Shown here piece by piece: positions 1 to 64,000 of a stretch of DNA of 64,000 nucleotides (positions are counted from its first letter, which is position 1; each line of letters starts with the position of its first letter). Where the stretch lies: NCBI GenBank assembly GCA_009692615.1, contig SHYW01000001.1, forward strand, positions 14,348 to 78,347, given 5' to 3'. The stretch is from Deltaproteobacteria bacterium (GTDB taxonomy: Bacteria > Desulfobacterota > Binatia > UBA9968). Position numbers and translations under genes: made by a program. The notes under the pieces were generated by a model, which searched no databases, was not told where the DNA came from, and saw only the letters and a list, made by a program, of their open reading frames with translations.

Positions 1-665
1 CTGAACTTTCCGGCGGCGCTGAGATCGTTAGGCGAAAATGTTTGCGCGGTTTTACGATTGCCGCGAGCCAACAGGGTCAGCGCAGTGTCGCCGGTGGCGA
101 TGGCGCGAAAGGCGCTGCGGCGATCTTCTAAATAAATTGCCTCGCTCCTGCTCTGCCAGTTGAAACTCTGTTCTTGCAGCGCCGCCATTACCGCGAAGCC
201 AAGCGGCGCTTCGCGCGCCAAGATCGCATCGCTCATGTCGAAGGGCGCGCCCAGTTTCTCTGCCTCGGCGGCGATGGCGATGCGTCCACTGGCGTTGTCG
301 TATGGGGTGAGTTGAGCAAGGCGGCGAAAATCGCTCAACGCTTTGGCGTAGTCGACGTTGTTGGCGAGCAGGCCGATACTTTTGTAGGCGCGCTCGACTT
401 GATTCAATGCAATCGGTTCCTGGGTTGCGATTGGATCGCCTGCGCTCGCTGAGCGGCCGAGGACGATGTCGCGTTTCAACGGTAGACCGCGAAAGCTCGC
501 GATGTCTTGGGCCAGGGCGGCGAACGCGGTGGGCGAAGCTTGGTTAGACTGGCGCGGTTCAGTAGCGATGCAGCTCGTCAGGGCGGCGAGCAAACAGGGT
601 ACGATAGTCCAAGTTAATAATGTGCGGGACGATGGCAGAAAAACTTGCCGGCTCGGATCATTCAC
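1..665 (-). CDS. Putative lipoprotein, partial (N-terminal ~220 aa in window, 3' end beyond window start)
   Basis: Minus-strand frame is open from the GTG at 665 down to position 1 with GC-rich third codon positions. N-terminus VNDPSRQVFLPSSRTLLTWTIVPCLLAALTSC has a signal peptide and a lipobox (LTSC). The start abuts the rlpA stop (TGA-GTG). The + strand ORFs 174..452 and 466..693 are antisense artefacts. Confidence 0.45.
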   Translation of the reverse strand, partial: MNDPSRQVFLPSSRTLLTWTIVPCLLAALTSCIATEPRQSNQASPTAFAALAQDIASFRGLPLKRDIVLGRSASAGDPIATQEPIALNQVERAYKSIGLLANNVDYAKALSDFRRLAQLTPYDNASGRIAIAAEAEKLGAPFDMSDAILAREAPLGFAVMAALQEQSFNWQSRSEAIYLEDRRSAFRAIATGDTALTLLARGNRKTAQTFSPNDLSAAGKF

Positions 666-1310
666 TCATTTCTCCATGATCACGACTGAATAGCCGGCTT
701 GGCTCACTTGACGCGCCTGCTCTTCGGCGGCGCCGCGGTTGGCAAAGTTGCCGAGATGGACGCGGTAGTAGGTGTTGTCTTTCGACTGCAAGGTGTTGAT
801 CGTCACGTTGGCGTAGGATTTGGCGAGACGCTCGCGCAGCTGCTGGGCATTTTCCAACTGTGTGAACGAACCCATCTGCAAGGTGTAGTCGAGTGACGAG
901 CGAATGGTCTCGATGCGCGTCGGGCTACCGAGGACATCGATGCGCACCAGCGCCGTGCCGGGGCCGACCATCTTGATCGATTGCGCCGCCGCGTAGGAGA
1001 GATCGATGATGCGATTCTTGGCAAACGGGCCGCGGTCGTTGACCAGCACTTCAGTCGTGCTGCCGTTTTCCAGATTGGTCACCATGACCTTGCTGCCCAG
1101 CGGCAGCGTCTGATGCGCCGCGGTGAGTTCGTTTTGATCGTAAATCTCGCCGCTGGCGGTGGCTTTGCCGTGAAAGCCGGGACCATACCAAGAAGCGATA
1201 CCGGTTTGGCTGACGCGACTGTCCGAAGTGGGCGGCGTTACTTTGGAGCCAGTTATCGAGCAGCCGGCGATTAGCGTCAGGGCGAGAAGGAAGAGTGTTC
1301 GGCGCATCAT
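666..1310 (-). CDS. rlpA: Septal ring lytic transglycosylase RlpA family lipoprotein (DPBB domain + C-terminal SPOR domain)
   Basis: Lipoprotein signal MMRRTLFLLALTLIAGC. DPBB motif GIASWYGPGFHGKATASGEIYD...NDRGPF. C-terminal SPOR-like region (YRVHLGNF...). The ORF-track start at 1358 probably over-extends; MMRR at ~1310 is the likely start. Confidence 0.8.
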   Translation of the reverse strand: MMRRTLFLLALTLIAGCSITGSKVTPPTSDSRVSQTGIASWYGPGFHGKATASGEIYDQNELTAAHQTLPLGSKVMVTNLENGSTTEVLVNDRGPFAKNRIIDLSYAAAQSIKMVGPGTALVRIDVLGSPTRIETIRSSLDYTLQMGSFTQLENAQQLRERLAKSYANVTINTLQSKDNTYYRVHLGNFANRGAAEEQARQVSQAGYSVVIMEK

Positions 1311-1533
1311 TTTTATCTCGACAAGAGTTTCTAAATTGCGGCTGGGGATTTGCTTCATTGCCGGGAGTATAGCGAAAAGCGCCGCGGGTGAAAAGTATTT
1401 TGCCAGTTAATCGTTATGCTGAGCAAATTATTTAAGCCGCGCGGTGCTCGTGGTCTCGACCGGCTTCGTGCTAGTTTACCCAAGCATGGCTTTGTGTTAG
1501 CGTACTCGCACCTTGAACAGGAGTGTCTAAAGT

Positions 1534-2280
1534 ATGTCGGGTCATTCGAAGTGGAGCACGATCAAGCATAAGAAGGCCGCCAAGGACGCCAAGCGGGGCA
1601 AGGTCTTCACCAAGTTGATCAAGGAAATCACCGTAGCGGCGCGCATGGGCGGCGGCGATATCAACGCCAATCCGAGATTGCGCACGGCGGTGTTGACCGC
1701 GCGCGGCAGCAGTATGCCGAGCGACAACATCGAGCGGGCGATCAAAAAAGGCACCGGCGAGTTGGAAGGGGTGACCTACGAAGAAATTCAATACGAAGGC
1801 TACGGCCCAGGCGGCGCGGCGATCATCGCCCAGGTTTTGACCGACAATAAGAATCGCACAGTCTCCGAGATCCGCCGGCTGTTCAGCAAGCATGGCGGCA
1901 ACATGGGTGAGACCGGCTGCGTGTCGTGGATGTTCGAGAAGAAAGGCATAATCGGCATCGACAAGTCGCAGATCGACGAGGATCGCTTGATGAGCATCGT
2001 GCTCGACGCCGGCGCCGAGGATGTGCGCGACGAAGATGAGATTTTCGAGGTCGTCACGCAGCCGGAAGACTTCGCCACGGTCAAAGAACGCTTGGATCAG
2101 GAAAAGATCGCCGTCACCAGCGCCCATGTGACCTTGGTGCCAAAAAATACCGTCGACATCGATGCCAAGCATGTCGAGCAGATTCTCAAACTCAGTGAAG
2201 AGCTGGAAGATCATGACGATGTCCAGAACGTGTCCGCCAATTTCAATATTTCCGACGAGCTGATTGAGAAGGTCAGCTAG
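1534..2280 (+). CDS. yebC: YebC/PmpR family DNA-binding transcriptional regulator
   Basis: [37 protein letters not shown] is the canonical YebC N-terminus. Lies upstream of ruvCAB as in many bacteria. Confidence 0.9.
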
Positions 2281-2285
2281 CCCAA

Positions 2286-2855
2286 GTGGCCGACGCGACG
2301 AAGCAAGAGCCGCCGCGCATCATTCTCGGCATCGACCCAGGCACGGTCATCACCGGCTGGGGCGTGGTTCAGGTGATCGGCAGTGCTTTGCGCCATGCCG
2401 GCCACGGTACGATCAATTCTTCCCAAGCCGAGCCCCAAGCGGTGCGCTTGAGCCGGATTTTTAACGGCTTGACCAAAGTGTTGCGCGAGTACCAGCCAGA
2501 CGGCGTCAGTCTGGAGAAAGTGTTCTTCGCCCTCAACGTTCAGAGCGCATTAAAATTGGGCCAGGCGCGCGGTGTGGCGTTGCTCGCCGCGGCCGAACAG
2601 GGAATCGACGTCCACGAATATGCCGCGGTGGAGATTAAATCGGCGGTGGTCGGTAACGGCCACGCGACCAAGCAGCAGGTGCAAATGATGATCGGTTCGC
2701 TGCTGCGCGTGTCGGGGCGAGTCCCGGTGGATGCGGCCGATGCCTTGGCTGCGGCGATCTGTCATCTCAACCGGCAGAACTTCCAAGCCCGCGTGGCCGA
2801 GGCGCTGCCGAAGCGGCCGACGCCGATTCGTCCGCGCGGTACGCGCGTGCGTTAG
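2286..2855 (+). CDS. ruvC: Crossover junction endodeoxyribonuclease RuvC
   Basis: ILGIDPGTVITGWGVV start, RuvC catalytic Asp/Glu pattern, position in ruv operon. Confidence 0.9.
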   Translation: MADATKQEPPRIILGIDPGTVITGWGVVQVIGSALRHAGHGTINSSQAEPQAVRLSRIFNGLTKVLREYQPDGVSLEKVFFALNVQSALKLGQARGVALLAAAEQGIDVHEYAAVEIKSAVVGNGHATKQQVQMMIGSLLRVSGRVPVDAADALAAAICHLNRQNFQARVAEALPKRPTPIRPRGTRVR

Positions 2856-2878
2856 CGTTAACTTAGCGACCGCGTCTT

Positions 2879-3499
2879 TTGCGCGGTGCAACCTCTTTTA
2901 CCATCGTGATCGCACAAATCAGCGGCCAGCTGGCGCAAAAACTTCCCGGTGAGATCGTCGTCGATGTCGGCGGCGTCGGCTATCAAGTGTTCATCCCGCT
3001 AAACGTCTTTTACCGGCTGCCGGAGATCGGCGCCGACATCAAATTGCAGATCCACACCCATGTGCGCGAGGATTCCTTGCAGCTGTTCGGCTTTCACGAT
3101 GTCGGCGAGAAGCAAGTTTTTTTGCTGCTCACCAGCGTCTCGGGCATCGGCCCCAAGCTGGCGCTGAATATTCTTTCCGGCATTCCCGCCGATGATTTGG
3201 CGCGGGCGCTCAAGGACGGCGATCAAGTGCGCTTGGTGGCGATCCCCGGCGTCGGCAAAAAACTCGCCGAGCGGATGATCGTCGAGCTCAAGGACAAATT
3301 CGCCTCCCTAGCGCCGTTTACGCTCGACGTGCCGAAGTCGGCGGTCGCCTCGCAGCTGCTGCTCGACGCGGTTTCCGCCCTGGTCAATCTGGGCTATAAA
3401 AAACCTGACGCGGAAAAATATGTCGGCGATGCGCTCAAGAGCGGCCACCACACGTTGGAAAGCGTCTTGAAAGAGACCTTGCGCCGGCTGAGCTTTTAA
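2879..3499 (+). CDS. ruvA: Holliday junction branch migration protein RuvA
   Basis: IAQISGQL...[14 protein letters not shown] and HhH motifs [29 protein letters not shown]. The true start may be the GTG at ~2906. Confidence 0.9.
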
Positions 3500-3516
3500 C
3501 TATTGTAGTTCTATTC

Positions 3517-4536
3517 ATGCAAGACGGTGAGCGCACTGACGAAGATTTGGGTTTTGAGCTGAGCCTTAGGCCGCGCGGCTTCGACGAATACGTCGGCCAA
3601 GAGCAGGTCAAGGAGAATCTCAAAGTCGCCATCGCCGCGGCCAAGGGGCGACACGATGTGCTCGACCATCTGCTCTTTCACGGCCCGCCGGGGTTGGGCA
3701 AAACTTCGCTGGCTTATATCATCGCCAGAGAAATGGGCGTGAATATCAAAGCGACCTCCGGTCCGGTGGTCGAACGGGCCGGCGATCTGGCGGCGCTGCT
3801 GACCAATCTCGAGGATGGCGACATTCTTTTCATCGACGAGATTCATCGCCTCAATCACGTTGTCGAAGAAGTCCTCTATCCGGCGATGGAGGACTATCAG
3901 ATCGATCTGATGATCGGCCAGGGGCCGGCGGCGCGTTCGATCAAGCTCGATTTGAAACGCTTCACTCTGATCGGCGCGACCACGCGCTCGGGGCTTTTGA
4001 CCTCGCCGCTGCGCGATCGCTTCGGCCATATTCATCGCTTGGATTTCTACGATGCCACCGCTCTGACGCGGATTCTCAAACGCTCGGCGGCGATTCTCAG
4101 CGTCGCCGAAGAGGGCGACGGCATCGCCGAAATCGCCGCGCGCTCGCGCGGCACGCCGCGCATCGCCAATCGCTTGCTGCGCCGGGTGCGCGACTACGCC
4201 CAGGTCAAAGGCCGCGGCATCATCACAAAGAACATCACCGACGAGGCGCTGCGCATGTTGGCGGTCGACCATCTCGGTTTGGATAAGATGGATACCATGC
4301 TGCTCTTGACGCTGATCGACAAGTTCGCCGGCGGCCCGGTAGGAGTTGAGACCTTGGCCGCCGCCATCGGCGAAGAGCGCGATACGATCGAAGATGTTTA
4401 CGAGCCGTTTTTGATTCAGGCCGGCTTCATCCAGCGCACGCCGCGTGGGCGCATGGCGACGGTGTTGGCCTACGAACACTTCGGCCGCCAGCAGGGCGCC
4501 GCGCCGGCGCCGAAAAAACAACCGACGCTGTTTTGA
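3517..4536 (+). CDS. ruvB: Holliday junction branch migration DNA helicase RuvB
   Basis: Walker [16 protein letters not shown], Walker [11 protein letters not shown], RuvB C-terminal winged helix. Confidence 0.95.
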
Positions 4537-4554
4537 TGATCGTGGGAGTGGGCG

Positions 4555-4776
4555 ATGGCAGGATTGGGCAGATTGCTAATTTATCTGGGCTTGGCTGTGG
4601 CCGGCGTCGGGTTGTTATTATCGTTCGCGTCAAGGCTGCCGTGGCTGCGCTGGCTCGGCCATTTGCCCGGCGATATCGCCATCGAGCGCGAGAATTTTTC
4701 TTTTTACTTTCCCTTGGTCAGTTGTATGCTTGTCAGCGCGATCATTTCGCTGATCGTTTATTGGGTCAAAAGGTAG
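4555..4776 (+). CDS. DUF2905 family small membrane protein
   Basis: 73 aa with two TM segments and the motif GHLPGDIAIERENFSFYFPL typical of DUF2905. Confidence 0.6.
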   Translation: MAGLGRLLIYLGLAVAGVGLLLSFASRLPWLRWLGHLPGDIAIERENFSFYFPLVSCMLVSAIISLIVYWVKR

Positions 4777-4802
4777 TCCCACTGTTGAGCTAGGCCGAGC
4801 CG

Positions 4803-7043
4803 ATGGAAGCTGCAAGTCCGGTAAATAACGTGGAGCAATCCCGCAAATTCGAAGAAACCAAGCGCCGTAGGCGCGAGGCCGTCGTCATTTTCGTGACCAC
4901 CGTCATCTTGGTGGCGCTGATTTATTTCGAAGTGCAGTTGCCCGAGGTCGTGCCGGAATATACCCTGGGCAGCAATATCGTTTTCTTTCTGGTGATCAAC
5001 GTCACGATCATCCTGCTTGGCTTGCTGGTGTTCTTAGTCGTACGCAATGTCGTCAAGCTGGTCTTCGAGCGTAGACGGGGCATCCTCGGTTCGAGATTGC
5101 AGAGCCGTCTGGTCATCGCGTTCGTCGGCTTGTCCTTGGTACCCTGCGTGCTGCTATTCGTCATCGCCGGCGGTCTGCTGACCCGGTCCTTCGACCGTTG
5201 GTTCGACATCAAAGTCGAGAGCGCGCTTCAAGGTTCGTTGGAAATCAGCCAGACCTACTATCAAAATTCCGCCAACAACGCGATTTTTTACTCGCGCCAG
5301 TTGAGCCGGGCGATTAGCCGCGAACGATTGTTCACCGCCGATAACGCCGCGCAGCTGAAAGAATTCATCGAACGTAAGCAGAAAGAATATAATCTTGGCA
5401 CGGTGACGCTTTATTCCCCCGACGGCCGATCCTTTGCGGTGGCGTTCAACGAGCGGGTGCCCACTGGCGTCACGGTGAAACCGGCGGGGGATTTACTGAC
5501 CCGGGCGCTGCGCGGTCTCGATGGCGCCAGCACGCAGGTGTTCGGCGACGCCGATGTGATTCGCGGCGCGGCGCCGATCTATGGCGACGAGAAACGGATT
5601 ATCGGCGCGGTGGTGGTCGACTACTTCGTGCCCAAGAGCGTCAGCAAGCGGGCGTCGCAAATCTCGCAATCCTATGAGAATTATAAATACCTGAGCTTCC
5701 TCAAGACCCCGGTGAAAAACAGCTATATCCTAACGCTGTTTTTGATGACGTTGGTGTTGGTGCTGGTGGCGACTTGGTGCGGCATTTATCTGTCGCGCGG
5801 GATCATCGTGCCGATTCAAAAACTCGCCGAGGGCACCCATGAGGTGGCCCAGGGCAATTGGGATTATCAGATCGAGTCGGGCGGCGACGACGAGCTCGGC
5901 GTGCTGATGAACTCGTTCAATCATATGACCGGCGATCTGAAGCAGATCAAGCTCGAACTGGAACGGCGCGGAAAAGCGGTGGAAATGTTGCTCGCCAACA
6001 TCGCCGCCGGGGTTGTGTCGGTGGATACGGCGGGCAAGATCACCACCTGGAATAAAGCCGCGGAAAAGGTTTTGGGTGTCGCGGCGCTAGACGCCATGGG
6101 CAAACATTATCAAGAAGTCTTCCGCGCCGAAGGTCTGGGGACGATACGCGAGATCGTCGAAACCATCGAGAACGTTTCCGGGCCGCGCAGCATCGAGCGC
6201 GAGATCAAGATTCCGTCGGCCCAACAGGTGCTCACGGCGGTGGTCAGCGCCGCGACGCTGCGCGACGACGCCGAGCTGACCCTCGGCATCATGATTTTCC
6301 TAGAGGACATTACCGAAATTAAAAAAGTCCAGCGCATGGAAGCCTGGCGCGAAGTGGCCCAGCGCATCGCCCATGAGATCAAAAACCCGCTGACGCCGAT
6401 CCAGCTTTCCGCCGAACGCCTGCGCAAGCGCTACTCCGAACTGCTCAAAGAGGACGGCGCGATTCTCGACAAGTGCACCACCACGATCATTCAACAGGTC
6501 GACGAGCTGAAAAATCTGGTCAACGAATTTTCCCAGTTCGCGCGCTTGCCATCGGCGCAGCTGTTGTCCAACGATCTCAACGAGGTTGTCAACGAAGCGT
6601 TGTTTCTGTTCAAGGAAGGGCACAACGGCATCGACTTTGAGTTTCGCGGCGGGGTGATTCCGCCGGTGGAAATCGACCGCGAGCAGATCAAGCGCGTACT
6701 GATCAATTTGCTCGACAACGCGGTGGCGGCGGTGCAGGGCGGCGGCGCGATCAAGCTGGCGACGGTGTATGATCCACGGCGTGCCGTGGTGACCCTGGAT
6801 GTCGCCGACGACGGTTGCGGCTTGGCGCCGGACAGCCGCGCGAAAATTTTCGAGCCTTACTTTTCGACTAAGCACAACGGCACGGGACTTGGGCTCACCA
6901 TCGTCAGCCAAATCATCGAGGACCATCGCGGCTACATTCGCGCCCTGCCGAATCAGCCGCGCGGCACGCGTTTTACCATCGAGTTGCCGGCGGCCAACGG
7001 CGCCGGGCCGCTCGATTCGGCGAAAAAAGTGTTACACTCATAA
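4803..7043 (+). CDS. NtrY-like sensor histidine kinase (multi-TM sensor, HAMP, PAS, HisKA, HATPase_c)
   Basis: Three N-terminal TM helices, a ~200 aa extracytoplasmic region and a fourth TM. HAMP (IVPIQKLAEGTHEVAQGNWDYQIE). PAS (LLANIAAGVVSVDTAGKITTWNKAAEKVLGV). H-box HEIKNPLTPIQLSAERLRKR. G1/G2 boxes DDGCGL...GTGLGLTIV. Confidence 0.8.
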   Translation: MEAASPVNNVEQSRKFEETKRRRREAVVIFVTTVILVALIYFEVQLPEVVPEYTLGSNIVFFLVINVTIILLGLLVFLVVRNVVKLVFERRRGILGSRLQSRLVIAFVGLSLVPCVLLFVIAGGLLTRSFDRWFDIKVESALQGSLEISQTYYQNSANNAIFYSRQLSRAISRERLFTADNAAQLKEFIERKQKEYNLGTVTLYSPDGRSFAVAFNERVPTGVTVKPAGDLLTRALRGLDGASTQVFGDADVIRGAAPIYGDEKRIIGAVVVDYFVPKSVSKRASQISQSYENYKYLSFLKTPVKNSYILTLFLMTLVLVLVATWCGIYLSRGIIVPIQKLAEGTHEVAQGNWDYQIESGGDDELGVLMNSFNHMTGDLKQIKLELERRGKAVEMLLANIAAGVVSVDTAGKITTWNKAAEKVLGVAALDAMGKHYQEVFRAEGLGTIREIVETIENVSGPRSIEREIKIPSAQQVLTAVVSAATLRDDAELTLGIMIFLEDITEIKKVQRMEAWREVAQRIAHEIKNPLTPIQLSAERLRKRYSELLKEDGAILDKCTTTIIQQVDELKNLVNEFSQFARLPSAQLLSNDLNEVVNEALFLFKEGHNGIDFEFRGGVIPPVEIDREQIKRVLINLLDNAVAAVQGGGAIKLATVYDPRRAVVTLDVADDGCGLAPDSRAKIFEPYFSTKHNGTGLGLTIVSQIIEDHRGYIRALPNQPRGTRFTIELPAANGAGPLDSAKKVLHS

Positions 7044-7061
7044 GCGGAGTCAGGAGGGCGG

Positions 7062-8342
7062 GTGCAAGAAATTCTGCTGCAAAAGACCATTTTGGTCGTC
7101 GACGACGAGGACGGCGTGCGCGAATCGGTGTGCGAAGTCTTGAGCGACGAAGGTTATCGCGTCGTCGATACCGCCGACGGCACGCGGGTGATGGAAATGA
7201 TTCGCAAAGAAAAGCCCGAGTTGGTTTTGCTCGACATTTGGATGCCGCAGGTGGACGGCATCGGACTCCTCAAGGAAATCAAAAGCCAGGAGCCCGATAT
7301 CAACGTCGTGATGGTTTCCGGCCACGGCAACATTCATACCGCGGTGACGGCGACCAAATATGGCGCCTTCGATTTCATCGAGAAGCCGGTTTCGTTGGAC
7401 GGCCTGCTGGCCACGGTGCAGCGCGCGCTGGGCGAGTTGCCCGGCGCCCGCGAGCAAAAAAAGCTCCGCGTGCACAAAGCCAAGAGCGTGAAGGCGGCGA
7501 AGAATAGTTCGCCGACGGTGAAGCAGCGGACTTTGAAAAAGAGCGTCGTACTCTCGGGCCAGGGACTCCATTCGGGGGTCAAGAGCGGTTTGATCTTGCA
7601 TCCCTTGCCGCCCAACAGCGGTATTCAATTCACCGGCATCTCCGCCGAGGTTCGGGTGCCGGCGCATTTGGATTATGTCGGCTCCACCGGTTACGCCACT
7701 TCGCTGCGCTCGAAAGGTTTCGCCGTCGGCACGGTGGAGCATTTGCTGGCGGCGTTGCACAGCTACGGCATCACCAACCTATTGATCAAAGTGCAGGGCG
7801 AAGTGCCGATCATGGACGGCTCGGCGTTGGACTTCGCCCAGTCCATCGAAGAAGCGGGCATCGATGAGGAAGACGCCGAGTTGGCACCCATCGTCATCGA
7901 GCGGCGCTATCAGGTTGACGCCGAGGGCGGCGAATCGATCGCCATCGAGCCCGCCGAAGCTTTGTCGGTGCGCTACCTCATGCGTTATCCGGCGCCGGTG
8001 GGGGAGCAGGAATACACCTATCACCATCGCGATGCGGCGTCGTTCAAAAATGAAATCGCGCCGGCGCGCACTTTCGCTTTTCTCCGCGACATCGCCAAGC
8101 TGCAAACCATGGGCTTGGCTAATGGCGGGCGGTTGAGCAATTTTATCCTCATCGACGACGAAAAAATCGTCAACACGGAACTGCGTTTTCCCGAGGAATT
8201 CGCGCGCCATAAAATATTGGACATCCTCGGCGATTTCTATTTGCTCGGCCGGCCGATTCGCGGCGCGATCACCGCGCGCATGACCGGCCACTCGGACAAC
8301 ATCGCGTTGCTGCGGCAAATCCGCGAAGCGATGAAACTCTAA
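7062..8342 (+). CDS. lpxC: Response regulator receiver domain fused to UDP-3-O-acyl-N-acetylglucosamine deacetylase (REC-LpxC fusion)
   Basis: GTG start preceded by AGGAGG. Residues 1-125 form a CheY-like REC domain (VVDDEDG, LLDIWMPQVDG, VVMVSGHG, FIEKPV). A K-rich linker follows. From ~152 a full LpxC begins (VKQRTLKK.. as in E. coli MIKQRTLK) with GLHSG, TVEHLLAAL (E78/H79), PIMDGSA, HKILDILGD (H238/K239/D242/D246) and TGHSDN (H265). Open reading frame is continuous with no stop. Confidence 0.8.
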   Translation: MQEILLQKTILVVDDEDGVRESVCEVLSDEGYRVVDTADGTRVMEMIRKEKPELVLLDIWMPQVDGIGLLKEIKSQEPDINVVMVSGHGNIHTAVTATKYGAFDFIEKPVSLDGLLATVQRALGELPGAREQKKLRVHKAKSVKAAKNSSPTVKQRTLKKSVVLSGQGLHSGVKSGLILHPLPPNSGIQFTGISAEVRVPAHLDYVGSTGYATSLRSKGFAVGTVEHLLAALHSYGITNLLIKVQGEVPIMDGSALDFAQSIEEAGIDEEDAELAPIVIERRYQVDAEGGESIAIEPAEALSVRYLMRYPAPVGEQEYTYHHRDAASFKNEIAPARTFAFLRDIAKLQTMGLANGGRLSNFILIDDEKIVNTELRFPEEFARHKILDILGDFYLLGRPIRGAITARMTGHSDNIALLRQIREAMKL

Positions 8343-8365
8343 CCCGCTAGACGAAAGACCGCACG

Positions 8366-8815
8366 ATGGACTCCAGCGCCCAGTATCAAAAACTTTTTAC
8401 CATCAACGAAGCCAACGAACTGCTGCCGATCGTGCGGCCGTTGGTGGAGCGGATCTTGGATAACATTCGGCGCTTGAAACGCGCCAGCGAAACTGTGATT
8501 CGCACCCAGCAGCTCGATCCCGAAGCGCCGGACCTGATGAAACATCTGCATGCCGACGATGAGATCGCCCGGCTTGTCGGCGAAGTGCAGCAGTGGGTTG
8601 ACACCATCAACGGTCATGGTTGCCAGTGTAAAGGCGTGGAGCAAGGATTGATCGACTTTCCCTGCGTCTACGGCGCCGAGGTGGTGTTTTTATGCTGGCA
8701 GCTGGGCGAACCGAGCGTGAGTTTTTGGCATCGCATCGAGGACGGCTTCGCGGGCCGCAAACCGCTACTCGACGGCGAGGAGGCCGAGCCCGACAGCGGC
8801 ACGTCGATTCATTAG
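8366..8815 (+). CDS. DUF2203 domain-containing protein
   Basis: FTINEANELLPIVRPLVERI ... GLIDFPCVYGAEVVFLCWQLGEPSVSFWH fits the DUF2203 family pattern. Confidence 0.55.
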   Translation: MDSSAQYQKLFTINEANELLPIVRPLVERILDNIRRLKRASETVIRTQQLDPEAPDLMKHLHADDEIARLVGEVQQWVDTINGHGCQCKGVEQGLIDFPCVYGAEVVFLCWQLGEPSVSFWHRIEDGFAGRKPLLDGEEAEPDSGTSIH

Positions 8816-8840
8816 GTCAGCCGGAGGTTTCTCGTTTTCC

Positions 8841-8947
8841 GATCATCCCCCTTTGAAAAAGGGGGACCGAGGGGGATTTGAATTCTGCGCGGGTAAAAAA
8901 CTACTGAAGAAAATCCCCCCTTCCCCCCTTTTTCAAAGGGGGGATCG
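8841..8947. repeat. Intergenic inverted-repeat element: two ~37 bp arms, each itself a CCCCCTTTGAAAAAGGGGG-type hairpin
   Basis: Left arm GATCATCCCCCTTTGAAAAAGGGGGACCGAGGGGGATTT (8841..8879). Right arm AAATCCCCCCTTCCCCCCTTTTTCAAAGGGGGGATCG (8911..8947) is its near reverse complement. Lies between DUF2203 and queG. Generates the spurious ORF 8812..9063 (PPFSKGDD / PFEKGGKGGF). Confidence 0.7.
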
Positions 8948-8962
8948 TTCAATAGTAAATCT

Positions 8963-10141
8963 ATGAAAGCGAAGCCGGCGGATGACGCCGCGGTGTTGTC
9001 CGCGCGAATTAAAACCGCGGCCCAACAGCTGGGTTTTGAATTGGTCGGCATCTCGGCGGTCAAAGCGCCGCTCCATGAGCAGTCTTTTGCGCAGTGGCTG
9101 CGCGACGGCTTCGCCGGCGAATTGGGCTACATGGCGCGCACTGAAACGTTGCGCCGCGATCCTCATGAGTTAGTTCCCTGGGCCGAGTCGGTAATTTCGG
9201 TGGGGCTCAATTATTTTACGCCGCCGGCGCGGCCCGAGTCGGTGGCCGGAACCGCCGGATGGATTTCCCGCTACGCTTGGGGCGACGACTATCACGAGCT
9301 CATGCAGGGCAAATTGCAGGCGCTGCTGCAAAGCATCGAGCAGCATGCGGGAACGCCGGTGCAGGGACGCGCCTTCGTCGACTCGGGGCCGGTGCTCGAG
9401 CGCGATCATGCTGGGGTCGCCGGTCTCGGCTGGATCGGCAAAAATACCCAACTGATTTCGCCCAAGAAGGGCTCGTGGTTTTTTCTCGGTGAGCTGTTCG
9501 TCGATCTGCCGTTAGTCTATGACCGGCCGATCCGCGACCGCTGCGGCAAGTGCGATCTCTGTCTCAAAGCCTGTCCGACCCAAGCTTTCGTCGGCCCCTA
9601 CATTCTCGACGCTCGCCGCTGCATATCTTATCTCACCATCGAGCTCAAAGGTTTCATGCCGCGCCACCTACGGCCGCTGGTCGGCAATCATATTTTTGGC
9701 TGCGACATTTGTCAGGATGTTTGCCCGTACAATGTGAAAGCCGAGGCCAGCGCCGAGAGCGCCTTCGGCCCGCGGCCGGGTCTGCATGCGCCGCAGTTGA
9801 CGCCGTTGCTATCGCTCAGCGCCGCCGAGTTTCGCGAAAAATTTCGCGGCAGCCCGATCTTGCGCGCCAAGCGGCGCGGTTTTTTGCGCAACGTCGCCGT
9901 CGCGCTCGGCAATCTCAAGAATCGCGCCGCCGTACCGGCGTTGATCGATGCCTTGAACGACGAAGAACCGTTGGTGCGCGGCCACGTTGCTTGGGCTTTG
10001 GGTGAGATCGGCGGCGATTCGGCGCTCGCTGCTTTGTCTCGCCGCCGGCAAATCGAATTGGATGAAACGGTGCTGAGTGAAATTGACGAAGCGGTGAAAT
10101 CGCTGAGTCCGTTGAGTGCGATGGCGCCGGTCGAGTCCTGA
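8963..10141 (+). CDS. queG: Epoxyqueuosine reductase QueG (4Fe-4S, cobalamin) with C-terminal HEAT repeats
   Basis: CGKCDLCLKACPTQAF and CDICQDVCPYN ferredoxin motifs, QueG N-terminal region, C-terminal HEAT-like LVRGHVAWALGEIG. Confidence 0.9.
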   Translation: MKAKPADDAAVLSARIKTAAQQLGFELVGISAVKAPLHEQSFAQWLRDGFAGELGYMARTETLRRDPHELVPWAESVISVGLNYFTPPARPESVAGTAGWISRYAWGDDYHELMQGKLQALLQSIEQHAGTPVQGRAFVDSGPVLERDHAGVAGLGWIGKNTQLISPKKGSWFFLGELFVDLPLVYDRPIRDRCGKCDLCLKACPTQAFVGPYILDARRCISYLTIELKGFMPRHLRPLVGNHIFGCDICQDVCPYNVKAEASAESAFGPRPGLHAPQLTPLLSLSAAEFREKFRGSPILRAKRRGFLRNVAVALGNLKNRAAVPALIDALNDEEPLVRGHVAWALGEIGGDSALAALSRRRQIELDETVLSEIDEAVKSLSPLSAMAPVES

Positions 10142-10222
10142 CTGGGTTTCCTTGATCTTCCCAGTTCTGGATGTTAATTCTCGCGGTGCATTTAAATAAT
10201 ATTTATTGAGGAAAATCTTTCC

Positions 10223-11011
10223 ATGTCAGATTTCGTACTGTTCGAACAAAAGGGCCATGTCGCGATTGTCACGATCAACCGGCCCGACCGCATGAATGCT
10301 CTGGGCCATGAGGTGCGAACCGGTTTGGTCGACGCGTTTCTAAAAGTTCGCCATGAGCCGTCGATCAAAGTCGCGGTGATTACCGGCGCCGGCGATAAGG
10401 CGTTTTCCGCGGGCGCCGATTTGAAAGAGCACAACGAAATTTTTCAAAAGAAATCTTATCGCGTCGGGCCCGACTATGGCGCGCTCGACGAGCCGCCGCA
10501 CTCGAGTCAACTTGCCATCGAAACCTACAAGCCGACCATCGCGGCGGTGAACGGCTACGCGCTGGCCGGCGGCTGTGAATTAACTTTGGCGTGCGATATT
10601 CGTATCGCATCGGAAAATGCCCGCTTCGGTTTGCCGGAAGCGAAGCGCGGCCGCGGCGCCAATTTCGCCACGGTGATGTTGCAGTATTTGATTCCGCGCG
10701 GCATCGCCATGGAAATGCTTTTCACCGGCGAGCAGATTTCCGCGCAGGACGCGTTGCGTTTTGGTCTGGTCAACCGGGTGGTGCCGTTGGCGGAATTATT
10801 ACCGACCGCAGTGGCGTTGGCGGATAAGATCGCCGAAAACGCGCCGGTGTCGTTGCGCCGCATTAAAGAACTGTCGGTGAAGTCGATCGGCTCGCCGTTG
10901 CTGTTCGCATTGAAAATGGCGCCGGGGCCGAGCCCCTATGAAAGCCAAGACGCGCGCGAAGGCGCCAAGGCTTTCGCTGAAAAGCGCTCTGCGAAATATA
11001 AGGGCGACTGA
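10223..11011 (+). CDS. Enoyl-CoA hydratase/isomerase (crotonase) family protein
   Basis: VAIVTINRPDRMNAL, ITGAGDKAFSAGADLKE, and the AAVNGYALAGGCELTLACDIRIA oxyanion-hole region. Confidence 0.85.
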   Translation: MSDFVLFEQKGHVAIVTINRPDRMNALGHEVRTGLVDAFLKVRHEPSIKVAVITGAGDKAFSAGADLKEHNEIFQKKSYRVGPDYGALDEPPHSSQLAIETYKPTIAAVNGYALAGGCELTLACDIRIASENARFGLPEAKRGRGANFATVMLQYLIPRGIAMEMLFTGEQISAQDALRFGLVNRVVPLAELLPTAVALADKIAENAPVSLRRIKELSVKSIGSPLLFALKMAPGPSPYESQDAREGAKAFAEKRSAKYKGD

Positions 11012-11038
11012 AACTAAGGGTACTACGAGGCGCGCAAA

Positions 11039-11069
11039 GGTAGGGGGCGAAAAATTTTGCGCCCCTACG
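11039..11069. repeat. GGGGCG-stem palindrome (GTAGGGGGCGAAAAATTTTGCGCCCCTAC)
   Basis: Imperfect palindrome immediately upstream of the HMGL-like gene start, overlapping its GAGGAG RBS. Same family as 12307, 18122 and 51184. Confidence 0.6.
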
Positions 11070-11079
11070 AGGAGAGACT

Positions 11080-12240
11080 ATGAGCAACTATCCCAAAGTG
11101 GTTTTGACCGAAGAAGGCATGCGCGACGGTTTGCAAATTGAGCGCGCCGATATTCCTGTGGCGGGGAAGATTCGTTTGCTCGATATGTTGTCCGAGACTG
11201 GGCTTAAAGACATTGCCGTCGGTTCTTTTGTCAGCCCGCGCTGGGTGCCGCAGATGGCGTGCATCGACGAACTGGTCAAAGGCTTTCATCCCAAGCCCGG
11301 CGTCAGCTACACGGCGACGGCGTTGAACGACATGGGCCGGGAGCGCTTGCGCCAATATATTCCGCCGTTGAACGATCTCAAATATCAGGCGCAGACCGCG
11401 GTGTATCTGTGCGACGTGTTCGCTCAGCGTAATATCAACCGCACCATCGCCCAGCAAATGGCGCGCTGGCCCAAGGTGATCGACGAAGCCAAAGCGAAAA
11501 GCGCAAAGGAAGCCGGCATCAGCGTCAGTGCGGCGTGGGGCTCCAACTGGACCGGCCAAGTGTCGCAGGAAGACCGCATGAAGATGCTCGATCGCCAATA
11601 TCAACTTTGGGACGCAGCGGGGATTCCCGTCACCAAGATCGGCATCTCAGATCCGATGGGCTGGAACATGCCGGATCAAGTGGAGCGCCAGCTCGAAGCG
11701 ATTAAAAAACGCTGGCCGGCGATCAAGAGCTTTAACTTACATTTGCACAACACCCGCGGCATGGCGCTGACTTCCTCCTACGTAGCGATGCGCAACTTGG
11801 ATGCCAGCGACACCATGCGCTTGCAGCCGGCCATCGGCGGCATGGGCGGTTGTCCGTTTTGCGGGAACGGCCAGTCGGCGGGTTTGGCGCCGACGGAAGA
11901 TTTGATTCACATGATGGACGGCATGGGCATCGACACCGGCGTCGATCTCGACAAGTTGATCGAGGCGGTGTGGGTCGCCGAAGAGTTGGTCGGTCATCCG
12001 CTGTGGGGTCATGTGTCGAAGGGGGGACCGCGGCCGAGCGGCAAAAAACTTTACTCGATGGACATGCCGTTCGTCGAAACCCTCGATCATGCGCGCCACT
12101 TCATCAAAGGCGCCGCGGCGTACAAGGACGCGCCGTCGCCGTGGAAAGAAACGATCAAAAGCCCGCAGCGTCCGGAGACGATGAACGGCGATGCAGCGAA
12201 ATCGACTTCAGAGCAGAGCGGGCGCTGGCTGCCGTTGTAG
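11080..12240 (+). CDS. Hydroxymethylglutaryl-CoA lyase-like (DRE-TIM metallolyase) family protein
   Basis: EEGMRDGLQ (EVGPRDGLQ-type motif). HLHNTRGMA metal-binding motif. TIM-barrel aldolase layout. ~80 aa C-terminal extension. Confidence 0.8.
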   Translation: MSNYPKVVLTEEGMRDGLQIERADIPVAGKIRLLDMLSETGLKDIAVGSFVSPRWVPQMACIDELVKGFHPKPGVSYTATALNDMGRERLRQYIPPLNDLKYQAQTAVYLCDVFAQRNINRTIAQQMARWPKVIDEAKAKSAKEAGISVSAAWGSNWTGQVSQEDRMKMLDRQYQLWDAAGIPVTKIGISDPMGWNMPDQVERQLEAIKKRWPAIKSFNLHLHNTRGMALTSSYVAMRNLDASDTMRLQPAIGGMGGCPFCGNGQSAGLAPTEDLIHMMDGMGIDTGVDLDKLIEAVWVAEELVGHPLWGHVSKGGPRPSGKKLYSMDMPFVETLDHARHFIKGAAAYKDAPSPWKETIKSPQRPETMNGDAAKSTSEQSGRWLPL

Positions 12241-12306
12241 GATCACATTCGACAGAAATGTTTGAGGCGTTTTCTTCCTCATCGCGGAGGACGGGCGGTT
12301 TGCGAT

Positions 12307-12333
12307 GTAGGGGCGAAATTTTTTTCGCCCTAC
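12307..12333. repeat. GGGGCG-stem palindrome (GTAGGGGCGAAATTTTTTTCGCCCTAC)
   Basis: Near-perfect palindrome between the HMGL-like gene and the acyl-CoA synthetase gene. Confidence 0.6.
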
Positions 12334-12396
12334 AATAATCCGTCGTGGCACATCCAGGTAGTCATTGCGACGCTAATAATTCACCGGAGGAAGTTT

Positions 12397-14474
12397 TCGT
12401 GTCCGATCCTAGAGTTGGTTTACTATTTGATCCTAAATCCGTTGCCATCATCGGCGCCTCGGCGGATCTTGCCAAGGCGTCGGGGCTGCCGCTGCGCAAT
12501 ATTATTAACTCGAAATTCGCCGGCAAGATTTATCCTGTCAATCCGCGCGCGACGGAAATTAGCGGGCTTACCTGTTATCCAACCGTGACGGATTTGCCTG
12601 AAGCGCCCGATGTCGTGATCCTGATGGTCGATGCGAAACTGACGGCGCAAATCTTAGAAGAGTGCGGCAGGAAGGGCGTGAAAACCGCGATCATCGGTTC
12701 CGCCGGTTTCAGCGAGGACGGGCCGGAAGGGCAAGCGCGCCAAGACGAAGTCAGCGCCATTGCCAAACGCTACGACATTCGCGTCTGCGGCCCCAACTGT
12801 CACGGCACCTTCAATGTTTATAAAAATATTCCCTGCGGCTACGATCACGCCTTCGCTCTACCGATCAAGCCGGGACCGGTGGCGATCGCGTCGCACAGCG
12901 GCGCACTCTTGGGCGTCATCGGCCATCGCGCCGTGCAGGCCAATCAGGGATTTAGTTATATGGTCAGCAACGGCAACGAGATGGATGTCGATCTGTGCGA
13001 CTTCACCGAGTTTTTTCTTGAAGACGACAACACCCAAGTGGTCGCTGTGCTGATGGAAGGTTTGAAGAACGGGCCGCGCTTTCTCCAACTCGCCGAGCGC
13101 GCGCACGAGCTTGGCAAAAAGATTGTCGTGCTCAAAGTCGGCAAGTCCGAGCGCGGCGCGTTGACGACCCTGGCGCATACCGCGCGCATGGCCGGCGCCG
13201 GCGAAGTTTACGAAGCGGCGTTTCGCCAGCACGGTATTATTTCAACGGATACCGTCGAAACCTTTCTAGGTAGCGCGCAGTTGGCGGCGCACCAACCGGT
13301 GCCGCGCGGCGGACGCCTCGTCGTCATGACATCCAGCGGCGCGGGCGCCAGTTTGATGGCCGACAAGGCGAGTGAATATGGCATCGAGCTTGCCGATATT
13401 TCCGAACAAGCTCAGTCGCGCATCCCGCAACGGCGCACGGCGATCTTGACCAATCCTTTCGACACCGCCGGCACTTCGCGGGCGCCGGGATTTCTTCAGG
13501 CGGCATGTGAAGCATTAGCCGAAGATCAAGCCAACGACTGCATGCTCATGTACATGGGGCCGCTGGCGGTGCGCCACGAATATGGCCGGCAGTTTGCCGC
13601 CGCCGCGGAGAAATTCAGCAAGACGGCGGCGGCGATCATCAATCTGTCCGAAACCGACATGCGCGATATTTTTCAAGAGAAGCATATCCCAGTCTACGAT
13701 GCGGCGACGGATGCCTGTTTCAGAATGCTGCGCGGTTACATCGATTACGGCCAGTTCCTTGAACGGCGCAAAGCTGCGCCACGCCGCAGTTCGAATTCAC
13801 AACCAGTGCGCGCCGGTGTCGAGGCAATTCTCAATGCGCAACGCGGAACGAAAATGCTGCCCGCTGCGCCAACGGTTGAGTTGTTGAACGCCTATGGATT
13901 TTCTTGCGCGAGCGCCGTTCTCGTTTCATCGATCGCTGAAGCGAAAGCGGCCGCGGCGAAACTTGGCTATCCGGTCATTCTCAAGGGTTTAGCGCCGAAT
14001 GTGGCGCATCGCAGCGATGCGGGATTGGTCAGTGGAAAAGTCTCCGACGATGGCGGGCTTGAAAAAGCGTTTGCCGCAATCGCCGCTAAGTTAGCGGCGC
14101 CGCTGTCGGTCAGCGTCGAGAAGTTTATCGATCATGACCTCGAAGTGATTCTTGGCGTGAAGTATGACGCGACCTTCGGCCCGGTGATCCTCTGCGGTCT
14201 GGGCGGGATTTTTACCGAGGTCTTAAAAGATTTTGCGCTTCGGCTCGCGCCGCTGACTCAAGCCGACGCCGAAGAAATGCTGGCGGCGCTCAAAGCTTAT
14301 CCGGTCTTGCAAAAATCGCCGCACAATGTCGAGGCGCTTATCCTTGCACTGCTCCGGCTGTCCGATCTCGCCGTGGAACTCAATGGCAGGATTCAGGCGG
14401 TGGATATCAATCCCATCGGCTTAAGCGGCGCATCGGCGCCGGCCTTGGTGCTCGACGCCAAGATTCATTGGTAA
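12397..14474 (+). CDS. Acyl-CoA synthetase (NDP-forming), fused CoA-binding/ligase-CoA and ATP-grasp domains (acetate--CoA ligase family)
   Basis: CoA-binding Rossmann VAIIGASADLAKASGLPLRN..YPVNP. Succinyl-CoA-synthetase-like alpha domain. C-terminal ATP-grasp (GYPVILKGLAPNVAHRSDAGLV). Likely GTG start at ~12397 after GGAGG; the ORF-track ATG at 12345 is probably upstream of the true start. Confidence 0.8.
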
Positions 14475-14494
14475 ATTTAGCGGAAGCGGATGTC

Positions 14495-15541
14495 ATGAAA
14501 TCGTCGACGAGTTTTCTTGCAAGATTTTGTTTGGCCCTTGCGTTGGTTCCGCCCGCGCTTGTTGCGGCCCAGAGCGAGCACGACTTCAAAGGCAAAACCA
14601 TTCGCATCGTCATCGGCACCAGCACCGGCGGTGGTGTCGATCTCTATGCGCGCTTGGTGGCGCAGTTTCTCGGTAAGCATTTGCCGGGCGAGCCGTTTAT
14701 CATGGCGCAAAACATGCCCGGCGCGAGTTCCGTGGTTGCCGCCAATTACGTCTACAGCGTAGCCAAGCCCGACGGCTTGACCTTGGGCGCATTGCAGGGC
14801 GGCGCCTTTTTCGATCAGGTTCTCGGTCACAGCGCGGTGAAGTTCGATTGGTCCAAGTTCACTTGGATCGGCTCATCGGAGCGGCTGGAAGCGCAGCTCT
14901 ACATGCGCGCCGATAGCCCGTACAAAACTCTCGACGACATTCGCCGCGCCAGCGAGCCGCCGCGCTGCGGCGGCGCCGGCACCGGCGCGACCGGCTACTT
15001 CGTGCCGAAGGTGCTGGAAGAAACCCTCGGACTGAAATTCAAAACCGTCACCGGTTATCAGAGCGGCGGCGAGATCGATGTCGCCGTCGAGCGCGGCGAA
15101 CTGCATTGCCGCGCCTTTGACATCGGCAGCTTCGTCGGCCGCGATCCGACCCGCACTTGGTTCAAAAATGGTTATGTGAAGAGTTTGATTCAGACCGGCA
15201 GGAAACGCGACGTTCGCTTGGGCGACGTGCCGACGCTCTACGAATTGATGGACAAGCAGAAAACTTCCGATGCGCTGCGCCGCATGGCGACTGTGGTGCT
15301 CTCCTCCGGCGGTTTCGGCCGCCCGATGGTGGCGCCGCCAGGAATGCCGGCCGAGATCGCACGGATTATTCGCGACGGCTACGCGAAGATGTTGAAAGAT
15401 GCGGAATTCATCGCCGAAGTAAAAAAGCGCCGCTACGATCTCGAACCGATCGGTTGGGAAGAGATGCAGAACTTGGCTAAAGAAGTGGTGAGTCAGCCTA
15501 TCGACGTGGTGGAACGGGTGAAAAAGATTTTAGAAAATTAG
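14495..15541 (+). CDS. Tripartite tricarboxylate transporter substrate-binding protein (Bug/TctC family)
   Basis: Signal peptide MKSSTSFLARFCLALALVPPALVAA. Bug-family motifs KTIRIVIGTSTGGGVDLYARL and MPGASSVVAANYV. Paralog of 52525..53574. Confidence 0.8.
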   Translation: MKSSTSFLARFCLALALVPPALVAAQSEHDFKGKTIRIVIGTSTGGGVDLYARLVAQFLGKHLPGEPFIMAQNMPGASSVVAANYVYSVAKPDGLTLGALQGGAFFDQVLGHSAVKFDWSKFTWIGSSERLEAQLYMRADSPYKTLDDIRRASEPPRCGGAGTGATGYFVPKVLEETLGLKFKTVTGYQSGGEIDVAVERGELHCRAFDIGSFVGRDPTRTWFKNGYVKSLIQTGRKRDVRLGDVPTLYELMDKQKTSDALRRMATVVLSSGGFGRPMVAPPGMPAEIARIIRDGYAKMLKDAEFIAEVKKRRYDLEPIGWEEMQNLAKEVVSQPIDVVERVKKILEN

Positions 15542-15586
15542 CGCGCCGGCGCATTGTTTCCGTTTTACGCCGGTGTGAGTTCCTCC

Positions 15587-15624
15587 GTGTTTGACTACTA
15601 AAACTGTTTTCAGTATTCAAACAC
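15587..15624. promoter_or_regulatory. Palindromic candidate operator immediately upstream of lexA
   Basis: GTGTTTGA-N22-TCAAACAC outer inverted repeat enclosing the near-palindrome TACTAAAACTGTTTTCAGTA. Ends 2 nt before the lexA ATG. Identity as a LexA box is inferred from position only. Confidence 0.3.
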
Positions 15625-15625
15625 T

Positions 15626-16234
15626 ATGCTGCCTGTGCTGACGGATCGCCAAAAAGCGATCTACAGTTTTCTCCTAAAAAATATTCGCGACAACGGTTTT
15701 GCACCGTCGATTTCGGAAATCGGTAAGCAATTCAAAATCGCCTCTACCAACGGCGTTTCCGATCATTTAAAAGCTTTAGAGAAAAAAGGATATATCCGCC
15801 GGGTCGGCACCCGGGCCATCGAAGTGCTCAGCGTCTTGGGGAAGACCGTTCTAGGCACGACGCGCGAAGTGCCGTTACTTGGGCGGGTGGCGGCCGGCAA
15901 GCCGCTCTTGAGCGAGGAAAATATCGAAGGGCTGCTGTCGATTCCCAGCGACATGGGCAGCGGCAAACTTTTTGCCTTGCAGGTCAAAGGCGACAGCATG
16001 ACCGGCGCCGGCATCCTCGACGGCGACCGGGTGATCATCAAGCAGCAGGGCGGCGCGGAGAACGGCGAGATTGTCTGCGCGATCATCGACGGCGAAGCGA
16101 CCCTCAAACGATTCTACAAAGAAGACGGCGTCGTGACGCTCAAGGCGGAAAATGAAAAATACCCGCCGATCACGGTTTCCCAAGGCGAGTTCCGCATCGC
16201 CGGAAAAATTGTCGGCCTGCTGAGGAAGTTTTAG
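15626..16234 (+). CDS. lexA: LexA transcriptional repressor (SOS regulon)
   Basis: Winged-HTH N-domain (ISEIGKQF...HLKALEKKGYIRR). Ala-Gly cleavage site (VAAGKP). S24 peptidase Ser/Lys dyad (GDSM ... TLKRF). Confidence 0.9.
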   Translation: MLPVLTDRQKAIYSFLLKNIRDNGFAPSISEIGKQFKIASTNGVSDHLKALEKKGYIRRVGTRAIEVLSVLGKTVLGTTREVPLLGRVAAGKPLLSEENIEGLLSIPSDMGSGKLFALQVKGDSMTGAGILDGDRVIIKQQGGAENGEIVCAIIDGEATLKRFYKEDGVVTLKAENEKYPPITVSQGEFRIAGKIVGLLRKF

Positions 16235-16297
16235 CAGCGATTTTGGTATTACAACTGACGAATAATTTTCAGCGAGTCCGACTGTGAGATCAGAATT

Positions 16298-18058
16298 ATG
16301 AAATCGGAAATTCCGAGCGAAGCGAGGATCGACGCGTTCACCGCCGAAGTGATTCGCAGCGCGCTGATCGCGATCACCGGCGAGATGAAGACCAATCTGA
16401 TGCGCACGGCGTATCACACGATCATCTACGAGGCGGAGGATTTTACCGTCGGGTTGTTCGACGCCGACGGCAACACGATTTCTATCGGCCTCGGTCTGCC
16501 GATGTTCATCCGCGGTTTGTCCGACGCGATCAGAGCCAAGATCGCCCATTGGGGCAAGGACAATATTCATCCCGGCGATATTCTCCTCACCAACGACAGC
16601 TACATCATGGGCAGCCATTTGAATCACATGATTTATACGCTGCCGATTTTCAACGACGGTGAGCTGGTGGCGTTCTCATCGTCGATGGCCCATTGGCAGG
16701 ATATCGGCGGGCAGTTGGGCGGCATTACGCGGGATATTTTCTCCGAAGGTTTGCAGCTGCCGTTCGTCAAACACTTTCGCGCCGGCGTCGAGAACAGCGA
16801 GATCACCGACATCATCAAAGCCAACGTGCGGGTGCCGTCGCGGGCGATGGGCGACCTGCGGGCGCAGCTGGCGGCGATCCGCACCGGCGAACGGCGGGTC
16901 ATGCATCTTCTCAAACGCTACGGCAATCGGGCGTTCAAAGAGAGCATTCAAATAGTTTTCGAGCAGAGTGAAAAGCTGGCGCGGGCGGCGGTGGAGAAAA
17001 TTCCCGACGGCGTTTATCAGGCCGAGTCGTTTATGGACGACGACGGCGTCAACATCGGCAAGCATATTCCGATCAAAGTGCGCATCGAAGTGCGCGGCGA
17101 TCAGATGACCATCGACCTCTCCGGGGTCGCGCCGCAGGTGGCGGGCTTTTACAATTCCGGGCCGACCGCGGGCCGCTCGGCGGCGGAATTGGTTTTCAAA
17201 TGCATCACCACGCCGCTGCTGTTGCCGATCAACGAAGGTTCGTTTCGACCGTTGAAAATTATTTTACCGCCGGGCCGGGTGGTGAGCGCGATGAAGCCGG
17301 CGCCGGTGCGGGTCTGGCACACGGTGCCGATGACGGTGTGCGACACGCTGTTCAAAGCGCTCGCCGACGCTTGTCCGGAGCGGACGATTGCCGGGCATTA
17401 CGCCGATCTGTGCATCGTCAATCCCCATGGCTTCGATATTGAAACAGGAAAATTCTTTTTTGCGCATATCGGCCATCCCGGCGGCGGCTGGGGCGCCAAG
17501 TCGGATCAGGACGGCATGAGCGCGACGGTGGCGCTCAACGACGGCGACACCCACAACTCGCCCATCGAAGCGACCGAAGCGAAGAGTCCCATCGTCATCG
17601 AGCAGCGCGCGCTGCGCCAAGACTCCGGCGGCGCCGGCAAGTTTCGCGGCGGTCTGGGCGTGGCGCAGCAAACCCACGTGCGCAAAACCGCGACGATCTA
17701 TTCGCGCATGGAGCGGACGATTTGCGCGCCCTGGGGTTTGCACGACGGCAAAGCGGCACTGGCCAATCGCGTGTCGATCATCCGGCGCGACGGTACGAAA
17801 AAGAGTTTCGCCACCGGTAAATTCAATCCGACGGAGCTCGCCGAAGGCGACGGCTTTTTGGTCGAGACCGCGGGCGGCGGCGGCTTTTGGAGTGCCTTGG
17901 AGCGGGAACCCGAGAAAGTGCTGAGCGATGTGCGCTCAGGTTACGTCTCCTTGGACGCGGCGCGCAGTGAATACGGCGTGGCGATCACCCAGCGCGGACG
18001 CAGGTTTGAACTCGATGTTGAAACGACCGCGGTGTTGCGGCGCAGTTTGGATCGATGA
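16298..18058 (+). CDS. Hydantoinase B/oxoprolinase family protein (HyuB-like)
   Basis: Full-length HyuB architecture (IRSALIAITGEMKTNLMRTAYHTIIYEAEDFTVGLFD...). No adjacent HyuA partner in the window. Confidence 0.85.
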   Translation: MKSEIPSEARIDAFTAEVIRSALIAITGEMKTNLMRTAYHTIIYEAEDFTVGLFDADGNTISIGLGLPMFIRGLSDAIRAKIAHWGKDNIHPGDILLTNDSYIMGSHLNHMIYTLPIFNDGELVAFSSSMAHWQDIGGQLGGITRDIFSEGLQLPFVKHFRAGVENSEITDIIKANVRVPSRAMGDLRAQLAAIRTGERRVMHLLKRYGNRAFKESIQIVFEQSEKLARAAVEKIPDGVYQAESFMDDDGVNIGKHIPIKVRIEVRGDQMTIDLSGVAPQVAGFYNSGPTAGRSAAELVFKCITTPLLLPINEGSFRPLKIILPPGRVVSAMKPAPVRVWHTVPMTVCDTLFKALADACPERTIAGHYADLCIVNPHGFDIETGKFFFAHIGHPGGGWGAKSDQDGMSATVALNDGDTHNSPIEATEAKSPIVIEQRALRQDSGGAGKFRGGLGVAQQTHVRKTATIYSRMERTICAPWGLHDGKAALANRVSIIRRDGTKKSFATGKFNPTELAEGDGFLVETAGGGGFWSALEREPEKVLSDVRSGYVSLDAARSEYGVAITQRGRRFELDVETTAVLRRSLDR

Positions 18059-18081
18059 AGGGCCTCGGATTCGGAGTGTCT

Positions 18082-18182
18082 CTCGCAAAGGCGCAAAGAC
18101 GCAAAGTTCGGAAAGATGTTTTGTAGGGGCGCGATTCATCGCGCCCTCTGACTTAACCTTTGCGCCTTAGCGCCTTTGCGAG
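18082..18182. repeat. Composite hairpin element: CGCAAAG-octamer arms + GTTCGGAAA core + embedded GGGGCG palindrome
   Basis: Left arm CTCGCAAAGGCGCAAAGACGCAAAG. Right arm CCTTTGCGCCTTAGCGCCTTTGCGAG is its reverse complement with 2 mismatches. Core TTCGGAAAGATGTTTTGTAGGGGCGCGATTCATCGCGCCCTCTGA. Lies between hyuB and the MBL-fold gene. Confidence 0.7.
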
Positions 18183-18223
18183 AAAAAATCTCTTTCCGAA
18201 CCGACCTTGGAAAAAAGTGAATT

Positions 18224-19063
18224 ATGGAACAGCTCACAGCAAACGTTTTCGTGGAAACGCAGCAGAAGGGCGCCAATCATGGGTTGGTGACGACTTCGGA
18301 CGGGCTGGTTCTCATCGACACGCCGCACAGGCCGAGCGACGCAGTGCGTTTGCGCGCTGAAATTGAGCGGCGCGGCAAGCTGCGTTACATCATCAATACC
18401 GAGCCGCACAGCGACCACTGGACCGGCAATGCGTTTTTCGACGTGCCGGTGATCGCCCACCATGGCGTGCGCGCGCGCATCCTTGAAACTGACACAGCGA
18501 CTCATCTCGCGCGGGTCGCTTCTTTTGGACCTGAAGAGCCGAAGCTCTTGGAGAACTATCGCGCCAACGCGCCGGTGATTACCTTCGAAAGCGAGATGAA
18601 ACTTCACGTCGGCAATCACACCTTCCGCATGATCCACATGCCCGGCCACACGCCCTATCAAGCGGCGGTGATCGTCGAAGAGGAAGGCGTGACGTTCACC
18701 AGCGATAATATTTTCTGTAAAGTGCAGACCTGGATACAGGAAGGCCAGCCAGATGACTGGCTGAAATCGCTCGAATCGTTGCGTGCGCTGGGCGAAGATA
18801 CTTTCGTTCCCGGCCACGGGCCGGTGTGTGATAAAAGTTATTTAAATGAGCAAGGCGGGTTCATTCAAGAATGGCTCGACTACGTGCGCGGCGCCATCGG
18901 GCGCGGCATGAGCAAAGAAGAATGCGTGACGAATCTCACGTCGTTGACCGACAGATATCCGATGGATGTCGAGCAAGACGGCATGGCGCCGCGGGTGATG
19001 CAGCTGAATGTTGCTAATCTGTACGACTATTTGACGGCGGCGGGAATCCACGCTCGTAGGTGA
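18224..19063 (+). CDS. MBL-fold metallo-hydrolase
   Basis: Metallo-beta-lactamase motifs: HSDHWTG (HxHxDH), HMPGHTP, PGHGP. Confidence 0.8.
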   Translation: MEQLTANVFVETQQKGANHGLVTTSDGLVLIDTPHRPSDAVRLRAEIERRGKLRYIINTEPHSDHWTGNAFFDVPVIAHHGVRARILETDTATHLARVASFGPEEPKLLENYRANAPVITFESEMKLHVGNHTFRMIHMPGHTPYQAAVIVEEEGVTFTSDNIFCKVQTWIQEGQPDDWLKSLESLRALGEDTFVPGHGPVCDKSYLNEQGGFIQEWLDYVRGAIGRGMSKEECVTNLTSLTDRYPMDVEQDGMAPRVMQLNVANLYDYLTAAGIHARR

Positions 19064-19128
19064 TAGAGATCAGAAGTTAGAAGTCAGAGTTCAGACGGCA
19101 GAAGTCAGCAAAGAATGGGAGGGTCGCC

Positions 19129-20118
19129 ATGAAGTTAAGAAGTCTTATCGCGGTGTTCGTAAGTCTTGTGTTCACAACAGCTTCATTCGCCGCCGCGCAA
19201 CAGCCGGCAAAAATCCCGCGCATCGGTTACGTGTCGGGAACCGGTGACGCGATTAATCAGGGTCCCTACGTCGAGGCATTGCGCCGAGGTCTGCGCGAGC
19301 TCGGTCACGTCGAGGGGAAAAACTTCATAATCGAGTATCGCGGCGCCGAGGGGAAACTAGATCGTGTCCCAAGTCTCGTAACCGAGCTTCTGCAACTCAA
19401 GGTGGATATCCTTGTCGCGTCGATTCCCCAAGCAATCTTCGCGGCAAAGAAGGCAACCCAAGCGATTCCGATTGTTATGGTAACCGGTCTGGATCCTGTC
19501 GCGACTGGACTTGTCGATAGCTTGGCGCACCCCGGAGGAAATATCACTGGACTCGCCACACTGAGTCTGGAGTTAAGCGAGAAGCGACTGGCGTTGCTTA
19601 AGGAGGTCGTGCCGCGGGTATCGCGCGTTGGAGTTCTGCGGAATCCAACCGAGCAAGCTGGAATTATTGCTTTCAAAGAGTATGAAACCGCGGCGCGCAT
19701 TCACAAAGTCTAACTACGATCCCTTGACGTTCAAGGGCCAAACCCTGACTTAGAGGCGGCTTTTCAAAGCGCGGCCAAAGCACGCGTGGGCGCGCTCATC
19801 ACCGTCACGACCGCGCCTCTGCTGCTGCAGTCGGAGCGAATCGCCCAACTGGCCATTAAGCACCGCTTGCCTTCGATGTTCCAAGGCGCAACTTGGGTAG
19901 ATGCGGGCGACCTGATGTCTTACTCAAGCAATGATCTTGACGCTTTTCGCCGCGCCGCCACGTACATTCACAAAATTCTCAAAGGCACGAAGCCCGCTGA
20001 TATACCCGTTGAGCAGCCGATGAAGTTCGAGTTCGTGATCAACTTGAAGACGGCGAAGCTGATCGGGCTGAACATCGCGCAGTCGGTGCTGTTCCGGGCG
20101 GACCGGGTGAATCAGTGA
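19129..20118 (+). pseudogene. ABC transporter substrate-binding protein (ABC_sub_bind/PF04392-type) interrupted by a single in-frame TAA
   Basis: ORFs 19129..19713 and 19786..20118 are in the same frame. Read together they align end-to-end with intact paralog 20126..21133. The only disruption is the TAA at 19711..19713; it aligns with a Leu codon in the paralog. Confidence 0.7.
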
Positions 20119-20125
20119 AGAAGGC

Positions 20126-21133
20126 ATGAGGCATGAGGCGAAAGTAATGAGAAATCAGATGAAACGATTTATTTTAGTATTAGCCCTGAGTTATTTGTTC
20201 TCATCGCTTAACGGTTTGACGCTGGTCGGCGCCGCGGAAAAAGTTCCGCGCATCGGTATTCTTTTCATGGGCGGCAAAGATCAGCCGCATCTGGAATCGT
20301 TCAAGCAAGGTCTGCGCGCGCTTGGTTACACGGAGGGGAAAAACATTATCATCGAGTACCGCTACGCCGAAGGCAACCAGGACCGGCTCGGCGATCTTGC
20401 CGCCGAGTTGGTGCGCGACAAAGTCGATGTCATCGTTACCACCTCTGGGATCAGCGCCAACGCGGCTCGACGGGTAACCCAAACGCTACCGATCGTCATG
20501 ACCACCGGCGATCCACTTGAGTCGGGGCTTGCCGCGAGCCTGGCGAAACCGGGCGGAAACGTGACCGGCTTGAGCATCATGTTGGCCGACATGAGCGTCA
20601 AGCGGCTAGAGCTGCTTAAAGAATCCTTTCCCAAACGAACCCGCGTTGCGGCGCTGTGGAGCCCGGGCCAGCGCGAAGCGGTCATCGGATTTAAAGAAAC
20701 TGTAGATGCCGCCAAAGTTTTATCCTTACGTTTGCATCCGTTGGAAATAAAGTCGGCCGCTGATATCGACCCCGCGTTCGATGCGATGACCAAGGCGCGC
20801 GACAGTGCACTGGTGGTAATCCTGTCGCCGCTCGCCACGCTGAACTCGAAACGCATCGTCGAGCTCGCGCTTAAGCACCGTCTACCGGGAATCTATCCGA
20901 CTCGACAGTTTGTCGAGGAGGGCGGGCTGATGGCCTACGGCCCGTTGATCGGCGATCTGTACCGCCGCGCGGCAACCTATGTGGACAAAATTCTCAAAGG
21001 AAGAACGCCCGCCGACCTGCCCATCGAGCAGCCGATGAAATTCGATTTCGTCATCAGCCTGATAGCGGCCAAGCAGATCGGCGTGACGGTTGCGCCGAAT
21101 GTGCTGGTGCGGGCGCAGAGGGTGATTCGATGA
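20126..21133 (+). CDS. ABC transporter substrate-binding protein (ABC_sub_bind family, PF04392)
   Basis: Signal peptide, then RIGILFMGG...GKNIIIEYRYAEGN...PIVMTTGDP..GGNVTGLS, the hallmark order of this family. Intact 335 aa. Confidence 0.8.
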   Translation: MRHEAKVMRNQMKRFILVLALSYLFSSLNGLTLVGAAEKVPRIGILFMGGKDQPHLESFKQGLRALGYTEGKNIIIEYRYAEGNQDRLGDLAAELVRDKVDVIVTTSGISANAARRVTQTLPIVMTTGDPLESGLAASLAKPGGNVTGLSIMLADMSVKRLELLKESFPKRTRVAALWSPGQREAVIGFKETVDAAKVLSLRLHPLEIKSAADIDPAFDAMTKARDSALVVILSPLATLNSKRIVELALKHRLPGIYPTRQFVEEGGLMAYGPLIGDLYRRAATYVDKILKGRTPADLPIEQPMKFDFVISLIAAKQIGVTVAPNVLVRAQRVIR

Positions 21134-21171
21134 GCCGAGTCGTTAAGGGGATTGAGTAACGATTGCCAATA

Positions 21172-21624
21172 TCAGGGTCCGGGCGACGGCGTGAGTTTGG
21201 TTTCGAGTGCGGCGACTTCTTGTAAGGCAAGCCACTCGTCCGGGTTGAGCACGGAGATCGTAGCGGCATCGAAGTCTTTTTTGTTTCGGGTGATGAGATG
21301 ATTGACGGCGATCGATTCAGCGCTGACAAGTTGAATATTGTCTTCAAAGTCGGGGCCTGCAGCGATGATTGCCCGATCGAGGACGGCTTGACTCAAAGCT
21401 ACCAGATGAAGCCCACTCAAGATCGCTTGGGCGTCGGCACGCGCGGTAGTTTCGTCTACGACTCTGCGCCGAAAGAAATAAATCAAGGGCAATGTGAGCG
21501 CGGATGTCGAGCTCTCGATCTCTTGCGAGCGCCGCGCCAGGTTAAGCACACGGAGACTCTCTGTCCAACCGCGCCGCTTGGTCATCACGTCAATGAAGAC
21601 ATTGACGTCGATGAAAATCTTCAA
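21172..21624 (-). CDS. vapC: Type II toxin-antitoxin system VapC family toxin (PIN domain)
   Basis: MKIFIDVNVFIDV N-terminus with conserved acidic PIN residues. 4-bp overlap with the upstream small antitoxin ORF. Confidence 0.8.
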   Translation of the reverse strand: MKIFIDVNVFIDVMTKRRGWTESLRVLNLARRSQEIESSTSALTLPLIYFFRRRVVDETTARADAQAILSGLHLVALSQAVLDRAIIAAGPDFEDNIQLVSAESIAVNHLITRNKKDFDAATISVLNPDEWLALQEVAALETKLTPSPGP

Positions 21625-21911
21625 TCGGTTATTCTCCGCGCAACGATCTCACGAATCAGCGCCTTGTCGTCCTCGACGGGATTTGCCGGATGGATACCGA
21701 CTAGGGCAAGAAGATCAGGATCGATCGCCACGTCGCGACACGGCTTTGCTAACTCGTCGCGGTCGGTGTCGTTGTGTCGCGCTAGCGCTTCATCCCGCTC
21801 TTTTTGTTCAAGGAGGGAAAGCAGCTGGCGTTCGAGGGCGCGCAAGGTCGATGCATCCTCGTTGCGCACGAGCTTGAGCAACTCATTTACTTGTTCTGGT
21901 GTTTTACCCAT
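21621..21911 (-). CDS. Putative antitoxin partner of VapC (unclassified family)
   Basis: ~97 aa ORF directly upstream of vapC, overlapping it by 4 bp (ATGA). No recognisable RHH/AbrB/Phd signature. Confidence 0.5.
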   Translation of the reverse strand: MGKTPEQVNELLKLVRNEDASTLRALERQLLSLLEQKERDEALARHNDTDRDELAKPCRDVAIDPDLLALVGIHPANPVEDDKALIREIVARRITD

Positions 21912-22034
21912 GGTGGACCAGATTATAGACGGCGGCCTGACCAAGGGTCAAGCTCGCACTGGGCGTCGATAAGATATTCGCCAAGCAGATCGGCTTGAAA
22001 ATACCGCTATTGATTGTTGCCTCATGCCTATCGC

Positions 22035-23024
22035 CTATCTGCCAAACGCGCCGCTCTTTTCCAACTCGACCAAATAGCGCCGGTCTATCATGTCGGCGGG
22101 CTTGATCGCTTTGGCGCGCGCGTCGAGAGGCGCGATCTCGTCGAGGGACGCTTGCAGCGCGGCTTCATGAATTTCCAAACGTTGCTCCAGCGCGGGGATC
22201 TCGGATTGGTAGGCGGCATCGAGCACTTTGGTGTCGGTGATGCGCATGTATTTGCCGATCACCTTGTAAACGAAGGCTCGGTCCGTGTGCATGATTCTCG
22301 ACGCTTCCGCCATGGAGCGCATGAAGCGGCCGATGACCGGGCCGCGTTTGTTGATCAACGAGCGCAGGGTGACGACGCAGGTCGCGGCGTAGGGAATCTT
22401 GAGATCAAAACCGTTGACGACATAACGGTAGCCGCGAGACGCCACCTGAAAGTCTCCCGGCGCTACCAATCCAGCGGCGTCGACGTTGCCGCCGAGCAGC
22501 GCTGCGACCGTTTCCGGTCCGCCGCCGGTTTGAATGGTCTGAATGTCACGGCTGGCATCCATGCCCAAACGTTTCAGCGCTTGTACGACGAAAAAGTGGG
22601 TGTTGCCGCCGAAGCGGCCGACGGCGACTTTCTTGCCCTTGAGATCTTGCGGGCTCTTGATGTCGGCCTTGCCCATGATGCTGTGGGTTAAAAAATTTTT
22701 CATGCCGCCGATGAAGACTAGATCGGTGCTGCCTTGAACGATGGCGCGGACGTTGGCAACCGCGCCGGTGACGCCGATCTCGGCATCGCCGCTCAACGTC
22801 GCCGCGGTGGCGACCGGCGACGAGGGGATGAAAACTAAATTGAAGTCGAGATCGTATTTCTTGAACAGGCCGGCTTCCCGCGCGATCCAGGGCATCGACT
22901 GCGACAACACTTGCGCCGAGTGAAGACCGATCAACCGGTCCGCGGACCTGGCGTGTCTGGGACAGCCGATGGTCATGATGGAGACGAGCAGAATGGACAA
23001 TGAGATTTTGTCGGCGATTCGCAT
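22035..23024 (-). CDS. ABC transporter substrate-binding protein (NMT1/THI5-like, NitT/TauT/SsuA family)
   Basis: Signal peptide. MPWIAREAGLFKKYDLDF and the two-lobe NMT1 pattern. Paralogs at 38582, 39732 and 51304. Confidence 0.75.
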   Translation of the reverse strand: MRIADKISLSILLVSIMTIGCPRHARSADRLIGLHSAQVLSQSMPWIAREAGLFKKYDLDFNLVFIPSSPVATAATLSGDAEIGVTGAVANVRAIVQGSTDLVFIGGMKNFLTHSIMGKADIKSPQDLKGKKVAVGRFGGNTHFFVVQALKRLGMDASRDIQTIQTGGGPETVAALLGGNVDAAGLVAPGDFQVASRGYRYVVNGFDLKIPYAATCVVTLRSLINKRGPVIGRFMRSMAEASRIMHTDRAFVYKVIGKYMRITDTKVLDAAYQSEIPALEQRLEIHEAALQASLDEIAPLDARAKAIKPADMIDRRYLVELEKSGAFGR

Positions 23025-23038
23025 TTTCGTGGTCCTCC

Positions 23039-24340
23039 TTAACGCGTCATCACGGCTAACGATTCAACATGAAAGGTTTGGGGAAAAAAATCGATCGGTT
23101 GCACTGAGCGAAGTTTATAACCCAGCTTGGCGAGGTTGGCCAGGTCGCGCGCCAAGGTCGTCGGGTTGCAAGAGACGTAAATAATTTTCTCGGCTTTGAG
23201 CGCGGCCAAGTCGGCTTCGATGCCTTTGGCGCCGGTGCGCGGCGGGTCGAGGACGATTTTGTGATAGCTCTGCCGTTGGCGTTTTAGGCGCGCCACTGCT
23301 TGGGGCACGCTGGCGCATTGCCATTCGATATTTTCCAGCCGATAGCGCTGCGCGTTGAGTTCGCCGCTGGCAATCGCCGCGCGATGACCTTCGATAGCCG
23401 TCACCTGGGCGACGCGACGAGCCATTGGCAAAGTGAAATTGCCGGCGCCGCAGTAGAGATCGAGAACCTTATCTTGGGGTTTAAAATCGCCGGCGGCGAG
23501 CAGTTGCTCGATCATTTGCCGGTTGCCGTCGCTGTTTACTTGAGTGAAGACATCGGCGTCGACTTCGAGCGTGAGTTCTCCTTGGAGTCTGACGGTGATC
23601 AGCGTGCGGCCGTAAACTTTTCGTTCGTGGCGCGTTTGAATGATCAAGCCGCCGATGCCGTTGTCGGCGCCGACCAATCGTTCGCAGGCTGACTCGTTGC
23701 CAGTGAGAAACGACTCGGCTGGCTGGGCGACCGCGACGAGTTCGTTAGCTTCATCGCCGCCGACCAGCTCCAAATGTTCGATTGCGCCGTTGAGTTCGTT
23801 GAGCCAACGGCGCAGTTCAGCGAGTGGCGCGTTCAAGCGCGCGTCGGCGATCGAGCAGGAGTCGATTTCGACAATGCTGTGGGAGCCGGGGGCGAAGAAT
23901 CCCAAAGTGCCATCGGCGCCGACTTGCAGACGAATGCGCCGGCGATAGTGAAATGGATCGTCGGCGGCGATGATCGGCTTCAGTTCAAAATCGCCGAGCT
24001 TGCCGATGCGCCCGAGCGCGTCGGCGACGCTTTGCTGTTTGGCTTTGAGTTGCGCCGGATAGTTTAGATGCTGCCAGGAGCAGCCGCCGCAACGGCCGAC
24101 GTAAGGGCAGGGCGGTGTTTGGCGCAGCGGCGAGGGCTCGATGAGGCGCAGGATTTCGCCGATAGCGTAGCGCTCTTTGGATTCGACAATCCGCGCCAGG
24201 AGCTTATCGCCAGGCGCGCTGTCGGCGATCATCACCGCCTTGCCATCCAGGCGGCCGACGCCGTAAGGCCCGTAGGCGAGAGCGTCGATAACGATCTCGG
24301 CCTCTGGTTTGAGTTCAACTTTCGCGTTAGTCTGTGCCAT
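23039..24340 (-). CDS. rlmD: 23S rRNA (uracil(1939)-C(5))-methyltransferase RlmD (TRAM + 4Fe-4S + class I MTase)
   Basis: N-terminal TRAM domain. Cys cluster CPYVGRCGGCSWQH. SAM-binding LDLYCGAGNFTLP. Catalytic ...DPPRTG... The real start is probably MAQTNAKV; the ORF-track start extends into the promoter. Confidence 0.85.
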   Translation of the reverse strand: MAQTNAKVELKPEAEIVIDALAYGPYGVGRLDGKAVMIADSAPGDKLLARIVESKERYAIGEILRLIEPSPLRQTPPCPYVGRCGGCSWQHLNYPAQLKAKQQSVADALGRIGKLGDFELKPIIAADDPFHYRRRIRLQVGADGTLGFFAPGSHSIVEIDSCSIADARLNAPLAELRRWLNELNGAIEHLELVGGDEANELVAVAQPAESFLTGNESACERLVGADNGIGGLIIQTRHERKVYGRTLITVRLQGELTLEVDADVFTQVNSDGNRQMIEQLLAAGDFKPQDKVLDLYCGAGNFTLPMARRVAQVTAIEGHRAAIASGELNAQRYRLENIEWQCASVPQAVARLKRQRQSYHKIVLDPPRTGAKGIEADLAALKAEKIIYVSCNPTTLARDLANLAKLGYKLRSVQPIDFFPQTFHVESLAVMTR

Positions 24341-24419
24341 CTGTGCAATCCGGACAAAGAAACAAGAACATTTAACCGCAAAGAACGCAAAGTAGGCAAA
24401 GAAAAAACATCGGCAAGAC

Positions 24420-24785
24420 ATGGAACCGCAAGACGATCCGCGCTTTATCAAAGGCATCGAGGAGTTTAACCGGCAGCTTTTTTTTGAGTGTCATGAGACC
24501 CTCGAAGAGTTGTGGCTCGAAGAGCGCGGCGAAGACCGCAAGTTTTATCAAGGCATCATTCAAGTCGCCGCCGGCTATTACAAGTTGCAACAGGGTGTGC
24601 CGGTTGGCGCGCTCAAGTTGTGGCGTACGGGACTAGAAAAGCTTCAGCCCTTCGAGCCGGTCTACTACGGCATCAACGTCGAGTCGTTGATCGGCGCCGT
24701 ACGCGCCAACTTGGCGCAGTTGGAAGCCGGCGAACCCAACGCCGTCGATGTCTTGTTGCCGCCGACCATCGCATTGTTCTGCTAA
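24420..24785 (+). CDS. DUF309 domain-containing protein
   Basis: FNRQLFFECHETLEELWLEERGEDRKFYQGIIQVAAGYYKLQQG matches the DUF309 consensus. Confidence 0.6.
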   Translation: MEPQDDPRFIKGIEEFNRQLFFECHETLEELWLEERGEDRKFYQGIIQVAAGYYKLQQGVPVGALKLWRTGLEKLQPFEPVYYGINVESLIGAVRANLAQLEAGEPNAVDVLLPPTIALFC

Positions 24786-24794
24786 CCAACCCGC

Positions 24795-25481
24795 ATGATC
24801 CGCTGCCGCGACCTTCACAAAGTTTATCAGCAGGGCGACAATCGGATTACCGCGCTGGCGGGGATCTCATTGGAGATCGCCAAGGGTTCGTTCACCGCGG
24901 TGATGGGGCCGAGCGGCTCGGGCAAGAGCACGCTGCTGCATTTAATCGGCGGTTTGGACCGGCCGAGCGGCGGTGAATTGTTGGTCGACGGCCGCTTGAT
25001 CGGCCAGATGGCCGACGACGAGATCACGCTGTTTCGGCGCACGCAGATCGGTTTTGTTTTTCAGTTTTTCAATTTGCTGCCGACGCTGAGCGCGCTGGAA
25101 AACGTCGCGCTGCCCTTCGTGCTCGACGGTAAATCCAAATCGGAAGCCGACGGCCGGGCGAATGCGCTGCTCACCAAAGTCGGTTTGCACAATCGCCAAC
25201 ATCATTTGCCTGAAGCGATGTCGGGCGGCGAAATCCAACGCATCGCTATCGCTCGCGCACTGTCGTTCAATCCGCCGGTGCTGCTCGCCGACGAACCCAC
25301 CGGCAACCTCGACTCCAAGACCGGCGCCAGCATTCTCGCCCTGCTCAGCCAAATCAATCAAGAAGAAGGCTGCACGGTGGTGATGGTGACGCACAGTGGC
25401 GAGGCGGCGGGATTTGCCAGTGGGCGGATTTATTTGCGCGACGGAAGATTGGAACCGGCAGGGGTGAAGGGTGAAGGGTAA
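24795..25481 (+). CDS. ABC transporter ATP-binding protein (LolD/MacB/FtsE-like)
   Basis: Walker A GPSGSGKST, Q-loop, signature LSGGEIQRIAIARAL, Walker B LLADEPTGNLD. Confidence 0.85.
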   Translation: MIRCRDLHKVYQQGDNRITALAGISLEIAKGSFTAVMGPSGSGKSTLLHLIGGLDRPSGGELLVDGRLIGQMADDEITLFRRTQIGFVFQFFNLLPTLSALENVALPFVLDGKSKSEADGRANALLTKVGLHNRQHHLPEAMSGGEIQRIAIARALSFNPPVLLADEPTGNLDSKTGASILALLSQINQEEGCTVVMVTHSGEAAGFASGRIYLRDGRLEPAGVKGEG

Positions 25482-25536
25482 CCCCGCTTTCTTCGATGCG
25501 CCTTACCCCTAACCCTTTACCCCTTACCGTATTTGC

Positions 25537-28119
25537 ATGCTGCGTTTATTAACTACCATCTCCTGGCGTCATGTGCGGCGCCATCGGCTGCGCACGCTAC
25601 TTACTTTCTTAGGTATGGCGCTGGGCGTGGCGGTGATTGTCGCCATCGCTTTGGTCAATCGTTCGCTCACCACTTCGTTTCAATCGACCATCGAACAGAT
25701 CGCCGGTAGGGCGGTGTTGCAGGTGAGCAACAGCGAGAGCGGTTTTGCCGAGGCGTTGTTTCCGATCGTTCGCGACACCGACGGAGTTGCCGATGTCGCC
25801 GCGGCGGTGGACGGCTTTTTGCCCGTGAGCGGTGTGCCCTCGGAGCGGCTCTATGTTTACGGCGTCGACTTGCTGACCGATTTCGTCATGCGCGATCATC
25901 AATTTGTCGGCGCTGATTTTGGATTCGATGGCGCCTTAGATTTTATCGCTCAGCCGGACTCCATCGCTCTCACCGAAACGTTTGCGCACCGTTACGGCTT
26001 GCTACTGGGCTCGGCGATCACGCTCAACACCAGCCTGGGCAAACAGGTCTATCGCGTGCGCGCCTTGCTCAAAGAAACCGGCACGGCGAAAGTGTTCGGC
26101 GGCAACTTCGCCTTGATGGATTTGCCTACCGCGCAACGTGCTTTCGGCAAACAGGGCAAACTCGACATCGTCGACATTACCGTCGAAGCGGGCGCGTCCA
26201 TCGAAAGCGTGCAAGCGCGCCTGCGCCAGCGCCTCGCCGGCGCCGTCGATGTCGAGCGGCCGAGAAAGCGCGGCGAACAGATCGAGTCGCTGCTCACTTC
26301 CTTTCGGGTCGGACTTTTCTTCGTTAGCTTGATCGCGCTGTTCGTCGGTTTTTTTCTGATCTACAACACGGTGGCGGTGTCCGTGGTCCAGCGCAAACGG
26401 GAGTTCGGCACCCTGCGTTGCATCGGCATGCGGCGCGGCGAGCTGTTGCGTCTGATCGTGGTCGAAGCGTTATTGCTGGCCATCGTCGGCGCCGCCATCG
26501 GCTGCGTGATCGGCTGGGCGCTGGCGCAAGCCGCGCTGTTGGCCGTGGGCGAGACCGTGCGTAATCTTTTTTCTTCCATCGGTCTCAGCGGCAGCAGTCT
26601 CACGCCGCGCGAGCTTGGCCTGGCTTTGGCGAGCGCCATCGGCGTCGCCCTATTCGCGGCGTTGCATCCGGCCCTCGATGCGGTTTCGATCAGCCCGCTG
26701 GAAAATGCCCGCCAAGCTCTGTGGCGGCCGGTGTTTGACGGGCGCAAGTCTTGGGCGACGCGCTTTGGCATCATCAGTTTTGCCGTCGCGCTGGCGCTGA
26801 TCGGCGCGGCGCCGCTGATTTCCGGCGCGGTGCGCCAATTTAGCTTCGGCGTCGTTGGTATGTTGATATTCTTGCTCGGTCTAGCCTTCTTCGCGCCGCT
26901 GATCATTCATCATGCGGTGCGCGGCTTCTGGCGCTCATCGCTGCGCTTTCCCGGTATCAGCTGGGCTGAAAGCCGTTTAGCAGCGGACAGCTTGCGCCGT
27001 AATCCGTTTCGCTCGGCGATCACGGTGGCGACGTTGATCATCAGTTTGGCAGCGATTTTTACCATCGCCGCCTTCGTCAACAGCGTGCGCGGCTCGCTCC
27101 TAGCGTGGGTCGATCAGATGGTGACGGCGGATATTATCATCAGCTCCGGCGCCCGAACCGCCGGGCCGCGCAATGTCTCGTTGCACGAAGAGCCGACGGC
27201 GGGCTTGCGCGCGTTGCCGGGAGTCAAGGTCGTCGATCTTTATCGGTTGGTGCGGGCCAATTATCAAGGCCGACCCATCGTCGTCGAATCGTTTTCCGCG
27301 GTGGCCTCGGCGAGCGTGCGCACGCTGCCGATGGCTGAGGGCAATGGCGCGCGGGCGTTGCGCGAGATGGCCGAAGGCAAAGGCGCGATCATCAGCGAAA
27401 GCTTTCAAACTCGCTTTAAGAAAAACCTCGGCGACGACATCGAGATCGTCACGCCGAGCGGCCCGGCGACCTTCAAAGTGTTGGCGGTCTACATCGACTA
27501 CTCGTCGGATATCGGCAGCGTGCTGATCGATCGGGCGCTTTATAAAAAATATTGGCGCGATGAATTGGTCGATGCTTTCGATCTCTGGTTGGAACCTGGC
27601 GCCGACATGCCGGCGCTGATTCAGCGCATTAAAGACGACTACGGCGAACGCTATCGACTGTTCATCAGCAGCCACCGCGAACTCAAGGACGCCGTCGTGC
27701 GCATCATGGAGCAATCCTTCGTGGTCAATTACGCCGTCGAAATCGTCGCCATCGTCGTCGCGATCTTCAGCGTGATCAATACTATGTTAGCGTCGGTGCT
27801 CGACCGTGGCCGCGAGATCGGCGTGTTGCGCGCCATCGGCGCCACTCAGGTGCAAGTGCGGCGCAGCATCGTCATGGAAGCGGCAGCGATGGGTTTGATC
27901 GGCGGTCTACTCGGTCTGTTCGCCGGCTCGCTGATGGCCTATCATCATGTGGTCTACAACACCAAGTTGCTCACCGGCTGGACGTTTCAGTTTTATTATC
28001 CTTACGGCATCGCCGGTTTGTCGGTGTTCGCCGCGATAATCCTGTGCGGCCTCGCCGGCTGGGGCCCGGCGAAACAAGCGGCGTCAACGCCGATCGTCAC
28101 TGCGATCGGGTATGAATAA
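25537..28119 (+). CDS. ABC transporter permease with two FtsX-like domains (MacB/LolCE-like, 860 aa)
   Basis: Two repeats of a TM helix, a large extracytoplasmic MacB_PCD-like domain and a 3-TM FtsX module. Directly downstream of the ATPase. Confidence 0.85.
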   Translation: MLRLLTTISWRHVRRHRLRTLLTFLGMALGVAVIVAIALVNRSLTTSFQSTIEQIAGRAVLQVSNSESGFAEALFPIVRDTDGVADVAAAVDGFLPVSGVPSERLYVYGVDLLTDFVMRDHQFVGADFGFDGALDFIAQPDSIALTETFAHRYGLLLGSAITLNTSLGKQVYRVRALLKETGTAKVFGGNFALMDLPTAQRAFGKQGKLDIVDITVEAGASIESVQARLRQRLAGAVDVERPRKRGEQIESLLTSFRVGLFFVSLIALFVGFFLIYNTVAVSVVQRKREFGTLRCIGMRRGELLRLIVVEALLLAIVGAAIGCVIGWALAQAALLAVGETVRNLFSSIGLSGSSLTPRELGLALASAIGVALFAALHPALDAVSISPLENARQALWRPVFDGRKSWATRFGIISFAVALALIGAAPLISGAVRQFSFGVVGMLIFLLGLAFFAPLIIHHAVRGFWRSSLRFPGISWAESRLAADSLRRNPFRSAITVATLIISLAAIFTIAAFVNSVRGSLLAWVDQMVTADIIISSGARTAGPRNVSLHEEPTAGLRALPGVKVVDLYRLVRANYQGRPIVVESFSAVASASVRTLPMAEGNGARALREMAEGKGAIISESFQTRFKKNLGDDIEIVTPSGPATFKVLAVYIDYSSDIGSVLIDRALYKKYWRDELVDAFDLWLEPGADMPALIQRIKDDYGERYRLFISSHRELKDAVVRIMEQSFVVNYAVEIVAIVVAIFSVINTMLASVLDRGREIGVLRAIGATQVQVRRSIVMEAAAMGLIGGLLGLFAGSLMAYHHVVYNTKLLTGWTFQFYYPYGIAGLSVFAAIILCGLAGWGPAKQAASTPIVTAIGYE

Positions 28120-28167
28120 GATCGATTAGCCGCAAAGAACGCAAAGTCGGGGAATCTCCGATTCTCG

Positions 28168-28728
28168 CTACGAGGTCGGCAGTTCGGTGAACATGACGAA
28201 GCGGGCGCGGCGGTTTTGCACGCGGCATTCTTCGCTGGCTTCGAAGCAGGCGGGGGCTTCTTTGCCGTAGCTGATGGTCACTAATCGGTCGGCGGCGATG
28301 CCTTGTTCGATTAAGAAAGCTTTCGCCGCTTGGGCACGCTTGGCGCCTAGCGCGAGGTTGTATTCCGCCGAGCCGACATCGTCGCAGTGGCCTTCGACTT
28401 CCACTCTGGCTTTGGCATTGGCTTTCATCCACGCGGCGTTTTTCTTGAGCACTTCCTGGGCCTCGGCTTCGAGGTCGACACTGTCGAATTTGTAATAGAC
28501 ATCTTGCAGCGCAGCGCCCGGCGGGGTGACCGCGGCGACGCCGCGGTTGATCGCTTCCAAGGCCGACGGCGAGCGCGCCGCGACCGTGGTTGGCGCCGGG
28601 TTGAGCGAGGTCGATGTCGAGAACAAGTTGGCGATCGGCGATTCGTTGGCTGTGCACCCGGCGAGAACGATAGCCGCGCAAAAATAGCCGACGGTGAAAC
28701 TTCTAGAGCGAATTGTTAGATTGAACAT
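28168..28728 (-). CDS. pal: Peptidoglycan-associated lipoprotein Pal / OmpA-family protein
   Basis: Lipobox LAGC. OmpA-like domain (YYKFDSVDLEAEAQEVL...VEVEGHCDDVGSAEYNLALGAKRAQAAKAFL...ISYGKE). Confidence 0.8.
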   Translation of the reverse strand: MFNLTIRSRSFTVGYFCAAIVLAGCTANESPIANLFSTSTSLNPAPTTVAARSPSALEAINRGVAAVTPPGAALQDVYYKFDSVDLEAEAQEVLKKNAAWMKANAKARVEVEGHCDDVGSAEYNLALGAKRAQAAKAFLIEQGIAADRLVTISYGKEAPACFEASEECRVQNRRARFVMFTELPTS

Positions 28729-28819
28729 GATCAGCGAATAATAAAAAGTTATAGATCATCCTCGCGATTTGATCGCGGCTTGTCAAGTTTTTTTGCCAAT
28801 TATTGTCGCGCGTGGCGAT

Positions 28820-29242
28820 TCATTTGAGTTCGCCAGTCCACCGCGAAAAAATCGCACCACAGATTGCCCCGAAGGAATCGATCATGACATCCGCCAAGCT
28901 GGCGCTGCGGCTCGGCACGAAGGCTTGATGCCATTCGTCGCTCGCCGCGTAGATCGTTGCTATGACAATGCACCAGAGCCCGCGGACGATGGGCGATCGC
29001 TTGGGAAATTCCCGGCGCACAGCGCGGAGGAGCAAACTGGCGAGAATGAAATATTCGCTCCAGTGGCCGAGCTTGCGTAGAGTGAGATGGATGGCGGCGA
29101 ATTGTGCGGCGCTGAGGGCGGGAAATAGTGCGGCGAGTAGCGGTTCGAGCCAGGAGGCGGTGTTGGCGCCATAAAAATTATCGCCGGAGAAAAAGAAAAT
29201 CACCGCCATCCAACCGGCCACCGGTCCCCAGCTTTTCATCAT
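28820..29242 (-). CDS. VanZ family protein
   Basis: Four-TM small membrane protein with a VanZ-like pattern (..HLTLRKLGHWSEYFILASLL.. SDEWHQAFVPSRSASLADVMIDSFG). Confidence 0.6.
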   Translation of the reverse strand: MMKSWGPVAGWMAVIFFFSGDNFYGANTASWLEPLLAALFPALSAAQFAAIHLTLRKLGHWSEYFILASLLLRAVRREFPKRSPIVRGLWCIVIATIYAASDEWHQAFVPSRSASLADVMIDSFGAICGAIFSRWTGELK

Positions 29243-30516
29243 GCGCTAGCCGTCGCTTGAGCCGGCTTCGGTTGCAACAAGGCAAAATAAAGCAGCGCGG
29301 TCAGCCAGCAGATCGCCATCAAAGCCCAGTAAAGCATCTGGTAACTTCGCGTGCGGTCGTAGACAATGCCGGCGAGCAGCGGCCCGAGGACGCTGCCCCA
29401 AGTGTAGAGAAAGCTCATGCTGCCGCGAATCTTGGCGAAGTTGTGCCGGCCGAAAAAATCGCCGACGGTGGCCCAAGTAGTCGGAAACAATCCTTCGAAG
29501 ACGCTGAACAGCAACAGCGCAATCCACAGCTGCCATAGCTGTCTGCCGTTGAACAAAAAATAAATCGCCACGCTGCCGAGCAGCATGAAGCCGGCCATCA
29601 AGCGCGGTTTGTCGAAGCGATCGCCGAGCCAGCCGATCAATAAATGCGTCGGCATGCCGCAGATGGCGATGACGCTCAAATAAAAAGCTCCTTCGGTTTC
29701 CGAGTAGCCTTTCCAAACCAGGATCGGCACGAAGTGGACCAGTACGGCACTGGAGCAAGCGGCGCGCAGGGTGGTGGCGACGGTCAGCAGCCAAAATTGA
29801 TGGGTGTGGAGCGTTTGGCTGAGCGACAGCTCGCGCGCGGCGGTTGCCGTGGCGGTGTCACGATTTTCTTTCGTTTCGTTGAAACGTGCGGTATCGCCGT
29901 CGGACAATAATCCCAGGCTTTCGGGTGAACGGTGAACGCAAAACGCCAGCGGTAAGCCGACGAGGAGAAAGGCGATGCCGGAACCGATGGACGCGCTGCG
30001 CCAACCCCAGCTGTGTACTGCGTAGGCGAGAAACGGCGTTAGCAGCGCGCCGCCGAGGGCTATGGATCCGCTGGTGATCGACATGGCCAAGGCGCGTTTG
30101 CGGATGAACCAAGTGTTGGCCAACGCCATCGTCGCGTCCATGAAACCGGCTTGGTAGGGGAGCGAGATGATGCCCATGTAGACGATCAGCAGCATGGTGT
30201 AACTGTGCACACCGGCCAAGAGCAGGTAGCCGACGCCGGCCAGCGCGATGGCGATGGCGATCACCGGACGCGGCCCGTAGCGGTCGATGCAGTAACCGGC
30301 GACCGGTCCTTCCAAGGCGCCTTGGGCGCGCGCCAGCGAGAAGACCAGCGATGTCGCGGTGCGCGTCAGGCCCAGTTCTTCAGTCACCGGCAAAAAAAAC
30401 ACCGAGATGCCGTAGGCGTGCAAGCCGCCGCCGAGCACGCGGATGGCACAGCTGACCGCGATCATACGCCAGCCGAAGTAGAGGCCGCGGAGTTTGTCGG
30501 GAATTGCTTGAAACAT
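29239..30516 (-). CDS. MFS transporter
   Basis: 12-TM MFS topology (GLYFGWRMIAVSCAI...GPVAGYCIDRYGPRPV). Tandem paralog of the upstream gene; 1-nt stop/start overlap (TGATG). Confidence 0.8.
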   Translation of the reverse strand: MFQAIPDKLRGLYFGWRMIAVSCAIRVLGGGLHAYGISVFFLPVTEELGLTRTATSLVFSLARAQGALEGPVAGYCIDRYGPRPVIAIAIALAGVGYLLLAGVHSYTMLLIVYMGIISLPYQAGFMDATMALANTWFIRKRALAMSITSGSIALGGALLTPFLAYAVHSWGWRSASIGSGIAFLLVGLPLAFCVHRSPESLGLLSDGDTARFNETKENRDTATATAARELSLSQTLHTHQFWLLTVATTLRAACSSAVLVHFVPILVWKGYSETEGAFYLSVIAICGMPTHLLIGWLGDRFDKPRLMAGFMLLGSVAIYFLFNGRQLWQLWIALLLFSVFEGLFPTTWATVGDFFGRHNFAKIRGSMSFLYTWGSVLGPLLAGIVYDRTRSYQMLYWALMAICWLTALLYFALLQPKPAQATASA

Positions 30517-31835
30517 CAGTGCGGTTTCGGAGGGCGCAGCGTGGCGTAGAGCAAACCCGCGGTGATGGCGACGGCGATGTAAGCCGACATCAGTGGCGCG
30601 TAACTTTGGTAGCGGTCATAGACATAACCGGTGATCACCGGACCGAGGGCTGGCCCCCAGAGATAGAAAAAACTCATGCTGCCGCGGATGGTGGCGAAAT
30701 GTTTGCGGCCGAAAAAATCTCCCACGGTCGCCCAGCTCACCGGGAACAAGGCTTCGACGAAGGTAAAGAGAATCGTGAACAGCCACAGTGTCCATTCACT
30801 TTCGCCGTAGGCCAAGATCGCCACGGCGCCGGCGCCGATGAACATGCAGATCGCCATCAACGTCGGTTTGTGCACGCGATCGGCGATCCAACCAACCAGC
30901 AAGTGGGATGGCAAACTCATCAGCGCCATGGTCGCGAGCATCGCCGCGGCGCGCGCCTCGCTGGCGCCGCGCCAGACCATGATCGGCACGAAGTGCACGG
31001 TGATCGAATTAAAGACGCCGACGCGGGTGGTCGTGGCGAGAACTAGTTTCCAGAAGGCGGCGGTTTTTAGCGCTTGTTTTAGGGTGAATTCGTTATCGGA
31101 TTCGAGTGCGTGTTCCTGATCGTGTTCGGAAATTGCTGGCGATTTATCTTTTGGTTCGGCTGGCGGGGCGCCGTCGGGGAGTAGGCCCATGGCTTCGGGG
31201 GAGCGCTTGACGTAGAGCGCTACGGGGATTCCCGCTAGGATCAGACAAGCGCCGGCGATGAAAGCGCCATGACGCCAACCCCAGGTTTGCACGGAGTAGG
31301 CGAGCAATGGCGTGATCAAAGTGCCGCCGATGCCGATGGAGCTGCTGATCAGCGTCATCGCCATGGCGCGGTGGCGGATGAACCAGGAATTCGCCAAGAC
31401 CATCGGCGAGTGCATGAAGCCGGCGGAGAAGGCCAGGGAGATGACACACAGATAGATTGTCAGTAGGGCGGTGTAATTCTGCACGGTGGCAAGCAGCATG
31501 TAGCCCAAGCCCGAGAGCAAAATGCCGGCGAGCATCATCGGCCGGGGCCCGAAGCGATCGATGACATAACCGGCTAGCGGCCCCTCGATGGCGCCTTCGG
31601 CGCGGGCCAAGGAAAAAACTAACGAGGTCTGGGCGCGCGATAAACCTAGTTCATTGGTGATCGGCAGAAAGAAAATCGTGAAGCCGTAAAGATGAAAGCC
31701 ACCGCCGAGCATGCGGATCGCCGAACCGGCGGCAACCATGCGCCAGCCGTAAAAAAGGCCGTTGAGCTGTGCGGTGAGTTTGCTGGTCATCGGTGTATCG
31801 GTAGGGAAAGTTCCAGCGAGGCGAATTCTTTTCAA
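30516..31835 (-). CDS. MFS transporter (tandem paralog)
   Basis: Shares the same MFS N-terminal block (GWRM..GGG.H.YG...FFLP...ELGL.R...SLVFSLARA.GA.EGP.AGY.IDR.GPRP) with 29239..30516. Confidence 0.8.
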   Translation of the reverse strand: MKRIRLAGTFPTDTPMTSKLTAQLNGLFYGWRMVAAGSAIRMLGGGFHLYGFTIFFLPITNELGLSRAQTSLVFSLARAEGAIEGPLAGYVIDRFGPRPMMLAGILLSGLGYMLLATVQNYTALLTIYLCVISLAFSAGFMHSPMVLANSWFIRHRAMAMTLISSSIGIGGTLITPLLAYSVQTWGWRHGAFIAGACLILAGIPVALYVKRSPEAMGLLPDGAPPAEPKDKSPAISEHDQEHALESDNEFTLKQALKTAAFWKLVLATTTRVGVFNSITVHFVPIMVWRGASEARAAAMLATMALMSLPSHLLVGWIADRVHKPTLMAICMFIGAGAVAILAYGESEWTLWLFTILFTFVEALFPVSWATVGDFFGRKHFATIRGSMSFFYLWGPALGPVITGYVYDRYQSYAPLMSAYIAVAITAGLLYATLRPPKPH

Positions 31836-31941
31836 CCTATCCGAGGGAGGCGAAGTCTGTCAACGCGGTCTGCGAAAATCGCTGATAGCCGCGTTTCTGG
31901 GTTGTCGTTGGGTGAACGCACGAATGTCGCTGGGGGATTTT

Positions 31942-32017
31942 TTCACCACAGAGCACACAGAGAACACAGAGTTCGGAAAAGTATTTTCTCTGTGATCTCT
32001 GTGTGCTCTGTGGTGAA
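31942..32017. repeat. Hairpin element with CACAGAG-octamer stems and GTTCGGAAAA loop
   Basis: TTCACCACAGAGCACACAGAGAACACAGAG - TTCGGAAAAGTATTTT - CTCTGTGATCTCTGTGTGCTCTGTGGTGAA. The 30-bp stem has 1 mismatch. Between the MFS gene and the M24 peptidase gene. Confidence 0.75.
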
Positions 32018-32195
32018 TCAATCTTCGTTTTGAGACTAGATCCCTCACGTTCGTTCGGGATGACAATCTGGATAATGGCTTGCACCCCAGGTTGTCATTT
32101 CGACCGTAGGGAGAAATCTGTCCGGCTCCGGTGCGCTCGCCGTCATTCCCGTGTAAACGGCAATCAAGGTTCGTTTCTGGCAAAAAAGCTAAACT

Positions 32196-33350
32196 TTATC
32201 CCTTGCAGGTCACCCACTGGCGCGGGTAAGCGTTCAAACTTTCGCAGCCATATTTTTTTATCACCAGAGTTTCGCCGAATTGCAGGCCCATCTTTTCGTC
32301 GTAGGTCATGAGATTGGGCTGGATGACGATCACCATGTTCTCGCGAAAGGTGATCTCGCGCGAGTCGTGGCGCTTGCGGGATTTGGTTTGAAAGATCGGC
32401 GGATATTGATTGACGCCGTGGACTAGATCGTCGTAGGTGCTGTAGCCGCGCTGGTGAATGATCTCCGCCGCTTCTTCGGCTTCGGTGGTGGTCGCGCCGT
32501 CCTTGATTACCTTCGACAAAATGTCGAAGGCTTCCATCGCTGCGTCGTGCATTTTTTGCCAATTCGGCGTGGGGCCCTCGCCGATGGAAAAGGTTCGGTG
32601 GATCTGGCCGCTGTAGCCGGAGTAGGCGCCGCTGATCTCGCTGATCAAGGCGTCGCCTTTTTGCAGCTTGCGATTGGAATGGAACTGGGATGGCACGCAG
32701 AAGTCCGGGTTCGCCATCGGCATGCTGCTGATGAAATGAATCCCGGCGTAGCCGCCGGCTTTTAGATAAACCGGTTCGATGATCGCGGGAATTTCATCTT
32801 CGCGCAGGCCGGCGTGCAAGCCTTCGGCCAGCGCTTGGATCGATTGGTCGGTGAGCTTAGAGGCGGTGCGGATGCGTGCGATTTCGTCGTCGCTCTTGAT
32901 CGTCCGCATCATGCGCAGCTTGCCGCCTAGTTCGACAAAAGTCGCGTTGGGATATTTTTCGCGCAGCCGATTGAAGACCTGATAGGAGATCGATCCGACC
33001 AGGCCGATCTTTTTTCCTTCCAGGCCGCGCTCGGCGATTAATTCGACGACGCTGTTCGTAGTATTCGCGCCGGCCCAGCGCAGGTCGGGAATCCACGACA
33101 TCACCTTCGCCATTGGGTAGTGATTGAACAGCTGCATCAAGATCACCGGTGGCTTGCCGGTTTGCATAAGCAGATAAGCTTCCCGGCTGCTCGGCCAATC
33201 GCTCAGCCAATAAATGTCGGAGGAATAACGCCCGCTGCCGTAAATCACGGCGGCATCAACGCCTTCCTGTTCCATGAGAGCATAGAAAGCGCGATGGCGG
33301 CGATTCAGTTCGGCGTCGGAAAATGTCGGATAGTCGGATCGTTGGCGCAT
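32196..33350 (-). CDS. M24 family metallopeptidase (creatinase/Xaa-Pro dipeptidase-like)
   Basis: N-terminal creatinase_N domain plus C-terminal pita-bread fold with metal ligands (..HGVNQ.. ..ENMVIVIQP..). Confidence 0.8.
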   Translation of the reverse strand: MRQRSDYPTFSDAELNRRHRAFYALMEQEGVDAAVIYGSGRYSSDIYWLSDWPSSREAYLLMQTGKPPVILMQLFNHYPMAKVMSWIPDLRWAGANTTNSVVELIAERGLEGKKIGLVGSISYQVFNRLREKYPNATFVELGGKLRMMRTIKSDDEIARIRTASKLTDQSIQALAEGLHAGLREDEIPAIIEPVYLKAGGYAGIHFISSMPMANPDFCVPSQFHSNRKLQKGDALISEISGAYSGYSGQIHRTFSIGEGPTPNWQKMHDAAMEAFDILSKVIKDGATTTEAEEAAEIIHQRGYSTYDDLVHGVNQYPPIFQTKSRKRHDSREITFRENMVIVIQPNLMTYDEKMGLQFGETLVIKKYGCESLNAYPRQWVTCKG

Positions 33351-33418
33351 AGTTAAGAACTCCTAATGTGAATTGTCAGTTGGGCCGCGGCGATTTCGCG
33401 ATCGGCGGTTGCTTCGGT

Positions 33419-34126
33419 CTAGGCCAGCAGTCGGCCGTAGCCGGGAATGGGAATTTTCATGCCCAGGGTCTGCAGCACCCACCACAAGGCCGCCGCCGTC
33501 GAAGCAACGACCGGCCGGCCGGTGTCATCTTCCAGTTGCTGTACATAGCCGACGGTGCGCCAGCGGCCTTGGAGCACGAGACTATCGACATCGGGGTTTT
33601 GGCGAAACAGTTCGCGGGCGACTTTGTAGGATGCGTAGTCCGGCAGTTTTACTTGATCCACCGGCTTTGAAACTTCGAGTCCTTTGATCGCCCTTACTTG
33701 GACGCCGCCGTCGTCATAATATTTTTTGACCGCTTGGTTGATCGAATCTTTATAAGCCGTGACAATCACGGTGCTTTTAACTTGCAAATATTTCAGCGCC
33801 GCGGCCGTGGCGCCCATCGCCGTGCTGACTGGCAAGCCGACTTGGCGCGAAAGTTGGTCGACCACTTCCTGCTCTGCGGCGAAGCCGCGCTGAGTGCCCA
33901 GCGTGATGCCGCCCATCAAAATGACGTCGCATTCTTCAGCCTTGAAAATTCCCAAGCCGGCGCTTAGGGCGTCGATCGCCTTGTTAAATTCGCTTTCGGT
34001 GTGCGACTGAACGTTCAGTCCCGACGAAACGATGGTGAAGCCTTCGGGAAGGATCAAATCCCAATCCGAGGGGGTTTCGAAAACCGAGGGAGAGAGATAG
34101 CCGATGCGTGCTTTCCAACCGGACAT
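33419..34126 (-). CDS. Asp/Glu/hydantoin racemase superfamily protein (maleate isomerase / arylmalonate decarboxylase-like)
   Basis: ~235 aa. IGYLSPS start, two Cys-containing half-domains (VILMGG..TLG; TVIVTAY). Resembles maleate cis-trans isomerase family. Confidence 0.65.
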   Translation of the reverse strand: MSGWKARIGYLSPSVFETPSDWDLILPEGFTIVSSGLNVQSHTESEFNKAIDALSAGLGIFKAEECDVILMGGITLGTQRGFAAEQEVVDQLSRQVGLPVSTAMGATAAALKYLQVKSTVIVTAYKDSINQAVKKYYDDGGVQVRAIKGLEVSKPVDQVKLPDYASYKVARELFRQNPDVDSLVLQGRWRTVGYVQQLEDDTGRPVVASTAAALWWVLQTLGMKIPIPGYGRLLA

Positions 34127-34344
34127 GGAGCCTCCTTAACTGCTGTGAACTTTTCTTATCTCAAGCTGGTGGCGATGGGAAGCTTTGGCAAGCGTTTTGA
34201 CCCGCGTCGCGGCAAATCAAGAGACATCGCTGAAATAAAATGTTATCCTTACGTCTAATCGATAACCACCCCGGCCAAGGTGTCGGCAATAATGAAAGGG
34301 ATAACCTGGAGTACCAGCTAGAGCTTATGAATCTTAAAGCAGAA

Positions 34345-35487
34345 ATGAATTCGATTAAATTTCTTCAATGGCTTCGTTTGAGTGTCGTAGTCGGGTTGCT
34401 GCTGGCCGGTCGGGACAGCCAAGCGGCGGGCACAGAGCCACAAGAGTTTAACCGGCGTGCCACGGCCACGGCGCAGTTGCTGGCCGGCATCATGCCCAAT
34501 CCTCCTGAGCCTGCGTTCAATCGCTTTACCGAACTCGATGCTTGGAAAGAGCATCAAAAATGGATGACCAGTCAATGGGCTTTGGTGCGCGGCCGGCTCA
34601 ATACCATGGAAACGTGGCGCGACCACGAAGTGAAAGTCACCGGCGCTGCGAAAAAGACCATGCTCTACCCGTTCAGCGGCCCGGACTTTATCAATGCCTA
34701 TGCGCTGTTTCCCGATCACGCGCGCTATGTGTTTTTCAGTTTGGAGCGGCCCGGCGCGCTGCCCGACATGGAATCGGTAACCACGGTGCAGTTTATTAAA
34801 CTACTAACCGACGTGCGCGGCGCCTTTCGCGACATCTTCGAGCGTAATTATTTTATTACCTCCTACATGACCAAGCAGCTGACCACGCCGTGGGTGCGCG
34901 GCACGGTGCCGGTGATGGCGACCATGATGGCGTTGATGAACCGGCGCATCGTGCGCATCGAACCCATCGATTTATTTCCCGAGTTGAACCGTGCCTACGA
35001 CACTCCAGACGCCAAGCGGCCGCGCTTGTTGCTGCGCGGCGTGCGCGTCGACTTCGCCAACCCGGCCGCGGCCGGAATTCAGCAGCTTTATTATTTTTCC
35101 TTGGACGCCACGGATAAAGCGCTCGATTATTATCCCGAGTTTCTCAATTGGGTCGGCCAGTACAAACCGGCCACCGCGCTGATCAAGTCGGCATCCTACC
35201 TGTTACATGATGGCCAGTTCGCCAAGACTCGGGCGACGATTTTGGAATCAGCCGATTTAGTCGTGCAGGACGATACCGGGATACCTTACCGCTTTTTGAA
35301 TCAAGCGCCCTGGCATGTGAAGTTGTTCGGCAGGTACAGCAAGCCGATTCGGCCGATGGAATACGCCTATCAAAAAGATCTCGAAAGCGCGTTCAAGGCC
35401 GCTCCCGACCAAGCCGACTTGCCGTTCCCGTTCGGCTATCATTGGCGCAGCAAACAATCGGCTTTGATGTTGGCCCATCGTCAGTAA
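34345..35487 (+). CDS. Hypothetical secreted protein (signal peptide, ~380 aa, no recognised domain)
   Basis: N-terminal MNSIKFLQWLRLSVVVGLLLAG signal. No family recognised from sequence. The ORF-track start at 34240 is probably upstream of the true start. Confidence 0.5.
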   Translation: MNSIKFLQWLRLSVVVGLLLAGRDSQAAGTEPQEFNRRATATAQLLAGIMPNPPEPAFNRFTELDAWKEHQKWMTSQWALVRGRLNTMETWRDHEVKVTGAAKKTMLYPFSGPDFINAYALFPDHARYVFFSLERPGALPDMESVTTVQFIKLLTDVRGAFRDIFERNYFITSYMTKQLTTPWVRGTVPVMATMMALMNRRIVRIEPIDLFPELNRAYDTPDAKRPRLLLRGVRVDFANPAAAGIQQLYYFSLDATDKALDYYPEFLNWVGQYKPATALIKSASYLLHDGQFAKTRATILESADLVVQDDTGIPYRFLNQAPWHVKLFGRYSKPIRPMEYAYQKDLESAFKAAPDQADLPFPFGYHWRSKQSALMLAHRQ

Positions 35488-35491
35488 TCGA

Positions 35492-36358
35492 GTGAGAGCT
35501 TCGCCGGCGCTTTTCCTGATCGGAGCTTGTCTCGCCCTTATGGCGCAAAGCTGTGCCACGCAAATCTCTCGACGCACCTTTCAAACCAGCGACGGCGTGA
35601 CGCTATCGCTGCTTGAAGCCGGTTCGCAACACACGAAGGATTCCAATATCACCATCGCGCTGATCACCGGCTGGTCCATGCCGGCGGCGATCTGGCAAAA
35701 TCAAATCGAACATTTTAGCCGGCGGTATCACACCCTGGCGCTTGACCCGCGCGGCCAAGGCGAGTCGGAAGTGCCGGCGGCTGGTTTCACCGCGGAGCGG
35801 CGCGCCGCCGACTTACAAGAATTTCTTGCGCCATTAAAAAACGTCTTGCTGGTCGGCTGGTCGCTCGGCGCCATCGAGTCGCTGCAATACCTTCACATGT
35901 TCGGCGCCGAACGGCTGGCCGGTCTAGTATTGGTCGACAGTTCGGTGGGCGAAGAACCGGCGCCGGCGCCGGGCGGGACTTTTTTACAGGCGCTGCGCGA
36001 CGAGCGCGACAAAACTCTCGACGGGTTTGTCCGAGCGATTTTCAAGAAACCGTTGAGCGAAGATGAAGTCGCGCGTTTAATCGGCGGCGCCAAGCGCATG
36101 CCGGTGGAAAGCAGTATCGCGCTGTTGTCCTATCCGTTTCCGCGCACACACTGGAAAGAAATCGCCCACGCATTTAAAAAGCCGCTGCTTTATGTGGTAA
36201 CGCCGCAGTTTGAAGAGCAGGCGCAAAACCTGCAGAAGAACCGGCCTGGGACGCAGGTAGAAGTTTTCAAAGACGCCGGCCACACTTTGTTCGTCGATGA
36301 AGCGGAGCGTTTCAACGCGCTGATTGAGAAATTCGCTGCATCGCTGTCGCGCCGTTAA
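35492..36358 (+). CDS. Alpha/beta hydrolase fold protein (secreted)
   Basis: Signal peptide. Nucleophile elbow GWSLG. Asp/His in C-terminal half. Confidence 0.8.
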   Translation: MRASPALFLIGACLALMAQSCATQISRRTFQTSDGVTLSLLEAGSQHTKDSNITIALITGWSMPAAIWQNQIEHFSRRYHTLALDPRGQGESEVPAAGFTAERRAADLQEFLAPLKNVLLVGWSLGAIESLQYLHMFGAERLAGLVLVDSSVGEEPAPAPGGTFLQALRDERDKTLDGFVRAIFKKPLSEDEVARLIGGAKRMPVESSIALLSYPFPRTHWKEIAHAFKKPLLYVVTPQFEEQAQNLQKNRPGTQVEVFKDAGHTLFVDEAERFNALIEKFAASLSRR

Positions 36359-36452
36359 TCTCTAGCTTTCACCTTCCAGACCCTTTAGGGTCGGCACCTG
36401 TACGAGCTGACAAGAAGAGTTAGCGCTAGCGGACCAAGGTGAGGCAACTAAT

Positions 36453-37037
36453 ATGGTCAAATTATTTTGTCCGAACATCGTTGCCCGATTAACTTTTTTG
36501 ATTGTCTTCGCGACCACTTTCGCAGGCTGTCAGGATAAGTGGAAGGCACCCTGGCGACTAGATTCAAAGTACTCAGACTATCTGACAACAATGGCATGGG
36601 ATTATAAAATGATTGCAGGGCACGGCAGTGCTAACACGGTTGATGGCATGCTTATCTATAAGATAGGAGATAAAATTCCAAATGGGGCGAATCGAATTTT
36701 TAGTCTTGAAGAACTTTTTGAGCGGGACATTCTATATGAGAGCCGTGACAAGGAATTCATCCGAAAGTTTTTGGAAGCCGCGCAAGACGAAGTCAAGCCT
36801 ACGCCTACTGAAGCATGCCAAATTGATTGGAACGAAGCATCTTTACATGTGATTCTACTCGACAATACGTTTATGAGAGCAGGTTATTTCATATTTAGGA
36901 CATGTAAAAATGCGGACAACGGAACTGTGTTTACCATGCGCTTTACTCATTATCGCACAAAGTCGTTAGTTCCACTGATAAGGGCAATCGACCCTGTGCT
37001 GCATCACGATCCGCAGTTGCCATTATCCACGCGTTAG
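36453..37037 (+). CDS. Hypothetical lipoprotein encoded in a low-GC islet
   Basis: Lipobox FATTFAGC. The gene is ~45% GC against ~62% for neighbours. No recognisable domain. Confidence 0.5.
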   Translation: MVKLFCPNIVARLTFLIVFATTFAGCQDKWKAPWRLDSKYSDYLTTMAWDYKMIAGHGSANTVDGMLIYKIGDKIPNGANRIFSLEELFERDILYESRDKEFIRKFLEAAQDEVKPTPTEACQIDWNEASLHVILLDNTFMRAGYFIFRTCKNADNGTVFTMRFTHYRTKSLVPLIRAIDPVLHHDPQLPLSTR

Positions 37038-37039
37038 CT

Positions 37040-37290
37040 CGGGAACTGGTCGAAAGATTTTTCGCCCCTATAATAACTCCTTCGTCTGCTTCGTATCTTC
37101 CTGGTGAAATCTACGGCTCGCGGAACAGCCTTCGTAGGATGTGGCGACCGCAGGGAGCCGCATCGTCGGTAAATCGCGCGTGCTCGATGCGGTTCGCGGA
37201 CTCACCGCATCCTACGAGAATCCCTGCGTGTTCTTCGTGCCTTCGTGGTGAAATATGCCGTTGTCGAACGCTACGGTTCGCCGAACAGCC
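37040..37290. repeat. Complex repeat region: CTTCGTG-octamer tracts, internal hairpin, and direct duplication of the amidohydrolase gene 3' end
   Basis: A ~50 bp direct repeat (..CTTCGT..GGTGAAAT..CTACGG.TCGC.GAACAGCC) at ~37072-37122 and ~37222-37285 flanks an inverted repeat (CCTTCGTAGGATG ... CATCCTACGAG). The second copy overlaps the stop region of gene 37271..38434. Confidence 0.6.
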
Positions 37291-38434
37291 GCACGGTGTT
37301 GTCGTAGAGCAGTTTTTGCTTTTGCCTTTCGGTCAGATCCTGCCGTTCGAGGATTTCCAACGCGGCGTTGTCTCTGCCTTCGCCGTGGGGGAAATCGGAG
37401 GAGAACAGGACGTGGTCTTCGCCGATCAATTCGAAGAGCAAGTGGAGCATGCGATCGTCGGCTTCGGCGGCCATGAAGATTCTCCCCGACTTCACATATT
37501 CGCGAATGCTCGCCCGCGGCAGTTCGCCGGCGTTGGGCATGCTCAGGCCAAACGGGTGAGCGCCGCGGTCGAGGGGCAAGTAATGATCCATGCGCGAGAC
37601 CATGTAGAAAATCCATTCGGCGCCGAATTCGAGAAACGCGACTTTCAAATCCTGATAGCGGTCGAGCAAGCGGTGGCCGACGATGGCCATGAAGGCCAAC
37701 TGTGCAGGTAGCGACATGCCGATGATGTGGCAGTCGTAAATGCTCCGTCCCAACTGCGCCAGCGGCGGATAGCTCATGCCCATGTGCACGCAGAGCGGCA
37801 GCTTCGTACGCGCGAACTTATCCCAGATCGGCAGAAAACTCGGATCGGAAAGCAGCCGTTCGCCGGCGGTGCCGAAGACCACGGCTGCTCTGGCGCCGAG
37901 CCGCTGCATCTCTTCGATAGCGGCCAAGGCTTCGCGCGGCTCGCGCAGCGGTAATAAGCCCGACCATTTAAGCCAGGTCGGATTGGCCGCGCATTGTTTG
38001 GCGATGTAGCGATTGTAAGCGCGAAACAACGCGGCCTCGAATTCCGCATCGCTGGTCATATGCGCATAAAGCGTGCTGGGAAACAACATCTGAGCGTCGA
38101 AGCCCATGCGCTCCATGTCGGCCAGCCGCGCCTGGGGATCGTTGAGCGTCATGCTGCCGACCGAACAGTGCTCGCGCTTCATATCGGCGCCGAATTCGCT
38201 CAGCACGTTGCGCGGCGTGTTCGCCTGCTGGGCGCCGGGACCAAGCGCGTGGGGTTCGAGCGACCCTTCGATCAACCAACCGGCGTTGAAATTTCCCAAA
38301 CCGGTTTCGTCGTGCACCGTCACCGGCCGCGGCCGGCGCGCACGAAACTGTTCGGGGAGGTCCTCCCACATACGCGGATTGATCGAGCCATGGGCGTCGG
38401 CGTCAAATACTCGGTAGCCTTGAAGCATAATCAA
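37271..38434 (-). CDS. Amidohydrolase family protein (amidohydrolase_2, PF04909)
   Basis: TIM-barrel metal-dependent hydrolase pattern (DADAHG..., HMGMSYP, FSSDFPHGEG). Paralog of 40836..41864. Confidence 0.8.
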   Translation of the reverse strand: MIMLQGYRVFDADAHGSINPRMWEDLPEQFRARRPRPVTVHDETGLGNFNAGWLIEGSLEPHALGPGAQQANTPRNVLSEFGADMKREHCSVGSMTLNDPQARLADMERMGFDAQMLFPSTLYAHMTSDAEFEAALFRAYNRYIAKQCAANPTWLKWSGLLPLREPREALAAIEEMQRLGARAAVVFGTAGERLLSDPSFLPIWDKFARTKLPLCVHMGMSYPPLAQLGRSIYDCHIIGMSLPAQLAFMAIVGHRLLDRYQDLKVAFLEFGAEWIFYMVSRMDHYLPLDRGAHPFGLSMPNAGELPRASIREYVKSGRIFMAAEADDRMLHLLFELIGEDHVLFSSDFPHGEGRDNAALEILERQDLTERQKQKLLYDNTVRLFGEP

Positions 38435-38480
38435 ATTTTCCTTTTCAAGTGTTTCATCGGTGCCATGTTCAAATTGTTTT

Positions 38481-38564
38481 GTTCACCACGAAGCGCACGA
38501 AGGACACGAAGGGTTCGGATAATTTAATCTTCAACCTTCGTGATCTTCGTGTCCTTCGTGGTGA
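38481..38564. repeat. Hairpin element with CACGAAG-octamer stems and GTTCGGATA loop
   Basis: TTCACCACGAAGCGCACGAAGGACACGAAGG - GTTCGGATAATTTAATCTTCAA - CCTTCGTGATCTTCGTGTCCTTCGTGGTGAA. Between the amidohydrolase gene and the SBP pseudogene. Confidence 0.75.
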
Positions 38565-38581
38565 ATATCCTGTCTCATCGT

Positions 38582-39553
38582 TCAGCGCAGTTTGCGCCGC
38601 GCCTCGGCGAGAAACCCGTTTTCTTCGAGAGCGCGCACGAAGGCCGGGTTGTTGAGTTGGTTGATGTCGACCTGGGTGACTTTGGGATTGATCTTGGCGA
38701 CGATGCGCTGGACGATTTTCCAGGCGGCGGGATCGGGCATGAGTTCGATGGTCGCCATCTGGGTCAGCACTTTGTAGGAGGCTTCGGCGTCTTCGAGGCG
38801 CGGGAAACGAAAACTCTTGCGCAGGATCTCCGTAACGTCGGTTTTGGCTGCGGGGTCGTGGATCAGCAGGACGCTGTCGATCAGGCCCTTGAGCAAGCGC
38901 GTGATGGTGTCCGGCGAACTCGACGGCGTGTCGCGCAGAAAGCAAATGGTCGTGCCTTGATAGGGTATCGGTAGTTTGCCGATATCGGCGAGAACATTGG
39001 CGTCGACGCCGCCGTTGCCGAGGGCCTGGGTGACCGTGGCGGTGTCGCCGAGGATGCGCATTTTTAAATCGTACTTGTCCGCATCGATACCGAGAAAATC
39101 CAAAGCGATCATGGTCTGCAACCAAAAGCCGCCGCCGATGCTTTGCACGCCGAAGGTTTTGCCGCGCAACTCTTCCAGCGTGCGGATTTCTTTTCTTGCG
39201 ATTAGCTCCCGGGGAATCTTCTGCACCGGTGAGGCGACGCATTGCAATCGCATACCGCCGGCCGCGGCGCTGAGCGCGTTGGCCGGCGAGCCGTAGTTGT
39301 ATTGCACTTGGCCAGACGAGAGCGTCGCCATACTGAGCGAGCCGTTGCGCAGTTGCACGAGGCGAACGTCAAGGCCGTATTTTCTAAACGTGCCTCTCTC
39401 AATGCCGACCCACATGGGCCCGACGGTTTCGTTTTGGCCGGCGTAGGCGACGAGTGTCGGGCTCGGGGTTTGAGCATTCGCTACGCTTACGCCCGCCGTC
39501 TAGGCGATCATGACCGCGTTTAACGCTAAACGGATTTGCCGCTTCTGCTGCAT
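38582..39553 (-). pseudogene. NMT1/SsuA-family ABC substrate-binding protein with in-frame TAG inside the signal peptide
   Basis: ORF 38582..39415 starts at MWVGIERGTFRKYGLD, which aligns to the internal MPWIAxEAGLFxKYDLD of its paralogs. Manual upstream translation gives MQQKRQIRLALNAVMIA*TAGVSVANAQTPSPTLVAYAGQNETVGP-MWVG, with the TAG at 39500..39502 (minus strand) and ATG at 39553. Confidence 0.65.
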
Positions 39554-39731
39554 GGCGCGACCCTCTCGCGATGGGCAATGGGAACCGATTTCTGCCAGTA
39601 TACTGAAAAAGCCTGTAGGAGTCCTTCGACGAAGCTTAGGACGAACGGAGGGGATTTAAAATCATTGAAGATTTTCCGTTCATGCTGTGGCTCTCGAAGC
39701 ATTCCGAAACTTTTTTCAGCAATTTGCTAAA

Positions 39732-40742
39732 TCATTGCCAGAGCCGTTTGAAAAAACCGCTTTTCTCCAACTCGTCGACGTAACGGTTGTCGTAATAAGC
39801 TGTCAGTGGAGTCTTTTGCGCTGCCTGGCCATCGATCAACTTCAGACCGACGAGTTGCTCGGCGAGATCCTTGAAAACCTCAGGCGGCACGCGCGGGTCT
39901 TTGGCGAAGGCGTCGATGCCGGCCTGATAGCTTTCTTCGAGCATGATGGTGCGGCTAATTTTAGTGTACTTGCCGAGCACCTTGACGGCCAAGGCTTTAT
40001 CGTCGTGAATCTTCTTCAAGCCGTCGTACACCGCGGCGATGAAACGTTTGACCACATCGGCGTTCTTGTCGGCGTAGCCGCGCCGCGCGACGATGCCTTG
40101 TTCGATGAAACGGATATTCATGTCGCGGATCTGTTTGATGCTCACCAGCTCGCGAAAACCTTTTTCGCGCAGGACGACGCTTTGCGGCGCCGGAATCATG
40201 GCGCCGGCGATGGCGTTGGTGCTGAGCGCGGTCATGGACTCCGGATAGCCGCCGGTTTGCACGATGACGGCGTCGCTAACATTGGACCGGTCCAAGATCG
40301 CCTTCGCGGTGAAATGGGACACCGAGCCGAAGCGGGTTACGCCGACGGGCTTGCCGGACAATTGCCCGATTTGGGTAATCGACGGCTGGACGTAGAGCGG
40401 CACGCTGAAGGATTTCACCAACGCGGCGACTTGGATGACGTCGCCGCCCTTGAGCACGTTGGAAATCACCGCCGGACCCGCCATACCGGCGAGATCGGCT
40501 TCGCCGGCGAGCATCGACTGCACGATCATCGACGACGCTCCGGCGAATATCGGATCGACTTCCAAGCCATGCTTCTCGAACAGCCTCGCTTCATAGGCCA
40601 CTAGAAAAGGCAGGCTGTGATAGGAAATCGGTGAGTAGGGAAATTTAATCTTGTCGAGGGCGAACGTAGAGCCCGCGAAAATTAGCAGCGAAGCCAGTAA
40701 TGTCAGGGAGCGTAGCAAATTTTTCATTGATATTAACCTCAA
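39732..40742 (-). CDS. ABC transporter substrate-binding protein (NMT1/THI5-like)
   Basis: Intact 336 aa with signal peptide (MKNLLRSLTLLASLLIFAGSTFA). Same family as 22035, 38582 and 51304. Confidence 0.8.
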   Translation of the reverse strand: MRLISMKNLLRSLTLLASLLIFAGSTFALDKIKFPYSPISYHSLPFLVAYEARLFEKHGLEVDPIFAGASSMIVQSMLAGEADLAGMAGPAVISNVLKGGDVIQVAALVKSFSVPLYVQPSITQIGQLSGKPVGVTRFGSVSHFTAKAILDRSNVSDAVIVQTGGYPESMTALSTNAIAGAMIPAPQSVVLREKGFRELVSIKQIRDMNIRFIEQGIVARRGYADKNADVVKRFIAAVYDGLKKIHDDKALAVKVLGKYTKISRTIMLEESYQAGIDAFAKDPRVPPEVFKDLAEQLVGLKLIDGQAAQKTPLTAYYDNRYVDELEKSGFFKRLWQ

Positions 40743-40835
40743 GAAGAACCCCTCGATAAGGAGTGACGGCCTACTCGGGGAACCGGAAAGAATTAATCCG
40801 ATTTCCCGAGTAGCGCGCAGCGCGTAGCGAGGGAT

Positions 40836-41864
40836 TCAGATTTTGTAAAAGCGCCGAGCGTTGTCGCCCAGGATCGCCGCTTTGTGTTCGTCCTTCAAAT
40901 CTTTGCGCACGACGATCTCGTCGATTTCTTCCAAGCAGTTGTCCAGCGAAATCTCGTGGGGAAAATCCGAGGCGAACATGAAAGGCTCGGGGCCGACGCG
41001 CTCGATGGCGTAGGCTAGCGCTTTCTCGTTACCTTCGCAGCTGCAAAATAATTTGCCGCTGGAAAAATATTCCACCGGTTTGCGTTTGATTCTTAGCCCG
41101 CCGTATTCCTGTTCTCGGGAGAGACGGTCGAGCACCATCGGTATCCAGCAGGTACCGCCTTCCAAGAAGCCGACCCGCAGGTCGGGAAATTCATCGAGCA
41201 CGCCGTCGACGATCATGCCCGTGGCGGCGATGGCCAGCGGCACCGGCATACCGAGGGCGCGGGTGGCGGGGAAGACTGTATAGGAATTGAAACCGAGATC
41301 GCCGTAACAGCCGCCGTGGACGGCGAGGGCGCAATCGAGCTTGGCGGCTTCTTCATAAACCGGCCAGAAATGTTTGGCGCTCAAGTGCGGGTTGAGTCCG
41401 TTGGACGGCAGCATGGCGGCAACCATGCCGAGATCTTTGACGGCGCGGCGTAATTCTAATACCGCGGCGGAAACATCTTGCAGGGGAATCAAGGCGATGC
41501 CTTTGAGGCGGGAATTGTATTTCAAATATTTCGCCGCGAGCCAGTCGTTATACGCTTTCGCATAAGCGATCGCCCATGGGGTAAAAACCACTTGGCCATA
41601 GGCGAGACCTTCGGTGGGGAAAAGCGCGCTAAATTCCAAACCCATCTTGTCGAGAAACTGCACCCACTTCTCCGGGCCGACGCTGGGATCGAAGGTTCCC
41701 GGTTTGCGCTCTTCCAAGCGCGGTGTGTGAAAGCGGTCGAGACTCGGCAAGACGCGCCGCGGATTCATATGACCGGTGGTTTTAAACGGCTCGCCGACCA
41801 GCCGGATGATCTCGTCGGTGTTCTCCATCACGTGGCCGTCGCAATCGACATACTTGTGCGCCAT
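40836..41864 (-). CDS. Amidohydrolase family protein (amidohydrolase_2)
   Basis: MAHKYVDCDGHV start (metal-binding HxH equivalent) and ASDFPHE near the C-terminus. Paralog of 37271..38434. Confidence 0.8.
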   Translation of the reverse strand: MAHKYVDCDGHVMENTDEIIRLVGEPFKTTGHMNPRRVLPSLDRFHTPRLEERKPGTFDPSVGPEKWVQFLDKMGLEFSALFPTEGLAYGQVVFTPWAIAYAKAYNDWLAAKYLKYNSRLKGIALIPLQDVSAAVLELRRAVKDLGMVAAMLPSNGLNPHLSAKHFWPVYEEAAKLDCALAVHGGCYGDLGFNSYTVFPATRALGMPVPLAIAATGMIVDGVLDEFPDLRVGFLEGGTCWIPMVLDRLSREQEYGGLRIKRKPVEYFSSGKLFCSCEGNEKALAYAIERVGPEPFMFASDFPHEISLDNCLEEIDEIVVRKDLKDEHKAAILGDNARRFYKI

Positions 41865-42128
41865 GGTTCTGCCTCCCAATGCTTTGCATTTCCTCCTGCA
41901 TAGTGAAGCTTGGGGTCGGCTGTCAACAGCTGATCGGAATTGCTGTAAAAATTATTTCGCAGTAGACGCATCGGATGATTAGCCGCAAAGAGCGCAAACC
42001 GCACAAAAAAGGAATCGGAATCGTAGGAACAAGGCGTGCCTTGCCCCTGTGGCGGTGGTGGAATGTTCGTCCAGATTTGCTTGCGAAGACAAAAACCTTT
42101 GCGTAGGATCGACGCGGTTGGAGTTGTC

Positions 42129-42932
42129 TGCATGGGATCGCTTAGCGGTATCATAATTTTTGCATTGGCGCTTATGACGGCGGCGATTTCGATGAGTGCT
42201 AATTCGAAGCAACCGGAGGACATGGTGCGCGTGGCCGGCGGGGCTTTTTTGATGGGCAGCAAAGATGGAGCAGAAGATGAACGGCCGCAGCATTCAGTCG
42301 ATGTCGCGGCTTTTTTCATCGATCGTACCAAGGTTACCAATTCCCAGTTCGCCGAGTTTCTCAATGACATCGGTCCCAAGGGAGCCAAGGGAGAAAATTA
42401 TTTCGATGTCGAGGACAACGACGCCCGTGTGCATCGGCGCGATGGCACGTGGCAAGCGGACGTTGGTTTTGAAAATAATCCCGTCGTCGAAGCGTCTTGG
42501 CATGGCGCGCTGACGTTTTGTCGTTGGCGCGGCAAACGTTTGCCCAGCGAAGCTGAATGGGAGAAGGCGGCGCGCGGCACCGATGGGCGAAAATATCCCT
42601 GGGGCAACGAACCGCCGGATGGGACGCGGGCGCATTTCAACGGCGGCTGGAACGATTTTCGTCCGGTGGGAAGTTTTCCCAAGGGGGTCAGTCCCTACGG
42701 CATCCTCGATGGCGCGGGCAATGGCTGGGAGTGGGTGAGTAGCGCCTATCTGCCGTATCCTTACAGATCGAATGACGGCCGCGAAGATCTCAGCCGCGAG
42801 CAGGTGCGCGTCACCCGCGGCGGCGGTCAAGATGGGCGCGCCGACGAATTGACCACGACTCATCGCGGGCGCCATGTGTCGCGCAACCCGCGCGGCGGCC
42901 ATCATAACATCAGTTTTCGCTGCGCCGGCTGA
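42129..42932 (+). CDS. Formylglycine-generating enzyme (FGE-sulfatase/SUMF1) family protein, secreted or membrane-anchored
   Basis: N-terminal hydrophobic segment then MVRVAGGAFLMGS...RPQHSVDVAAFFIDRTKVTNSQFAEF...GKRLPSEAEWEKAARGTDGRKYPWG... = PF03781 pattern. No DinB_2 domain, so not EgtB. Confidence 0.8.
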   Translation, partial: CMGSLSGIIIFALALMTAAISMSANSKQPEDMVRVAGGAFLMGSKDGAEDERPQHSVDVAAFFIDRTKVTNSQFAEFLNDIGPKGAKGENYFDVEDNDARVHRRDGTWQADVGFENNPVVEASWHGALTFCRWRGKRLPSEAEWEKAARGTDGRKYPWGNEPPDGTRAHFNGGWNDFRPVGSFPKGVSPYGILDGAGNGWEWVSSAYLPYPYRSNDGREDLSREQVRVTRGGGQDGRADELTTTHRGRHVSRNPRGGHHNISFRCAG

Positions 42933-42945
42933 ACCTTCATCCACC

Positions 42946-43590
42946 ATGTCAGTCTATCTCGTCATTAAAGGTATCCTCATCGGTTTCGTCGTCGCCGTGC
43001 CAGTGGGACCGTTGGGTATTCTGTGCATCAACCGCGCGCTTGGCACGGGCGCGCTGTGCGGATTGTTGTCGGGACTCGGTGTGGCCACGGCGGACGCCTT
43101 GGCTGCGGGGATCGCCGCGCTAGGAATTTCGTTGGTGTCAGGCATCTTGAGCGATTATCAAATTCCCTTGCGCGTCGTCGGCGGAATTTTTCTCTGCTAC
43201 TTGGGCTGGCAGACTTATTGGACGGAGCCTAAAGCGCAAGCCGCGTCGGGCCAAGTCAGCGGCCTGTTGAACGCCTATGCGACGACTTTTTTTTTGACCA
43301 TCTCCAATCCGGTAACGATACTTTCATTCATCGCGATTTACGCCGGTTTGCATGTGCCGAGCTTGCACGGCCGCTATTTCGCTGCCACGGCGCTTGCCTG
43401 CGGCGTGTTTGTCGGCTCGGCTTCCTGGTGGGTCGCGATGTTCGTGACGATGACCGTCTGCCGCAGTAAGTTCGACTTGCGCTTGGTTCATTGGGTGCAT
43501 CGCATCTCCGGTGTCCTGATCGGCGGTTTCGGCATCGCGATTCTGCTCAGTTTGACGCCGCTGAAAGCCATGATCGGCATTGAGTTCTAA
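42946..43590 (+). CDS. LysE/RhtB family amino-acid exporter
   Basis: ~214 aa, six TM segments, LysE-type N-terminal motif (GILIGFVVAVPVGPLGILCI). Confidence 0.7.
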   Translation: MSVYLVIKGILIGFVVAVPVGPLGILCINRALGTGALCGLLSGLGVATADALAAGIAALGISLVSGILSDYQIPLRVVGGIFLCYLGWQTYWTEPKAQAASGQVSGLLNAYATTFFLTISNPVTILSFIAIYAGLHVPSLHGRYFAATALACGVFVGSASWWVAMFVTMTVCRSKFDLRLVHWVHRISGVLIGGFGIAILLSLTPLKAMIGIEF

Positions 43591-44563
43591 CATGGCCAAC
43601 CCGCAAGATTCGTCAGTGCGCCACGATGGCGCGGTTCCTTCAGCGGTCAACTGCGTGTTGGCGGGCTCTTATCTTCTCGTCAATGTTTATCAGTTTGTCG
43701 TTTTGCCGCTTTGGCTACTGCCGAGTGCGCGTCCCTGGGGTTGGACGCTACTGCCATTCGCGCTGCTCAATAATCCGTTCTGGAGTCTGCTGCACGAGGC
43801 GATACACGATCTGCTCCATGCGAACCGGCGCGTGAACGGCGTCATCGGCCGCGGCCTGGCGATTTTGTTCGGCTCGCCGTTTCGCATTCTGCGCCTAAGC
43901 CATCTGTTGCATCATAAATTGAATCGCCTGCCAGTGGAGGGAACGGAATATTACGATCGTGACAAAAGTACCAAAGCCGCGGCGGCGCCGGGATATTTTT
44001 TTCAGATTTTAATTGGGCTGTATTTAGTCGAGGTGGTGAGCCCGATGTTGTTTCTGCTGCCGCGCGCTTGGTTGCAATGGTTCAAAGCGCGCTATATGCC
44101 GCCGCAAAGCGTCAGCGCTATCTTGATGCAGAACTGGCTTGGCGCCGAAGCGCTGCGCGAGATTCGCGTGGATGGATTGCTAACGTTGACCTGGCTGTCG
44201 TTATCGTTTTGGCTTTACGGCGAAAACTGGCCGATGCTTCTAGCGCTGTTATTGGCGCGCGGCTTTTTGATTTCTTTTCTCGATAACGTTTATCACTACG
44301 CGACGCCGGTGAGCGATATATTCTACGCCAAAAATCTGTGTTTGCCGGCGCCGTTGAGCAAACTGTTGCTTAATTTCAATCTGCACGGCATCCATCACAT
44401 CAACCCGGCGATCTCGTGGATTCATTTGCCGAAAGCGTTCGCGGTGCAAGCGGGCAAGGTTCAAGGCGGCTATTTCGCCGCCGCGCTCAGCCAATTCGGC
44501 GGCCCCATCGCGCTGCAGGACTTGCCTCAGAGCGGTGTGGCACTGAGCTTGCGCGCGGAATGA
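43580..44563 (+). CDS. Fatty acid desaturase family protein
   Basis: Three His boxes (HEAIHDLLH, HLLHHKLN, HGIHH) with a membrane-desaturase TM pattern. Confidence 0.8.
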   Translation: MSSNMANPQDSSVRHDGAVPSAVNCVLAGSYLLVNVYQFVVLPLWLLPSARPWGWTLLPFALLNNPFWSLLHEAIHDLLHANRRVNGVIGRGLAILFGSPFRILRLSHLLHHKLNRLPVEGTEYYDRDKSTKAAAAPGYFFQILIGLYLVEVVSPMLFLLPRAWLQWFKARYMPPQSVSAILMQNWLGAEALREIRVDGLLTLTWLSLSFWLYGENWPMLLALLLARGFLISFLDNVYHYATPVSDIFYAKNLCLPAPLSKLLLNFNLHGIHHINPAISWIHLPKAFAVQAGKVQGGYFAAALSQFGGPIALQDLPQSGVALSLRAE

Positions 44564-44618
44564 TATGGGTGGGACGGGCGCAGCATGCCGCGCCCCTACG
44601 GGACATTCTAAATTCGGC

Positions 44619-45647
44619 TCAGTTTTGTTTGCGAAACAGCAGGACGGAAAACCATTGGTTGGGATCGGTGAAGTGGGCCACCGGCGCTAGGCCGAAGAAA
44701 CCCAACTGTTCTTGCAAGCGGTTGGGATCGAACTTGCGGCTGATCTCGACGAGGATATTTTCGTTTTCCTGCCATTCGAAATTCGCACCGCTATCGGCGA
44801 AGCGAATTCGTTGGCGGGCGGTGGCGACACCGTGCATTTCAATTTGCCGCCACTCGGGATTGAACCACGAGTCGTAGCGCATTCGTTCGACATCGAAGTT
44901 ACCGGCCATGCGCCGGTTGATGTTTTGAAAGACGTTTAAGATAAACTTGGCGGTGATGCCTCGGCTGTCGTTGTAGGCGGCTTCCAGGAGTTTCGGATCT
45001 TTGACGCGATCGGCGCCGAGCAGCAAATAATCGTTGGGCCCCATGGCCGCCGACAGGGCGCGAAAAAAGCGCGGGAAGTCGGTGAGATTGAAGTTGCCGA
45101 TGGTGCTGCCGAGAAAGACGAATAGGGTCGGCAGGTTTTTATCGATGGCGCCGAAGCCTGCTTCGTAGCGTGAGTGAATGCCGTGAAATTCGATTTGCGG
45201 AAAATCTTTTTGCACAGCGCTTTGCGATGCGAGCAGACCGGCGGCGCTGACATCGATGGGGGCAAAGATGCAATGGCGCCGTTGCGCCAGTTGCTCGGTG
45301 AGCAAATGGACGGTTTTCTTGCTGTAGCCGGCGCCGAGCTCGACGATGCATTCAACCGGCGCGCTGGCGATGATGTCTTTGGCGCGGGCTTCGAGGATGC
45401 TATTCTCCGTGCGGGTCAGATAATATTCCGGTAACTCGCAGATCTCTTCGAACAGTTCCGAGCCGGTGTCGTCATAAAGATGATAAGCTTCGAGCCAGCG
45501 CGGCTGATCCCAAAGGGTCGTCAAGATCGACATCGTCGGTGCGCCGTCGAGATCGGCGCCGGCTAACGACCAGATGCCGGGATGGTGCGAAAGCCAATGG
45601 AGTCGTTGCTCGGTGGCGAAAATACGTGGCGGTGTCGGTTGTTTCAT
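44619..45647 (-). CDS. egtD: L-histidine N-alpha-methyltransferase EgtD family (Methyltransf_33)
   Basis: LPEYYLTRTENSILEA, ECIVELGAGYSKKTVHLL (SAM site), FVFLGSTIGNF, YLLLGADRVKD, VEISRKF all match EgtD blocks. Likely start MKQPTPPRIF. Confidence 0.75.
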   Translation of the reverse strand: MKQPTPPRIFATEQRLHWLSHHPGIWSLAGADLDGAPTMSILTTLWDQPRWLEAYHLYDDTGSELFEEICELPEYYLTRTENSILEARAKDIIASAPVECIVELGAGYSKKTVHLLTEQLAQRRHCIFAPIDVSAAGLLASQSAVQKDFPQIEFHGIHSRYEAGFGAIDKNLPTLFVFLGSTIGNFNLTDFPRFFRALSAAMGPNDYLLLGADRVKDPKLLEAAYNDSRGITAKFILNVFQNINRRMAGNFDVERMRYDSWFNPEWRQIEMHGVATARQRIRFADSGANFEWQENENILVEISRKFDPNRLQEQLGFFGLAPVAHFTDPNQWFSVLLFRKQN

Positions 45648-45702
45648 GGACGGGGAGACTATAAAAGAAATTGACCAACGATGCGACCCCGAGCGAGCTT
45701 CA

Positions 45703-46470
45703 ATGTCTAATCCATCGAGCACGATAAAATTTCACGACGTCAATTTCGTACTGCCCGGCGGTAAGAAGCTGCTGGCCAATCTCAATCTCGACGTCGGCGC
45801 CGGCGAGACCTTGGTGTTACTCGGCCGTAGCGGCTCGGGCAAGACCACGACGATGAAACTGATCAATCGGTTGATCGATCCGACCTCGGGACGGCTGGAA
45901 GTTGAAGGCAAAGCGACAGTCGACTGGGATCCGATCCAACTGCGCCGGCGCATCGGCTACGTGATCCAAGAGATCGGTTTGTTTCCCCATCTGACCATCG
46001 AACAGAATATCGGCGTGGTGCCACGCTTGGAAGGCTGGGCCGCTGAACGCATTCAACTGCGTGCGCGCGAACTTTTAAATCTAGTTGGCCTAAACGCTGA
46101 CAGTTTTGCCGGCCGCTTTCCCAGGGAACTATCCGGCGGCCAGCGCCAACGAGTCGGCGTGGCGCGGGCGCTGGCCGCCGATCCGCCGGTGATTTTGCTC
46201 GACGAACCGTTCGGCGCCCTCGATCCAATCACCCGCCGCGAGATTCAACGGGAGTTCAAAAATCTCCAGCAGGAACTCGGCAAGACCATGGTTTTCGTCA
46301 CCCATGATATCGCCGAAGCGTTCGTGCTGGCCAATCGCATCGCCCTGCTCAAGGACGGCGAAATGATTTTACTTGGGCCGCCCGCCGAGTTGCTCGAATC
46401 GAACCATCCCGAGGCGCGCGCCTTCGCCGAGTGCTTTCACGACGGCCAGAATATAGCGAGGCCGGCGTGA
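45703..46470 (+). CDS. Glycine betaine/quaternary-amine type ABC transporter ATP-binding protein (OpuCA/EgtV-like, no CBS domain)
   Basis: Walker A GRSGSGKTT, signature LSGGQRQRVGVARAL, Walker B LLDEPFGALD. Divergent from egtD. Confidence 0.85.
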   Translation: MSNPSSTIKFHDVNFVLPGGKKLLANLNLDVGAGETLVLLGRSGSGKTTTMKLINRLIDPTSGRLEVEGKATVDWDPIQLRRRIGYVIQEIGLFPHLTIEQNIGVVPRLEGWAAERIQLRARELLNLVGLNADSFAGRFPRELSGGQRQRVGVARALAADPPVILLDEPFGALDPITRREIQREFKNLQQELGKTMVFVTHDIAEAFVLANRIALLKDGEMILLGPPAELLESNHPEARAFAECFHDGQNIARPA

Positions 46471-48026
46471 CCCTGCTGGAATTTTTCACGCACAATCGTG
46501 GCGAGTTGGGCGAGCTGATCTTAGAACATTTGTTTCTGGTCATCGTTTCCACCAGCATCGCGATCCTGATCGGCGTGCCCCTCGGGATTCTCTTGACCCG
46601 CAAACCGGGGCTCAGCAAACCGGTGTTGGGCTTCGCCAACATCATGCAGACGGTGCCGAGTCTGGCGCTGTTCGGTTTTTTGATCCCGCTCAATTTCTAT
46701 TTCTTCGGGGTCAAGATTGTCGGCGGCATCGGCGCCCACACCGCGATCGTCGCTTTGGTGCTCTATTCGCTGTTGCCGATCATTCGCAATACCTTTACCG
46801 GCATCAACAACGTCGATCCGGCGATCCGCGAAGCCGGGCGCGGCATGGGCATGACCGATCGCCAACTGCTCTTTCAAGTGGAATTGCCTTTGGCTCTCGG
46901 CGTGATCATCGCCGGCGTGCGCGTCGCCACGGTGATCTGCGTCGGCACGGCGACCATCGCCGCCGCCATCGACGCCGGGGGATTGGGGCGCTACATCTTT
47001 CGCGGTTTGCGCGCCAACGACAATGTCTTGATCCTCGCCGGCGCGCTGCCCGCCGCGCTGATTGCCTTGGCGGCGGATTTACTTTTGGGTTATGTCGAGC
47101 GGGCGATTCAGCTAAGCGGCGCGATCAGAATCAATACTCGCAAACTGGTTTGGTCGGCTGCGGCGCTTGGCTGCGGGGTTCTGGTCGCGAGCTATTTTCT
47201 CATTGGCAAGAGCGGCGCGCGCATCGCGGTGGGTTCTAAGGATTTCACCGAGCAGGTGATTCTCGGCGAGATTCTCGCCCAGGCGATCGAAGCGACAACC
47301 GGCGCCCAGGTGGTGCGCCGCTTCGATCTTGGCGGCAACTTGGCGCATGAAGCGATGATCGCCGGCGAGATCGATCTTTACGCCGAATACACCGGCACGG
47401 GTCTGCTGGCGATACTCAAAGAGAAGCCCATCGCCGATCCCCAGGAAGTTTATCGGCGTGTTCAGGGCGAGTATGCCAAGCGGTTCAACTTCGTTTGGAC
47501 CGAGCCCTTGGGTTTCAACAATACCTTCGCGATTTTGGTGCGCGGCGAGGACGCGCGCAAGTTCAATCTCAAAACCGTCAGCGATGCGGCGAAGGTGTCG
47601 GCGCAATGGCGCGCCGGCTTCGGCCAAGATTTCATGTCCCGCGCCGACGGTTATCCGGGTTTTTCCAAAGCCTACGGTTTTCACTTCGAAGAAACCCGCG
47701 AGATGGATCTGTCGCTCACCTATCGCGCCTTGGCGGAAAAACAGGTCGATCTGATCGCGGGCAATTCCACCGACGGTTTGATCGCGCGTTACGGATTGTT
47801 TCAACTGGCCGACGACCGCAAATACTTTCCACCCTATGACGCCGTGCCGGTGGTGCGCCAAGCGACGCTAGAAAAATATCCCGCGCTGCGTGAAGTGTTG
47901 AAGCGGCTCGGCGCGATTCTCACCGTCGACGAAATGCGCAAGCTCAATTACGCCGTGGACGGCGAAAAGCGCCAAGCTAAAGAAGTCGCGCGGGAGTTCT
48001 TGCTGAGCAAAGGTCTTCTGCGTTAA
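46467..48026 (+). CDS. ABC transporter permease fused to OpuAC-type (PF04069) substrate-binding domain (OpuCB/OpuCC fusion, EgtU-like architecture)
   Basis: N-terminal BPD-transporter permease with EAA-like loop (AIREAGRGMGMTDRQLLFQVELP). C-terminal SBD (GSKDFTEQVILGEILAQ...). The GTG start at ~46467 overlaps the ATPase stop (GTGA). Confidence 0.85.
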   Translation: MTLLEFFTHNRGELGELILEHLFLVIVSTSIAILIGVPLGILLTRKPGLSKPVLGFANIMQTVPSLALFGFLIPLNFYFFGVKIVGGIGAHTAIVALVLYSLLPIIRNTFTGINNVDPAIREAGRGMGMTDRQLLFQVELPLALGVIIAGVRVATVICVGTATIAAAIDAGGLGRYIFRGLRANDNVLILAGALPAALIALAADLLLGYVERAIQLSGAIRINTRKLVWSAAALGCGVLVASYFLIGKSGARIAVGSKDFTEQVILGEILAQAIEATTGAQVVRRFDLGGNLAHEAMIAGEIDLYAEYTGTGLLAILKEKPIADPQEVYRRVQGEYAKRFNFVWTEPLGFNNTFAILVRGEDARKFNLKTVSDAAKVSAQWRAGFGQDFMSRADGYPGFSKAYGFHFEETREMDLSLTYRALAEKQVDLIAGNSTDGLIARYGLFQLADDRKYFPPYDAVPVVRQATLEKYPALREVLKRLGAILTVDEMRKLNYAVDGEKRQAKEVAREFLLSKGLLR

Positions 48027-48041
48027 GGGTGGGGTGCCCGG

Positions 48042-48347
48042 TCAGGCTGCGCGTTTTCGTTTTGGGCGTGGGGTAAAATGAATGGCGATACCAACGGCAT
48101 CCAAAATAGCCGCAAGTGATGAAAACTTTGGATTACCTTTTTCAGATAGCACGCGGTAAAGATTCTCGCGATTGAGCGCGGTTAGCTTCGAAAGTGCTCG
48201 AACTCCTCCTCCAGCTTCAACGACGTTACGAAGCCCGACAAAGAACACTTCTTCGGAGTCGTGGTAACAAGCATTAAGATATTCCGCGGCTTCATTGGGA
48301 TCGCGGAGCTGTTTGAGTAGTTCACTTTGATAGCTTCTTGTCGGCAT
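48042..48347 (-). CDS. Putative addiction module antidote protein (HigA-like, TIGR02684-type HTH)
   Basis: DPNEAAEYLNACYHDSEE...GGVRALSKLTALNRENLYRVLSEKGNPKFSSLAAILDAVG matches the family consensus. Lies downstream of and overlapping the killer gene. Confidence 0.7.
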   Translation of the reverse strand: MPTRSYQSELLKQLRDPNEAAEYLNACYHDSEEVFFVGLRNVVEAGGGVRALSKLTALNRENLYRVLSEKGNPKFSSLAAILDAVGIAIHFTPRPKRKRAA

Positions 48348-48675
48348 GATATTCCCTCCACAGTTTTTTGGCCTGCGCGATATCGCGCTTCTGCGAACCT
48401 TTGTCGCCGCCGCAGAGCAGCACAACCAAAAACAATCCATCAGGGCCGAAGTACACCCGGTATCCTGGGCCAAAGGCAATGCGCAATTCATGGACGCCGT
48501 CGCCGATGCTTTTGGAGTCTCCCAGGTTTCCGAGGCGAACACGGTCGAGTCGTGCGCGAATGGTGGCTCGCGCCTTTATGTCCTTGAGCTGATTTAGCCA
48601 ATCGAGAAACGGTATTTTTCCATCGATTGCCTCATAGATGAGAAGCTGCCGTTCCACGCGTGAATCGTAGCTCAA
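48322..48675 (-). CDS. Type II TA system RelE/ParE-superfamily toxin (addiction module killer protein, HigB-like)
   Basis: KIPFLDWLNQLKDIKARATIRARLDRVRLGNLGDSKSIGDGVHELRIAFGPGYRVYF is typical of TIGR02683. Toxin-first gene order. Confidence 0.75.
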   Translation of the reverse strand: MSYDSRVERQLLIYEAIDGKIPFLDWLNQLKDIKARATIRARLDRVRLGNLGDSKSIGDGVHELRIAFGPGYRVYFGPDGLFLVVLLCGGDKGSQKRDIAQAKKLWREYHADKKLSK

Positions 48676-48753
48676 AAGCTACTACGCTGCAATCTGCGAT
48701 CTTGAGTAGAACATGTTGCTTTGCGAAATCGCTGGCGGTCGAGCCGTACGCTA

Positions 48754-49920
48754 CTAACCTTTATGTGCGCGAATGATATTTTGCCCCAGGCGCCAGCGCA
48801 GCACTTCGTTGGCGCCTTCGGTGATGCGGGTGCTGCGGATTTGGCGGTACCACCATTCGAGCGGCAGTTCCTTCATCAAACCCAAACCGCCGTGCACTTG
48901 GATCGAGCGGTCGACGACGCGGCTAGCCATTTCAGTCGCCATGACTTTGACCATGTAGGAGAGATCGCGCACGTCTTCGCCGCGGTCGACGCGCCAGGCG
49001 CATTCGTAGACCATGTTGCGCACGGCGTGAATCTCCATGGCCGAGTCGGCGATCATGAATTGAATCGCTTGGCGCTCGGATAGCGGCTTGCCGAAGGTGA
49101 CGCGCACTTTGGAACACTCGATCATCATGTCGAGGGCGCGCGAGGCGATACCGACGGGGCGGGCGCCGTGGCCGCGGATGCGTCCTTCGCCGATCCATTT
49201 TTGCGCGATGGAAAAGCCGCCGCCGATCTCGCCGATCAGGTTGTTCGCCGGCACGCGGACGTTTTCGAAATACAATTGCCATGGTGCTTCACCCATCATC
49301 GCTGGCCATTGGCGCTCGAGATTGACGCCGGGGCTTTTCAAATCCACCGCGAAGCAGCTGATGCCGCCGCGCGCTTTCTTCTCCGGGTCGGTGACCGCCA
49401 TCAGTTGCACGTAGTCGGCGCGGCCGGCCGCGGTAATAAATCTCTTGGTGCCGTTAATAATAAAATCATCGCCATCGCGTACCGCACGGGTGCGCATGTT
49501 GGCCGGGTCGCTGCCGGCGTCGGGTTCGGTTTGGGCGAAGCAGAACTTCATCTCGCCGCGCAGCACCGGTTTTAAAAACCGTTCCTTCTGTTCGTCGCTG
49601 CAATAAAATAATACCGGCCGCACCTCCGGTCCGAATAATTCTAGACTGCGAAATGGCAGAGAAGCGGCGCGGGCGATCTCTTCGTGAATCACGCAGCGCG
49701 GCAACAATCCCAGGCCGGCGCCGCCATATTCCTCCGGTACGTCGAGCATCCACAAGCCCATCGCCTTGGCTTTTTCCTGCAATGGCTTGAGCAGATGATC
49801 GGGCATGGGCCCTTCGCTGTCGTGGCGGTACTCGCGTTCCAGCGGGATCAGATCTTTGTCGACGAACTTGCGCACGGTGGCGCGCAGGATTTGGATTTCT
49901 TCGGGTAAGTTGAAGTCCAT
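48754..49920 (-). CDS. Acyl-CoA dehydrogenase family protein
   Basis: N-terminal helical, middle beta-sheet (FITAAG..) and C-terminal four-helix domains. Catalytic Glu region near the C-terminus. Confidence 0.9.
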   Translation of the reverse strand: MDFNLPEEIQILRATVRKFVDKDLIPLEREYRHDSEGPMPDHLLKPLQEKAKAMGLWMLDVPEEYGGAGLGLLPRCVIHEEIARAASLPFRSLELFGPEVRPVLFYCSDEQKERFLKPVLRGEMKFCFAQTEPDAGSDPANMRTRAVRDGDDFIINGTKRFITAAGRADYVQLMAVTDPEKKARGGISCFAVDLKSPGVNLERQWPAMMGEAPWQLYFENVRVPANNLIGEIGGGFSIAQKWIGEGRIRGHGARPVGIASRALDMMIECSKVRVTFGKPLSERQAIQFMIADSAMEIHAVRNMVYECAWRVDRGEDVRDLSYMVKVMATEMASRVVDRSIQVHGGLGLMKELPLEWWYRQIRSTRITEGANEVLRWRLGQNIIRAHKG

Positions 49921-49976
49921 GTCTGCTCTCCGTTAAATGTTCCTTTTGTGACTGTACATTCGTCCTTAATCACCTC

Positions 49977-50070
49977 CGTCATGCCGGCGCAGGCCGGCAT
50001 CCAGGTTAAGTATAAATGCGACGGGTGACAAACCTGGATTCCCGCCTACGCGGGAATGACGGAATGACGG
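49977..50070. repeat. Inverted pair of VIPAQAGIQ-type repeats (CCGTCATKCCGGCGCAGGCCGGMATCCAG)
   Basis: 49977..50006 CCGTCATGCCGGCGCAGGCCGGCATCCAGG and 50032..50061 CCTGGATTCCCGCCTACGCGGGAATGACGG in opposite orientation, followed by a partial tandem AATGACGG. Between the acyl-CoA dehydrogenase and FAH genes. Confidence 0.7.
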
Positions 50071-50080
50071 AAACAAGATT

Positions 50081-51028
50081 CTAGTCGCTCGCGACAATTT
50101 TATTCGACAGCGCGCCGATCTTGGACGACGACACTTCGACGGTGTCGCCGACTTTCAAGAACAGATCGAGGGGCCGTTTGCCTTCGGCGCTGCGGCGCGA
50201 TTTATCCGCCGCGGTTCCGGCCGAGGTGCCGCCGGCGATGACGTCGCCGGGGACGAAGGTGAAATCTTGAGATAAATATTCCAACACTTCGCCGAAGTTC
50301 CAGATCATCTCGCTAGTGCTGTAGCTCTGACGCACCACGCCATTGATTCGCGTCTCGACGTCGACTTCTTGCTGGCCGGTTTCGCCGACGACGATGCACG
50401 GACCCATGGATGCGGCGCCGTCGAAGTTCTTTTGCAAATTATAGCTTACCGCGCGGTCGGTGCCGCCGCCGTCGCGAATCGACCAGTCGTGGAATAATGT
50501 CACGCCCCAGACATAGTCATTTACTTTGGCGGCGGAAATATTTTTGCCGCGCTTGCCGATGACGATTGCGACCTCGCCTTCATAGTCGAAATAAGTCACG
50601 CGCTTGGGAAATGGAATCTCGCCGCCCGGTCCGGCGACTTCGGCGGGAACTTTCCAAAATCCCCACTGGCCGGCCTTCTTCGCTTCCGCTGCGACTTCCT
50701 CGACGGTGATGTCGGTCTTGCCCAAGCGGTTAGCCCACATGCCGAGCAGATGATTGGCGTAGTTGCCGCCGACGCAAGCGATGCGCCGCTCGGGCCAGGG
50801 CGCGTGCAACTGAACGGCATTCAAAGCTTGGACAACACCATCACCGCCCGGCGCAGTATTACTGAACCGTTCGACGACCTGTTTGGCTTCCGCTAAGGCG
50901 GGTGCTCCAGCTTCGATAAAATCTAACAGCCGCGTCGGCAATTGCGACGAGCCGCGATTGAGATCGATGACGCGGTCATCCAACAAAGCGCCGACGCGCC
51001 GTTGCGGACCGAATACTACGATTTTCAT
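50081..51028 (-). CDS. Fumarylacetoacetate hydrolase (FAH) family protein
   Basis: MKIVVFGPQRRVGALLDDRVIDL N-terminus plus the FAH C-terminal fold with a metal-binding Glu/Asp pattern. Confidence 0.85.
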   Translation of the reverse strand: MKIVVFGPQRRVGALLDDRVIDLNRGSSQLPTRLLDFIEAGAPALAEAKQVVERFSNTAPGGDGVVQALNAVQLHAPWPERRIACVGGNYANHLLGMWANRLGKTDITVEEVAAEAKKAGQWGFWKVPAEVAGPGGEIPFPKRVTYFDYEGEVAIVIGKRGKNISAAKVNDYVWGVTLFHDWSIRDGGGTDRAVSYNLQKNFDGAASMGPCIVVGETGQQEVDVETRINGVVRQSYSTSEMIWNFGEVLEYLSQDFTFVPGDVIAGGTSAGTAADKSRRSAEGKRPLDLFLKVGDTVEVSSSKIGALSNKIVASD

Positions 51029-51183
51029 TTTCTCGCCTCCAAATTATTTCCGTGTGGATTGGCGTAACATCTCGGTCGGCTTTGGGTCAAGCGGTCGAAC
51101 ATCTTCGAATTAGGAGGTTGGCCGCACCCTTCGACCGGCTCAGGGCGATCGGGATGCAAAGGTCGCAAAGAACGTTCGGGATT

Positions 51184-51210
51184 GCAGGGGCGACCGGCTG
51201 GTCGCCCTGC
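51184..51210. repeat. GGGGCG-stem palindrome (GCAGGGGCGACCGGCTGGTCGCCCTGC) preceded by CGCAAAGAACGTTCGGGA
   Basis: Same composite layout as the 18082..18182 element (octamer + TTCGGRA + GGGGCG hairpin). In the divergent promoter region. Confidence 0.6.
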
Positions 51211-51303
51211 CGATGCATTTTTGCTCGCTGCGTGTAGCGCTATCTGTTATGCTCGCGCGGTCTCCAAGTCCGCAGCATTGCCAATGATTCAGGAGGTGCC
51301 GTT

Positions 51304-52314
51304 GTGAGGGGAAATCCTGTCGTCCGCTTTTTGTTGATTTGGCGAGTTGTGAGTTTTTTTCTTTGGCTGTGGATGGGAACCGGCCTCGCCGCCGATAAGC
51401 TTGTCGGTTTTTATTCGGCGCGCACCATGTCGCAAGCGATGCCGTGGATCGCCGAGGAAGCCGGGCTGTTTCGCAAGTACGATTTGGATTTTCAGCTGCT
51501 TTACATTTCTTCCGCTCAAATGGTCACTGCCGCGATGCTCGGCGGCGACGCCCAGGTGGCGATCAGCGGCGGCGAAGCGATCGTGCGCGCGGTGGCCCAG
51601 GGCGCGAGCGATTTAGTTATTATCGCCAGCGCCAAGAATACGCTCACGCACAGCATTCTCGCCAAGCCGGAAATCAAGCGGCCGCAAGATTTAAAAGGCC
51701 GGCGCTTCGGTTTGTCGCGTCTCGGCAGCAACTCGCACTATTTCGTCGTGCAGGCGCTACGGCAATTCGGTATGGAGCCCAGCGATGTGAATATCATTCA
51801 GACCGGCGGCCAGGTGGAAAATCTTGCCGCCTTGTTCGGCGGCGCGGTGGATGCCGCGACGATGACCGGACCGTCGGGCGGGGCGCGGGCGTTGGCCTAA
51901 GGTTTTCGTTACGTCGTCTACGGTCCCGATCTACGCATTCCGTTCGCGGCGGCGACGCTGATCACGCGCCGGTCGATCTTGAATGCCCGCGGGCCGGTGA
52001 TCGAAAAATTCGTCCGCGCCTGCGCCGAAGCGATGAAACTCATGTTCACGGACAAAGAGCTGACTTACAAAGTCTTGGGCAAACAGCTGCGCATCACGGA
52101 CCGCAAAGTCTTGGACAGCGCCTATGACGAAGAGATAAAGGCGTTAGAGCCGCGCTTGGAATTCAAGCTAGAAGCGCTGCAGGCGATCATCGACGAGACC
52201 GCTAAGACCGACGCGCGGGTGAGAAAAATCAAGCCGATGGACCTGATCGACCGGCGCTATTTAGATTCGTTCAATAAGAGCGGATTCTTCGACAAGCTGT
52301 GGGCGGGGAAGTGA
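51304..52314 (+). pseudogene. NMT1/SsuA-family ABC substrate-binding protein interrupted by a single in-frame TAA
   Basis: ORFs 51304..51900 and 51979..52314 share a frame. Translation across the gap gives ...ALA*GFRYVVYGPDLRIPFAAATLITRRSILNARGPV, collinear with paralog 22035..23024 (..QVASRGYRYVVNGFDLKIPYAATCVVTLRSLINKRGPV..). GTG start after GGAGG. Confidence 0.65.
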
Positions 52315-52382
52315 ATCAAGCGATGAGGGTACTTGTCTCGCGAGGTTGTCCCCACCGATGCGGTTCTCTTCGCTCGCCGCAT

Positions 52383-52523
52383 CCTAACAGGCTGCTGAAA
52401 AAAGTGGAACATGCTTCGACAAGCTCAGCATGAATGGATTTTCTCTCAATGATTTCAATCTCCGATCCGTTCGTCCTGAGCTTGTCGAAGGACTCCGAAG
52501 GGTTTTTCAGCATCCTGCTAAGG
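52383..52523. repeat. MITE-like nested inverted repeat of the FDKLRTNG type
   Basis: Outer arms CCTAACAGGCTGCTGAAAAA / TTTTTCAGCATCCTGCTAAGG. Inner arms CTTCGACAAGCTCAGCATGAATGG / CCGTTCGTCCTGAGCTTGTCGAAGG. Produces the spurious ORF 52316..52513 containing SFDKLRTNG. Confidence 0.7.
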
Positions 52524-52524
52524 A

Positions 52525-53574
52525 CTAATTTGCCAGCATTTTGTTGACCCGCTCGGTGACTTCCTTGGGTTGGTCCATGACCTTTTTGATCAGCGTTTCC
52601 AGTTCGTCGCCGGGAGTCGGATCGACGTCCATTTTGGCTTTCTCGGTTTCCTTGAGCAGCTCGGTGTCTTTGAGCGCGTTGGCATAGGCGTCGCGCAGGA
52701 TTCTGATCCGGTCCACAGCGGTTCCCGGTATCGTTAGCATGGGCCGGCCCAACTCGCCGCCGGTCATGATCACATGTGCCACGCGCCGGCTGACCTCGGC
52801 GGATTTATATTCCTCGAACAATTCGTAGATGGTTGGCGTGTCAGGTAAGCGGGAGTCCCGTTTGCCGCCGGTCTGAACGATGTGGCGGTCGAAATCTTTG
52901 CGGTGCCAGCTATTGAAGGGCTCGCGGCCGAAGTGGGCGGAGATGTTGTGGGCGCGGCAAACCACCTCGCCTTTTTCCACGGCGAGATCGATTTCGGCGC
53001 CGCCCGGATAACCGATTACGTTATTGAATTTTGCGCCGATCGCATCCTCGAGCAGCTTTCCCAGCAAATAGTCGGTGCTGACGGTTCCTGACGAGCCGCA
53101 TTTCGGCGGCTCTTTCGCCTTGATGATATCTTTGATCGATTTATAGGGCGCGTCGCTGCGCATGTAGAGCAGCACGGTTTCACTGGCCGGCGAGCCGATC
53201 CAGGCGAACTTGCGGACATCGAACTGGACTTCTTTGCGCCCAACCAGCTGGTCCATGTAAATGTTGTACTGGACCATGCCGAGAGTGAGACCGTCGGGTT
53301 TGGCGACGTTGTAGACATAGTTCGCCGCCACCAGTGAGCCGGCGCCGGGCATGTTCTGGACGACAATTTCGGGGTTGCCAGCAATATACTTGGGCATGTA
53401 TTTGGCGAAGATGCGCGCCCAGCGATCGTAAAATCCACCCGGGGTCGAGCCCACTACCAGGCGAATGGATTTGCCTTTGTAGAACGGTTCCTGCGCCGAA
53501 AGGCGGCCGGCAAATACGAAATGGCAAAGAGAAGCAAACATGACGAACAGTAAGCCGACAGCAAGTTTCTTCAT
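52525..53574 (-). CDS. Tripartite tricarboxylate transporter substrate-binding protein (Bug/TctC family)
   Basis: Signal peptide; KSIRLVVGSTPGGFYDRWARI and MPGAGSLVAANYV. Paralog of 14495..15541. Confidence 0.8.
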   Translation of the reverse strand: MKKLAVGLLFVMFASLCHFVFAGRLSAQEPFYKGKSIRLVVGSTPGGFYDRWARIFAKYMPKYIAGNPEIVVQNMPGAGSLVAANYVYNVAKPDGLTLGMVQYNIYMDQLVGRKEVQFDVRKFAWIGSPASETVLLYMRSDAPYKSIKDIIKAKEPPKCGSSGTVSTDYLLGKLLEDAIGAKFNNVIGYPGGAEIDLAVEKGEVVCRAHNISAHFGREPFNSWHRKDFDRHIVQTGGKRDSRLPDTPTIYELFEEYKSAEVSRRVAHVIMTGGELGRPMLTIPGTAVDRIRILRDAYANALKDTELLKETEKAKMDVDPTPGDELETLIKKVMDQPKEVTERVNKMLAN

Positions 53575-53607
53575 GACACCTCCAAAATCAGATTCATGCC
53601 GAGAAGT

Positions 53608-54735
53608 TTATTTCACTTTGTATTCCCTTGCCGCGTCCTCGTTGATTTCGAGACCGAGCCCTGGGGTCTCGCTCAAGCTGATCCAATTATCGGTCAGCTT
53701 CGGCAGGTTTTTATAAACCACATTGGCCGTCAGCCAGTTGTTGACGTGAATTTCGGCGCGCCAACCGTTGGGCACCGCGGCTTGTAAATGAAAGTCGAAA
53801 TGATCGCCGTTGCCAATCGGCAGATTGAACGCGTGGGCGAGACCGGCGGCCTTCATGCCCATGGTAAAGCCGCCGACGGAGAGCACGTGGATGTTCAAAA
53901 AATCGACGGCATCCTGCTTGACCAAGTCGGCGAGTTTGAAAAAGTTCTCCCACTGTCCGGCGGCGATCGGGATGCTGGTCTGCTTGCGCAATTGCGCGAG
54001 TAGATGCGGATCGTTGTGCACGATCGGCTCTTCGAACCACATGAGATTGTACGGCTCGAAGCGCTTGCACCAGCGCACCGCGGCATCGAGCTTCATCAAA
54101 CAGTTGGCGTCGACCATTAACTCGACATCATCGCCGACGGCGTCGCGCACGGCTTTTACGCGGGCTTCATCTTCGGCCGGATTATCTTCGCGATGCTCGC
54201 CGCTGGCGCCCGAAGGGTCCATGGCGCCGCGAATGTTGGATCGTCCCACTTGAATCTTGAGCCGCGTCTGCCCGTTGGCGAGCCAATGCTTTGCCGCGGC
54301 GGCAAGCTCGTCGCGGCTATAAGCGCGCAGGCCGAAGGTGATGTAGGCTGGAATCGATTTCTGCGCGCCGCCGAGCAGGCGCCACACCGGCGCATTGTAA
54401 AATTTGCCCTTGATGTCCCACAGCGCGACGTCGATGGCGCTCACGGCGAAGCTCCACACGCCGGCGTGGGCGCGGGTGTTAAACTTCCACAGCATCTGAT
54501 GCATCAAGCGCTCGTTCTCCAACGGGTCCTGGCCTTTCAGAAACGGCAAAAGCTCATGCTGGATTGCCGCCGCGGTGGCGGAATGCATGAAGCCGCCGAA
54601 CTGTGAAATGCCGACGAGGCCATCGTCGGTTTTGACTTTCAGCAAGCGCACCGCGGTGTGTAGCGGTTGCTTGAACAAAGGCGGCGTGACCGGGATATTT
54701 TGCAGCTCGATGATTTCGATATCGGCGATCTTCAT
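53608..54735 (-). CDS. Mandelate racemase/muconate lactonizing enzyme family protein (enolase superfamily)
   Basis: Capping domain plus TIM barrel with metal ligands (..LMVDANC.., ..FEEP.., ..AAGQWE..). Catalytic K-x-K region (LKIQVGR). Confidence 0.85.
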   Translation of the reverse strand: MKIADIEIIELQNIPVTPPLFKQPLHTAVRLLKVKTDDGLVGISQFGGFMHSATAAAIQHELLPFLKGQDPLENERLMHQMLWKFNTRAHAGVWSFAVSAIDVALWDIKGKFYNAPVWRLLGGAQKSIPAYITFGLRAYSRDELAAAAKHWLANGQTRLKIQVGRSNIRGAMDPSGASGEHREDNPAEDEARVKAVRDAVGDDVELMVDANCLMKLDAAVRWCKRFEPYNLMWFEEPIVHNDPHLLAQLRKQTSIPIAAGQWENFFKLADLVKQDAVDFLNIHVLSVGGFTMGMKAAGLAHAFNLPIGNGDHFDFHLQAAVPNGWRAEIHVNNWLTANVVYKNLPKLTDNWISLSETPGLGLEINEDAAREYKVK

Positions 54736-54830
54736 GATGGCGCTCCTGATGGTTTAAAAATACAAAAAATTTATAATCGGGCCATACGGCTTTTTTGGCT
54801 AGGATTTAGTTTGTCGTCGTTCTTTCCTTT

Positions 54831-55259
54831 TCAACGCTTCGACGTCGGCCAGGTCTTGCGTCCGTGCGGCCGCGAGTTTTTTTTTATCAAGTGTTCTCTG
54901 GAGAGTACGGAGACCGGTTGATCGGCGAACTTCGAAATCAACCGGCCAGCCCAAGCTTCGGCGAACTGGACACCGTCGATTACGGTCAAGACGTCGATGC
55001 GTATGGGTTCAACGCCGATCTGAAAAATGAGGCCAGGTGTCGAATGGTCTTTCTCCGTCAGGTCATGCAACGGGGCGCCGAAGGCGCGGAGAGCTTCGAT
55101 GACTCGCGTCGCGTTTTCAGGGGAAGGACGGACCCAAACGTCGAGGTCTTGGGTGGCGCGGACATGACCATGCGCGGCCAAGGCGTGAGCACCGACGAGG
55201 AGAAATTCAACTTGCCGGCCGTTGAATTCTGCTAATAGATCTCTGAAGTCTTCGTTCAT
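54831..55259 (-). CDS. Nucleotidyltransferase-fold protein (MNT/DUF6036-like), possible TA component
   Basis: EFLLVGAHALAAHGHVRATQDLDVWV resembles the minimal nucleotidyltransferase of MNT-type antitoxins. Overlaps a 71-aa upstream ORF by ~50 bp. Confidence 0.45.
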   Translation of the reverse strand: MNEDFRDLLAEFNGRQVEFLLVGAHALAAHGHVRATQDLDVWVRPSPENATRVIEALRAFGAPLHDLTEKDHSTPGLIFQIGVEPIRIDVLTVIDGVQFAEAWAGRLISKFADQPVSVLSREHLIKKNSRPHGRKTWPTSKR

Positions 55260-55422
55260 GGACGTGGGCCGGTTGCCAAGCTAGGCAGAGCAGAGTCAAT
55301 TCCCAAACAGCGTTGATCCGCTCTTCGGGCGTAGCGTTATCCCAATGTTGCTCGTCGGGGACGGCAGCTCCGGGCCGTATGATGCGGGTAGTGATCTTCT
55401 TGCGTCCGTCCGGTTGGTTCAT
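55207..55422 (-). CDS. Small hypothetical protein upstream of and overlapping the NTase-like gene
   Basis: 71 aa, no recognised domain. Coding status is uncertain. Confidence 0.3.
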   Translation of the reverse strand: MNQPDGRKKITTRIIRPGAAVPDEQHWDNATPEERINAVWELTLLCLAWQPAHVHERRLQRSISRIQRPAS

Positions 55423-55542
55423 ACAGCGAGTTTATAGCACATTCCAAAAGGCACTTCTGCTCACTGCTCCGTTTTCTCGATCCACACTTTCGCGCCCCAT
55501 TCTTATACCCTCCCTTTGGGAGAGGGCTAGGGTGAGCGCACC

Positions 55543-56534
55543 TCACCTGATAATCTTAGTCCCCCGCGCCAGCACGTCGGTGTTGATGGTCACGCCGATC
55601 TTGTTTGCCGTCTGCAGGTTGATCACGAACTCAAACCTCATCGGCTGCTGCACCGGTAGTTCGGCGGGCTTGGTACCTTTTAAAATCTTGTCCACGTACC
55701 AGGCGATCTGACGGTGAGTTTCATCGAGGTCCGCTGCGTAGGACATCAGCCCGCCCGCTTCTACATCAAGTTTACTGCCGTACATCGACGGTAACCGGGA
55801 CTTTAACGCAAAGTTCGCGATACGTTTTCCGTTAGCCCCGAATAGCCCGCCCTGGAGCACGTAGAGTCCATCCGGGCGCTGCTTACTCATCGCGGCGAAA
55901 ACTTTCTCGAAATCGTCGACGCCTCGTACCTCCCAAGGCTGAAGAGTCAACTTCAGCGCACGCGCCACGTCTGGGAAATCCTTTTTCAGCAGGCGTTCAC
56001 TGGTGGATTGGCCGGTTCATAGAGAACCGCGACACGTTGAAGTTTTGGCAGCGCTTCTTTGAAGATTTCCAGCCTTTTGCTGGCTAGGTTTGTGCTAAGG
56101 TGGGCAATGCCCGTAACGTTGCCGCCGGGACGGGCAAGGCTTTTAATCAGACCAGAGTCGACTGGATCGAGTCCACCGCCCGTCATTACGATGGGAATCG
56201 TCTTGGTCGCTTCCATAACGGCCCGGATCCATTGGTACGCTCCAGCGACCACGATGACATCACAGTTGAGAGCGACTAACTCGGACGCAAGCTTGGGGGC
56301 TCGATCGAGGTTTGCCTCACCATATCGGTAGTCAATCGAGATGTTTTGTCCTTCCACATAACCTAGCTCGCGCAGTCGCTTACCGACTGCCTCGGAACGG
56401 GCGGACTCAGCAGATGGATAGGTGTTCGAAAGATACCCGATCCGGAAAAGTTTTTTTGGCTGCTGCGCGTGGGCGAGCGAAGCAGTAGTCAGAAACAAAG
56501 TTGCCAGTCGCCGGACGGCGGTTCTTCTGTTCAT
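55543..56534 (-). pseudogene. ABC_sub_bind (PF04392) substrate-binding protein disrupted by a frameshift
   Basis: The N-terminal ORF 55986..56534 (signal peptide..RVAVLYEPANPPVNAC*) and C-terminal ORF 55543..55968 are collinear with paralog 20126..21133 but in different frames. The switch lies at a T5/A5 homopolymer around 55982..55992; the alternative frame continues LLKKDFPDVARALKL. Confidence 0.6.
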
Positions 56535-56706
56535 TTTTTCCCCTCAGATATTCAAGGACGAATTCGCTGCCGTCCTGTCGTTATTCCTGCGTTATCGTCA
56601 CCTGGATTTTCGCTCCATGATGTATTTCTTTTATCCCTGACAGACATTAATCCGAGTGATTCACCATGAGCAAGTGCAAAATTTCTCAAACGTGCAGCGA
56701 AAACAA

Positions 56707-57416
56707 CTATAACCCCAGATACGCCTTCCGCACGCGTTCGTCGCGCAACAATTCTCTGCCGCTCCCAGACATAACGATGCGGCCGTTCTCCATCACGTAA
56801 GCCTGCTGCGCCAATTTAAGCGACAGCGCGACGTTCTGTTCGACCAATAAGATCGTTGCGCCTTTTTCATTGAGCGTGCGAATCGCGTGCAGCATGTCGC
56901 GGGCGACGTTGGGCGCCAGTCCGAGGGACGGTTCGTCGAACAGGATCAGCTCGGGACGGCCCATTAAGCAGCGCGCGATGGCGAGCATCTGCTGTTCGCC
57001 GCCCGACAGCGTACCGGCGAGTTGTTCGCGTCGTTCGGCGAGTTTTGGGAAGAGGGCGAAGACTTCGTGGAAGGACTGCTGTAGCTTCCCGCGTGCGCGC
57101 GTGAGCAGCGCGCCGGTCAGCAAGTTTTCCTGCGTCGTTAGTGAAGGAAACAATTGGCGGCCTTCGGCGACTTGGCCGATGCCCAGCTCGCAAATTTCGT
57201 GGGAGTCGAGGCCGGTGATGTCCTCGTCGGCAAAACGAATTACGCCCGCGCGCGGGCGCTCGATGCCGGCGATGGCGCGGATCAAAGAAGTTTTCCCCCC
57301 GCCGTTGGCACCGACGATGGCGACGATTTCACCGGCAGCGATTTCCAACGACACATCGTCGAGCGCTTGGGCGTCGGCGTAGAACAGATCGAGATTTTTC
57401 ACTTCGAGCAGCGCGC

Positions 57417-57420
<4 letters not shown>
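56707..57420 (-). CDS. livF: Branched-chain amino acid ABC transporter ATP-binding protein LivF
   Basis: Walker A GANGGGKTS, LSGGEQQMLAIARCL, LivF-type length (237 aa). Confidence 0.85.
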
Positions 57421-58141
<721 letters not shown>

Positions 58142-58145
<4 letters not shown>

Positions 58146-59113
58146 CTGTTCACCTTCAGTTTGCGCGCCAAGGCCGGCCAGATACCGTTCGGCAGAAAGA
58201 CCACGACGAAAAATAGCGCGAGGCCGTAAATCAGTTGCTTGACACCGGGCACATCCCAGCCGAGGGCGGCGACCAGCTCGGTGCTACCGTCGGCGAGCAA
58301 GGTGAGCAACGCCGCGCCGACGATCGGGCCGAACAATGTACCGATGCCGCCGATGATCGGGCCGAGAATTATTTCAATCGATCGGCTGATGTTGAAAATC
58401 TGGTCGGGAAAAAGGTTGTTGTAGTAGAAAGCTTGAAACACGCCGGCGGGCGCCATCAGCGCGGCGCTGAGCGTCATCGCCAGCATTTTCCAGCGAAAGA
58501 TATTTATGCCGAGCGCCTGCGCCGCCTCTTGGTTCTCGCGAATCGCTTGCCAATAAAAACCGGCGCGGCTGTGCAGCAACCAGCGGCAAAGCGCCAATGC
58601 CGCCGCTGTCAATGCCAGTATGAGGTAGTAGAACAGCGCCGGCGGGCCGCGCAGATTGAGCAGATCGATTTGCTCGCGTTGGACAACTTTTAGAAATAAT
58701 CCACCCGAGCCGCCCACCCAGTTGAAATGATCGAAGCCGATGCGGGTGAACTCGGCGAACGCGATGGTCAGCAAAGTGAAATAAACGCCGGCGATGGCTG
58801 AACGAAAGGCGAGGGCGCCGATGACGGCGGCGACTAGCACGGATAATGAAATTGAAAGCCAGACGGTTGCCCACGGGCCAACGCCGAAGTGATGATACAG
58901 CGCGGCGGCGGCATAGGCGCCGACGCCGAGATAAAGCGAATGGCCGAGGGAGAGCTGGCCGGCGAAGCCGAGCAAAATATTCCAAGCTTGGCCGGTGTAG
59001 GCGAAGAACAGAAACAGTGTCGCTAGCGAGAGTACGTAGTTATTTGCAAAACTTGGTAGCAGCAGAAAAAGCGCGGCCAACATCGAGAGCCAAGCGATGG
59101 CGCGGCGGTTCAC
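58142..59113 (-). CDS. livM: Branched-chain amino acid ABC transporter permease LivM
   Basis: Multi-TM permease. The real start is probably the GTG overlapping the livH stop (TTGTGAAC); the ORF-track start at 59452 runs antisense into livH. Confidence 0.8.
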
Positions 59114-59985
59114 AACTTTCCACCGAGCAAGCCGCGGGGGCGTACTAGCAGGACGATGATCAGTAGCGCAAAGCTGATCATGCTTTTCGCCGACGGCGTG
59201 ATGAGCAGTCCGGCGAGTGCTTCCGAGACGCCGATGAGGACGCCGCCGAGCAGCGCGCCGTGAATAGAGCCGAGGCCGCCGACGATGACGATGACGAAGG
59301 CGAGCAACGTGTAGGTCGGTCCGAGGGCGGGGGTAAGATCGCCGAGCAGCAACATCATGCAGCCGGCAACCGCGACCGAGGCAGAGCCGAGGCCAAAGGC
59401 GACGGCGTAGCAGCGCTTGACGTCGAGGCCGACGACTTTGGCGCCGAGCCAATTGTCGGCGCAGGCGCGGATCGCCGTGCCGGTGTCGGTGCCGCGAAAG
59501 AAGGCGACCAGCGCTGCCGATGTCGCGAAGGCGACCAGCGCGGCGTAAAGTTTACCGCGATCGATGAGCAACGGGCCGAGCTCTATCGATTCCAGCAAAT
59601 AGTCAAGACTGATGTTGCGCGCATCGGGACCGAAGATAATCAGCTGCGCATTGGTCAGGATCACGGCGAGGGCGAGCAGCAGCAAGAACTGCGCATGATC
59701 GGGGCGGGTGATAAACGGATCGATGATCTTGGCCTGCAACAGATAGCCAAAAAAGAAAAATAGGATCGCTACAGGCACGATGGCGAGAAATGGATTGAGA
59801 CCCAGTGTCGTGAACAAAAGCACGGCGAGATACATCGCCAGCGTCATCATCTCGCCATGGGCGAAGTTAACCACCCGCGCGACGCCGAAGATCACCGACA
59901 GGCCGAGCGCCATCAGGCCGTAGACGAGGCCGGTGAGGACGCCGGAAATAATCACGTTAGCGAGAGTGACGAGATCAGTGGGCAT
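59110..59985 (-). CDS. livH: Branched-chain amino acid ABC transporter permease LivH
   Basis: LVNGVLTGLVYGLMALGLSVIFG-type N-terminus. Probable start MPTDLV; the upstream 19 codons lie inside the repeat element. Confidence 0.8.
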   Translation of the reverse strand: MPTDLVTLANVIISGVLTGLVYGLMALGLSVIFGVARVVNFAHGEMMTLAMYLAVLLFTTLGLNPFLAIVPVAILFFFFGYLLQAKIIDPFITRPDHAQFLLLLALAVILTNAQLIIFGPDARNISLDYLLESIELGPLLIDRGKLYAALVAFATSAALVAFFRGTDTGTAIRACADNWLGAKVVGLDVKRCYAVAFGLGSASVAVAGCMMLLLGDLTPALGPTYTLLAFVIVIVGGLGSIHGALLGGVLIGVSEALAGLLITPSAKSMISFALLIIVLLVRPRGLLGGKL

Positions 59986-60033
59986 GGAATGGTGAGAATT
60001 GCTGTCAAAGTGAAATCGAGTTCCTCCCGATTC

Positions 60034-60119
60034 CGTCATTCCGGCGCAGGCCGGAATCCAGTCATAGTCCCATTCGCTGCTAATTGCGAGTTTGGATGCC
60101 GGCCTTCGCCGGCATGACG
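60034..60119. repeat. Inverted pair of VIPAQAGIQ-type repeats
   Basis: 60034..60062 CCGTCATTCCGGCGCAGGCCGGAATCCAG and 60093..60119 TGGATGCCGGCCTTCGCCGGCATGACG. Between the livK-like gene and livH. Confidence 0.7.
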
Positions 60120-60123
60120 AACC

Positions 60124-61380
60124 TCAGATTCGCTTGTACTCCGCCCAAGGGAAAATCGGTTTTGCTTCGGCGGACGGCGTCGGCAGCACGACGACCGGTT
60201 TCTGGCCTTGGTTCTGAATGCAGGCGGACAGATTGCCTTCCACTTGGCCCTTGGCGTTGAACTTGATCGGCGCGCCGATCATCATGCGGTTTTTGATTTC
60301 CGTCGTGCGAATCGCTTCGGTCAGCGTCTGTGCATCGGTGGATTTCGCACGTTTGTAGGCGTCGGCGGCGATCAGGATCGCTTCGAAAGTGAAACCGACG
60401 TTGAGCGCGTGAAAGCGCAGCTGGTCTTTCGGATTCTGTTTTCTAAATGCCGCGTCCACGGATTTTGTCAGCGCGGCTTTGGGATCGAACCATGGAACGT
60501 TGGAGATGCAGCCTTCGGAGAGTTTGCCGAGGGTTTGAAAAAACTGGTTCTCGTACATGCCCGGCGAGCCTGGGCTGACGATGCCCATAATATTCCAGCG
60601 CTGCTTGACGATCTCGCGGCGCAGCACGATGGCATCGTTCAAGCGGCAGACGAGCATGAGGAAATCCGCCTTGGTCGCTTTGGCTTTCGACACTTCGACC
60701 GTCAAGTCTTTCGCCGCGGGATCGTAGGCGATGGTGTCGAGCAATTTAAATGGCAAGTTCAACTGCGGCAAGATCGCCGCGATCGCTTTGGCGTTGGCTT
60801 GTCCAAATGTGTCGTTGACGTGCATGAACAGCGCCGTGCGCGGCGTTATGCCAGTAGCTTTGAAAAGATCTTCGGTCAGCGTCAGCCCGTTTTTTACTAA
60901 TTCGCTGGCGACGGGAAAATTGCGAAAGACGAATTTATAACCTTGCTCGGTGATCTGCGGCGCGGCGGCGATGTTGATCACAAACGGTACGCCGCGCTGT
61001 TCGGCGACTTGCGCGATGGCCGCGGCAGCGCCCGAATCGAACGGCCCGACCAGGCAGTGCGCGCCTTCCTGAATCAAGCGCTCGGCGCGCGTGCGCGCGG
61101 TGTCGACGTTGGTATCCGTGTCGGCGTTCATCAGTTCGATGTCGACGCCGAGCAATTCCTTGATAACTTCCGGCGCGAGGTCCGCGCCTTTCTGACAGGA
61201 CTGGCCGATCAAACCTTGCAAACCGGATTTCGGCAGCAGCACGCCGATTTTTAATTTCCCCGACTCGGCGCGCACGATGTTAAACGGCGCCAACGCCGCG
61301 GCGCCAGCGGTTAAGAGGATTTTGTTGAAACGGCGGCGGTTAATCATTTGTCTCATGGGATTGGCCTTACTGGCAGACAA
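60124..61380 (-). CDS. livK: Branched-chain amino acid ABC transporter substrate-binding protein (LivK/Peripla_BP_6 family), Tat-type signal
   Basis: NRRRFNKILLTAGAAALAP twin-arginine signal, then KIGVLLPKSGLQGLIGQ, typical of type I periplasmic binding proteins. Confidence 0.8.
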   Translation of the reverse strand: MSASKANPMRQMINRRRFNKILLTAGAAALAPFNIVRAESGKLKIGVLLPKSGLQGLIGQSCQKGADLAPEVIKELLGVDIELMNADTDTNVDTARTRAERLIQEGAHCLVGPFDSGAAAAIAQVAEQRGVPFVINIAAAPQITEQGYKFVFRNFPVASELVKNGLTLTEDLFKATGITPRTALFMHVNDTFGQANAKAIAAILPQLNLPFKLLDTIAYDPAAKDLTVEVSKAKATKADFLMLVCRLNDAIVLRREIVKQRWNIMGIVSPGSPGMYENQFFQTLGKLSEGCISNVPWFDPKAALTKSVDAAFRKQNPKDQLRFHALNVGFTFEAILIAADAYKRAKSTDAQTLTEAIRTTEIKNRMMIGAPIKFNAKGQVEGNLSACIQNQGQKPVVVLPTPSAEAKPIFPWAEYKRI

Positions 61381-61624
61381 TGACTATTTCCGCGCTAATG
61401 TGTCAAGGCCGTCAACCGTTGCGGCAGAAATTGTTCGTCTCGGTATTGCTAGCTTCGCGCCGATCGCTCTTGGGTTAAATAGTTTTCGCATTGGCGTATT
61501 TGTGTCAATAGCTAGTGCGTCAAGGCGCATTCGTTCCGATCGAAAACAACCTTAGCTTTACGCGGAGAGGCGGAGTCTCATGGATTCACGATTGAGTTGT
61601 CGGCATTTGCAGCGAACCGTGGCG

Positions 61625-62140
61625 ATGGTGCTGTTGACGGTCCTAGCCGTTTGGTTTGCCAGTGTCGCTGCCGCGCGGGCGCAACAAAAAAGTAACGTTT
61701 CAGTCGCTAGCACGGCGCCCGCGCAGAGTGACAATGGCGCTAAAGCGGAAGCGCAGCCGGGACAACCCAGCGGTGTGCTTCATCCGCTGGATTTTCAACG
61801 GGTGCAATGGGCCTACCATTCGCTCTACATCACCGCCATCGGAGTTGTCGGCTGCATTCTCGCGCTGTTTATCTGTCTCTACTTTGGTAAAGACGTCAAG
61901 AACAGATTCGAGCCATTTTTCGGCGATGGCCAAGTCACCCAGCTTGTGGTGATCATCGCCGTGACTGGTAACGTTTGCAGCCTGGCTATCGCCGGCATCC
62001 TCAGCGCCAGTGAAGTCTCGGCGATCTACGGCGGCATTATCGGTTACGTCCTCGGACGAGGTAAAAAATCGGGTGATTCCGACAGGGGCAGTTCAGCGAA
62101 TGGCAAGCACGCGCCGGACGCCGCCAGCCATCAGCCGTAA
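61625..62140 (+). CDS. Hypothetical small membrane protein
   Basis: Signal or TM segment then three hydrophobic helices. Gly/Ser-rich C-terminus. No family recognised. Confidence 0.4.
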   Translation: MVLLTVLAVWFASVAAARAQQKSNVSVASTAPAQSDNGAKAEAQPGQPSGVLHPLDFQRVQWAYHSLYITAIGVVGCILALFICLYFGKDVKNRFEPFFGDGQVTQLVVIIAVTGNVCSLAIAGILSASEVSAIYGGIIGYVLGRGKKSGDSDRGSSANGKHAPDAASHQP

Positions 62141-62160
62141 TGATTCGATACGGCTAAATT

Positions 62161-62865
62161 GTGGCGAGCGAAAACCTTCAGCAGTTTTGGGACGAGTACG
62201 CTCTTTACTATACCAAGCTAAATCTTTCCCCGGTCCATCAGCGCTTTGTCGCAGACACTTGTCGTGCGGTCGCCGCCCGTGAAGGCGAAGAGATCCTCGA
62301 TTTGGGTTGCGGTCCGGGAATCATCGCCAAGGCGCTCGCCAAATGCGGTGCGCGGGTCATGGCAGTGGACTACTCCAAGACCATGCTGCGATTCGCGACG
62401 GAGGATGTTATCGACGCGTCGCGAGGGTTTGATGGATCGTTGCGCTTTGTCCACGCCGACGCGCAGGAATTTCTCAAGTCGACGGCGGACAATTCTTTCG
62501 ACGTCGTGGTTGCGAGCTTGTTGGTTTCCTACATTGGCACGGCGCTGAGCCGCCAGTCGGTGTTGGCGGAAGTGTTTCGTGTATTACGCCCCGGCGGCCG
62601 ATTGATCATGAACAACCCCAAGCCCCACGCGGAATTTTCGCGGGTGTTCTGGAAATCCGGCTGGACGGCGATTCGGCATATTGTTTACGCCGTCCAACTT
62701 TTGCGCTATGCGTTTCGCTTCAAGCGCTTCGACCGCCAGGATAAATTTCACTTCTTGTCGAAAAAAGAAACTGTCGAGTTGCTAACCGGCAGCGGTTTTG
62801 AGTTCGAGCCGTCGAACGCCATCAGCGCGTCGTTGGCCGATACCGTATTTTTGAGCGTGGCGTGA
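62161..62865 (+). CDS. Class I SAM-dependent methyltransferase
   Basis: Motif I ILDLGCGPGIIAKALA. Motif post-I VMAVDYS. LRPGGRLIM. Confidence 0.75.
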   Translation: MASENLQQFWDEYALYYTKLNLSPVHQRFVADTCRAVAAREGEEILDLGCGPGIIAKALAKCGARVMAVDYSKTMLRFATEDVIDASRGFDGSLRFVHADAQEFLKSTADNSFDVVVASLLVSYIGTALSRQSVLAEVFRVLRPGGRLIMNNPKPHAEFSRVFWKSGWTAIRHIVYAVQLLRYAFRFKRFDRQDKFHFLSKKETVELLTGSGFEFEPSNAISASLADTVFLSVA

Positions 62866-62909
62866 AAACCGAATTCAACCATGAGCGCAAATCGTTGACG
62901 CGGCTCATT

Positions 62910-63986
62910 TCAAAACTCTTCGCAGCGCCACTTCTGCTCGCCCCAGATATCGGCGCCGCCGATGATCGCGTCCCGGGCTTCCATGGGTAATTCGCCGCGC
63001 GCGGAGACCGGCGCTGCGCCAGGGAAGGGAAATATTTTGATCTCGTTGTAGGGACCGACTGTGCGCGACATCGCCGGTAACTCGACCGGCCGGTCGAGGC
63101 TGCCGGTGCTGACGATGGCGTCAGCTTCCGGAACGTAGAAGAGCACGGCGCTGTCGCTGCCTTGTTTGCCGCCGTTCTCGTAGGTGACCAGCGTGGTCTT
63201 GATGCCGATCCGTTCGCAGGCGCGCACGGCGAACATGACATCGACGAAGGCATTGCCGCCGCCGATCCACGTGATCAACGTGCCATCGGCGCCCATCGCT
63301 TTCGCCAACCCCGCGGCGTTTTGCGCTCCGACTTCTTTGCCGTGACTGGTTTCGAAACGAATGCGCTGCAAGACCACGCCGGCGAAGTTCAATGTTTTGC
63401 CGTGAGCTTCATACAAGCCGAGAATCAGCGGATGGTTTTGCCAATCCCAAGTGGTCGGATAGTAGCCGCGGCCCGATCTCGTCGTGTCCACCGTCACGGC
63501 ACCGTCGAAGATTTCGTTGGGGTGGACAAACGTCGCGAGGGATTCGCGCAGCGAGATGCCGTAATAGCCGACGCCGGAGTGCACATGCTGCGGATCGGTG
63601 ATGCAGCCTTGGATCAGCATTACCGTTGGCAGCTGGGGATTTCGTTCGCGTATGTCGTAGACTGTAACGTTTTCAGGCTCAAGCGTTTGCGTGATGGCGG
63701 CGATTCGTTCGGCGACTTTGAATTCCGCTTGCTGGATCGCGTGGTGCGCGTCGAGTTCGCCGAGGCCGGGGGCGATGCGGAAGTTGACGATCAAATGCGC
63801 ATGTTGACTAAAACGCGAGATCGCCTCGCCGGGACCGGTCATGTCGAGGGTCGCGCTGCGTTGTACCGTGGTGCCGGCGCGAATCGTGCATTCGTAGGCC
63901 GCGGCGGCGATCACGGTCATGCCTGACAAACGATGGGTGCGTCCTGCGCCGACGTTCGCCACCGGTCCTAAGATGCCGGGAAACAC
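62910..63986 (-). CDS. Glycine/sarcosine/betaine/D-proline reductase component B-like family protein (GRDB family)
   Basis: Resemblance to GrdB/PrdB-type subunits over the length. No in-frame TGA, so not a selenoprotein form. The start codon at 63986 is near the window edge and the gene may extend beyond it. Confidence 0.5.
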   Translation of the reverse strand: MFPGILGPVANVGAGRTHRLSGMTVIAAAAYECTIRAGTTVQRSATLDMTGPGEAISRFSQHAHLIVNFRIAPGLGELDAHHAIQQAEFKVAERIAAITQTLEPENVTVYDIRERNPQLPTVMLIQGCITDPQHVHSGVGYYGISLRESLATFVHPNEIFDGAVTVDTTRSGRGYYPTTWDWQNHPLILGLYEAHGKTLNFAGVVLQRIRFETSHGKEVGAQNAAGLAKAMGADGTLITWIGGGNAFVDVMFAVRACERIGIKTTLVTYENGGKQGSDSAVLFYVPEADAIVSTGSLDRPVELPAMSRTVGPYNEIKIFPFPGAAPVSARGELPMEARDAIIGGADIWGEQKWRCEEF

Positions 63987-64000
63987 GATGCCGTTGCCGG

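Follow-up and report, generated by a model that had tools for sequence, protein, structure and literature searches.

Sequence comparisons indicated that the gene at 36453..37037 on the + strand of the window (the whole 64-kb stretch of DNA that was analysed) is probably an orphan gene for a periplasmic immunity lipoprotein against ColM-type, lipid II-cleaving toxins, left over from a polymorphic-toxin cassette. The gene starts with ATG and encodes 194 aa; its product corresponded to NCBI MSP36902.1 (EXR70_00245), from a "Deltaproteobacteria bacterium" MAG. The functional class, periplasmic membrane-anchored ColM immunity that is often orphan, is already known; the family itself is without database annotation. 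The original prediction had described a lipoprotein gene in a low-GC islet, and that observation was confirmed, while the interpretation attached to it was partly supported. Its suggestion of a defence factor most likely holds, in the form of interbacterial immunity, as the family adjoins ColM-domain toxins.

Composition and borders of the islet

With a GC content of 43.4% and a GC3 of 44.6%, the ORF was the lowest-GC 585-bp stretch of the whole 64 kb (z = -4.8), as the description of a low-GC islet had implied; the background, however, was a window mean of 57.6% and not the ~62% that had been assumed. Among 59 non-overlapping ORFs it ranked last for both GC and GC3 (z = -3.2 for GC3), and its CAI-like score was 0.48 compared with a mean of 0.71, so the proposed checks of GC3 and codon adaptation bore out the atypical codon usage. 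The genes adjoining it had a GC3 of 67-77%. A change-point fit placed the AT-rich segment at 36445..37114, with a GC content of 43.4% vs 58.9%. The islet is compositionally foreign to the window.

The gene on the left of the islet, encoding an alpha/beta-hydrolase (35492..36358, + strand, 58% GC), is a flanking host gene that lies outside the cassette. It was recognised by NCBIfam alpha/beta-hydrolase matches and by Abhydrolase_1/6 on its syntenic orthologues, with which it shared 83% identity in the related locus L001 and 73% in L007. The left border of the islet is formed by the hydrolase gene's native 3' flank (36359..36405, + strand), which was shared with L001 and L007 until about GGTCGGCACCTGTAC, after which toxin-tail sequence starts; the ORF itself begins 94 nt from the hydrolase stop. 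The flank includes the hairpin GACCCTTTAGGGTC (36379..36392), which had been taken for a terminator. That assignment was not upheld: the hairpin, with its 5-bp stem, lacks a T-tract and was not called by the terminator scan, the intergenic region that holds it folded no better than shuffles (z = -1.7), and the conservation of the region in relatives was partial. For the two intergenic regions flanking the ORF alike, folding was no better than that of shuffles, and Rfam yielded nothing relevant over 35.5-39 kb.

The gene on the right encodes an Amidohydro_2 amidohydrolase (37271..38434, - strand, 60% GC) and is likewise a flanking host gene outside the cassette, in synteny with its counterpart in L001 (93% aa identity). 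Between it and the islet, the predicted repeat cluster (37067..37290) proved real and non-random, with a direct repeat that occurs in two copies (37067-37130 / 37211-37290), a 16-nt inverted repeat (37132-37147 / 37202-37217) and (CTTCGTG)n-GTGAA motifs. It did not prove to be the boundary of the islet. The second direct-repeat copy contains the 3' end of the amidohydrolase gene (LFGEP*, the stop region), the embedded CTTCGTGGTGAA motif is also found 5' of the amidohydrolase gene, both in the window and in L001-L003, and the repeats were absent from the same intergenic position of L001, where the sequences were not alignable. Because the repeats are absent in L001 and copy two holds the amidohydrolase 3' end, they belong to the amidohydrolase, or host, side; the cluster adjoins the islet and is not part of it. 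Readings of the repeats as an islet boundary or a MITE were therefore rejected.

A family of predicted exported proteins encoded beside ColM-type toxins

The gene is an orphan in lacking a toxin partner, but the original sense of "orphan", a protein without relatives, has to be abandoned. The window protein had seven close homologues (59-84% identity), and an exhaustive HMMER scan from the single sequence returned 58 clusters (50% identity) at E <= 1e-3, 21 of them at E <= 1e-10. The hosts were uncultivated "Deltaproteobacteria" and Minwuiales MAGs. A first genome-collection scan for the family gave no match, and a second, of species-representative genomes, gave a single match, the Minwuiaceae MAG locus L010; a metagenome scan recovered only contigs already known, and tblastn of plasmids found no match for the family. 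Members were 165-205 aa long, and the family alignment A1 (35 members) outlined a domain of ~150 residues behind an N-terminal hydrophobic segment. Near-invariant positions in A1 were W34, D37, L44, D64, I103, C122, D137, R142, G144 and C151, all of which are retained in the window protein. Copies occurred as a tandem pair in L007, three times each in L010 and L017, and multiply in L015; those without a toxin were in the window, in L001, in L015 and in the tandem of L007. The homologue in L005/L006 was frameshifted.

As had been predicted, no catalogued domain was recognisable: searches of Pfam, NCBIfam and PDB sequences with the window protein and the family profile gave nothing significant, and a match to DUF6139 (E = 0.066, 13.6 bits vs a cut-off of 27) was dismissed as weak. 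The structure prediction that had been proposed as a check gave a confident AlphaFold model (pLDDT 88.9, pTM 0.80) with a folded domain of ~150 aa. The Foldseek search of this model was not significant (best E = 0.024), and PDB entries 4Q0Y, 2MCT and 4R7R, which are uncharacterised small proteins and a lipoprotein from Clostridia/Ruminococcus, shared 9-16% sequence identity with the window protein.

The clean lipobox of the original prediction was also found. The lipoprotein signal peptide (36453..36530, + strand) ends in T-F-A-G-C, and the N-terminus MVKLFCPNIVARLTFLIVFATTFAG|C, with Cys26 in the context TFAG|C, fits the PROSITE PS51257-type pattern, here used as [^DERK]{6}[LIVMFWSTAG]{2}[LIVMFYSTAGCQ][AGS]C. 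The codon of the predicted lipidated Cys26 lies at 36528..36530. The window protein further showed the arrangement by which lipoproteins were defined, an n-region and an h-region followed by a lipobox [LVI][ASTVI][GAS]C with the Cys within ~15-35 residues. These features supported the prediction that the product is an exported lipoprotein. The lipobox pattern was matched in all close homologues and in 25/57 family members, and the members without it had a signal peptide or TM anchor instead, so that an N-terminal export signal or anchor was found in every member. Together with the two near-invariant cysteines, which fit an oxidising compartment, these signals and anchors predicted a periplasmic location for the family. 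In E. coli, lipoproteins with Gln at position +2 are sorted to the outer membrane, away from lipid II. Residue +2 after Cys26 is Gln in the window protein, which by that rule would be sorted to the outer membrane; this counts against the immunity reading, although the rule may not be that of this lineage.

The function of the family was suggested by its distant members, whose genes lay directly downstream of a toxin gene and overlapped it on the same strand. The toxins upstream were bacteriocin-like proteins of ~260-280 aa, one 1934-aa Rhs protein and orphan toxin tips. In L010 there were three paralogues, one of which starts within the stop region of a 282-aa toxin gene; L017, a second Minwuiales contig, held two toxin and member pairs plus one extra member. 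The 1934-aa fn3/Rhs protein of L014 has a core that ends ...RIDPTGL, followed by a C-terminal toxin tip of ~220 aa, and its gene overlaps the start of member P0040 by 4 nt. An orphan copy of the L014-type tip preceded member P0066 in L016, and in P0062 a toxin tip was followed by the family domain within one gene call. The position typical of an immunity gene, directly 3' of a toxin C-terminal domain on the same strand, was thus found in L010, L017 (two pairs), L014, L016 and P0062.

All eight PDB matches of the 282-aa protein of L010 were ColM-family bacteriocins; its alignment with colicin M 3da3 (E = 1.2e-3) spans the catalytic DKYDFN..HR region to the C-terminus. Against Pfam ColM PF14859 alone, this type of toxin scored 13.3 bits, below the cut-off of 27. 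Profile A4, built from the C-terminal tips of four toxins adjoining family members, matched every solved ColM-family structure: PaeM 4g75 (E = 6.8e-15), colicin M 2xmx/3da3 (E = 3e-12), syringacin M 4fzl (E = 6e-9), pectocin M2 4n58 (E = 1.2e-7) and pectocin M1 8jc1 (E = 3.5e-6). The sole other match was an unrelated lectin (E = 0.016). The matches of A4 to ColM-family structures indicated that the toxin partners of the family are ColM-type toxins.

Lipid II is the precursor of peptidoglycan. ColM-type toxins are enzymes that cleave it (PMC5821083, PMC8469651). Their canonical catalytic motif, DxYDx5HR, was only partly kept in the associated toxins: a (Y/F)-D-F core was present, with N in place of the core D in the P0062 and L017a toxins, and the first Asp and the His varied (DDFDFN..KR, EPYDFD, DDYDFN..QR, QRYNFE). 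Deviant catalytic motifs are known for ColM-beta and hybrid toxins (PMC5821083). Because the motif departs from DxYDx5HR, we only infer lipid II cleavage by the associated toxins.

Toxin remnants, age of the insertion and selection

A scan of all fetched loci with A4 found a 74-aa match (E = 1.5e-8) directly upstream of the frameshifted L005/L006 homologue, and this toxin remnant ends ...DGGDWFNFNEGDR...PYWVWIVGSRSVSDSGTW*. The homologue in L008 was preceded by a toxin tail ...GQPYWIWIIGSKSVSDSGTW (...PYWIWIIGSKSVSDSGTW), that in L009 by DSGTW* at the contig edge, and the first L007 copy, at the syntenic locus, by ...GQPYWIDIVGSRSVQDSGT* (...QPYWIDIVGSRSVQDSGT*). Identity to the window protein was 84-86% over the C-terminal half for L005/6, 79% for L008 and 84% for L009. 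All of the closest homologues, and the syntenic L007 copy as well, were therefore preceded by decayed 3' ends of ColM toxins. The neighbouring genes of the closest homologues were unrelated between loci (a methyltransferase, an IS200-like transposase, an Ig-like/Kelch protein).

In the 64-kb window the A4 profile scan found no toxin gene. The DNA alignment A5 and translations pointed instead to a decayed remnant at 36416..36442 (+ strand), representing the last nine codons of a ColM-type toxin gene (R-V-S-A-S-G-P-R-stop) and ~81% identical in DNA to the L005 toxin tail. The Shine-Dalgarno-like AAGGTGAGG of the immunity gene (36436..36444, + strand) lies 8 nt before the ATG and overlaps this remnant. 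The nine toxin codons probably survive because they carry the ribosome-binding site of the immunity gene; the tail is short, and its conservation may owe mainly to that site. No sequence 3' of the immunity stop codon was conserved between loci. This, together with the native flank upstream of ~36405, indicated that the inserted unit consisted of the toxin tail and the immunity gene. The putative decayed toxin 3' end directly upstream of the ORF is a mark of horizontal origin. Toxin and immunity modules had a GC content below that of host DNA in every locus examined, which would fit a pool of genes that circulates horizontally and amelioration that is still incomplete.

The recent horizontal acquisition that had been predicted stood in one part only. 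Acquisition of the islet was horizontal, as its foreign composition and the toxin remnant indicated, but it was not recent. The survey of relatives proposed with the original prediction found that in two diverged relatives, L001 and L007, the gene is again flanked by the alpha/beta-hydrolase and amidohydrolase genes. L001/L002 came from a groundwater metagenome and had the gene order of the window (M24 peptidase, Amdase, 385-aa protein, alpha/beta-hydrolase, immunity gene, Amidohydro_2, NMT1, NMT1, Amidohydro_2), with neighbours of the gene 83-95% identical to their window counterparts. L007 had its upstream genes in common with the window and held two tandem copies of the immunity gene. Homologues of normal GC at the same locus had been named as evidence that would count against the original prediction, and half of this was found: orthologues at the same locus exist, but they are AT-rich, with 45-47% GC vs 52-57% for the contigs overall, a contig figure in which the genes themselves are counted.

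Between the window and L001, dS of the immunity gene was 0.56, within the 0.33-1.08 of the flanking genes. The shared locus in L001 and L007 and a dS within the range of the flanks indicated that the insertion predates the split of these lineages. The gene was inherited with its flanks, and its protein evolves faster than the neighbours, with a dN/dS of 0.38 vs 0.06-0.22 in flanking genes. The range of its dN/dS, 0.2-0.55 (0.23-0.38 for comparisons with orthologues), was below 1, which indicates purifying selection and a gene that is still maintained. In identity, the window protein was nearer to copies outside the syntenic locus (79-84%) than to the L001 copy within it (65%). Replacement of the allele by a paralogue was rejected as unnecessary to explain this, since dS was about equal for all pairs (0.56-0.60); the higher similarity to L008/L009 reflected lower dN only, and cassette replacement need not be invoked.

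Proposed function and comparison with known immunity systems

In the mechanism that we propose, an ancestor would have gained the 3' end of a ColM-type toxin gene with its cognate immunity gene, downstream of the alpha/beta-hydrolase gene. The toxin part would then have decayed to nine codons, with the immunity gene at 36453..37037 persisting as an orphan. Its product would be exported and lipid-anchored via Cys26, its domain would fold in the periplasm, probably with a C122-C151 disulfide, and it would bind and neutralise ColM-type toxins delivered by competitors before they cut lipid II at the outer face of the inner membrane. We infer toxin binding, neutralisation, the disulfide and expression of the window product by analogy, because of the cassette anatomy and of what is known of ColM immunity (PMC5821083, PMC4661593, PMC5277000). 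The tandem and multiple paralogues, the frameshifted L005/6 copy, and a dN/dS that is above that of the neighbours yet below 1 are what give the family its signs of immunity. As no toxin gene is present in the window, any current function would be defence against foreign toxins only, or none.

Other readings account for parts of the same evidence. A strong compositional discontinuity, a lipobox and the lack of an annotated domain all fit an ORFan lipoprotein that was gained recently and serves some niche function, but many homologues exist, the gene occupies the same locus in L001 and L007 with a dS comparable to that of the flanks, and its association with toxin cassettes supplies a specific functional context, which makes a recent ORFan very improbable. 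It is unlikely, by a smaller measure, that the immunity gene is a decaying relic, non-functional or unexpressed and merely not yet disrupted. The ORF was intact at the same locus in three diverged lineages and duplicated in L007, all near-invariant family residues and a good Shine-Dalgarno were kept, and dN/dS was 0.23-0.55, well below 1, over a dS of ~0.6; these observations argue against decay, even though the cognate toxin is gone, the L005/L006 homologue is frameshifted, dN/dS is above that of neighbouring genes, and its AT-rich codons give a low adaptation score (CAI-like 0.48, mean 0.71).

That the gene has long stayed at a conserved locus, beside two exported or hydrolytic genes, could also reflect co-option for another role. 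A former immunity protein might have been domesticated into a housekeeping or locus-specific envelope role, perhaps with the conserved upstream exported 415-aa protein and the alpha/beta-hydrolase. Its constant association with the same + strand genes across the window, L001 and L007, and a distance of only 94 nt from the hydrolase stop with no convincing terminator between, would suit such a role. We consider it quite unlikely, as the closest homologues lie in unrelated contexts (methyltransferase, IS200-like transposase, Ig-like/Kelch protein), the toxin-tail remnant suggests arrival as a cassette, and composition and evolutionary rate differ sharply from those of the neighbours. Co-option of the orphan for an envelope function of its own is the more speculative idea. 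In colicin operons, the gene for the lysis lipoprotein is typically downstream of the toxin gene, and the place of the family genes downstream of toxin genes would also fit an accessory role alongside ColM-type toxins, for example that of chaperone, secretion adaptor or lysis/release lipoprotein. There is only a slight chance that the family has this role: colicin lysis proteins have ~45-50 aa, compared with a folded domain of 150 aa here; many members have a plain TM anchor and not a lipobox; the toxin-less orphans and tandem arrays of L007, L015 and the window fit immunity and not release; and, to our knowledge, the Rhs toxins, one of which is a partner of the family, do not employ lysis proteins.

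Orphan periplasmic immunity is therefore the reading that we carry forward. If it is correct, a small AT-rich islet can represent an old, selectively maintained orphan immunity gene and not a recent arrival. The cutting of lipid II is how ColM-type toxins kill, and lipid II is both essential and relevant as a drug target. How immunity to these toxins works has yet to be explained, colicin M included, and the immunity proteins recruited against them come from several unrelated families (PMC5821083). With a confident model, clearly conserved residues and several natural partners among toxins, one of them an Rhs fusion, the family would offer a tractable system for studying how lipid II-cleaving enzymes are blocked. 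It would also provide a name and a rationale for "hypothetical lipoproteins" in environmental MAGs. The finding should be of moderate interest to those who study antagonism between bacteria and toxins acting on lipid II; beyond that it is ordinary.

Among known systems, TipC of Streptococcus intermedius, which confers immunity to the lipid II phosphatase TelC, is likewise membrane-anchored, extracytoplasmic and directed against a lipid II-cleaving toxin, and it shares with the window model a mixed alpha/beta fold in which a beta-sheet is backed by helices (PMC6193138). Both TipC2, according to that paper, and the window model had only faint polo-box-like structural matches (PMC6193138). TipC was not matched by the window family. 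The Lipocone paper describes BamE-like, membrane-anchored immunity proteins for a "novel colicin M-like" toxin domain; they are periplasmic, are lipoproteins or TM proteins, evolve rapidly and accompany toxins acting on lipid head groups, a ColM-like domain among them (PMC12419801). Their two-helix hairpin followed by three beta-strands, and their relationship to BamE/SmpA_OmlA (PMC12419801), were not found in the window family. Cmi (YebF-type, PF13995; PDB 2XGL/4AEQ) resembles the family in that orphan and unlinked copies are known (PMC5821083); the YebF domain signature and fold were looked for in the window family by sequence and by structure and were not found.

The closest likeness in description was to known ColM immunity proteins that are periplasmic, have a TM helix or a lipoprotein signal as anchor, carry in many cases a conserved pair of cysteines and are frequent orphans (PMC5821083, PMC4661593, PMC5277000). 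Orphan bmiA and bmiB in Burkholderia were proposed to protect against the toxins of competitors (PMC4661593). BmiB/PmiB, which belong with ColM-beta bacteriocins (the burkhocins M of Burkholderia and the syringacin M-type toxins of Pseudomonas syringae), share with the window family a periplasmic domain behind a TM anchor, a Sec signal or, in PmiB, a lipoprotein signal (PMC4661593, PMC5277000, PMC5821083), as well as two strictly conserved cysteines, a gene downstream of a ColM-domain toxin on the same strand, frequent orphans, and the lack of a Pfam domain. Compared by description and not by sequence, PmiB (~100 aa) and BmiB (~126 aa) are much shorter than the 165-205 aa of the window family. 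They have been described only in beta- and gamma-proteobacteria with soluble bacteriocins, whereas the window family belongs to uncultivated "Deltaproteobacteria" and Minwuiales MAGs and has one Rhs partner. With BmiB/PmiB compared by description, we give an even chance to the wider proposal that this is a new and structurally distinct family of periplasmic ColM immunity proteins, not homologous to Cmi, PeiB or BmiB/PmiB. On that proposal its partners would be both small bacteriocin-like ColM proteins and a ColM tip delivered by Rhs, in uncultivated bacteria of soil and groundwater, and its orphans would be kept under purifying selection at a fixed site across diverged lineages, a retention that would point to long-standing selection by toxins against lipid II in subsurface communities.

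Repeats around the amidohydrolase gene and other genes of the window

The Amidohydro_2 amidohydrolase gene at 37271..38434 (-) in the window was flanked on both sides by (CTTCGTG)n-GTGAA motifs, located at 37089..37108, 37233..37252, 38482..38493 (-) and 38554..38565. Those at 38482..38565 built a palindrome with 31-nt arms, and the motif was kept at the equivalent position upstream of the amidohydrolase in relatives (L001, 12137..12148; L003, 2995..3006, 3993..4004 (-) and 4088..4099). Six matches were observed where 0.26 would be expected by chance. The motif may serve as a regulator-binding site or represent a REP-like element. The 3' end of the amidohydrolase gene, comprising the last codons and stop (LFGEP-stop, 37271..37290), had a second copy 160 nt downstream (LFREP-stop, 37111..37130). 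Each copy adjoined one (CTTCGTG)n motif, and a hairpin-forming segment of 80 nt separated the two. This arrangement, which was missing in L001, looks like a local duplication or small insertion.

Directly upstream of the alpha/beta-hydrolase gene, a 415-aa protein was encoded at 34240..35487 (+). It had no match in Pfam or NCBIfam, and its orthologues in the relatives L001 and L007 were syntenic at 76-83% identity. Because an apparent signal-like hydrophobic segment was internal, the true start codon may be later than that called. A small toxin-antitoxin pair occupied 48042..48675 (-) within a lower-GC patch of the window. The antidote ORF (48042..48542, 51.6% GC) matched the antidote family PF21716 (dnstrm_HI1420; E = 7e-10), and the ORF that overlapped it (48322..48675) looks, as judged from its sequence, like the putative killer of a HigB/RelE-type addiction module.

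Possibly mobile and decayed copies of close homologues

Close homologues of the window lipoprotein gene were also located at other sites. In L008, the homologue was followed 140 nt downstream by a gene (920..1795) for an IS200-like Y1 transposase carrying an HTH at its C-terminus, a neighbour that would fit a mobile setting of this copy. In L005 (1941..2514) and L006 (1893..2466), the homologue was broken by a frameshift into ORFs of 96 aa and 108 aa (P0010 and P0008) and was preceded by a truncated toxin, at a chromosomal site other than that of the window, flanked by genes for a PrmA-like methyltransferase and rubrerythrin. This locus is a cassette in advanced decay.

Diversity of ColM-type toxins and their partners

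In L020 (930..6687) and L022 (909..1103), the gene after P0071, another ColM-domain protein with a weak PF14859 match and a boundary at ...DPKGL, encoded a 64-aa membrane protein. As this protein takes the place of a member of the window-gene family downstream, yet another immunity type is suggested. A primase and a phage-type integrase adjoined P0071, surroundings that look like an integrative element.

No description of an Rhs-delivered ColM domain was found in the literature covered. Such a domain was encoded at L014 1211..7015, where the core of a 1934-aa fn3/Rhs-repeat protein ended in ...YNYSANSPVSRIDPTGL, followed by a ColM-type C-terminal tip.

Bacteriocin-like ColM proteins were clustered in Minwuiales MAGs (L010, 8355..12580; L017, 3251..7694), sharing a Pro/Gly-rich N-terminal region (...GSFGLLGP..PPRTAGLLGPS.P..), with immunity paralogues of the family interspersed among them. 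The protein at L010 11720..12580, after which a Sel1-repeat protein was encoded, had the N-terminal region of the neighbouring ColM proteins and an unrelated C-terminal half. The L010 locus is a polymorphic-toxin locus whose tips have been swapped.

Follow-up and report, generated by a model that had tools for sequence, protein, structure and literature searches.

Gene organization of the locus

The window (the whole 64-kb stretch of DNA analysed, from a Binatia MAG) carries a gene for an EgtD-type methyltransferase and, head-to-head with it on the opposite strand, the two genes of an ABC transporter (Table 1). Exactly 55 bp (45648-45702) lie between the egtD and ATPase start codons, in agreement with the value of about 55 bp in the original prediction, and the Pfam domain content bore out its description of the divergent pair as an ATPase gene and a gene for a permease with a fused OpuAC-type domain. 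The fusion gene most likely starts at the position given in Table 1, where an ATGA overlaps the stop codon of the ATPase gene. This start is kept in the orthologues; the ORF start at 46431, listed earlier, is less likely. Three genes encoding FGE-like, LysE-family and desaturase-like proteins, absent from the original prediction, are found beyond egtD, away from the ABC genes, and their synteny with egtD extends to relatives.

Table 1. Features of the egtD-ABC region and their positions in the window
Feature	Position	Strand	Length	Domains and remarks
FGE-sulfatase-like protein, secreted	42132..42932	+		PF03781
LysE-family transporter, candidate exporter	42946..43590	+	214 aa	PF01810
Fatty-acid-desaturase-like membrane di-iron protein	43592..44563	+	323 aa	PF00487; convergent with egtD
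egtD, SAM-dependent L-histidine N-alpha-trimethyltransferase (predicted hercynine synthase)	44619..45647	-	342 aa	PF10017, TIGR03438
Conserved intergenic element GAGACTATAAAAGAAA-N9/10-GATGCGACC	45655..45688	.		putative egtD promoter
ABC transporter ATPase	45703..46470	+	255 aa	PF00005; no C-terminal CBS pair
Permease with C-terminal OpuAC-type binding domain (fusion)	46467..48026	+	519 aa	BPD_transp_1, OpuAC
Transmembrane domain of the fusion, followed by a linker helix	~46467-47110
Binding domain of the fusion	~47220-48023

The EgtD homologue

The methyltransferase matched the Pfam Methyltransf_33 family (PF10017) with 307.9 bits (E = 8e-92) over model positions 4-303 of 304, and the NCBIfam equivalog model of EgtD (TIGR03438) with 300.6 bits, above its cut-off of 290.9 bits. 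It was also matched by phmmer to M. tuberculosis EgtD (7scf, E = 1.5e-52), and a 100% identical protein in an NCBI MAG is annotated as L-histidine N(alpha)-methyltransferase. Both sequence blocks cited in the original assignment to this family are present, GSTIGN as LGSTIGNF (residues 179-186) and E..S..KF as E301-I-S303-R-K305-F306. All the M. tuberculosis residues compared (Y39, F47, Y56, G161, T163, N166, Y206, T213, M252, E282 and S284) are conserved. The residues with a histidine-binding role in the M. tuberculosis enzyme (PMC8593015) are identical at nine positions out of nine, namely Y58, F66, Y75, N185, Y225, T232, M271, E301 and S303 of the window's protein. Since the TIGR03438 cut-off is passed and every histidine contact is retained, the protein appears to be a genuine EgtD-type histidine betaine synthase, predicted to make hercynine.

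The mycobacterial EgtD structures (PDB 4PIM, 4UY5-7 and 7SCF) belong to the same Methyltransf_33 fold family and share the SAM-binding motif and the histidine contacts, but overall identity is about 40% in the aligned region, the window's EgtD is longer by about 20 residues at its N-terminus, and D141 of the M. tuberculosis enzyme is replaced by Arg. Moreover, egtD is not clustered with egtA, egtB, egtC or egtE here and has the ABC importer as its partner, joined in relatives by senA and senB. Hercynine (N-alpha-trimethylhistidine) is the precursor of both ergothioneine and selenoneine. In Variovorax paradoxus, EgtD supplies hercynine to SenA, and the enzyme described here would be expected to make the same product.

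Conservation of the egtD-importer linkage

Homologues were sampled with the patterns [VI]GSKDFTE and [EK]P[LF]GFNNT. The egtD gene directly flanks the importer, upstream of the ATPase gene, in 66 of the 71 informative loci (93%, a figure partly conditioned by these motif patterns), which come from two phyla; in the five others the transporter occurs without EgtD. The two genes are divergent in 42 of the linked loci, all from Binatia, with binding domains 69-100% identical to that of the window, and co-directional in the other 24, where the binding domain is 57-62% identical (82% in one locus) and EgtD 33-40%. The co-directional group belongs to the Pyrinomonadaceae (Acidobacteriota), in which egtD, ATPase and permease genes form a stand-alone operon among housekeeping genes. 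In Binatia, egtD and the ABC genes were still together in nine loci in which insertions split the surrounding cluster (L032, L035, L037, L038, L040, L041, L044, L047 and L049). Because the pairing holds in two phyla and in two gene orders, we read it as a functional link and not as chance. The module for salvage or exchange of betaines that had been proposed at the outset thus stands as far as the pairing is concerned; its other arm, export of a betaine through this ABC system, is implausible, since the system is a binding-domain-dependent importer.

In about 35 Binatia loci the intergenic element occurs once each, and its distance from the egtD start codon is 8-10 nt in all of them. Read on the egtD strand it has the form TCGCAT-17 nt-TATAGT, with TAGACA or TGGACA as the first hexamer in divergent members, and a TATAAA overlaps it on the + strand. 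Its geometry and conservation suggest an egtD promoter that overlaps the start of the ABC operon control region, which would imply a nearly leaderless egtD mRNA. The element is consistent with shared control of egtD and the ABC genes.

Neighbouring genes and the selenoneine context

In 49 related species the locus is part of a larger cluster, in which a senB-senA-(hydrolase)-GH84 block accompanies an FGE-like-LysE-desaturase-like block, egtD and the ABC genes. SenA and SenB of these relatives scored 485-496 and 398-402 bits, respectively, above the NCBIfam equivalog cut-offs of 420 and 300, and their genes lie 3-10 kb from egtD. Of the 21 relative loci whose upstream sequence extends for 6.5 kb or more, 18 have SenA. 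Inspection of gaps and flanks in the relatives revealed no obvious SelD-like ORF (senC). The described sen cluster, senA-senB-senC, makes selenoneine, and in some cases egtD is co-localised with it (Kayrouz et al., bioRxiv 10.1101/2022.04.13.486033); the substrate of SenA is hercynine (same source). The larger cluster of the Binatia relatives is a selenoneine locus, to which genes for GH84, LysE, desaturase-like and FGE-like proteins and the ABC importer are added. No description of these additions was found in the searchable literature.

The window keeps the FGE-LysE-desaturase-egtD-ABC part of this cluster, but senA and senB are absent from all of its 64 kb, as judged by tblastn with a SenA/EgtB homologue, which detected nothing beyond a stand-alone FGE domain near 42.2 kb. 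Pfam scans of 38 of the larger ORFs of the window found no DinB_2, rhodanese or EgtC/EgtE-like domain. These searches support the earlier statement that egtB, egtC, egtE and eanB are not nearby; with no sulfur-inserting enzyme among the ORFs scanned, the window does not appear to hold a complete ergothioneine pathway. With senA and senB adjacent to egtD in the relatives, the relevant pathway in this Binatia lineage is that of selenoneine, not ergothioneine.

The FGE-like protein (167.6 bits against PF03781) resembles the C-terminal domain of EgtB and SenA and lacks the DinB iron-binding domain; its best NCBIfam matches, SenA (106.6 bits, cut-off 420) and EgtB (93.1 bits, cut-off 360), cover the C-terminal part of the models only. 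It has a hydrophobic signal-like segment at its N-terminus, and 30 of 41 informative relatives carry its gene. The LysE-family protein scored 73.2 bits against PF01810, and its gene is directly upstream of the desaturase-like gene, abutting or overlapping it, in every informative relative. The desaturase-like protein (67.8 bits against PF00487) has the His boxes HEAIHDLLH, HLLHH and HGIHH. Its orthologues were found only beside LysE (48 of 48 informative loci), mostly beside sen genes and egtD.

Architecture and binding pocket of the importer

ABC_tran (PF00005, 122.9 bits) is the only domain detected in the ATPase, which is 82% identical to the orthologue in locus L005. Its match to the proV model (TIGR01186) is confined to positions 4-235 of 363, and Pfam and NCBIfam profile searches detected no CBS domains in it. 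The fusion protein scored 75.8 bits for BPD_transp_1 and 210.7 bits for OpuAC. The EgtUV-like architecture of the original prediction, a CBS-less ATPase with a permease fused to an OpuAC domain, was thus recovered. The same two-gene arrangement, with an OpuAC-type domain of subcluster F-III, is that of EgtUV of S. pneumoniae, L. monocytogenes (BilE) and H. pylori; EgtUV has been described in non-producers, whereas the present importer occurs in genomes predicted from EgtD to make hercynine. In public annotations the protein is called a glycine betaine or osmoprotectant transporter.

The likeness to ergothioneine-specific EgtUV did not extend to the binding domain. Its best scores were with the Thermoanaerobacter OpuBC scaffold (242 bits), OpuCC (188) and Lmo1422 (180), above HpEgtU (175.5) and SpEgtUC (157-166), so that its closest solved relatives are choline and betaine binders. 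The pocket signature of the fusion protein (K258, D259, F260, Y308, T311, F350, N352, F354, D388, R392, D394, L415, T418, N433 and Y457) shows essentially no variation across some 110 homologues, although the invariance of its KDF and FNN motifs is partly conditioned because the sampling patterns pre-selected them. The carboxylate clamp of betaine binders (K, T, R and D, equivalent to K242, T296, R379 and D381 of SpEgtUC) is kept in full. Compared with the SpEgtUC cage (F293, N339, Y341, Y419 and Y443), three aromatic residues and the Asn at the base are kept, Y341 is Phe, and the wall formed by Y419, which adjoins the imidazole N-delta, is Asn. At the E375 position, which hydrogen-bonds the imidazole N-epsilon, an acidic residue is kept as Asp; T274, counted among the sulfur-recognition positions, is Gly, as in H. 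pylori EgtU, and P401 and R404 are Leu and Thr. At the sulfur-contact positions, Asp and Phe stand in place of the I243 (Pro in H. pylori) and G244 expected of EgtUV; the second of these is occupied by a small residue, Gly or Ser, in each known ergothioneine binder. In SpEgtUC, G244F lowered affinity about 100-fold and substitution of I243 (I243A or I243P) 30- to 1000-fold; these values and the residue roles used here are from bioRxiv 10.1101/2022.05.02.490363 and PMC12922746. An identity as an EgtU-type ergothioneine transporter is not supported by these scores and residues.

Archaeoglobus fulgidus ProX and Bacillus OpuCC and OpuBC share the OpuAC fold with this domain. Archaeoglobus ProX is a binder of glycine betaine and proline betaine. 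The two proteins have in common the Lys-x-Phe motif after the first strand, with Phe at the G244 position, Tyr at position 67 and Phe at position 109, and Thr and Arg as carboxylate contacts. Given the Phe and the Y67/F109 pair, the pocket is compatible with a small betaine. They differ in that the fourth aromatic wall, Y190 of ProX, is Asn here, and the Pro after the clamp Lys is Asp. In addition, the binding domain is fused to the permease, in contrast to ProX, OpuCC and OpuBC. The CBS pair of the ATPase and the fully aromatic box of classical OpuA, OpuC and ProU systems are thus both wanting. From the Asp and Phe at the sulfur positions together with the Asn wall, the importer is best placed, at the level of sequence, in a distinct subfamily of OpuF/EgtU-type transporters, apart from both the EgtU orthologues and the typical ProX/OpuC proteins. 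Its pocket suits a quaternary amine with a carboxylate group; Asp and Phe should disfavour a thione or selone and could accommodate a sulfur-free imidazole.

Proposed function

Taken together, these features suggest a conserved module of two parts, egtD and the divergent ABC genes, through which the cell would obtain hercynine by making it or taking it up, a reading to which we give a probability of roughly 45%. The importer is a candidate for hercynine-type betaines because the pairing recurs in two phyla and the pocket is unusual and invariant. EgtD would convert histidine and three SAM to hercynine, and the importer would take up external hercynine or a very close histidine-derived betaine. 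Such uptake might recapture leaked or exported product or scavenge what other soil organisms release, thereby saving SAM. Both units may be controlled from the 55-bp region with its strongly conserved promoter-like element; that synthesis and uptake of one compound are co-expressed is our rationalisation. In Binatia the pool would feed SenA and SenB, encoded next door in most relatives, for selenoneine synthesis, and the adjacent LysE protein would be the likely exporter. As the sen genes are not within the 64 kb, hercynine in the window's genome may be the end product or be used by enzymes encoded elsewhere.

It is unlikely that the importer is a generic osmoprotectant system for glycine betaine, proline betaine, carnitine or choline with a looser tie to egtD: hercynine could be a compatible solute made when external betaine is unavailable, or imported betaine could replenish methyl groups for the SAM-hungry EgtD. 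The public annotations, the OpuBC- and OpuCC-type nearest relatives and the resemblance to ProX in the K-x-F motif, Y67/F109, the clamp and a Pro/Leu-type position 174 point that way. The adjacency to egtD in two phyla and two gene orders would be unexpected for a general system, however; the CBS osmosensing module is missing, and neither the invariant Asn wall nor the Asp after the clamp Lys occurs in the glycine betaine, choline and carnitine binders compared. The genomic tie is moreover to egtD, and no other osmotic-stress genes were present among the scanned ORFs of the neighbourhood.

We consider it rather improbable that the importer recaptures finished ergothioneine or selenoneine after export by LysE, as an EgtUV-like system would. 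Its architecture is identical to that of EgtUV, it is embedded in the Binatia senA/senB cluster beside a candidate exporter, one contig (L059) has an egtB-like gene followed by egtD and the ABC genes, and the H. pylori EgtU pocket, which likewise differs from that of S. pneumoniae, has Y67/F109 in common with the present one. Against these points stand the Asp and Phe at the sulfur contacts, a carboxylate beside the partly negative sulfur or selenium being presumably unfavourable, and the lack of EgtB or SenA both within 8-10 kb of the Pyrinomonadaceae operon and within the 64-kb window. Inherited synteny without functional coupling, with a substrate unrelated to histidine betaines, is already disfavoured and seems very improbable: shared ancestry could explain the gene order within Binatia alone, and the five loci without EgtD would fit it, but not the Acidobacteriota pairing with its other gene order, other neighbourhood and divergent EgtD, nor the survival of the pair where rearrangements have disrupted the remainder of the Binatia cluster, nor the putative regulatory element in the shared intergenic region.

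Beyond the hercynine supply module itself, we tentatively raise the possibility, a doubtful one at this stage, that the subfamily defined by Lys-Asp-Phe, with Phe at the second and Asn at the third cage position, is the first bacterial importer specific for hercynine or for selenoneine-type histidine betaines. In Binatia it would then belong to an extended system for synthesis, export and recapture of selenoneine, in which LysE would export the product, a cytoplasmic GH84 would cleave the Se-GlcNAc intermediate, and the desaturase-like and FGE-like proteins would also take part. Such a system would be considerably larger than the three-gene sen cluster known to date.

Ergothioneine and selenoneine draw interest as antioxidants, and the microbial transport of both and of their precursor is poorly known. 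To our knowledge, the ergothioneine-specific EgtU is the only importer characterised. According to a 2025 paper, an exporter had yet to be identified in any organism (PMC12689799). The importer subfamily described here, linked to egtD in two phyla of soil bacteria and having an unusual, invariant pocket, is a testable candidate for uptake of hercynine (or selenoneine), and its pocket offers, by comparison with EgtU, a natural set of specificity-switch residues. The Binatia supercluster nominates LysE, GH84, desaturase-like and FGE-like genes as accessory selenoneine genes. Hercynine may also be exchanged between soil organisms.

Gene content of the egtD locus

The region 42132-48026 consists of six closely packed genes, listed with the other features discussed here in the table below. 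Re-checking showed that the coordinates, the 55-bp spacing and the sequence blocks cited in the original prediction of a divergent pair formed by egtD and a betaine importer were all correct.

Coordinates of the egtD locus and of related features (window positions unless a locus is named; L numbers denote loci of relatives found in homologue searches)
Feature	Position	Strand	Remarks
Receiver-LpxC fusion gene	7062-8342	+	
Amidohydro_2 and NMT1-type genes	37271-41879	-	two of each
FGE-sulfatase-like protein	42132-42932	+	secreted
LysE-family transporter	42946-43590	+	
Fatty-acid-desaturase-like membrane protein	43592-44563	+	three His boxes; di-iron type
egtD	44619-45647	-	convergent with desaturase-like gene
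34-bp element GAGACTATAAAAGAAA-N9/10-GATGCGACC	45655-45688		between egtD and ABC starts
ABC ATPase	45703-46470	+	strand opposite to egtD, 55 bp from its start
Permease and OpuAC-type binding domain fusion	46467-48026	+	
HigA/HigB-like pair	48042-48675	-	directly 3' of ABC operon
PF09338 ORF	62910-63986	-	near window end
GH84 'NAGidase'	L005:13570-14724	+	cytoplasmic, no signal peptide
Membrane protein beside senB	L044:2695-3999; L049:1684-2970; L055:2360-3643; L005:18074-19327		about 420-430 aa
Pyrinomonadaceae egtD-ATPase-permease/binding-domain operons	L136/L137:8201-11539; L138:8233-11539; L096:3508-6807		
egtB-like gene, egtD, ATPase, binding domain	L059:3-3829		4-kb metagenome contig; egtB-like gene cut at contig end
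Oxidoreductase upstream of importer	L078:3234-4382	+	same strand as importer

The egtD product (METHYLTRANSFERASE) scored 307.9 bits against Pfam Methyltransf_33 and 300.6 bits against the NCBIfam EgtD equivalog TIGR03438, above its threshold of 290.9, and matched Mycobacterium tuberculosis EgtD (7SCF) with an E value of 1.5e-52. In the alignment with the M. tuberculosis enzyme, every residue that holds histidine (PMC8593015) was retained (Y39, F47, Y56, N166, Y206, T213, M252, E282 and S284), and these residues were likewise identical across 48 Binatia orthologues. From these comparisons, it was concluded that the protein is a predicted true hercynine synthase. A 100% identical protein from an NCBI 'Deltaproteobacteria bacterium' MAG is named L-histidine N(alpha)-methyltransferase, and close relatives carry the label Candidatus Binatia.

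Several other features of the window were recorded. The toxin-antitoxin pair that follows the ABC operon, with a HigA-like antitoxin (PF21716) and a toxin of the Gp49/HigB type, is not at the corresponding position in the relatives L001 and L004-L006 and marks a local insertion or rearrangement. The gene directly 3' of an NtrY-like histidine kinase gene encodes an unusual fusion, in which the receiver domain of a response regulator is joined to an LpxC deacetylase domain. The PF09338 ORF (216.6 bits) belongs to the glycine/sarcosine/betaine reductase component B family and is preceded by a branched-chain-type ABC system. It lies 15 kb from the betaine importer, to which its betaine-related chemistry may or may not be relevant.

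The Binatia selenoneine neighbourhood

Look-ups of relatives revealed the same six-gene block beside EgtD homologues 72-76% identical to that of the window. There it is adjoined by a divergent operon encoding a GH84 'NAGidase', sometimes an alpha/beta hydrolase, a DinB_2 and FGE protein that is SenA (485-496 bits, cut-off 420), and a glycosyltransferase that is SenB (398-402 bits, cut-off 300). SenA and SenB are selenoneine enzymes whose substrate is hercynine (bioRxiv 10.1101/2022.04.13.486033). When the desaturase-like protein was used as seed in species-representative genomes, 49 loci were obtained, nearly all from Binatia-type MAGs. LysE was adjacent in all 48 informative loci, the only context in which desaturase-like orthologues were found, and the two genes abut or overlap (window; L007-L055). 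An FGE-like gene was present in 30 of 41 informative loci, GH84 or SenA was within reach in 28 of 34, and EgtD lay downstream in 34 of 41; SenA was found in 18 of the 21 loci with at least 6.5 kb of upstream sequence. Insertions of 1-5 kb between the desaturase-like gene and egtD, where they occur, leave the pairing of egtD with the ABC genes intact.

The genes senA, senB and GH84 are absent throughout the 64-kb window, and none appeared in Pfam scans of 38 of its larger ORFs; locus L024 resembles the window. Where relatives have GH84-senA-senB, the window carries Amidohydro_2 genes and genes for NMT1-type binding proteins, and in L001 similar genes are found beyond the ABC operon. This suggests that, in the window genome, a rearrangement either deleted the sen half of the cluster or moved it elsewhere. 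A reading of the FGE-like gene as a truncated egtB was rejected because the upstream sequence offers neither the space nor a reading frame for a DinB domain; the signal-like N-terminus of the protein and scores that fall well short of the EgtB and SenA cut-offs also counter it.

In the relatives, GH84 is placed between senA and the FGE/LysE operon (L005, with equivalents in L004, L009-L016, L019, L021, L023, L025 and others). GH84 enzymes require a 2-acetamido group, so that the cluster enzyme could cleave the Se-GlcNAc bond of SenA/SenB intermediates. No description of GH84 as a sen-cluster member was found in the searchable literature. LysE is a candidate exporter of hercynine, ergothioneine or selenoneine; no ergothioneine exporter is known in any organism (PMC12689799). 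The membrane protein beside senB might be the 'putative selenate transporter' that has been noted in sen clusters; its L005 copy bears an MFS_1 annotation and matches Acatn weakly.

The region between egtD and the ABC genes

About 35 Binatia loci carry one copy each of the 34-bp element, always 8-10 nt from the egtD start, while the remaining egtD-ABC spacer is variable (55 to 221 bp). On the egtD strand it reads TCGCAT-17 nt-TATAGT, with TAGACA or TGGACA replacing TCGCAT in divergent members. From this -35/-10 geometry we infer that the element is probably the egtD promoter, and its position would imply a leaderless or near-leaderless egtD mRNA. An opposite-strand TATAAA that overlaps the element could serve the ABC operon. 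Within 41800-48800, Rfam yielded no match to a riboswitch or any further RNA family, and a generic promoter and terminator scan gave a signal at or below shuffle expectation.

Linkage of egtD to the importer beyond Binatia

With the binding domain as seed, a metagenome scan returned 80 loci. The more distant loci, whose binding domains are 57-62% identical to that of the window, belong to Pyrinomonadaceae (Acidobacteriota). In these, egtD directly precedes the ATPase gene in the same orientation; the encoded EgtD is 33-40% identical to that of the window and scores 357-367 bits against TIGR03438. In a 5.7-Mb genome (ENA ERZ28492959) and a 1.4-Mb contig of this family, egtD-ATPase-permease forms a stand-alone operon among housekeeping genes, with neither EgtB nor SenA within 8-10 kb. 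The Pyrinomonadaceae operon has a VWA-domain gene on one side and a gene for a Ser/Thr kinase-TPR protein on the other. On the metagenome contig L059, the binding domain is 82% identical to that of the window and EgtD only 35%; here this type of importer is thus joined to an egtB-egtD operon of the ergothioneine type.

Overall, EgtD directly adjoins the ATPase in 66 of 71 informative loci (42 divergent, 24 co-directional), and the transporter occurs without it in the other five. The differences in phylum, gene order and neighbourhood argue for a functional coupling rather than inherited synteny. In L078, one of the five EgtD-less loci, a sulfide-dehydrogenase-like pyridine-nucleotide-disulfide oxidoreductase gene is directly upstream of the importer.

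Architecture and binding pocket of the importer

The match of the 255-aa ATPase to the 363-position ProV model is confined to positions 4-235, so that the CBS pair typical of osmoregulated OpuA/OpuC/ProU ATPases is missing. In the second protein, a linker helix connects the permease to an OpuAC domain, and the OpuF/EgtU architecture originally proposed was thus borne out. In PDB searches, the binding domain was nearest by sequence to the Thermoanaerobacter OpuBC scaffold (242 bits), which is the basis of acetylcholine and nicotine sensors, followed by OpuCC (188), Lmo1422/BilEB (180), H. pylori EgtU (HpEgtU, 175.5), ProX (164) and pneumococcal EgtUC (SpEgtUC, 157-166).

Since ordinary PDB searches aligned the query only to engineered sensor scaffolds, residue alignments to Lmo1422, SpEgtUC, HpEgtU and ProX were obtained by masking scaffold-like query positions and with a chimeric query. 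The four proteins were then aligned together with all homologues.

Pocket residues of SpEgtUC and their counterparts (window numbering of the full-length fusion; roles from bioRxiv 10.1101/2022.05.02.490363, also PMC9732360, and PMC12922746)
SpEgtUC	Window	Other compared proteins	Role in SpEgtUC
K242, T296, R379, D381	K258, T311, R392, D394	conserved in all	carboxylate clamp
N339	N352	Asn in Lmo1422 and HpEgtU, Asp in ProX	cage base
E375	D388	conserved as E or D	H-bonds imidazole N-epsilon
I243	D259	Leu in Listeria, Pro in H. pylori and ProX	touches sulfur; 30-fold loss in I243A, 1000-fold in I243P
G244	F260	Gly in Listeria, Ser in H. pylori, Phe in ProX	about 100-fold loss in G244F
F293 / Y337	Y308 / F350	Tyr / Phe in H. 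pylori and ProX	switch
Y341	F354	Tyr in all	cage residue
Y419	N433	Tyr in Listeria, ProX and OpuCC, Phe in H. pylori	cage wall beside imidazole N-delta; 10-fold loss in Y419F
P401 / R404	L415 / T418	variable	

The window signature is essentially invariant among about 110 homologues with identity down to 56%, the invariance of the KDF and GFNNT motifs being pre-selected by the search patterns that demanded them; Phe at Y341, Asn at Y419, D388, L415 and T418 lay outside this pre-selection. By its residues, the pocket would fit a carboxylate-bearing quaternary amine. The comparison with EgtUC failed on sulfur recognition, with D259 at I243 and F260 at G244. The pocket likewise departs from ProX/OpuC, with N433, F354 and D259; the clamp, the Phe at G244 and the Tyr/Phe switch are ProX-like. 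Histidine as transported ligand was rejected because the quaternary-amine cage is kept, and export through the ABC system because this is a type I, binding-domain-dependent importer.

Possible function of the egtD-importer module

The best-supported reading, tentatively put at about 45%, is a hercynine supply module. EgtD would make hercynine, and the importer would bring in this compound or a closely similar histidine betaine; in Binatia, SenA/SenB would draw on the resulting pool, with LysE as likely exporter. This reading fits the clamp and betaine-head cage, the Asp and Asn placed where EgtU touches the imidazole nitrogens, and the Asp and Phe that fill positions where EgtU leaves room for sulfur, an argument that rests on homology to SpEgtUC. 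The main rival, a generic osmoprotectant importer, could account for the ProX-like pocket features; it is doubtful given the tie to egtD, the ATPase without CBS domains and the atypical cage. Uptake of ergothioneine or selenoneine, the second rival, would suit the sen context and appears unlikely with such residues at the sulfur contacts. Pure synteny, the weakest rival, is very improbable. The decisive point for choosing among these readings is the ligand of the importer.

The gene identities of the locus are ordinary and already annotated, and co-localisation of egtD with some sen clusters has been published (bioRxiv 10.1101/2022.04.13.486033). In the searchable literature, no description was found of egtD coupled to a distinct importer subfamily in two phyla, of the invariant pocket of this subfamily, or of the extended Binatia cluster with GH84, LysE, desaturase-like and FGE-like genes. 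According to the legend of supplementary figure 19 of the EgtU paper (PMC9732360), sequences from Acidobacteria and Cyanobacteria form a separate subcluster with unassigned specificity. That subcluster may be the egtD-linked importer subfamily.
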